Part shown: positions 1-64,000 of the stretch, piece by piece
Position numbering within the stretch: the first letter of the stretch is position 1
Layout of the letters: every line of letters starts with the position of its first letter
Assembly (NCBI GenBank): GCA_965221795.1
Contig: OZ244914.1
Coordinates: 3,548,102 to 3,612,101 of the forward strand
Length of the DNA: 64,000 bases
Source of the DNA: Candidatus Poriferihabitaceae bacterium
Lineage (GTDB): Bacteria > Pseudomonadota > Gammaproteobacteria > Arenicellales > Poriferihabitantaceae
Reading direction: 5' to 3'
Program-made: the position numbers and the translations under genes
The notes under the pieces: model-generated
What the model was told of the DNA's origin: nothing
Databases searched by the model: none
What the model saw: only the letters and a program-made list of their open reading frames with translations

Positions 1-201
1 TCCCCTGTTCGTCCAGCAGTCGCAGATTCCGCTCCTGATGCTCAATCTCCGCGGCTACAAGGTGCGGGAGCCGCCCGGGGTTGGAGGGCGAAAAGTGAAT
101 GGGAGTGACAGCCGGGGCCATTTCACGCTAGCCAGAAGCGATTCAATGGTCGACTGCATGTGATCAGACTGATTTTTTTGCTGCGATGGTCTATCATGCC
201 G

Positions 202-400
202 ACCATGACCGAAGATTTTGACCCATCCGCAGTGCAAACTCGGGAGATGGAAGTGCGTCCGGTACGGGCAGACGAGCGCCGGCGTTGGGATGCGTTGATG
301 GACCGTCACCACTACTTGGGATTCAAGCAGTTCGCAGGCCGTGGCCTGCGGCAGGTCGCGGTTTGGCGAGGCCATCGGCTGGCGCTGCTTTGGCAGCAGC
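202..400 (+). pseudogene. DUF4338-like fragment (domain often found with transposases)
   Basis: ORF 160..468 contains EVRPVRADERRRWDALMDRHHYLGFKQFAGRGLRQVAVWRG, typical of the DUF4338 N-terminus; truncated by an IS5 fragment. Confidence 0.6.
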
Positions 401-498
401 GGCGCAATGCGCTCATATGGTACTGGGGTGAGTTCCTTGGGTTGGTTACTCCACAAGGTTTTCGCTGAAAATTATCGGCATCAAGTATACCCTATCGG
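385..498 (-). mobile_element. IS5-family (IS427 group) transposase 5' remnant
   Basis: Minus strand reads ELTPVPYERIAPLLPKQR; the DNA is homologous to about 20398-20510 (MELTPVPYERITPLL). Confidence 0.65.
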
Positions 499-715
499 CA
501 GAAACAGCCTTGCGGACGAAGGCTACCCAATCGACGGTGGCGCATCTGAAAAGAGTGGCTCAAGCGTCTGGCATATGGTCAGTCCGAGTCCACATGATCG
601 GTTTGATGATACACACGAAATCATCATTGAGCAGCACGCGCTGGCGACTGATGAAGGTACTTGCAGCGGTATAGTTTGAGCGAGAAATTCCCGAAATCGC
701 TGACTTGACTGTTCT

Positions 716-1546
716 CTATTTCTGCGAGCTGCTGGGTTGCAATGGTTTGTGCGCCCAGGGTGATGGTTTTCGATCAAAAAAATTAGCGATTGCGACCTGA
801 GCTTCTTCACTTTCCCAACAATCAGCAAGCAGGGTTGCCGCAAACTGGCGGTTGGATTCGGCATCATGACAGTGGACATGCGCAATCAGTTTCTTGGTCA
901 TCGCAACTGCACCAGGAGCACAATCCAAAAGTTCCACGACTTCGGACTCGACTGCCTCATCCAACTCGGATTCAGGCACTATTTTGTCAAGCAAGCCAAA
1001 TTGAACGGCTTCCGGTCCGCAGAAGAAATGAGCATTCAAAAACAATCGCCGAGCATTGCGGACACCCATTCGACCGATAAGGTAAGTGCAAATATTAGCC
1101 GGCGAAAGGCCCAGTCGAACTTCGGTCACGGAAAATCTTGCTTCCGGCACACCAATAGCAATGTCACAAACCGCAATCAATCCGATACCACCAGCATACG
1201 CTTGTCCATGCACTTTCGCGATCAATGGTTTGGACAGCGTATCCATCGCCAATAACATTTCACTCAGCATCTCGCTTTCCTTAATGCGCTCTTTACGGCA
1301 ACGTGCAAAATTTGAGCGCATCCAGTCGAGGTCGGCACCAGCGCAAAAACTCTTCCCGCTACCGGCCAAAATCACGGCTCGCACACCAGAGTCTGTATCG
1401 AGTTGACGGACTGCTTCACGGATTTCCACCATCATTCGTGAACTCATGGCATTATGCTTTTCAGGCCGATTGAGTGTCAGAGTGACAATCCCACGTTGAT
1501 CAGATTCCACTAGAATGGTTTCGAATGACAGCTTCTGTAGTTTCAT
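716..1546 (-). CDS. Enoyl-CoA hydratase/isomerase (methylglutaconyl-CoA hydratase-like)
   Basis: LTLNRPEKHNAM, SFCAGADL and AYAGGIGLIAVCD crotonase motifs; start at 1546 overlaps the upstream stop. Confidence 0.9.
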   Translation of the reverse strand: MKLQKLSFETILVESDQRGIVTLTLNRPEKHNAMSSRMMVEIREAVRQLDTDSGVRAVILAGSGKSFCAGADLDWMRSNFARCRKERIKESEMLSEMLLAMDTLSKPLIAKVHGQAYAGGIGLIAVCDIAIGVPEARFSVTEVRLGLSPANICTYLIGRMGVRNARRLFLNAHFFCGPEAVQFGLLDKIVPESELDEAVESEVVELLDCAPGAVAMTKKLIAHVHCHDAESNRQFAATLLADCWESEEAQVAIANFFDRKPSPWAHKPLQPSSSQK

Positions 1547-2634
1547 GAAAAATGTGTCCACTGTGGCAGAACACCGACCGGAAGGTCCTGCATAGGATAT
1601 CCTGATACGAGTTGATGGCCGTCGATTTTTGCCGGGTAGGCCAGCTTGTCTACGGCAAACAGTTCGCGGAATTGAGTTTGACGATGTGCATAGATTTCTT
1701 CCGGTCGGGAAACGGGCTCGAAACAGCAGTCCACTCCATCAAGCACTGTCGACAACTGTCGAAAGGTCAAGTTACCGATTGCTTCCCGGACTTCCTTGAT
1801 CAAGTCAGTTTGCGGTAACGGATCATATTGTCGATTCACCCATTCGGGTTTTTCCATGGCATGGCAGAAGTTCTGCCAAAAACCCGGCTCCAGCGCACCC
1901 AATGTCACGACCCGGCGATCCCTTGTCCGAAAGAAATTGTAACAAGCAGCCTCTCCGGTGAGCAATCTGAGTTCCGGGTTTTGCTTGTCGGTCACGGCGG
2001 TAGCAGGATACTGATAGGACAGTACGGACTCATACAGGGAAACATCCAATCGGGCACCCTTGCCACGCAATGTGCGACGGTATAAGGCGGCGAGGATGAC
2101 GCTGACCGCATTCAACGCACCGCCATGATCAGCCACCAAGGGAAAGGGTGGACTCTCATCATTGCCATAACTGTACATGCCAGCCGCAGCGCAATAATTG
2201 ATGTCATGCCCGGCCATAGAACGCATAGGCCCATCCTGCCCATAACCGGATAGAGAACAATACACCAGTTTGTCATGGAATTGACTCACACCGGAATATC
2301 CCAATCCCAACCGTTCCATTACACCCGGCCGGAAAGATTCCAGCATGACATCAGCATCCGTGATCAGTGGCTGCAGTCGTTCCATGATGCCATCCTCTTT
2401 CAGGTTCAAACGCGCTATCGTTTTGCTCCGATTCAACAGGCAGTATGCCGGCGAATCCGTGCCGGGCGACGCACCGAACATCTTGCGAAGAGGATCCCCT
2501 TGCGGGGGTTCAATCTTGATCACTTCTGCGCCCAGGTCACAAAGCAGTCGGGTTGCATATGGGCCTGGCAAGTATTGACTCAAGTCCAGTACGCGCAAGC
2601 CGTCCAGGGGCGGTTGATCAGAAGGTGTAGCCAT
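1543..2634 (-). CDS. CaiB/BaiF family III CoA-transferase
   Basis: LDGLRVLDLSQYLPGP, GAEVIKIEPPQGDP, ESFRPGVMERLGLG, GHDINY. Confidence 0.93.
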   Translation of the reverse strand: MATPSDQPPLDGLRVLDLSQYLPGPYATRLLCDLGAEVIKIEPPQGDPLRKMFGASPGTDSPAYCLLNRSKTIARLNLKEDGIMERLQPLITDADVMLESFRPGVMERLGLGYSGVSQFHDKLVYCSLSGYGQDGPMRSMAGHDINYCAAAGMYSYGNDESPPFPLVADHGGALNAVSVILAALYRRTLRGKGARLDVSLYESVLSYQYPATAVTDKQNPELRLLTGEAACYNFFRTRDRRVVTLGALEPGFWQNFCHAMEKPEWVNRQYDPLPQTDLIKEVREAIGNLTFRQLSTVLDGVDCCFEPVSRPEEIYAHRQTQFRELFAVDKLAYPAKIDGHQLVSGYPMQDLPVGVLPQWTHFS

Positions 2635-2752
2635 CCAAAATCACCCTATGGTGTTGTATGGCCGCCATGGTCCATCCGAATGCCAATCGCATCAGCATTC
2701 CAGGGGAAGGAAATTTCCTGTCATCCCGAGCCAATCGGCTGCGATTTCGACC

Positions 2753-3985
2753 TCAATAGCTGCGTTTGTCCTCAATGACAATCCCATCATGTGGCAGTGA
2801 ATTCAATGGAACCAGTTCCACCTCCCCTCGGAGTTTGCAAATATCGCGTATGGTCGTCTCGACCGCTTTGGCAAGCTCTTTGGCCAGTTCCTCGCATTCA
2901 CAATGCAATGTCATTTTATCGGCCTGATTCTCGGACTCCACGACCAATCGATAATGCCGGATTTCCGGATGGCGTCTCGTAACCCGATTGACTTGAGACG
3001 GATGCACAAACATTCCACGAACCTTGACTGTTTGATCGGCCCGCCCCATCCACCCTTTGATACGGCGGTTGGTTCTACCACAAGGGCTTTTGCCTGGCAG
3101 AATTGTTGAAAGATCTCCGGTCGCAAAACGAATCAATGGATAATCCGGATTCAGTGCAGTGACCACCACCTCTCCCACTTCCCCATCCGGTAACACATCC
3201 CCTGTTCCCGGAAGCACGATCTCAAGATACACATCTTCGTCGATGATCAGGCCCGACTCTTCTGAAGATTCATAAGCAATCAAGCCCACATCAGCAGTCG
3301 CATAACACTGCAATCCGAAGATACCGCAATCCGCAAACCTTTGCCGCAATGAGGGCAGATAGGCCTCACCACCGACCAGTGCCTTGTTCAAGGACGGTAT
3401 CTGCATGCCGGTCTCCTCGGCTCGTTCCAACAAAATTCGCAAGAAAGAGGGGGTGCCGCAATATGCGTCTGGTTTCAACCGGCAGATGGATTCCAGTTGT
3501 TGTTCGGTATTGCCCACTCCTCCCGGGAGCACGACCGCTTCCAGTTCCCGACAACCAGAATCCAGCATCATGCCGGCTGGTGTGAGATGATAAGAAAATC
3601 CGTTATGCACCCGACTACCTCTTCGGACTCCCGCTGCATAAAGGGCTCTGGCCATACGCCAGTAATTGGGACGGGCGGTCTGGGGTTCGAAAATCGGCCC
3701 CGGAGAGGTAAAGATATGAGTCAGGGGCTCGCCGACCAAGGCATCCAGTCCACCGAACGGTGGCTGCTGTTGCTGTCGCTCCATCAGTTCGGATTTTCTC
3801 GTCAAAGGCAGGGCTGCGAGGTCCGCAAGCTCCTCCAGATCCCCGACGTCCACGTCTTTCAGAATTTCGCGAAACGCCGGGGCATTGGCTTTTGCATGGG
3901 CAATCTGTGCGAGCACATCCCGGGTCAGGATCGCCATGCGTTCATCCCTGGTGCGAGTCTCCCGATCGTCAAAATAGGCCGACAT
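2753..3985 (-). CDS. Phenylacetate-CoA ligase-like AMP-binding protein
   Basis: PaaK-like features: YATADVGLIAYE, YPLIRFATGDLS, GRADQTVKVRGMFVHPSQ; start taken at MSAYFD. Confidence 0.88.
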   Translation of the reverse strand: MSAYFDDRETRTRDERMAILTRDVLAQIAHAKANAPAFREILKDVDVGDLEELADLAALPLTRKSELMERQQQQPPFGGLDALVGEPLTHIFTSPGPIFEPQTARPNYWRMARALYAAGVRRGSRVHNGFSYHLTPAGMMLDSGCRELEAVVLPGGVGNTEQQLESICRLKPDAYCGTPSFLRILLERAEETGMQIPSLNKALVGGEAYLPSLRQRFADCGIFGLQCYATADVGLIAYESSEESGLIIDEDVYLEIVLPGTGDVLPDGEVGEVVVTALNPDYPLIRFATGDLSTILPGKSPCGRTNRRIKGWMGRADQTVKVRGMFVHPSQVNRVTRRHPEIRHYRLVVESENQADKMTLHCECEELAKELAKAVETTIRDICKLRGEVELVPLNSLPHDGIVIEDKRSY

Positions 3986-4068
3986 CGATTCTGTTGATGG
4001 GATTCGATACTTTGAAAGCAATGGCTTTTGTTGATGCGGCAGATATCATTCGCGTCCAGGAACCCGGT

Positions 4069-4881
4069 TCAGGCCAGCCAGCGCTTCCGACGGCGATAAT
4101 GCTTGACGTCACGAAAGCTCCGGCGACCATTGCCACTCATGCCGAGATAGAATTCCTTCACGTCTTCATTTTGTGCCAGGGAACTGGCATCCCCATCCAT
4201 CACCACGCGACCATTTTCCAGGATGTAGCCATAGGTAGCATAACGGAGCGCAACCGTCGTGTTCTGTTCTGCCAACAGGAAAGTCACCCTTTCCCTTTCG
4301 TTCAGCGCACGGACAATTTCGAAGATTTCCTCCACCAATTGAGGCGCTAATCCCATCGAGGGTTCATCCAGCAGGATCACGCTCGGCTTGGCCATTAATG
4401 CCCGGCCCACGGCAATCATCTGTTGCTCCCCTCCCGAGGTATATCCAGCCTGGCTCCGGTACCGCTCCTTGAGACGGGGAAAGTAACTGTAAACGAGCTC
4501 CAGGTCATTTTGCAGTCCTTTCCGACCGACCTTGCGGGTATAGGCACCAGTCAACAGGTTCTCTTCCACCGTCAGATGTTCGAAACAATGACGCCCCTCC
4601 ATGACCTGAACCACCCCACGCTTGACTAATTCATTGGGAGAAAGCGAATCCACTTTTTCGCCAAGAAATTCGATGGATCCTTTCGTCACTTCCCCTCGCT
4701 CCGTTCCCAGAATGTTGGATATCGACTTGATGGTAGTGGTTTTTCCGGCACCATTCGCCCCCAGCAATGCCACCACTCCGCCTTTCGGTACTTCCAGCGA
4801 CACTCCCTTCAACACCAGAATGACATGGTCATAAATAACCTCGATATTGTTGACACGAAGGACAATATCGGCACTATTCAT
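4069..4881 (-). CDS. ABC transporter ATP-binding protein, LivF-like
   Basis: GANGAGKTT Walker A, SGGEQQM signature, LLDEPSMGLAP. Confidence 0.93.
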   Translation of the reverse strand: MNSADIVLRVNNIEVIYDHVILVLKGVSLEVPKGGVVALLGANGAGKTTTIKSISNILGTERGEVTKGSIEFLGEKVDSLSPNELVKRGVVQVMEGRHCFEHLTVEENLLTGAYTRKVGRKGLQNDLELVYSYFPRLKERYRSQAGYTSGGEQQMIAVGRALMAKPSVILLDEPSMGLAPQLVEEIFEIVRALNERERVTFLLAEQNTTVALRYATYGYILENGRVVMDGDASSLAQNEDVKEFYLGMSGNGRRSFRDVKHYRRRKRWLA

Positions 4882-4915
4882 TGCGGTGGTGCAATCTCAG
4901 GGATATATCGGAAGT

Positions 4916-4945
4916 TCGGGCGACCCGGAGAAATGGGTCGCCCGA
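4916..4945 (-). terminator. Perfect 11-bp hairpin after the substrate-binding protein gene (mRNA stabiliser or partial terminator)
   Basis: TCGGGCGACCC-N8-GGGTCGCCCGA, 20 bp downstream of the SBP stop; no long U-tract. Confidence 0.6.
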
Positions 4946-4964
4946 TCAAGCCGTCAATTGGTGA

Positions 4965-6257
4965 TCAACAATCACGTGGAGTGATGTTATTTTCCTGCGC
5001 ATAGGCAGCGGAATCCGCTTCGATCAGCGTATCCACCACATCACGGTCTGCGCCGGTGAAGCCCGTAATGAGAGACCAGGACTGGGTATCGGCATCCCAT
5101 TGCTGGATCGCCGCTTCTCCAGGTCCTCCATGATTGGCGCAAGTCACACTGATACTGGGACCGAAGTTGGGCAAGCCAAGCTCCGCCATTCGGTCCTGAT
5201 TGATCTGCAAGGCTTCCAGCCCATCGCGCATTTGAACTGGTGTGATATCTGCTACCCCATGGATCGTCTGGGCAGTACGTGCCGCTTCCGACGCCAGAAC
5301 GGCCGCATAGAGCCCCCGGTTATAGAGTACGGTACCGAGATTGCTGCCGTCCCCAGCAGCCTTGCCCGCATCCACCACGTATTTCTTCAGGTCCGCATAG
5401 ATGGGAAAATCACTGCCCACATTGTGAAAATTGATCGCCTTGTATCCATCGGCTCCTGGACCTGCCGGAATCACATCGTTCTCCGAAGCCGACCACCATA
5501 CTCCAATGAAGTGATCCATGGGATAGCGAATGTTGGCCGCTTCCTGAATCGCTACCTGATTCATCACGCCCCATCCCCACATCAACACATAATCCGGTCG
5601 TTCGCGACGAATCTGCAGCCACTGGGACTTTTGCTCCTGCCCCGGATGGTCCACGGGCAATAATGTCAGGCTGAAGCCATGCTTCTTCGACAGTTCTTCC
5701 AGCGTACGGATGGGCTCTTTGCCATAGGCAGAATTATGGTATACCAATGCCAGTGTTTTCCCACTAAGGTCTCCATTTTCTTCATCCAGGATATGCTTGA
5801 CAATGATGGATGCGGCATCCCAGTACGTGCCGGGGAAATTGAAAATATAACTGAATACTCTGCCATTTGCGGCTGAAGTGCGCCCATAGCCCATGGACAG
5901 GACGGGAATCCCATCGGCCGTCGCTTTGGGAATCAACTGGTAGGTAATCCCGGTCGATAGCGGCTGGTAGACCAGAGACCCCCGCCCTTTGGTGGACTCA
6001 TAGCATTCCACACCCTTCTCGGTGTTATATCCGGTTTCACATTCGATCAGATTCACAGGTACGCCGCCGATCCCCCCGTCACGCTCATTCAACAAGGTAA
6101 AATAATCCGCATACCCGTCCGCATATGGGATGCCATTGGGTGCATATGGCCCCGTCCGGTAACTAAGTGATGGGAACGTCAGGTCCGCGTACGCGACCCC
6201 GCTGCCCCACACCACGGTAGCTGCCAATATGGCAGCAGTGATTGGGTTGAATTTCAT
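4965..6257 (-). CDS. ABC transporter substrate-binding protein (Liv/PBP1 type)
   Basis: Signal peptide MKFNPITAAILAATVVWGSGVAYA; YRTGPYAPNG and NERDGGIGGV motifs; position in the ABC operon. Confidence 0.9.
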   Translation of the reverse strand: MKFNPITAAILAATVVWGSGVAYADLTFPSLSYRTGPYAPNGIPYADGYADYFTLLNERDGGIGGVPVNLIECETGYNTEKGVECYESTKGRGSLVYQPLSTGITYQLIPKATADGIPVLSMGYGRTSAANGRVFSYIFNFPGTYWDAASIIVKHILDEENGDLSGKTLALVYHNSAYGKEPIRTLEELSKKHGFSLTLLPVDHPGQEQKSQWLQIRRERPDYVLMWGWGVMNQVAIQEAANIRYPMDHFIGVWWSASENDVIPAGPGADGYKAINFHNVGSDFPIYADLKKYVVDAGKAAGDGSNLGTVLYNRGLYAAVLASEAARTAQTIHGVADITPVQMRDGLEALQINQDRMAELGLPNFGPSISVTCANHGGPGEAAIQQWDADTQSWSLITGFTGADRDVVDTLIEADSAAYAQENNITPRDC

Positions 6258-6289
6258 TGCAATTCTCCAGTTGGTTATGTGGTTAACGT

Positions 6290-7366
6290 TCAATGCGGAA
6301 AGGGCCATAGCCGCAGTTTCTCCTTGGCAACTCGCCACAACTGCGCAAGACCATGGGGTTCCACGATCAGGAAAAACATGATCAGGCCGCCGACCAGCAT
6401 CAAAATAAAGTGCTGCACCATATCCGTAGGCCAGCCAAAACTGCCGACCATGATATTTTTGAATAGTACCGGTAAAAGCACCATAAACGCAGCGCCAATG
6501 AATGAACCGGCCACGGAGCCCAGCCCACCAATAATGATCATAAACAGGACCAGAAAAGATTTATCAATGCCAAACGCTTCCGTGGGTTCGATCGCGCCCA
6601 GGTACACGCCAAAAAACAATGCGCCGGCCAGACCAATGTAAAATGAACTGATCGCAAACGCCAGAAGTTTGGTCTTCAATGGAGGCACGCCAATGATCTC
6701 GGCCGCAATGTCCATATCCCGAATCGCCATCCAGGAACGTCCCAGCCGTCCACGGGTCAAATTTCGTGCGATCATAGCAAAGACCAGCACGAACAGAAGG
6801 GTGAACAAATAGGTGGACCAAGGCTCGGCTTGAGGACCGGAAACAATCATGCCGAACAATTCGCGTTCTGGCATATTGATCTGTCCCGAGGCGGAATAGT
6901 TATAAAACCAGGGAACCTTGTTGAACAGCCACACCAGAAAAAATTGGGCGGCCAGGGTCGCCACAGCCAAATAAAAACCCTTGATGCGCAAACTCGGCAA
7001 ACCGAACAGGATCCCGACAATGGCCGTCACCCCTCCAGAGAACAAGATCACAAACAGGATATTGAGGTCGGGGAAAGCGGTGGTGATTTTGTAGCAGGCG
7101 TATGCGCCCACAGCCATGAATCCCCCCGTACCCAGACTGAGTTGACCACAATATCCGGTCAGGATGTTCAACCCCAGGGCTGCCAAGGACCAGATCAGGA
7201 ATGGCAACAGGATCGACTTTTCCCAATAGTCATTAATGAGAAACGGGACCACCAGGAAAGCAACCAATACCAATGCCCGTACGGACCAGCGATCAAAGGC
7301 GATGGGGAACGTCTGCTGATCTGCAGCATAACTGGTCTTGAAATCCCCTGCTTCCCGGTAAAACAT
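6290..7366 (-). CDS. ABC permease, LivM-like
   Basis: GLNILTGYCGQLSLG, LRIKGFYLAVATLA, IIGGLGS; hydrophobic. Confidence 0.92.
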   Translation of the reverse strand: MFYREAGDFKTSYAADQQTFPIAFDRWSVRALVLVAFLVVPFLINDYWEKSILLPFLIWSLAALGLNILTGYCGQLSLGTGGFMAVGAYACYKITTAFPDLNILFVILFSGGVTAIVGILFGLPSLRIKGFYLAVATLAAQFFLVWLFNKVPWFYNYSASGQINMPERELFGMIVSGPQAEPWSTYLFTLLFVLVFAMIARNLTRGRLGRSWMAIRDMDIAAEIIGVPPLKTKLLAFAISSFYIGLAGALFFGVYLGAIEPTEAFGIDKSFLVLFMIIIGGLGSVAGSFIGAAFMVLLPVLFKNIMVGSFGWPTDMVQHFILMLVGGLIMFFLIVEPHGLAQLWRVAKEKLRLWPFPH

Positions 7367-7372
7367 CTATAC

Positions 7373-8374
7373 CTATACCCTCTCAATGATGCGTTCACCA
7401 AACAGTCCCTGGGGGCGGAACATCAGGAAGAACAGTGCCAACACATAGGCAAACCAATTTTCCGTTGCTCCCCCAATCAGAGGGCCGACCGTAAACTCAA
7501 ACAGTTTTTCTCCCACACCGATCAGCAACCCCCCGACAATCGCTCCCGGAATGGAAGTAAATCCTCCCAGAATCAGGACCGGCAAGGCCTTGAGCGCAAT
7601 CAGGGAAAGCGAGAACTGAACACCGGACTTGGCCCCCCACATGATTCCGGCGACGAGAGCGACGAATCCCGCGATCGACCACACTACCACCCAAATGGTC
7701 CGGAGTGAAATACCCACCGTCAGGGCTGCCTGATGATCATCTGCAACCGCTCGCAGTGCGCGACCGGTCTTGGTAACCTGGGAAAATACGGTCAACACGA
7801 TCACCAGGACTACCGCAATGGCAGCCGCCCATACATCCAGGACGTCAATATACATTCCATAATATTCGGTTCCTTCCGCGGCCCAAGTCCGGGTGACATC
7901 TTCCCACCAGAAGGAGCCACCGGACGGGAGTCCCACATCCAGCACCTTGATGTTGGCACCCCACATCAGGTCTCCCAACCCTTCCAGGAAGAATGCTAGT
8001 CCGATGGTGGCCATGAACAGGATGATGGGTTCCTGGTTGACGAGGAATCGGAGCACCGCTTTTTCCACCAACCAGGCGAGCAAGATCATCACCAGGATGG
8101 TGAGAACAATCGCCAAAGCGGTATTCATGCCATTCCCCCAATGGTGATAATCCGTCCCGAAAATGACATTGATCAGATGTGCGAATGGGATCTGGCCCGT
8201 CTGGAAACCGACCAGGGTCAGGGCAGCAAACAGGCACATCACACCCTGGGCATAATTGAAAATGGCAGACGCCTTGAAAATCAACACGAAGCCCAGCGCG
8301 ACCAGGGAATACATCACACCGGCCATCAGTCCGTTCAGAATGACCTCAATGGTATACAGTGTGGTCGGGTTCAT
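7373..8374 (-). CDS. ABC permease, LivH-like
   Basis: NGLMAGVMYSLVALGFVLIFKAS, GRALRAVADD, RPQGLFG. Confidence 0.92.
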   Translation of the reverse strand: MNPTTLYTIEVILNGLMAGVMYSLVALGFVLIFKASAIFNYAQGVMCLFAALTLVGFQTGQIPFAHLINVIFGTDYHHWGNGMNTALAIVLTILVMILLAWLVEKAVLRFLVNQEPIILFMATIGLAFFLEGLGDLMWGANIKVLDVGLPSGGSFWWEDVTRTWAAEGTEYYGMYIDVLDVWAAAIAVVLVIVLTVFSQVTKTGRALRAVADDHQAALTVGISLRTIWVVVWSIAGFVALVAGIMWGAKSGVQFSLSLIALKALPVLILGGFTSIPGAIVGGLLIGVGEKLFEFTVGPLIGGATENWFAYVLALFFLMFRPQGLFGERIIERV

Positions 8375-8377
8375 GTT

Positions 8378-9169
8378 TCAGTCGTGGGCGACCCCAAGGT
8401 AGGCATCAATGACGTTCTGATCATTGCGAATTTTATCCGGCAAGCCGTCACCGATTTTTCTTCCATAGTCAAGAACCACCACGCGGTCTGCAATATCCAT
8501 GACCACACCCATATCATGCTCGATCAGGGCAATAGTCGTGCCGAAATGCTCGTGCACGTCCAATACAAAGCGGCACATATCTTCCTTTTCCTCCAGGTTC
8601 ATGCCAGCCATCGGCTCATCCAGCAACAAAAGCTTGGATTCTGCGGCCAGCGCACGGCCCAATTCCACCCGCTTTTGCAACCCATAGGGCAATTTTCCGA
8701 CCGGGGTCTTTCGAATCGATTGGATTTCCAGAAAATCGATAATCTGCTCTACTCGCTCCCGATGGGCAAGCTCTTCCTTCTCGGCCTTGCCTTTCCAAAT
8801 TGCCTGCCAAAAGACGTTCTCATGCATGTGAATGATACGCCCAGTCATCAAATTATCGAGCGTACTCATGCCTTTGAACAGGGCAATATTCTGAAATGTA
8901 CGCGCAATCCCCTGACGCGCAATCTGATGGGGTTTGAGAGAACGACGCAAGGTGCCATCAAACCATACTTCCCCTTTTTGCGGATGGTAAAACCCATTGA
9001 TCACATTGAGCATGGAGCTTTTGCCTGCACCATTGGGCCCAATGATCGCCCGGATCTCTCCATGGAGAATGTCAAAACTGATGTCCACCAGTGCCTTGAC
9101 CCCGCCAAAGGATAACGAAATCTCCCGCAAGTCCAACAAGACTCCGTTCGACTGGCTGGCTTGACTCAT
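8378..9169 (-). CDS. ABC transporter ATP-binding protein, LivG-like
   Basis: GPNGAGKSS, GIARTFQN, LPYGLQKRVELGRALA, LLDEP, IEHDM. Confidence 0.93.
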   Translation of the reverse strand: MSQASQSNGVLLDLREISLSFGGVKALVDISFDILHGEIRAIIGPNGAGKSSMLNVINGFYHPQKGEVWFDGTLRRSLKPHQIARQGIARTFQNIALFKGMSTLDNLMTGRIIHMHENVFWQAIWKGKAEKEELAHRERVEQIIDFLEIQSIRKTPVGKLPYGLQKRVELGRALAAESKLLLLDEPMAGMNLEEKEDMCRFVLDVHEHFGTTIALIEHDMGVVMDIADRVVVLDYGRKIGDGLPDKIRNDQNVIDAYLGVAHD

Positions 9170-9186
9170 CCGTCTCTCCTCTTGAT

Positions 9187-19114: not shown

Positions 19115-20260
19115 TCAGTTTTTCAGCAAGTCTTGCACAGTCGACTTGGCACTCACCAACTCATAGCGTGTGGACCTGCCTCCACCTGACAACGGAACAA
19201 GAATTCCCTTGACCACCAGATCAGAAAGATCACGGCTGGCGGTTCTATTGGGGCATTTGGTAATGATTTCATATTTCCTGGTCGTGACTCCTCCTTCAAA
19301 CCCCTTTCGGCCTTCCGCAAACACCCGAAATACCATCCTGGCTTGCCGGTCATTCAACTGATCGCCATACGCTTCGTAGAAGCGCGTCTTGGCCAATACG
19401 AAATCCACCTCATCCTTCGCAATTTCCTGCGCCCGTATGACCTGATCGGCAAAATAATCCAGCCAATGATCAACATCAAGGCTCCCATGGCTCGCTTTTT
19501 TCAGTTCCAGATAGTAGGATTTTTTATCTCCCTCAATCGCCGTCGCAAGGCAGGCGGTAGTTGGATAGTTCAGGCTTTGAGAAAGCGCATGATCGGAGAT
19601 GGCTCTGCCAACTCGTCCATTTCCATCAGCAAAGGGATGAATCACTTCGAACCAGAGATGCGCAATCCCTGCTCGGACCAACCCTGATAACTTCTGGTCG
19701 CCAGTCAGGGGACTGGTCCGGTTATACCAGTCGAGAAACGTTGCCATTTCTACGGGCACTTGAGTTGCTGACGGCGCTTCATAGTGGACCTTTCCCCGTC
19801 CGTAAGGTCCGCTGACGATTTGCATTGGAGACGGGTCGTTTCGGTATGCTCCACGCAGAATGAACGAGTAACGCTGCTCCGGGACGATCATGGACTGCCA
19901 CTTACCCAATAAATCATGCGTTAGAACATCCTGCCAATTCTTTCGTACATCCACCAGTAACGAAGCAGCCCCTGCCGATTGCGGGTCTGCGTTGTCCGAC
20001 AGGGTATCCGATGTGATCAAGGACAGTAGCGACGACCGAACCGAATCTCTATCCAGGTTCTCGCCCTCGATAGCACTGGTCTTGATGGCTTCCGACAGCA
20101 TCAGGTGAACCAGAGCGTCCTTTTGAGATGTCATCGAGAGTGCATCAAACCGGCCCGCTAAACGCTCTGAACCGATCCGGAACTCCAACTCCCGATCATT
20201 GAGCTTGCGACAATCATAGCGAAAGTTCGGCCAGTCGGAATGTTGCCATATCCATCTCAT
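19115..20260 (-). CDS. Fic-family protein with DUF4172-like N-terminus and C-terminal HTH
   Basis: WIWQHSDWPNF N-terminus, TSAIEGE inhibitory motif, canonical HPFADGNGRVGR, C-terminal RTASRDLSDLV...GGGRSTRY. Confidence 0.92.
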   Translation of the reverse strand: MRWIWQHSDWPNFRYDCRKLNDRELEFRIGSERLAGRFDALSMTSQKDALVHLMLSEAIKTSAIEGENLDRDSVRSSLLSLITSDTLSDNADPQSAGAASLLVDVRKNWQDVLTHDLLGKWQSMIVPEQRYSFILRGAYRNDPSPMQIVSGPYGRGKVHYEAPSATQVPVEMATFLDWYNRTSPLTGDQKLSGLVRAGIAHLWFEVIHPFADGNGRVGRAISDHALSQSLNYPTTACLATAIEGDKKSYYLELKKASHGSLDVDHWLDYFADQVIRAQEIAKDEVDFVLAKTRFYEAYGDQLNDRQARMVFRVFAEGRKGFEGGVTTRKYEIITKCPNRTASRDLSDLVVKGILVPLSGGGRSTRYELVSAKSTVQDLLKN

Positions 20261-20303
20261 GGCACGATTTTAACATTTATTCACGCGATAAACTTTCTTA
20301 TTA

Positions 20304-20332
20304 TGGCGTGATTATGGAGTGCAATCACGCCA
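20304..20332. promoter_or_regulatory. Perfect 10-bp inverted repeat upstream of the fic gene (putative operator)
   Basis: TGGCGTGATT-N9-AATCACGCCA; related half-sites near 20260 and 20280. Confidence 0.55.
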
Positions 20333-20371
20333 AGTTTCTCTGAACACATGGTTCTCTGCTTTCTCATACTC

Positions 20372-21126
20372 TAGAGCCTGTTCATACAATCTGACTTGGA
20401 TAGGGTATGCTCGGTGCTGATTTTCAGCGGCAACCGCGCGGCGGAACCGATTCATGGAGCTCACCCCAGTGCCATACGAGCGCATTACGCCGCTGCTGTC
20501 AAGGTAGCGGGACCATAGTCCGCCTGTCGAATCTGCAGGTGCTCCATGCCATTCTCTAGGTGGCCGAGCATGAGTGCAAATGGCGTGTTCTGCCGGACCG
20601 ATTCGGCTACGGCCATACGGACCGACATGCGGATGAACCGGTGGTCGAAGAGCGGCGTCCTGGGCCGCGCGTTCGGTCCTCTGCAGCGGGCGCAGAGGGT
20701 CCGGGGCGAGACCTTGGGTCCCGGCCACGCCCACATCAAGGCCCATCCCGATGGCACGTGCGCTCGAAAAAAATGTTGCCCAGCGCATCAGTTAAGTCCC
20801 GAAGCGGCGGGAACAAACCGCTTCCTCTGGTGGCCGCAAATGCGCAAACCACCGTGGCTTTCCGGTTCTCCCACGAGCGTGACGCCCCGGCGGGCCGGAA
20901 GCCCTGAAAGCCGATGGCAAAGCCGTCGAATCGTCTCGCCCGGGTCATGGACGATGCCGATGGAGATAAAAAACTCGCGGATGGGCGGCGCAATGAGGTC
21001 GAGCGCCGATTCCAGAGACTGAAGGGTTTTGCAGGGCCTTCTCGCACTTCGACAAGCTGTCCTATTCCTTGGATTCGTCGTTTTCTCGTTGACCATTGAT
21101 GCACACGTAGTATTAACAATATCCAG
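20372..21126 (+). mobile_element. Degenerate IS5-family (IS427 group) element
   Basis: MELTPVPYERITPLL, VAEHECKWRVLPDRFG, RMNRWSKSGVL, KAHPDG, RNEVERRFQRLKGF with stops and frameshifts; left end CTAGAGCCTGTTCATA, decayed right end. Confidence 0.8.
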
Positions 21127-21129
21127 TGA

Positions 21130-21514
21130 TTTAGAATCTGGCCAGCTGGCCGATCCCTGACCCACTTAATTGAAGTGGTGGATCAACTCAAATCCCGGAA
21201 GTTGGCTTACAAAGTATCCATGAGTCGATTGATACCTCTTCAAGTACCGGCAAGTCGGTTTTCCATATCTTTGAAGCCTCTTAGCCGAGTTCGAACGAAG
21301 TCTGATCCACGAGCGTACTCAGGCTGGTCTGAAAGCCGCCCGAGCACGAGGACGAAGATGAGTTGGGGGTAAGCCCAAAGTGCTTAATTCCGACAAACGA
21401 AAACTGATGGTCAAGCTCTACCAAGAGAAACAGCATACGGTTCAACAGATCTGTGAAATGATGAACATCTCTAAGCCCACATTATGTAGGTATGTTGAAT
21501 CAGCGCGACCATGA
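21130..21514 (+). pseudogene. Serine resolvase/invertase C-terminal remnant
   Basis: Stitching frames gives GRSLTHLIEVVDQL, SIDTSSSTGK, LAEFERSLIHERTQAGLKAARARGR and HTH TVQQICEMMNISKPTLCRYV. Confidence 0.8.
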
Positions 21515-21558
21515 AATACGCTTGACGTATAGAGGACCATTCACTACCCCCGGGAGTC

Positions 21559-21826
21559 ATGATCAAGAGTTATCGGAACAAACGAACCGAAGCAATCGCA
21601 AATGGTGAATTTGTCCGGGCTTTTCAAGGTTTCAGCCAGCCGGCTGAAAAGCGTCTGGAAATTTTGGATGCGGTGGTATCGATTCACGATCTGATTCAGT
21701 TACCGAGCAATTGTTTTGAAGCACTAAAGTGGTGATAGAAAAGGCCAGTTTAGCATCCGTATCAATCGGCAATGGCGTATCTGCTTCACATGGCCTGATG
21801 ACGGTTCCGAACTAGAGAATGCCTGA
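21559..21826 (+). pseudogene. higB: HigB (RelE-family) toxin, frameshifted
   Basis: MIKSYRNKRTE...LPSNCFEALK, then a frameshift near 21730 to GDRKGQFSIRINRQWRICFTW. Confidence 0.85.
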
Positions 21827-22123
21827 ATGATGAATAGAACACCGATCCACCCTGGCACCATCCTGAAAGACGAACTGGACGAAATGGGTATCAGTGCTGC
21901 AGAGTTTGCGCGACAGTTGAAAGTGCCCGAAAACCGCATGTCCGAGGTTATGCGTGGCCATCGTAGTATTACGGCAGACACAGCTCTACGGCTCGGCCGC
22001 TGGTTCGGTACATCGCCCAACTTCTTGATAAATCTCCAGAAAAGTTATGAATTGCGCAAGGCAGAGCAGGAACTTGGCTCAGAGATTGAGAAGATACAGC
22101 CACGTTCCATCGTAGCTCGATAG
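21827..22123 (+). CDS. higA: HigA antitoxin (XRE HTH)
   Basis: PIHPGTILKDEL, SITADTALRLGRWFGTSPNFLINLQ. Confidence 0.92.
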   Translation: MMNRTPIHPGTILKDELDEMGISAAEFARQLKVPENRMSEVMRGHRSITADTALRLGRWFGTSPNFLINLQKSYELRKAEQELGSEIEKIQPRSIVAR

Positions 22124-22175
22124 AGCAACTGCATTATTTCGGGAATCATATGCCTATCAGATACTCATACATAAC

Positions 22176-22600
22176 ACAGTGTCCTAACCGCTCCGGCCGA
22201 TGAGGTTTTCCGGGGAGGTTTTATAGACCCTGATGGCCCGTATTGCGACTATCAGTTCGGCCGTGGCGATCCATAGTAGCTTGGTGCCGGGGAGGGGCTG
22301 ATTCCTGCAGGCTGGAAGCCGGCCAGTCTGGCAGGCCGATCACGCATTCCCGGACCGTTAGTTCGGGTGGGGACTGCGATGGCAAGTGCGGATACAGCCA
22401 GTGCAGCAGGATCTGGCAAGCTTCCAGTTCTTCGGGTTCGACCGTCTGCCGGGCCGGGGTGTCAGGTTCGCGCTTGGCATGTCGTTGCAACCCCAGCAAG
22501 GCCGTCAGAAAAACCCACAAGCACATAACCAGCTTGTATTGCTCGCAGCGCCACCCCGCATAAGAGGTTATTTCCGGTTGTGATGACTGTATCCTCCCCC
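22176..22600 (-). mobile_element. IS4-family transposase C-terminal remnant
   Basis: EPDTPARQTVEPEEL...PPELTVRECVIGL and, in another frame, ARLAGFQP..PLPGTKLLW, resembling an IS50/IS4-type dimerisation domain; possible end near 22176. Confidence 0.6.
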
Positions 22601-22976
22601 ATGTGCCAAAAACCGTGACTGCGGCCAAAACTGCGACCATTGGACGGGCCAGGTTCTCATCGTTTTGTTTCGGAGTGATGAAGACTTCAGATTTACCACA
22701 GGGACCCCTGCGTTTTACCTCCCTATCTGTTGTGGGATAACCTGATGGACAAATCTGTTCCACGCTCTCGAAAGCGGATAGATTAAGTCATTCCGTTCCT
22801 CGATCATGATAGAGTATGGCGTCATGTCATGGAAATCGTCAAAGTGCGGTTTCTCGCCGAAGACGGCTATTCTGGTGGCATTCCTGATATTGTGAATCCG
22901 ACGGAACGGATCAAATATGACACTCGGAATCCGATCAATGAACTGATTGCTTGGCCTTACAAGGTTTTTTTCTGCC

Positions 22977-24287
22977 ATGCCCTGTCAATATTTTACGCCT
23001 TGCGAACACGGCGCGGAGACTTTCACGGTGATGATGCCCAAACTCACTTTTGGGCGGGGTTGTCTGGCTGAATTGGGGTCACGGGCCAAAAACCGACATT
23101 TCTCCCGGGTCGCCCTGTTCACCGACCCCTTTCTGGGCGATGGACCTTATGTGGACCGCTCCGTTGCCGCATTGCGGCAGCAGGGGATTGACGTCGTCGT
23201 ATACTCAGACATCCGAATTGAACCGGATGATCGAACGGTCATTGCGGCGGCGGATTTTCTGCGGGAGGGGCACTTCGACAGCGTCATTTCAGTCGGTGGG
23301 GGATCATCCATGGACACGGCCAAAGCCGCGATGGTGTATGCCCGATATCCGGCCATGTTCACGGATTATTTTGCACCTCCCGTCGGCGAAGGGCGTATGG
23401 TCCCCGGGCCCCTACTCCCTCACATTGCCTGCCCAACGACATCGGGAACTGGTTCTGAATGCACATCCGTAGCGGTCATACGACTAAGCCATCTCAACAC
23501 CAAATTTGTGCTCGGCTCGCCATACCTCCTGCCTGAGGAAGCACTGGTTGATCCAGCCTGCACCGACACCTTACCCGCCAATGCGATTGCGTCCACCGGC
23601 TACGATCTGATGTGCCATGCTATCGAATGCTACACCGCCAAGGCGTATACCCGCTGGGACAAGGTCTCGGATCCCGATCGCCGCACATTGCTACAGGGAG
23701 CCAACCCATGGAGCGATATGTCGGCCCAACGCGCACTCGAAATCGTTGGAAAGTATCTCGTGCGAGGTTTCCATGACTCGGAAGACCGTGAAGCCCGTGA
23801 TCAACTTATGTGGGGAGCGACCTTGGCTGGCATGGCTTTCGGCAACAGCGGCACCCATCTGCCGCATGCCATGTCCTATGGAATAACTCACCTTATGCAA
23901 AACATTACAACAGATGGATATCCCGTTGAATCTCCTTTTATTCCTCATGGAGTCAGTGTAATGGTAAGCGCCCCTGCGATCTTCCGGTTTTTGGCCGAAT
24001 CGGCACCGGATCGTCATCTGGCAGCCGCCTCCTTTCTCGGCGCGGAGACAGGCGGTGCCATACCGGAAGAAGCCGGAGAGATTGTCGCCAATCGACTGAT
24101 ACAGATTCTCCGGGATACCCATGGACCAAACGGCCTTACCGACTTGGGTTTCGGCGCGGAAAATGCCAAGGCTCTTGCCGTATCCTCCATCCGCCAGACC
24201 CGCGCAATTCACAACGCGCCTCGCATTGCAGACCAGACCGAAATGGAGAACATCTACACCAACGCTGTTCGTTACTGGACCGAATAA
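22977..24287 (+). CDS. Hydroxyacid-oxoacid transhydrogenase-like iron-containing alcohol dehydrogenase
   Basis: GGGSSMDTAK, IACPTTSGTGSE, DLMCHAIECYTA, QGANPWSD, GTHLPHAMSY, PHGVSV. Confidence 0.85.
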   Translation: MPCQYFTPCEHGAETFTVMMPKLTFGRGCLAELGSRAKNRHFSRVALFTDPFLGDGPYVDRSVAALRQQGIDVVVYSDIRIEPDDRTVIAAADFLREGHFDSVISVGGGSSMDTAKAAMVYARYPAMFTDYFAPPVGEGRMVPGPLLPHIACPTTSGTGSECTSVAVIRLSHLNTKFVLGSPYLLPEEALVDPACTDTLPANAIASTGYDLMCHAIECYTAKAYTRWDKVSDPDRRTLLQGANPWSDMSAQRALEIVGKYLVRGFHDSEDREARDQLMWGATLAGMAFGNSGTHLPHAMSYGITHLMQNITTDGYPVESPFIPHGVSVMVSAPAIFRFLAESAPDRHLAAASFLGAETGGAIPEEAGEIVANRLIQILRDTHGPNGLTDLGFGAENAKALAVSSIRQTRAIHNAPRIADQTEMENIYTNAVRYWTE

Positions 24288-24439
24288 ACGATATCCGCCG
24301 CCCTGCCATGCCATGCCGGGCGACTGGGATCGTCTCCTGCCGAACTCCAGAAGCCGCATCATCGGGCTCTCGGTGATTTGCTACTCTTGCTTGATGCATC
24401 ATCTGAAGATAGCATTCAAGGTTTCTTCTACTCTGGAGA

Positions 24440-26860
24440 TTGGCAGTGCAACAGTACCGGGTTGTCGTGATCGGTGGTGGTGTAGTGGGCACATCTGTCC
24501 TGTATCATTTGGCCAAATTTGGCTGGGCCGATGTCTGTCTCATCGAACGTTCGGTACTGACGGCAGGTTCTTCATGGCATGCAGCGGGCGGAGTCCATGC
24601 ACTCAATGCAGACCCCAACATGGCCGCTTTGCAGGCCTATACCATTGATCTTCTGTCGGAGATTGAAAGAGAGTCCTGTCAAGACATCGGTTTGCATATG
24701 ACCGGCGGGATTACGGTCGCATCCGCTCCGGCACGTTGGGAGTGGCTTCAGTCTGCCTATCGCGTATTTCAAACCATTGGAATTCAGGATTGCCACTTGA
24801 TGACACCGGCAGAAATCAAAGAGAAATGCCCGATCATGGATACCGATGGAATCATTGGAGGACTGTGGGCGGACCGGGAAGGATATGTCGACACCACCGG
24901 CACCGTACACGCCTATGCCGGTGCTGCCAGGAAATACGGTGCCACTATCGTGGAACACAATCGGGTGGTGGAATTGAAACAACGCTCGGATCACACCTGG
25001 GATCTGCATACAGAGCAAGGCCTCGTGCATGCCGAACATGTGGTGAACGCGGGCGGTCTCTGGGCCAAACAGATCGGACATATGGTTGGCCTGGATTTGC
25101 CGCTGTCTCCCCTGAGCCACCACTACCTGCTGACCGAAACCATTCCGGAACTGGCCACATTGGACTTTGAAGTTCCCATGACCGTCGATCTGGAAGGGTT
25201 TACTTACATGCGCCAAGACCAAAAAGGGATTCTGATCGGGATTTATGAGCAGAACCATCAGCACTGGCAGATTGATGGAGCTCCCTGGGACTATGGGGTC
25301 GAGCTGCTGCAAGAAGATATCGATCGAATCTCCGATGAACTCGAAATGGCATTCCATCGCTATCCCGTACTACAGACAGTCGGGATTCGCAACTGGGTCA
25401 ATGGGGCCTTCACCTTCTCCCCCGATGGCAATCCTCTGGTGGGACCAGTCTCCGAAGTCAAAAACTACTGGCTCGCCTGTGCCGTGATGGCCGGTTTTCT
25501 TCAGGGAGGCGGAGTGGGCAAAACCCTGGCCGAATGGATGATGTACGGCGAAACCGAAGCTGATGCCTGGCCCATGGATATTGCCCGTTATGGAGCCTTT
25601 GCTTCGAATCGAGAATACATCCGGCAAACCACTGGCCAGTTCTACTCTCGCCGCTTCGTGATGACCTACCCTAATGAACAGTTGCCAGCGGGCCGGAGCC
25701 TGAAAAAATCCCCGGCATATACTGCCATGAGCCATGCTGGTGCCCTTTGGGGAGAATCCTGGGGACTCGAAATTCCGCTGGTATTTGGGCCCGAAGGATT
25801 CAAGGAAACCCCCACCCTGAAACGTTCCAATGCGTTTCCGATCGTAGCAGAGGAATGTCGCAGTGTGCGGGAAACCGTGGGAATGCTAGACATTACCGGC
25901 TTTTCCCGATACGAAATTTCCGGCGAGGATGCCGAGTCCTGGCTTGATCATCTGATTGCCAGCCGACTCCCGGGGCCCGGGAAGGCCCGATTGGCACCTA
26001 TTCTAGCCCCGAGCGGCCGGCTGAAAGGTGATTTGACTCTGATCAACTGGGGGGATGGCCGCTGGTGGCTCATGGGCTCCTACTATCTTCGCCAATGGCA
26101 TATGCGCTGGTTCCACGATCATCTTGATGATCACAACCAAGTAGTGGTGCGGGATATTTCCGATCACTGGTGCGGTTTCTCACTCTCTGGCCCCAGATCG
26201 CGTGATGTACTGTGTAGCCTGACCCATGCAGACCTGTCCAGCCTCCCTTTCATGGGCTGTACTGTGATGGATGTCGGCTTAGTACGAGCCCGGGTCGTTC
26301 GCATGTCGGTCATGGGAGAACTGGGATATGAAATCAACTGTGAAGCCATAGATCACATCACACTGCGTGAGTCCTTATTATCGGCCGGGACCCAACAGGG
26401 AATCCGGGAAATTGGGTACTATGCCCTGAATTCCCTGCGACTGGAAAAGAGCTTCGGAATCTGGTCCCGAGAATATACTCAGAGCTACACCCCCGGGGAA
26501 ACGGGTCTTGATCGCTGGATTGCTTTTGACAAGGAGAGTAATTTTATCGGTCGGGAGGCAGCCCGGAAAGAGAAGGAAAACGACAGTGCCTGCAGGCGGC
26601 TGGTCACTTTGGAGGTAGATTCCGGCGAGGCGGATGCGAGTGGGTATGAACCCATCTGGTTCGAGGGGACCAATGTGGGATTCATTACGTCCGGAGGGTA
26701 CGGACATACACTGCAAAAAAGCCTGGCCATGGCATTGATCGAAACCGAGTTTGCTACACCCGGCATCCGACTCAAGACGCATATCGTCGGTGTCGAATCC
26801 GATGTGACAGTCGTCTCTTCATCCCCCTATGACCCGACGGGTAAGCGCCTGCGAAACTAG
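24440..26860 (+). CDS. GcvT-family FAD oxidoreductase (dimethylglycine/sarcosine dehydrogenase-like)
   Basis: VVIGGGVVG, TAGSSWHAAG (covalent-FAD His region), FSPDGNPLVG, C-terminal aminomethyltransferase domain (GELGYEI, SLRLEK); 806 aa. Confidence 0.92.
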   Translation: MAVQQYRVVVIGGGVVGTSVLYHLAKFGWADVCLIERSVLTAGSSWHAAGGVHALNADPNMAALQAYTIDLLSEIERESCQDIGLHMTGGITVASAPARWEWLQSAYRVFQTIGIQDCHLMTPAEIKEKCPIMDTDGIIGGLWADREGYVDTTGTVHAYAGAARKYGATIVEHNRVVELKQRSDHTWDLHTEQGLVHAEHVVNAGGLWAKQIGHMVGLDLPLSPLSHHYLLTETIPELATLDFEVPMTVDLEGFTYMRQDQKGILIGIYEQNHQHWQIDGAPWDYGVELLQEDIDRISDELEMAFHRYPVLQTVGIRNWVNGAFTFSPDGNPLVGPVSEVKNYWLACAVMAGFLQGGGVGKTLAEWMMYGETEADAWPMDIARYGAFASNREYIRQTTGQFYSRRFVMTYPNEQLPAGRSLKKSPAYTAMSHAGALWGESWGLEIPLVFGPEGFKETPTLKRSNAFPIVAEECRSVRETVGMLDITGFSRYEISGEDAESWLDHLIASRLPGPGKARLAPILAPSGRLKGDLTLINWGDGRWWLMGSYYLRQWHMRWFHDHLDDHNQVVVRDISDHWCGFSLSGPRSRDVLCSLTHADLSSLPFMGCTVMDVGLVRARVVRMSVMGELGYEINCEAIDHITLRESLLSAGTQQGIREIGYYALNSLRLEKSFGIWSREYTQSYTPGETGLDRWIAFDKESNFIGREAARKEKENDSACRRLVTLEVDSGEADASGYEPIWFEGTNVGFITSGGYGHTLQKSLAMALIETEFATPGIRLKTHIVGVESDVTVVSSSPYDPTGKRLRN

Positions 26861-26877
26861 CCGGAGAAACTGCGATC

Positions 26878-28425
26878 ATGCCTCCTCCATCCAGACAGCG
26901 GAATGATCGGCGCAGCATGCGTCGAGTCCCGGCCCGCAAGGACCCCATCCGCTCAATCGATTACCATAATCTGACCAACCCTTTCACTCCGCAGACAGTT
27001 TTTTCCGATGACGAGGTCGAATCTCTCCATCAGAACGCCCTGCGGGTGTTACAGGAATTGGGGATTCGCATTCTTTTGTCGGAGGCCAGGGATCGACTGA
27101 GAGCTGCCGGTGCTCTGGTCAACGATGACACATGGGTGGTACGTATCGGCTCCGACATTGTGGAACATTGCCTGCAAACGGCCCCCGGCTCTTTCACCCT
27201 GAAAGCCGCCATTCCACAGAAAGATCTTCTGGTGGCTCCGGGTCAGTTGATGTTCAAAGCCGGTGCCGGATGTCCCAATGTGTATGACCGAGCCCGTGGG
27301 CGACGTCCGGGTAACCTGGAGTCGTTTATTGAAGTGATGAAGCTCACCCAATGTTTTGATGTGCTGCAACTGCAGGGAGCTTCACTGGAACCCCAGGACA
27401 TTCCAGTTCATCTGCGCCACTACCAGACCATGCGGGTTCAACTGACGGTTGGGAACAAGACTCCATGGATTTTCTGCCGGGGCCGGAGCCAGGTTAAGGA
27501 TGCCTTCCGGATGATCCAGATCCTGCATGACCTCAGTGAAACCGAATTCATGGCCCATCCCCGGTCCACCACAGTGGTGAACACCAATTCCCCCCGTCAG
27601 ATTGACAACCCCATGGCACAAGGCATCATTGATTTCGCCTTGCACAATCAACTCTGTATTATCACCCCCTTCTGCCTCTTGGGTGCCATGGCACCGATCA
27701 CCGTAGCCGGCGCACTGTGCCTGCAACATGCCGAATCGCTTGCCGGTATTGCACTCAGCCAGGTGTCCAACCCTGGGGCCCCGGTTCTCTATGGTAATTT
27801 TGCCTCGAATGTGGACATGAAGTCCGGTGCGCCGACTTTCGGCACTCCGGAGCATGTCAAAGCGACACTGGGCTCAGGTCAATTGGCACGACATATTGGC
27901 CTGCCTTGGCGCTCTTCTGCCGGCAGTGGCGCGAATATCGCCGATGCACAGGGAGCACATGAAACGGAGCTCAGTGGCTGGGGAGCGATCCTGGCCGGTG
28001 CGACCACGGTCATGCACTCTGCCGGCTGGCTGGAAGGAGGGCTCACTTTTGGCTATGAGAAAATGATCACCGACCTGGAAATGATCCAGATCTTTGCCGA
28101 ACTGTGCCATCCAACACCGGTGAATGATGCGGAAATGGCCTTCGAGGCCATTCAGGATGTGGCCCCGGGTGGGCATTTCTTCGCGACCGATCACACCATG
28201 GAACGGTATCGCAATGCCTTCTACGAACCCCTGGTGGCAGATCATTCCAATTATGGTCAATGGCAGGAAAAGGGTAGCCAGACCGCAGACCAGCGAGCCA
28301 CCACTATCTGGCAGGGACTTCTGGAGAGCTTCGAAGCACCCGAGCGGGATGAATCCCGACTGGAGGCATTGGATGCGTTTATCGAAAAACGTACCGCAGA
28401 CGGTGGTGCCCCCCCATTGAGTTGA
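26878..28425 (+). CDS. MttB-superfamily methyltransferase, pyrrolysine-free (paralogue 1)
   Basis: NTNSPRQID, GAMAPITVAGAL, SNVDMKSGAPTFGTPE, HSAGWLEGGL, PGGHFF; no in-frame TAG. Confidence 0.92.
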   Translation: MPPPSRQRNDRRSMRRVPARKDPIRSIDYHNLTNPFTPQTVFSDDEVESLHQNALRVLQELGIRILLSEARDRLRAAGALVNDDTWVVRIGSDIVEHCLQTAPGSFTLKAAIPQKDLLVAPGQLMFKAGAGCPNVYDRARGRRPGNLESFIEVMKLTQCFDVLQLQGASLEPQDIPVHLRHYQTMRVQLTVGNKTPWIFCRGRSQVKDAFRMIQILHDLSETEFMAHPRSTTVVNTNSPRQIDNPMAQGIIDFALHNQLCIITPFCLLGAMAPITVAGALCLQHAESLAGIALSQVSNPGAPVLYGNFASNVDMKSGAPTFGTPEHVKATLGSGQLARHIGLPWRSSAGSGANIADAQGAHETELSGWGAILAGATTVMHSAGWLEGGLTFGYEKMITDLEMIQIFAELCHPTPVNDAEMAFEAIQDVAPGGHFFATDHTMERYRNAFYEPLVADHSNYGQWQEKGSQTADQRATTIWQGLLESFEAPERDESRLEALDAFIEKRTADGGAPPLS

Positions 28426-28490
28426 ATCAAGGATCTATCCCGGGGCCGGCCCCATGACCCGATTGGTCGAAAAGAAACAGGATTGAAGAA

Positions 28491-30077
28491 ATGAATGCGC
28501 TCTTACTGCTCATCGCATTTTTTGCAGGCATGGGCTTTCGTCGTCTTGGATACCCGCCTTTATTGGGATTCCTTCTGGCGGGCTTTGTGGCCCATGAACT
28601 GGGAGTGGGCAATACCGAGACCATTCAACCCCTTGCCGATCTGGGGATTACCCTGTTGCTCTTTACCATCGGCCTTAAGTTGAATCTGCGGGAGCTGGCT
28701 GCCATACAGGTCTGGGGGACGGCAAGCGCTCATATGGTCATCGCCGTGGTCCTGACCGTCCCCGTGATTCTACTCGCCGGACACCTGTTTCCTCTCTTGC
28801 GTCTGGAAAATACGTATGCAGCATGGGCGCTGGCCTTCGCCCTGTCATTCTCCAGCACCGTATTTGCGGTCAAGATCATTGAGGAGCGCGGTGAAAGTGC
28901 GGCTCTTCATGCCGAAATTGCGATCGGCATTCTGGTCATCCAGGATATTTTTGCGGTCGGCTTCCTGGTGATGACTGCAGAAAAGACGCCTAGTCTTTGG
29001 GCATTGGGGCTTCTGGCCCTGCCGTTATTACGACCGATGATGATCTCGCTTCTCAATCGTGCCGGGCATGGAGAGCTACTGGTCCTGTTTGGCGTGGCGA
29101 TGGCGATTGCCGCCTATGAGCTGTTCGAGCTCGTAGATTTCAAGGGCGATCTGGGGGCATTGCTGTTCGGTATCCTTCTTGGACGTGCGGATAAGGCATC
29201 GGAACTGTACAAGAGCCTGATTTCGCTCAAGGACCTGTTCCTGATCGGTTTTTTCCTGCAAATCGGATTCTATGGGCTTCCTTCCCTGGAAATGGTTCTG
29301 GTAGCGTTGGCGTTATCGATACTGATTTTCCTGCGGCCGTTGATCTACTACTTTTTGTTGGTCGGTTTTGGGCTTCGAGCCCGAACGGCTTTCGTTGCCG
29401 GCTTCAGCCTCTTCAACTATTCGGAGTTTGGCCTGATCGTAGGTGCTATTGCCGTCAGTGTCGGCATGTTGTCACCAGAATGGCTCACCACCCTGGCGCT
29501 GGTGATGGCCATGTCACTGTTCATCGCCACACCCTTCAATACCAAAGTCCACAAACTATACAGCCGATGGGCCGGAACCCTGCATCGATTCGAGCGTAAG
29601 AAGCGACTGGAACGGGAGAAGATGGTGAGTCTGGGCGGGGCCGAAATTGTAGTACTGGGTATGGGCCGCGTCGGTGTCGGTGCATATGAAACGCTTCATG
29701 AAAAATTTGGGAATATCGTGGTCGGCATTGAGGAAAACCTGGAAAAAGCCAACCAGTTGGCGGCCGCTGGGTACCGTTGTGTGCCAGGGGATGCCAGCGA
29801 CTATGACTTCTGGTTGGATGCAGATCTGGCCAAGCGGCGGGTGCTATTGATCAGCCTGTCCAACCATCGGGAAAATCTGTATGCGGTTGACATCGCAAAA
29901 AGACTGCATTATTCGGGGATTCTTGCCGTCATTTCCCGCTATCCCGACCACAAAGCCGAACTGGAAGAACTGGGCTGCGTGACATTCAACCTGTATGCCG
30001 GAGCGGGACATGGATTTGCCGAACATGTCCTGAGACAAATGGATTTCGTCCCAGCCACTACTGGTAATACTGACTGA
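28491..30077 (+). CDS. CPA2/KefC-like cation:proton antiporter with TrkA-N domain
   Basis: LLLFTIGLKL, SFSSTVFAVK, GILVIQD, SEFGLIV; C-terminal VLGMGRVG...GDASD. Confidence 0.9.
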   Translation: MNALLLLIAFFAGMGFRRLGYPPLLGFLLAGFVAHELGVGNTETIQPLADLGITLLLFTIGLKLNLRELAAIQVWGTASAHMVIAVVLTVPVILLAGHLFPLLRLENTYAAWALAFALSFSSTVFAVKIIEERGESAALHAEIAIGILVIQDIFAVGFLVMTAEKTPSLWALGLLALPLLRPMMISLLNRAGHGELLVLFGVAMAIAAYELFELVDFKGDLGALLFGILLGRADKASELYKSLISLKDLFLIGFFLQIGFYGLPSLEMVLVALALSILIFLRPLIYYFLLVGFGLRARTAFVAGFSLFNYSEFGLIVGAIAVSVGMLSPEWLTTLALVMAMSLFIATPFNTKVHKLYSRWAGTLHRFERKKRLEREKMVSLGGAEIVVLGMGRVGVGAYETLHEKFGNIVVGIEENLEKANQLAAAGYRCVPGDASDYDFWLDADLAKRRVLLISLSNHRENLYAVDIAKRLHYSGILAVISRYPDHKAELEELGCVTFNLYAGAGHGFAEHVLRQMDFVPATTGNTD

Positions 30078-30327
30078 AAAAGGAAACTCGGGACACTCCG
30101 TGATGGCTCCGGCTCTGCCAGAATGATTTTGGTTAGACGACTGGACCCATGAGGTATCGCCTTGCTACGTCGACATGTGGTGCGAGCGAATGGAGTGAAT
30201 CCTCCCCCTCCCCTTATTTAAGACGCTATGTATGATACAGCAGACTACCATCATCGAGAATCCCTGCAGGCTAAGCTGAAAGTATACAATAACTACGGGA
30301 AACCAGTATAATTGGGTCATGGACTAA

Positions 30328-41215: not shown

Positions 41216-42363
41216 ATTACCCCGGCTTCGTGCCCGAGATTATTGAAGGTCTCGGGTTTCTTGATTCCCAGCATCCGAAATGCATCCCGATAGAGCGTCT
41301 GACCTTCAAGCGTACTCACGACCAATGCACGGGCAAATCGACGTCCGACCCGCAGGATCGTTGTGCGATAGAAATCACCACCGTCGCTGCCCGCTTGGGT
41401 CGGCTCTTGCAGACGGTTACTCTCTTGCGCCCATGCGGTGTCAAATCTCGCACGAGTCAGCCAATCTGCATCAAGCAAGCGGCGCAGGATGACCCATGTG
41501 CTGACCTTGAAAATCCGTGCCAGTCGCAATAGGGCATCGGCGAGAGGCTCGGTTGGGTGTAAATATGTGCGCAAGGCATCCAACGGTACCAGCAGCTCGG
41601 CGGCCACCGCGTTGCACCACACTTCCTCCTGGCAAAATCCCGAATTCGGCGCGGGCCCAGGATTCGACAAGGAGGAGGTGCCGAGCCAGATATGCGCCAA
41701 CTCATGCGCCAGCGTGAACATCTGTGCCGCCTTCGTGTCCTTGCCGTTGACGAAGATCAGCGGCGCGAGTGGATCGCACAGTGCGAAACCGCGAAACTCG
41801 GCGGGGTCGAGACCACGTTTGGTGTTGCTCATTACGATACCGCTCACCATGACGAGAACGCCGGCCTCGTCGACCCGGCGAATGAATAGCCGCAGGGCCT
41901 CGGTCCAGGTAGAACATCCCCGGCGGGCAGCTACATCGAACCCCAGGGTATCCCGTATCCTTGAGGCGATGAATTCCGGGGGCCTGTGGACGGAGGCGCT
42001 GCCGACGAACCCAAGATCCGAATCGCCAGCGACACGGGCAAAACCCCGATACCAGCTTTGCCACTCCTGACAAGCATAGATTGTGTCCAGCAGATTCGGG
42101 CTGGGTCGCATCACCTTATTCCCGGAGAAAGTCCGAAAGTCAGGAATCGGGACAGTTTCATCTGGGGGTTCCGAGAGAAACAGGTAACCGACCGGTGCAT
42201 GGACAGCACGGGCGAATGCTTCCGCTTGCTTCAGGGTGGGGGTCGCTTTCCCGTCTTCCCATTCAGCCAGTTTCTTGAACTTTTTCACCAGATCTTCCTG
42301 AGAGACCCCTGCGCGTTCGCGGGCCCAGCGGAGAAGGTCTGGATTGACGGGGGCTTCGATCAT
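41212..42363 (-). CDS. XRE-HTH plus ImmA/IrrE (M78) metallopeptidase
   Basis: NPDLLRWARERAG HTH, PDFRT, FRGFAL, FTLAHELAH (HExxH), EVWCNAVAAELL. Confidence 0.92.
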   Translation of the reverse strand: MIEAPVNPDLLRWARERAGVSQEDLVKKFKKLAEWEDGKATPTLKQAEAFARAVHAPVGYLFLSEPPDETVPIPDFRTFSGNKVMRPSPNLLDTIYACQEWQSWYRGFARVAGDSDLGFVGSASVHRPPEFIASRIRDTLGFDVAARRGCSTWTEALRLFIRRVDEAGVLVMVSGIVMSNTKRGLDPAEFRGFALCDPLAPLIFVNGKDTKAAQMFTLAHELAHIWLGTSSLSNPGPAPNSGFCQEEVWCNAVAAELLVPLDALRTYLHPTEPLADALLRLARIFKVSTWVILRRLLDADWLTRARFDTAWAQESNRLQEPTQAGSDGGDFYRTTILRVGRRFARALVVSTLEGQTLYRDAFRMLGIKKPETFNNLGHEAGVI

Positions 42364-43943
42364 GCTACGGCCTCGACCATTTTTCCGGCATCTCGCAGGC
42401 GGATTTCGCCGGACATGAGTTTCGGTAAAAGAAGGTCACGGGTCCGAGCGAGGGTGCGAGACTCAAAAATATTCTTTCTGATATGTTCATCAAGAGGCGC
42501 GGCTTGGTTCTCGAAGAGAGCAACAAACTCTTGTGCCGGCTCCAGGATACTCAGGGCTTCGAACTGCTTTTTGTTGATTGCTCCAAATACCGTTCCGGTA
42601 TGTTCGTACTGCTTCAACTTTTGTTGTACTGCCCACGCTGAGTAGTAGGTGAACGACCGTGACCCGGAAACATGACGGAGAACGGCAACACCTCGTCCAA
42701 TACAGCATTTGTCCCACGCCATGTTAATGTCACCAACCGGTGCCCGAACGCTCACAAGCGTATCATCGCGCTCTGCAATTCTGGTCGGGACGGTACAGTA
42801 TTTGCGATTCTTTGGATATCGAAACCCGAAATCTGTCCGTCCCTGGAAAAAAGGCAACCCTTCTCCGTTCTCGTTATAAGTTCTCCCTGGAGGCGACTGC
42901 CCCATGGTTAAACGGAAACAATCACCAACCGTTCCAACTCGCCACCCAACTGGCTTGTCTTCGTCGTCCAGCCTATCGGGGAACCGCTCCCAAAGTTCCG
43001 GGGCCAAATATGGAGCTCGGCCTTCTACCTTGGCCCGCACCGGCCCGAACTCCACAAACCAGTCCCGGAAAATCGCCCGGGCCATCGCCTCCAGCGTCTC
43101 GTTCATCCGGCGGTTGCCTTCGATCTTGTCGTCCAACGTGCCCAGAATGTGGGCGATCGCACGTTGCTCCGGTATCGGGGGGAGAGGTATATTGATATGG
43201 TTGAAAGATTCAGTTGGAACTCGTTGACGCCCAGAAGTACCGGTCATCTGACCGACTGCATATTCCCGTATTAAATCCCATTGGGTCAGATAGTAGGAAA
43301 AATTATTATCCGTAACATTAGGGCGTCCACGAATAACGATGAATTCTGTAGAGCCATGTGCGAGTAGCACCCGCTGTGAGGCATGGTAGCGTGCGATTTT
43401 CCCATTCTCTAGGCAAGGTGTTATTCTCGCCATGAGAGTGTCACCGTCATGGAATCGAGATCCTCCACCCTTGAATTCACGCTCTGTATCGGCATAAGCG
43501 AATTTTGAATTTGGGTTAACAGCCACCATATCAACATAGGGATAATTTTGGCCTTGATTAAGCTCTACTTTCGGGTTGATCTGAATAGCTTGACTGAACG
43601 GAATTTCTTGCCAGTTTTCTTGTATCGAAATCTTTTCTGTGAAAAAAAGCACATGACTCTCTACGATTTCATCCCGAAATGATTCAGGCACTTCATCCCA
43701 AACAAATAAATCCACCCTGAAAGGGAGGTCACTTTCCTCCAGCGCTTCACGAAGGTTGCCAACTTGGTAGGCTTGTTTGGGCTTAGCAAATACCACTAAA
43801 TCAAGGTCGGATTGTGGCCGTGATGTCCACTTCGCCCTAGATCCATACACCCAGACTGTAATTCCCGGAAGATGCCGGTGAAGCAGCGTCAGAATCATTT
43901 CATGCTGCTCGGGAGTTACGTCGATGGGACTGACTACTCCCAT
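42360..43943 (-). CDS. hsdS: Type I R-M specificity subunit with an N-terminal fused minimal nucleotidyltransferase (MNT) domain
   Basis: aa 1-~105: VWVYGSRAKWTSRPQSDLDL (GSx10DxD) and LPFRVDL; then TRD1 (ARITPCLENGK), spacer PPIPEQRAIAHILGTLDDKIE, TRD2, RDLLLPKLMSGE. Confidence 0.93.
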   Translation of the reverse strand: MGVVSPIDVTPEQHEMILTLLHRHLPGITVWVYGSRAKWTSRPQSDLDLVVFAKPKQAYQVGNLREALEESDLPFRVDLFVWDEVPESFRDEIVESHVLFFTEKISIQENWQEIPFSQAIQINPKVELNQGQNYPYVDMVAVNPNSKFAYADTEREFKGGGSRFHDGDTLMARITPCLENGKIARYHASQRVLLAHGSTEFIVIRGRPNVTDNNFSYYLTQWDLIREYAVGQMTGTSGRQRVPTESFNHINIPLPPIPEQRAIAHILGTLDDKIEGNRRMNETLEAMARAIFRDWFVEFGPVRAKVEGRAPYLAPELWERFPDRLDDEDKPVGWRVGTVGDCFRLTMGQSPPGRTYNENGEGLPFFQGRTDFGFRYPKNRKYCTVPTRIAERDDTLVSVRAPVGDINMAWDKCCIGRGVAVLRHVSGSRSFTYYSAWAVQQKLKQYEHTGTVFGAINKKQFEALSILEPAQEFVALFENQAAPLDEHIRKNIFESRTLARTRDLLLPKLMSGEIRLRDAGKMVEAVA

Positions 43944-44350
43944 GTTGAAGCAGTCATTGTCTGATAGAGACCGATAGCATCATCAATAAAGCCGGGCATC
44001 AACTCCAGGCAAACTGTAGCTTTTTCTCCATCGTAGTCGTGAGACGTGTTAGTCCGTGCATTCGCATACTCCATCCATTGCTTCAGTGGTGACGCGAGCA
44101 AGCCATTTTCATGAGCCAGTCGGAATATGGGCTTAGGGCTATTTGGCGGCTCGGCAATCCCCAGCCCCTCAGACAGATATCTCTTGAGAGCTTTCCACAA
44201 GCAGTCATAGCAGGTCTCGAAGCGCTGTATGACGGACTCGGAAACCCCCTCACGAGTCAGGACCGAAAGGTCATCTTCTAGGCTCTGGTGGTTTTCGTGC
44301 TGTTCCTCCAAGCGTTTGAGGGATAACTGGAATTTGCTGTAGTCGATCAT
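43934..44350 (-). CDS. HEPN-domain protein (HI0074/nucleotidyltransferase substrate-binding family), predicted RNase toxin
   Basis: ESVIQRFETCYDCLWKALKRYL, SPKPIFRLA, RTNTSHDY = RX4HXY; 10-bp overlap with MNT-hsdS. Confidence 0.88.
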   Translation of the reverse strand: MIDYSKFQLSLKRLEEQHENHQSLEDDLSVLTREGVSESVIQRFETCYDCLWKALKRYLSEGLGIAEPPNSPKPIFRLAHENGLLASPLKQWMEYANARTNTSHDYDGEKATVCLELMPGFIDDAIGLYQTMTASTWE

Positions 44351-44373
44351 GCTTCCTATAGAACGGATTGCTG

Positions 44374-44625
44374 TCAGTTGGATGTTCGATGAAGTGCCAG
44401 AACTTCCGTGATTGTCTCTGCCTCCTCCCGGGATGCTGATGGAAAATCATGTAGGTTCCTATGCCAACCCTCCCATTGGTTTATGCCGGTATTCAATGTC
44501 ACGGGAACGACGGAAATCTGTTCTGGTGACAGGTTGTCATAGCCTTGTTCATATCCACTGACAACTACCCGCATATCTTCAGGATAGGTTCTCAAGAGAT
44601 CAATTATCGCTCGAATAGTCATCAT
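44374..44625 (-). CDS. Small hypothetical protein coupled to hsdM
   Basis: 83-aa ORF with 4-bp overlap on the hsdM stop; protein-like composition ([20 protein letters not shown]). Confidence 0.6.
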
Positions 44626-46214
44626 TTTTCCTGTACTCCAAATCCCAGTTGTTGCAAGTTTTCTGTAATCGCCGCATCCAGTCGGGCACTTTCCGCTTGA
44701 TGCCGATAAAACTCCTTAGTCAGATGCTTCATCTTCTCATCGAACGGTTCGTCGTCTTTCTCCTGCGGCGGAGCTCCCACAAAGCGACCGGGAGTCAACC
44801 CATGCCCATGCTGGCGCACTTCATCCAGTGGAGCACTCCGGCAAAATCCGGGCACATCAGTATAGTCACTGCCAGCATCGCTTGATCGCCAGGCATGGTA
44901 CGTGCCGGCAATCCGCGAAATCTCCTCATCCGTCAGTTCCCGGTGGGTCCGGTCGACCATCCGGCCCAATCCACGAGCGTCAATGAAAAGGATTTCATCC
45001 TGCCGGTTGCGGAACTTGCCATTTCTACGATCCCGGGCCAGAAACCACAGGCAGGCGGGAATCTGGGTGGAGTAGAACAGTTGACCGGGCAAGGCGACCA
45101 GGCAGTCCACAAGCCTTGCCTCTATCAGGTTCTGCCGAATCTCTCCCTCTCCCGACTGGGCCGAGGACATGGAGCCGTTGGCCAGCACAAATCCCGCCGT
45201 TCCGGATGGCGCGAGATGATGCACCATGTGCTGCACCCAGGCGAAGTTGGCATTGCCCTTGGGCGGAATGCCGTACTTCCAGCGCTGGTCTTCCGCGAGT
45301 CGCTCCCCACCCCAGTCCTTCACGTTGAAAGGCGGATTGGCGAGAATAAAATCGGCCCGCAGATCGGGATGACGATCGTTATGGAAGCTGTCCCCGTGCT
45401 CGATCCGACCCTCAATCCCGCGAATCGCCAGATTCATCTTCGCCAGACGCCAGGTCGTATAGTTCGACTCCTGCCCCCAGATCGAAATGTCGCCTCGGGC
45501 CTTTCCCCCGTTGCCGTTGCCGGTAGCATGAGCATGGAGAAATTCGGCAGACTGCACGAACATGCCGGAAGAGCCGCAACAGGGGTCATAGACCCGCCCC
45601 CGGTATGGCTCTAACATCTCCACCAGCAGCCGGACGACACAATGCGGCGTATAGAACTCCCCCCCCTTCTTACCCTCCGCACTCGCGAACTGCGACAGAA
45701 AATATTCGTAGACGCGGCCCAGGACATCCTGGGAGCGGGCTTCCTCGTCGCCCACGCGGAGATTGCCGATCAGATCGATCAGCTGACCGAGGCGCTGCTG
45801 ATCCAGGGCCGGACGGGCATATTCTTTCGGCAACACCTCCCGCAGCGAGGGGTTCTCACGCTCGACGGCCGTCATCGCGTCATCCACGACCTGGCCGATG
45901 TCCGGCTGTCTGGCGCGTCCTTTCAGATGACTCCAGCGTGCCTCCGGTGGGACCCAGAAGATATTGTCGGCGAGATACTCATCTCGATCTTCGGCGGCTT
46001 CCGCTCCCCATTCGGCGAGCACCGAAGCCTGTCGCTCCTCGAACGCATCGGAAACGTACTTGAGAAAGATCAGGCCGAGCACTACATGCTTGTATTCAGC
46101 GGCGTCCGTCGAGCCCCGCAGGGTATCGGCCATTGCCCATAACTCGGCTTCATAACCGGTAATGGCTCCGCTCTGTGATGAACCATCGGTCGGATTCGAG
46201 TTTTTTCGGTTCAT
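44622..46214 (-). CDS. hsdM: Type I R-M N6-adenine methyltransferase subunit M
   Basis: [37 protein letters not shown]. Confidence 0.97.
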
Positions 46215-46529
46215 GAATGATGCTTTCCTGATTGAGAGGAAAATTATCGACGATTTCTATGACGCATCCCCAAGGGGTTTCTTATAACAGTACGCCTATT
46301 GCATCGCAACAGGTTCCGGTCCATAAAGCTCACGATGAGCACCAGAAGGCCAGTCGTTGGCAAGCATGTTGTGACACGATGCCGCGCATTCTATGCAAGA
46401 TGCCACAAAGCTGGAGACTAAAGCCGCCAAGCATTTTCTACTATAGCCAATTCTGGTATGTACAGGCGATACTTACAGGTGACCTCACATGGAGAAGTGC
46501 TGCTGCTTGGAATGCCGCGGATCAACCCT

Positions 46530-48086
46530 TCATGCAGCCACCAGAATGGGGAATTTCTTCCGGATCCTTTCATCCACAGCAGATTCGATAAAACAAGGCA
46601 GGTACTCGGTCAGGATTTCATTCGTGATTGTGCGGCTTCGTTCAAACAGATCGATCGACCCTTGTTGCTCCCAGGCATCAGGAGGGTCACGTGAAACCAG
46701 AACAGGCTCGGGATACAGGTATTCTGATTCCATGAACTCCATCGTCTGGGAATGGCCGAGAAAGTGCCCCGGATGAATCACCGATTCACGGATCACTTCC
46801 ACCGACAGTGTCTCGTCACTGACTTCGATGCCACGGGTTGCCCGAAGAACCATACCCAGAATTTCATTATCGATCACCAGGGATTCGAAACTGCAACCCA
46901 TCAGGCTTCCCATCATGCCCGCTGCCTCACAAACGCGATTGGCCCCGGCCATAGCCGCCAATACGAGAGTAATCCCCTTCTCGAAACCATGCTGGGCATC
47001 GGGTACTTTGGAGTCCGTCATCCCGGCCGCCACGGAATTGGGTAAATCATAATACGAACCCATCTGCACAGCGGCTGCAGAAAGCAAAGCTTCCTCACCA
47101 CTGCCGCCGGAAAAAGATCCGGTTCGCAAGTCTGTAACAAAAGGCCATGCCGCAAAGGTCATCGGACAACCAGGCCGAATCAAATTCACCACTGCCAAAC
47201 AAGCCAGGGTTTCAGCAATGACCTGGGCCAATATGCCGGCCAGCGGAGCAGGTGCGGTGGCACCACTCTGGGGAGCGACTGCCAAATCACTGGTGAGACC
47301 CAATCGGCTGGCTTCCATCATGACTTCCAGGTTCGACCGGCCGAAACGCAAGGGCGAAACAATTGGACAACCCCCAAAAATAGCAAATGGTTCCTTGGCA
47401 AATCGCCCTTCCCCACCGAGTACCATATCGAACATTTCCAGAGCTGGGCGAACACTGGTCGCCCGACGAAAAGCGAAGCAAAGCGGCTTTTCCGTACCCC
47501 GAATCATGGCATAAGGCACATTGATGTCATGTTCGAAGTCATCGGTAACATCGGTCGGTACGACCGTTGCCCCGATCATATGGATATTGTCCAGTTTGTC
47601 ACTCAGGCGGGTGAAGTCATAGATGTCCTGCAAAGTCGACGCACGATAGCGCCGAGTGGCAGGGTCAAAAGTAGTCACCGCAGACCCCGAAGTCGCGAAG
47701 TAGACCCGGGAACCGCTACACTCCATATCGTCCCGGCCCCTCCGGGCACCCCGGGCATGCACCACAAAATCACGTGCTGCATTGGCGATGAGATCGTCTA
47801 CCATTCCTTTCGGAAAACATAATCGCCCATGCTCATTCAGGAAGCAGCCCTGATGCAGTACTTCCTTGAGTAATTCCGGGATCGGGTCACCGATCCCAAT
47901 GGTCTCCAGAATCTCGAGGGCGGCTTGATGGATCCGACCCATATCAGAATCGCTCAGCGGCTGGTAGCGGCCACTGTGCATGCCCGGCCAAATGGCAGGT
48001 GACTGGGAGTCCGCCTGGCGCTTGGCACGTCGAACCTGGCGCCCTCCTGCACGACCGGTAGCCCGCTTTGCCTTGGCAGTTTTCAT
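46530..48086 (-). CDS. MttB-superfamily methyltransferase, pyrrolysine-free (paralogue 2)
   Basis: IHQAALEILETIG, QSGATAPAPLAG, TDLRTGSFSGGSGE, GMTDSKVPDAQ, PGHFLG. Confidence 0.92.
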   Translation of the reverse strand: MKTAKAKRATGRAGGRQVRRAKRQADSQSPAIWPGMHSGRYQPLSDSDMGRIHQAALEILETIGIGDPIPELLKEVLHQGCFLNEHGRLCFPKGMVDDLIANAARDFVVHARGARRGRDDMECSGSRVYFATSGSAVTTFDPATRRYRASTLQDIYDFTRLSDKLDNIHMIGATVVPTDVTDDFEHDINVPYAMIRGTEKPLCFAFRRATSVRPALEMFDMVLGGEGRFAKEPFAIFGGCPIVSPLRFGRSNLEVMMEASRLGLTSDLAVAPQSGATAPAPLAGILAQVIAETLACLAVVNLIRPGCPMTFAAWPFVTDLRTGSFSGGSGEEALLSAAAVQMGSYYDLPNSVAAGMTDSKVPDAQHGFEKGITLVLAAMAGANRVCEAAGMMGSLMGCSFESLVIDNEILGMVLRATRGIEVSDETLSVEVIRESVIHPGHFLGHSQTMEFMESEYLYPEPVLVSRDPPDAWEQQGSIDLFERSRTITNEILTEYLPCFIESAVDERIRKKFPILVAA

Positions 48087-48104
48087 ATGAATCAGGAATG
48101 GAAG

Positions 48105-50171
48105 CTACAGAATGGGGAGTTCCCTTTGGTACATTTCGGATTCGACTTCTTCGGGGGCACGTCGAAAATTGCGAGCGGCCAGATGCCCATCAAAAACCGC
48201 ATCGGCGATGAGTCCGGGAGCCAGCATATCACCAACCCGCTGCAGGGTATGCAGTTCGAGGCGATCATTTTCTATTTGCGCAAGTAGAGCAGAAAAGAGT
48301 GCATCGCACGGGGACCGTTCCGTGACCAAAACCAATGTCCCACATGCATGATGCCGTCCTTGACCACCATACAGACAGGCAGAAAAGACACTACCATTGG
48401 CTCCATGGACCAGTCGTCGACTGGTCTCGATATGGACTCCAAGGGAAACCAGCCGACTTTGTATCCGGGCCTGTTCAAGAGTGTAGTGGGTCCAGGGCGA
48501 TACCACGCTGGCTGGCGTAATCAAGGCTACTTCATCCGCCACTTCCACGAGAAACTCTGCCAGCACACCAGCCAGATAGCATTGGTCATCATCATAGACA
48601 ATGACCGGTTTTTGGATTGGATGCCGACCTGCAAAAAGATCGTCTGGGGTCAGAATATCAATCGAGTCATCAATGGGAAGAGGATGACGGGAAGTGCGCC
48701 CGACTCCATCTCTTCTCCACTGCGCTCCGGTAGCCAGAAAGATATCGGGAATTTCCAGTTCCGATATGGTGTCCACCGTCATCTCACTGTTCCGGTAAAT
48801 CTCAACATTTGTCATCCGTTCCAGTTGACCGACCCGATAGTCCCGAACCCGTTTCCAGGCCGAAAGCCCCGGCAAAGTCGATTCTGCCTGCACCCGACCT
48901 CCCAGGTCGTTACGGGCCTCGGCCAGAATCACTTCACACCCCCGGTTCCCCAGTTGCAGTGCGCACTCCAGCCCTGCCGGACCAGCACCCACTACCAGCA
49001 CCGGTGTGGGTGCCTGTACCGGAGCAATCGACTCTGGATGCCAATTTCTCCTCCACTCCTCGCCCATGGTGGGATTTTGGGTACAACGAATGGGGACACC
49101 ATGGCTGTCACTGGAGACACAGATGTTGCAACCAATGCATTCCCGGATCTCCTCAATACGTTGCTCCTTGATCTTGTTGGGCAAGAATGGGTCGGAGATG
49201 GATGGCCTGGCCGCACCGATAAAATCCAGCACCCCCCGGCGAACCAGGGAAACCATATGATCCGGTGAAGTATAGCGCCCTACTCCTACTACTGGCTTGG
49301 ACGTGACCTGCTTCACGAATGCTGTATACACTTCCTGTGCTCCCTCATTGGGTTCGAACCGGGATGTAATCGAGTCATTTTCCCAACCAGCCACGTTCAC
49401 ATCCCAAAGATCAGGCAACTCCGCCAGCATCTCCACGATCGCACGGCCCTCCTCCTGCGCCTGCAGGCCATCCGTACCGGCCATGTCATCCACTGCAAAA
49501 CGAAACGCAATGGCACACTCTCCAGCTGCTTCTTCCTGTGCGTCCAGAAGCAATTCACGGGTCAAGCGTACCCGATTTTCGAGGCATCCACCGTATTCGT
49601 CACTGCGCTGGTTGAAATAGGGGTTGATAAAATGATGTGCCATAGACATGTGATGTCCGGCGTAGACATACACGATGTCGAAATCGGCCTGCTTCGCCAG
49701 GCGGACCGCCTGACGGTGCCAGGATCGCAAATTGGCAAGATCGCGCTTGTCCATGCCCTTGGCCTGTTTAGGATACAGTGTACTGACACTCATCGAAACG
49801 GGTGCCAGGGATGGCATGCGGGTATACAGATTGGGCGCGTGGAACCCATTGTGAACCAATTCGATAGCCGCCAGGGAACCATACTGATGCACCCCGTCCG
49901 CCATCAGATGTAGAGCTGGCAGATCTCGCTGGTCCCAGATGCGTTGTTCCGCGAACGGAGAAAGATCCGACGTAGGGTGAATCTCGGCTTCTTCCGTACT
50001 GACCACGGCCCAACCACCCGCCGCCTTCATTGCTCTCATGGCAGCTTGTCCTCGAGGTTTGATATGACCAAAGCCACAACAATGAGGTACCTGATAAAAC
50101 CGATTTCTGGCTGTTACCGGTCCGATGCTGACCGACTCGAACAAAATCTCATATGCGTGGGAGGCAGTCAT
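48105..50171 (-). CDS. Trimethylamine/dimethylamine/histamine dehydrogenase-like flavoprotein (FMN, 4Fe-4S)
   Basis: NRFYQVPHC (cysteinyl-FMN site), RSDEYGGCLENR, ECIGCNIC..C, VGAGPAGLE. Confidence 0.88.
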   Translation of the reverse strand: MTASHAYEILFESVSIGPVTARNRFYQVPHCCGFGHIKPRGQAAMRAMKAAGGWAVVSTEEAEIHPTSDLSPFAEQRIWDQRDLPALHLMADGVHQYGSLAAIELVHNGFHAPNLYTRMPSLAPVSMSVSTLYPKQAKGMDKRDLANLRSWHRQAVRLAKQADFDIVYVYAGHHMSMAHHFINPYFNQRSDEYGGCLENRVRLTRELLLDAQEEAAGECAIAFRFAVDDMAGTDGLQAQEEGRAIVEMLAELPDLWDVNVAGWENDSITSRFEPNEGAQEVYTAFVKQVTSKPVVGVGRYTSPDHMVSLVRRGVLDFIGAARPSISDPFLPNKIKEQRIEEIRECIGCNICVSSDSHGVPIRCTQNPTMGEEWRRNWHPESIAPVQAPTPVLVVGAGPAGLECALQLGNRGCEVILAEARNDLGGRVQAESTLPGLSAWKRVRDYRVGQLERMTNVEIYRNSEMTVDTISELEIPDIFLATGAQWRRDGVGRTSRHPLPIDDSIDILTPDDLFAGRHPIQKPVIVYDDDQCYLAGVLAEFLVEVADEVALITPASVVSPWTHYTLEQARIQSRLVSLGVHIETSRRLVHGANGSVFSACLYGGQGRHHACGTLVLVTERSPCDALFSALLAQIENDRLELHTLQRVGDMLAPGLIADAVFDGHLAARNFRRAPEEVESEMYQRELPIL

Positions 50172-50262
50172 TGAATCCGAACTCTGTGTGAAACAGCCAC
50201 AATCGTATCATGCCAGATCATGACTACTCTGCCCATTCCGCATCCGGTGGGAGATGACAATT

Positions 50263-50810
50263 TAGTCAACCCTGAAAATCTGTTTCAAGAGGTCGCAAGA
50301 GACAATGATGGAACACCGCCCGGCTCGGTCCCAGTATTTTCCATTATCCCGTCTTTCCCGGACGTTCCCGGACGTTCCCGGACTCTCAGGGCGTCGCAAA
50401 CACGGCCACCCAGACCCAGAATCCAGCGACAAAAACCGCAGCCGAGGGAGGGTCAGCCGCCAGTGGTGACCGGCACCGGACAGCAGTGCATTCACCCGAT
50501 CCCTCTCCCTTCCCTGACGCCAGTTCCGCCCCAGATGACCATCCGACTTCAAGTGGCCGATCACCACCTCAATCGCCTGCCGCCGCAGGCACTTCTTCAG
50601 CCGCCGGGTCACGATACCTCGCCGCTGCCCGGACAAGCACACCGAAGCCTCGCCTTCCAGGCTCCGGTCACCGCGGTCTACGAACACCTCCTCAATCGAC
50701 TGACCAGTCAGGCACCGCGCCTGGTCCAACGCCCGCTTTAACGGTTGCCCGTCATCAGGATTCCCTGCCAGCACCATTCTACCCAAGACGAATCCGCTCT
50801 GATTTGTGGC
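50263..50810 (-). mobile_element. IS5-family (IS5 subgroup) transposase C-terminal remnant with terminal IR
   Basis: GFVLG..AGNPDDG..VFVDRG..RRQAIEVVIGHLKSDG.LGRN..G..DRVNALLSGAG; minus-strand end TTTTCAGGGTTGACTA. Confidence 0.8.

Positions 50811-64000: not shown

Follow-up and report, generated by a model that had tools for sequence, protein, structure and literature searches.

The commonest defence or conflict modules of prokaryotes include both type I restriction-modification (R-M) systems and HEPN-MNT pairs, and to our knowledge the way in which R-M systems recruit second-line effectors has been worked out mechanistically for essentially a single case, that of PrrC, an RNase with an ABC-ATPase sensor domain that is silenced by binding the R-M enzyme. 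That HEPN RNases encoded in R-M operons might act as PrrC-like back-ups was proposed as a general idea in 2013 (PMC3710099, in the part consulted). As for the pairs themselves, the consulted part of PMC7641770 reports that MntA, a minimal nucleotidyltransferase (MNT) with the motif GSX10DXD, polyadenylylates the Tyr of the RX4HXY motif, and that of PMC11586414 reports that the Legionella HEPN is AMPylated and that a single MNT serves a HEPN tetramer. The AMPylation experiments in print, within the consulted parts of these two papers, concern PF01909/PF01934 pairs and the Legionella pair, and none deals with a HI0073/HI0074-type pair in an R-M operon. Our literature searches returned no description of an MNT-HsdS fusion, and no biochemical or genetic work on the pair described below or on any such fusion.

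The window (i.e., the whole stretch of 64,000 nucleotides that was analysed) contains one tightly packed type I R-M operon with a built-in HEPN-MNT pair of HI0073/HI0074 type, the presumed toxin and antitoxin, in the order hsdM, orf83, HEPN, MNT::hsdS, HTH/M78, DUF4411 (frameshifted) and hsdR (Table 1). The genes hsdM, MNT::hsdS and hsdR share the strand, and overlaps of 4 bp recur along the operon, namely between the hsdM stop and the orf83 start, between the hsdS stop and the start of the HTH/M78 gene, and between the DUF4411 stop and the hsdR start.

Table 1. Features of the operon, with positions in the window.
Feature	Position	Strand	Basis
hsdM, type I methyltransferase subunit, 530 aa	44622..46214	-	PF02384 N6_Mtase (345 bits) and PF12161 HsdM_N
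orf83, conserved small protein between hsdM and HEPN	44374..44625	-	no family match
HEPN RNase gene, HI0074 / NTase_sub_bind type, 138 aa, presumed toxin	43934..44350	-	PF08780 NTase_sub_bind
R99-x4-H104-x-Y106 (RTNTSHDY), RNase motif and presumed AMP-acceptor Tyr	44033..44056	-	read from sequence
Overlap of HEPN stop (TAG) and MNT::hsdS ATG, 10 bp, ATGGGAGTAG	43934..43943	-	ORF calls
MNT::HsdS fusion ORF, 527 aa	42360..43943	-	Polbeta PF18765 (residues 28-103), NTP_transf_2, Methylase_S in two stretches
MNT (minimal nucleotidyltransferase) domain, HI0073-type, residues 1-105, presumed antitoxin enzyme	43629..43943	-	PF18765, 1no5 match
MNT catalytic motif, G34-S35-x10-D46-L-D48	43800..43844	-	read from sequence
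Linker from MNT to natural HsdS N-terminus, ~11 residues (101-111), variable	43611..43643	-	AF2 pLDDT, consensus
HsdS body: TRD1 ~112-256, central helix 257-297, TRD2 ~335-470, C-terminal helix 471-511	42360..43610	-	Methylase_S, AF2, Foldseek
HTH + Peptidase_M78 (ImmA/IrrE) protein, RmrA-like, 383 aa	41212..42363	-	PF06114, HTH_31; PADLOC RmrA 6.9e-16
DUF4411 (PIN-like) gene, split over two frames	40705..41215	-	two ORFs match PF14367, profile positions 1-44 and 40-159
hsdR, type I restriction subunit, 1059 aa	37529..40708	-	HSDR_N, SWI2_SNF2, ResIII, T1RH-like_C

The original prediction for this DNA was of an intact HEPN gene with the RX4HXY motif (here RTNTSHDY), overlapping by 10 bp an ORF of 527 aa, and both genes were found at the positions given for them. 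The HEPN protein exceeds the gathering score of PF08780 (76.1 bits, cut-off 31.8), stays below the cut-off of TIGR01987, the model of the HI0074 subfamily (48.6 bits, cut-off 55.8), and consists of a single Pfam domain without a sensor domain. Its nearest PDB entries are 1wwp, 1wty, 1jog (HI0074) and the AMPylated Legionella HEPN 8xdj, and among 46 related HEPNs the R of the motif is conserved in 44, the H in 43 and the Y in 42. The overlap recurs elsewhere, as the ORF calls of 9 loci have 7010 as the end of the HEPN gene and 7001 as the start of the fusion ORF (e.g., L026, L027, L035, L073 and L078), and by sequence it suggests that translation of HsdS is coupled to that of HEPN.

The ORF downstream had been read as an MNT domain with an intact GSx10DxD motif continuing, in one polypeptide, into a complete two-TRD HsdS, a domain order on which Pfam, AF2 and Foldseek now agree. 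The AF2 model (mean pLDDT 88.8) has the MNT at residues 10-101, a low-confidence linker (pLDDT 60 over the residue block 101-110), two beta-rich TRDs and two long helices. The MNT has the Pol-beta nucleotidyltransferase fold, with GSx10DxD and a third carboxylate, matching 1no5, 8xeo and 6m6v (for the N-terminus of the fusion, Foldseek gives HI0073, 1no5_B, TMt 0.84, rmsd 1.8), and its G34, S35, D46, D48 and D78 are invariant in an alignment of 68 fusion proteins. Its score against the NCBIfam MntA model NF047752 is 43.2 bits, below the equivalog cut-off of 60; going by sequence, it is a relative of MntA and not an equivalog, and is nearer to HI0073. In the consensus of the same 68 proteins a variable linker is followed by the conserved W.E..LG opening of TRD1. 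The HsdS body matches 3okg, 5ybb and 1yf2 at E 1e-21 to 1e-26 and, with its two TRDs, its two long helices and the presence of hsdM and hsdR in the operon, has the architecture of a type I specificity subunit, the function of which is predicted. The PADLOC model Specificity_I (PDLC03138) spans residues 7-514 of the fusion, the MNT domain being absorbed into it.

A stop or a frameshift between the MNT and TRD1, which would have undone the original prediction, is excluded. Contigs from two sequencing runs (X1 and X4) show no difference from the window, and a contig of 1389 nt from a third run belonging to another study and another organism label (X6, contig record 30) differs by 16 substitutions from 43156..44513, the part that it spans, and has 0 gaps. 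Because this last contig crosses both junctions without indels, an assembly artefact can be discarded, and with more than a thousand protein clusters sharing the architecture, the fusion is far beyond chance.

That recurrence is seen from whichever partner the search is started. The MNT part (residues 1-125) is matched at E<=1e-3 by 1177 database proteins of 289-923 aa, out of 1278 candidates, with PF01420 present in 119 of the 120 matches listed, and of the best 150 MNT representatives, taken without a length filter, 88 have at least 450 aa and 17 have at most 160 aa. Of the 80 genome loci that were compared, 41 are fused (42 fused ORFs) and 31 carry a plain HsdS. Directly upstream, a HEPN gene ends no more than 45 nt from the MNT domain in 38 of the 41 fused loci (39/42 fused ORFs), from many phyla, the exceptions being L045, L052 and L066, and in none of the 31 plain ones, so the consistent adjacency that the original prediction proposed to check is borne out, and the converse expectation, that such fusions usually lack a HEPN neighbour, is excluded; all the neighbouring HEPNs of the loci examined (40/40) match PF08780. 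The reverse test, started from the HEPN clade, covered 80 metagenome loci, with 50 fusions, 3 split forms, 3 fusions that are probably broken, 12 free MNTs without adjoining HsdS and 12 undecidable cases, which gives 50 fused among the 68 resolvable; the MNT follows HEPN in 79/79 loci with room for it. The fused form is the commonest state of the window's MNT clade and occurs in more than 15 phyla.

The small orf83 has zero matches in Pfam, NCBIfam, PADLOC and PHROGs, and its AF2 model is unusable (pLDDT 52). Its alignment has 18 invariant columns. Its homologues are found in 9 of the 80 genome loci (8 fused ones and L016), in 0 of the 31 plain HsdS loci and in 8 of the 80 metagenome loci. Among the genome loci the HTH/M78 gene was seen in 5 fused ones and in zero without fusion. 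The DUF4411 gene has an apparent frameshift near 41075-41097, where tblastn with the intact copies of L071 and L015 changes frame.

The interpretation we favour, and consider rather probable, is that of a type VII-like HEPN/MNT toxin-antitoxin pair with the antitoxin built into the S subunit, so that RNase silencing is tied to the supply of that subunit. Judging from the characterised relatives (Shewanella HepT/MntA and Legionella HEPN-MNT), the MNT at the N-terminus of the S subunit would use ATP to AMPylate Tyr106, beside the R99/H104 RNase site, and might additionally bind HEPN, keeping the RNase off; conservation of the catalytic residues in both partners (46 HEPNs and 68 fusions) is in keeping with such chemistry. 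Since the antitoxin would be an enzyme, a low-abundance carrier such as HsdS would suffice, and since it is part of the S subunit, the supply and stability of the latter would set the silencing. If hsdS or the operon were lost or disrupted, or if the host's gene expression were shut off, newly made HEPN would stay unmodified, so that cells would be expected to become addicted to the R-M operon, to have abortive infection as a second line after restriction, or both. What triggers the re-activation of HEPN is a matter of conjecture.

Physical contact between the two partners was modelled too. Co-folding MNT(1-112) with HEPN scored 0.32 (0.32, 0.03 and 0.47 in the individual runs; best control 0.01), with at least 75% of contacts agreeing between runs and a partner pLDDT of at least 86, which passes a mark that 58 of 80 solved complexes reach, as do 2 of 110 mismatched pairs; at scores of 0.60 or less it is reached by only 7 of the 80 solved complexes, plus both passing mismatches. 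As a model this weakly supports the pairing, and the pass may reflect memory, because like complexes are already solved.

A closer, PrrC-like dependence, of the guard kind put forward with the original prediction, would have the MNT keep HEPN on the assembled type I enzyme as a latent subunit, to be freed or left unmodified specifically when phage anti-restriction, by DNA mimics like Ocr and ArdA or by an Stp-like peptide, disturbs M2S1/R2M2S1, whereupon the cell aborts infection. This would suit a module that in most loci has hsdM on one side and hsdS on the other (of the 59 metagenome loci having at least 900 nt upstream, 42 have hsdM no more than 1.5 kb away on that side, and HsdM is matched in 38 of the 41 fused genome loci), as well as a fusion that is the majority state and has seemingly arisen or been kept repeatedly, and both the PrrC/EcoprrI precedent and the printed proposal of HEPN as second line behind R-M (PMC3710099, in part) speak for it. 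On the other hand, a HEPN of 138 aa with one Pfam domain has no sensor domain, free and split pairs within the same clade do without a tether, and AMPylation, being covalent, has no obvious reversal upon disturbance of the complex, all of which make such a guard unlikely. We are just as doubtful of its fullest version, where the type I enzyme would itself be the antitoxin, the RNase being wired through the MNT on HsdS to the assembly state of the R-M complex and unleashed by phage interference or loss, in an integrated restriction and abortive-infection machine that would have been repeatedly selected.

Evolution of the fusion may have required very little. A HEPN-MNT cassette would have inserted between hsdM and hsdS, and the loss of the MNT stop codon would have sufficed for the fusion, because free pairs already run HEPN then MNT. 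The hsdM-hsdS gap is a known hot spot for inserts of this sort, and one may ask whether the cassette is but a selfish hitch-hiker that lost its stop there and persists by descent and horizontal spread, with no function beyond that of an ordinary toxin-antitoxin pair. The same clade does occur as autonomous pairs, the MNT being free and hsd genes being absent in 10 of the 80 metagenome loci, and as intact split HEPN/MNT/HsdS forms (L020, with a 4-bp overlap, L009, and Acetobacter plasmids); split and fused forms are interspersed on the MNT tree, with 9 changes of state, at least 6 of them forced by well-supported branches. The operon is also patchy, with full-length fused matches in two (G011 and G029) of the 30 relatives that were searched, differs in GC content from its flanks and is of a type also carried by plasmids, such as pZMOB01 of Zymomonas mobilis ATCC 10988, a cultured example of the fusion. 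Neutral persistence, however, accords poorly with the dominance of the fused state among both the best 150 representatives and the resolvable metagenome loci, with fusions in both of the two deeply separated MNT clades, and with the clean junction of linker and natural HsdS N-terminus across 68 diverse fusions, the TRDs of which were exchanged many times (TRD2 is swapped even in the closest relative), and we hold it to be quite improbable. The tree is, as far as sequences can tell, consistent with repeated fusion, and because autonomous and split pairs of the same clade exist, these data argue for a covalent tether that is favoured by the HEPN-MNT pair without being obligatory.

That the pair is no toxin-antitoxin pair at all, HEPN being the substrate-binding subunit of a two-protein nucleotidyltransferase that modifies another target (e.g., an R-M subunit, DNA or a phage protein) and so regulates restriction, agrees with the Pfam and NCBI family names, which reflect the older HI0073/HI0074 view, and with the often regulatory role of HEPN domains fused to nucleotidyltransferases, yet is very hard to believe given that R, H and the acceptor Tyr are kept as described above, that regulatory HEPNs typically lose their RNase residues according to the 2013 analysis (PMC3710099, in part, for both statements on regulatory HEPNs), and that related pairs are experimentally toxin-antitoxin.

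The favoured pair, with its antitoxin in the S subunit, is of wider interest in that well over a thousand protein clusters have a predicted enzymatic antitoxin as a physical part of their specificity subunit, and annotation pipelines label such proteins simply 'restriction endonuclease subunit S'. Type I systems are normally not addictive. Should control of the RNase be coupled by the tether to the R-M complex, the arrangement offers a compact and testable model of layered immunity and of how type I systems become hard to lose; if there is no such coupling, there is still a recurrent route of fusion and a systematic blind spot of annotation. Either way the arrangement, widespread and apparently unstudied, could link DNA-level and RNA-level defence against phages.

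The closest solved relatives of both halves are HI0073 and HI0074 of Haemophilus influenzae (1no5 and 1jog). The window's MNT matches 1no5 at E 5.5e-17 by sequence and, by fold, with TMt 0.84 and 38% identity, and its HEPN matches 1jog at E 3.8e-6, RNITSHTY aligning with RTNTSHDY; HI0073, however, is a free MNT of ~114 aa, whereas that of the window is the N-terminal domain of a 527-aa HsdS in a type I R-M operon. In HepT/MntA of Shewanella oneidensis (SO_3166/SO_3165; PMC7641770, in part), as in the window, an RX4HXY HEPN adjoins a GSX10DXD MNT with a third Asp, and by analogy AMPylation of the motif Tyr would be expected here. The differences are in the Pfam families (PF01934/PF01909 in HepT/MntA, PF08780/PF18765 in the window), in the order of the genes, HEPN coming first in the window whilst the MNT is usually 5' (PMC3710099, in part), and in the fusion of the antitoxin to HsdS, which MntA lacks. 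The Legionella pneumophila HEPN-MNT (8XDJ and 8XEH) is weakly similar (HEPN E 0.016, MNT E 0.023; MNT fold TMt 0.80), and its one MNT per HEPN tetramer fits one MNT per HsdS, but it is a free two-gene module, and the consulted part of PMC11586414 mentions no R-M link ('restriction' 0 times).

In FhepTA (PMC13000451, 2026) a type VII antitoxin domain is covalently joined, as in the window, to a partner that sets its stability. There, however, the MNT is joined to its own toxin, whereas in the window it is joined to an R-M specificity subunit and the toxin gene is separate; neither 'restriction' nor 'HsdS' appears anywhere in the text of that paper. PrrC-EcoprrI, an anticodon nuclease kept in check by a type Ic R-M enzyme, resembles the window in having a HEPN RNase gene among hsd genes, and in the idea of a back-up at the RNA level behind DNA restriction (PMC3710099, in part). 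Membership of the window HEPN in the PrrC/RloC family is rejected, as it has no N-terminal ABC-ATPase domain, and only the logic may be alike: unlike PrrC, the window has a bare HEPN domain of 138 aa, the presumed silencer of which is an enzymatic domain grafted onto HsdS.

The genes of the operon all lie on the minus strand of the window, tightly packed and, by ORF calls, overlapping by a few bases (see table). The original prediction had described here an intact HEPN gene, the presumed toxin, followed by an ORF in which a minimal nucleotidyltransferase (MNT) domain runs into a two-TRD HsdS, and this description, motifs included, proved correct throughout when set against ORF calls, Pfam and the sequence itself. 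The NCBIfam models for MntA and HI0074 match the pair as well, both under their curated cut-offs.

Coordinates of the operon, its motifs and the adjoining genes in the window
Feature	Position	Strand	Remarks
hsdM	44622..46214	-	
orf83, 83-aa ORF	44374..44625	-	
HEPN, 138 aa	43934..44350	-	Pfam NTase_sub_bind PF08780, 76.1 bits (cut-off 31.8)
RTNTSHDY motif of HEPN	44033..44056	-	window sequence
Overlap of HEPN stop with fusion ATG, ATGGGAGTAG	43934..43943	-	window sequence
MNT::hsdS fusion, 527 aa	42360..43943	-	Pfam Polbeta (residues 28-103), NTP_transf_2, Methylase_S in two stretches
GSRAKWTSRPQSDLD motif in MNT part of fusion	43800..43844	-	window sequence
HTH + Peptidase_M78 protein, RmrA-like, RosmerTA-type	41212..42363	-	
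DUF4411 (PIN-like), two frames	40705..41215	-	frame switch near 41075-41097
hsdR	37529..40708	-	
DUF2806 protein	36484..37803	-	just beyond hsdR, low GC (0.45-0.48)
Fic/DOC-family protein	34801..36192	+	just beyond hsdR, low GC (0.45-0.48)

A check proposed by the original prediction, whether such fusions consistently have a HEPN neighbour, came out in its favour. The forward test began with 68 aligned fusions, which led to 80 genome loci (locus counts refer to the best 80 per scan), fused and plain HsdS mixed; HMMs built iteratively from the proteins of the window were then run against their six-frame ORFs. A fused ORF is present at 41 of the 80 loci (42 ORFs), and at 38 of these 41 (39 of the 42 ORFs) a HEPN gene ends no more than 45 nt from the MNT domain, as opposed to none of the 31 loci with a plain HsdS and no MNT; all 40 aligned neighbour HEPNs match PF08780. 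The exceptions are a locus where HEPN is lost, orf83 retained and hsdS apparently disrupted (L045), one where hsdM is decayed and the upstream position taken by other genes (L052), and one where hsdM leads directly into a divergent fusion (L066). Fused loci were found in Poribacteria, Latescibacterota, Acidobacteriota, Spirochaetota, Chloroflexota, Binatota, Pseudomonadota, WWE3, Rhodothermota, Thermodesulfobacteriota, Actinomycetota, Zixiibacteriota, Nitrospinota, Nitrospirota, Verrucomicrobiota and Kiritimatiellota. The reverse test, which scanned metagenomes from the window-like HEPN clade (the 15 sequences of set A4), gave 80 loci, with MNT::HsdS in a single frame in 50, a split form (free MNT, then HsdS) in 3, apparent broken fusions in 3, and a free MNT without HsdS next to it in 12, ten of which also lack the upstream hsdM; a contig end prevents the call in 12. 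An MNT follows HEPN in 79 of the 79 metagenome loci with room for it.

One genome locus, L008 (a Spirochaetia MAG), packs three HEPN + MNT::HsdS units into 15 kb (2696-3559, 7001-8677 and 13835-15478); one is truncated to 287 aa, and in one the HsdM and HEPN matches share a 673-aa frame, the result of an assembly frameshift or else of another fusion. At some fused loci a second HEPN (and MNT) unit lies just upstream (L024:6210-7010, L031:5595-6567, L048:5785-6575, L014:6109-6594), that of L024 being a single 266-aa MNT-HEPN fusion.

As to what the two proteins do, an older reading takes HEPN for the ‘substrate-binding subunit’ of a nucleotidyltransferase. Across 46 relatives, however, the residues of its R99-x4-H104-x-Y106 motif are largely retained (R in 44, H in 43, Tyr in 42), and G34, S35, D46, D48 and D78 of the MNT are invariant across the 68 fusions. 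Since the motif residues of both are kept, they argue for HEPN being a working RNase and MNT a working nucleotidyltransferase, and speak against the older reading. The nearest solved relative of the MNT is HI0073 (E 5.5e-17) and those of HEPN are TTHA0636, TTHA0048 and HI0074; more distantly, similarity to the Legionella HEPN and MNT is detectable. In the Shewanella HepT/MntA system, the GSX10DXD motif is reported to transfer AMPs onto the RX4HXY tyrosine, a step required for neutralisation (PMC7641770), and in Legionella HEPN is reported as AMPylated, with one MNT binding a HEPN tetramer; there the toxin is proposed to be released when ATP is low or through lability of MNT (PMC11586414). It is because of these precedents that we read the window pair, by analogy, as probably a toxin-antitoxin module of a type VII-like kind, in which the N-terminal domain of HsdS serves as the antitoxin. 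Co-folding of MNT (residues 1-112) with HEPN returned the verdict ‘weak support’ with the interface not given, so Tyr106 is not placed.

That the fusion is an artefact of assembly or a frameshift can be rejected, given a gap-free contig across both of its junctions and its recurrence in database proteins. This contig (1389 nt), from the public run X6, a different study with a different organism label, covers 43156..44513 gap-free, with 16 substitutions. Both the MNT/TRD1 junction and the HEPN/MNT overlap fall inside it, so that the reading frame between MNT and TRD1, on whose continuity the original prediction depended, is intact. Two further runs (X1 and X4) yield contigs that do not differ from the window, but these may stem from its own source sample. 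In the X6 form, TRD2 is replaced, 527 other letters being joined from 42444 to 42942, and HEPN, MNT and TRD1 are ~99% identical to those of the window; this is a natural specificity swap, ordinary TRD shuffling behind a conserved front end, and a database protein (P0002, 530 aa, 98% identity over residues 1-125) fits the swapped form. The AF2 model of the fusion (68 homologues; mean pLDDT 88.8, pTM 0.75) lays out an alpha/beta domain (10-101), a weak linker (101-111), two TRDs and two long helices. In Foldseek its body matches the HsdS structures 3okg, 5ybb and 1yf2, and its N-terminus matches HI0073 (1no5_B; TMt 0.84, rmsd 1.8, 38% identity) and MNT antitoxins (8xeh_E, TMt 0.80).

The architecture is frequent in databases and hidden by its annotation. 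With residues 1-125 of the fusion as query, 1177 of 1278 candidates among proteins of 289-923 aa match at E<=1e-3, and Methylase_S is found in 119 of the 120 listed among these; one fused protein is named by NCBI merely ‘restriction endonuclease subunit S’. Residues 1-112, searched against 1.84 billion representatives of any length, gave 3149 matches at E<=1e-3, the best 150 of which divide into 88 of >=450 aa, 22 of 300-449 aa, 23 of 161-299 aa and 17 of <=160 aa. Short MNT relatives number 653 at E<=1e-3, a figure that overstates free MNTs because many of those listed have long tails, some matching HsdS: among the 120 listed, 74 have a post-MNT tail of more than 25 residues, 16 of them matching HsdS. 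The PADLOC ‘Specificity_I’ model (Type I specificity subunit, PDLC03138) aligns to residues 7-514 of the fusion, MNT domain included, and therefore the fused form is already inside defence-annotation profiles, unrecognised as such; annotation pipelines mask it behind a plain S-subunit name. Other joinings were also seen: four proteins of 760-843 aa (P0005, P0008, P0077, P0090) have, besides MNT::HsdS, endonuclease domains of the DUF559/Vsr-like or MTES type (PF04480, PF18741), and in one of 265 aa (P0163) MNT is joined to the C-terminal domain of HsdR (PF11867).

Regarding origin, the HEPN-then-MNT order is already present in free pairs (L031, L048, Z. mobilis pZA1001 and metagenome loci), reversed with respect to the MNT-first order given as usual in PMC3710099. 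Intact split operons of the form hsdM-HEPN-MNT-hsdS exist in L020 (with a 4-bp overlap), in L009 and on Acetobacter plasmids, and from such an operon the loss of one stop codon would suffice to produce the fusion. In a tree of 56 MNT domains (every domain match of more than 80 residues being retained; 101 columns, many forks unresolved), fused and unfused rows are interspersed, with 9 changes, at least 6 of them forced by well-supported branches, the unfused rows including the truncated fusion L008_2696 and second pairs. A long, supported branch (97/92) divides two MNT clades, each with fusions. The columns being few, the claim drawn from this tree is limited to the fused/unfused state having changed several times. 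A 615-aa ORF (L003:6276-8533) carries MNT-MNT-HsdS in tandem, one MNT from each deep clade; in the HEPN upstream of it a Leu replaces the motif His (RNLLSLTY), and this HEPN may be inactive.

The small orf83 has no family match in four profile libraries (Pfam, NCBIfam, PADLOC, PHROGs), an AF2 model of pLDDT 52, and nearest Atlas clusters (at 0.93) that are without names and mostly viral; its homologues occur in 9 of the 80 genome loci and 8 of the 80 metagenome loci, in loci with the MNT module, as against 0 of the 31 plain HsdS loci. It may be a third component. The HTH/M78 gene follows the fused hsdS at 5 of the 41 fused loci (L015, L033, L035, L071, L073) and at none of the 39 others, DUF4411 coming next in all of these save L033, and together they are a second TA-like insert within the same operon. 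DUF4411 is an intact 175-aa copy in L015 and L071, and its frame switch in the window is either a pseudogene or a sequencing error. L015 (Binatia) and L073 (Alphaproteobacteria) show all seven genes in the order found in the window.

The operon behaves like accessory DNA. Full-length fused matches occur in 2 of the 30 relatives searched (G011 and G029), the GC of hsdR and hsdM is 0.60-0.62 against 0.45-0.56 in the flanks, and copies also lie on plasmids. Together with the Fic/DOC and DUF2806 genes it resembles a small defence island; tRNA genes were not found within the 64-kb window. Adjoining the island is an MttB-family trimethylamine methyltransferase homologue (stretch 46530..50171, minus strand; Pfam) beside a 688-aa ORF that, by sequence, looks like a flavin/NAD oxidoreductase, and both appear to be ordinary host metabolism genes. 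A cultured host of the fusion is Z. mobilis ATCC 10988, on whose plasmid pZMOB01 HEPN (3-392) is followed by a fused S gene of 527 aa (389-1972) and by hsdR (1969-5154). The hsdSp deletion reported for Zymomonas strain ZM4 (PMC8432527) is no ready test of the fusion, pZM32 carrying a plain hsdR-hsdM-hsdS that lacks HEPN and has an S subunit of 420 aa.

An enzymatic antitoxin would suit being fused to a scarce protein, and from the conserved overlap of stop and start it seems that translation of the S subunit is coupled to that of HEPN. With the antitoxin tied to HsdS, silencing of the RNase would depend on S-subunit supply, which could stabilise the operon by addiction or could provide an RNA-level back-up, by abortive infection, upon failure of host expression or of the R-M complex. 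That autonomous and split forms exist shows that the pair is not dependent on the tether. The earlier interpretation is supported in part: the domains, the kept residues and the adjacency in 38/41 fused loci speak for a toxin-antitoxin pair and for a linkage that is conserved; its further step, by which the R-M complex would act as an integrated guard, the RNase being kept off by MNT on the complex and freed by phage anti-restriction attack, we consider unlikely.

The statement of the original prediction that no functional description of the fusion was known agrees with the full texts searched (main texts, with few subscription journals among them), where no description of it was found, those of PMC3710099, PMC3632139, PMC4621449, PMC12839542, PMC13000451, PMC11586414 and PMC7641770 included. 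In the main text of PMC3710099, ‘HsdS’, ‘specificity subunit’ and ‘HI0074’ occur 0 times each; its Additional file 1 and the supplements of the other papers could list the architecture. We regard the MNT::HsdS fusion as real, widespread, unstudied as far as seen, and directly testable. PMC3710099 already proposes a PrrC-like action for HEPN genes linked to R-M systems, and states that R-M-associated HEPN domains are fused with nucleases, helicases and ATPases, not methylases; here it is the antitoxin and not HEPN that is fused, and its partner is the specificity subunit.
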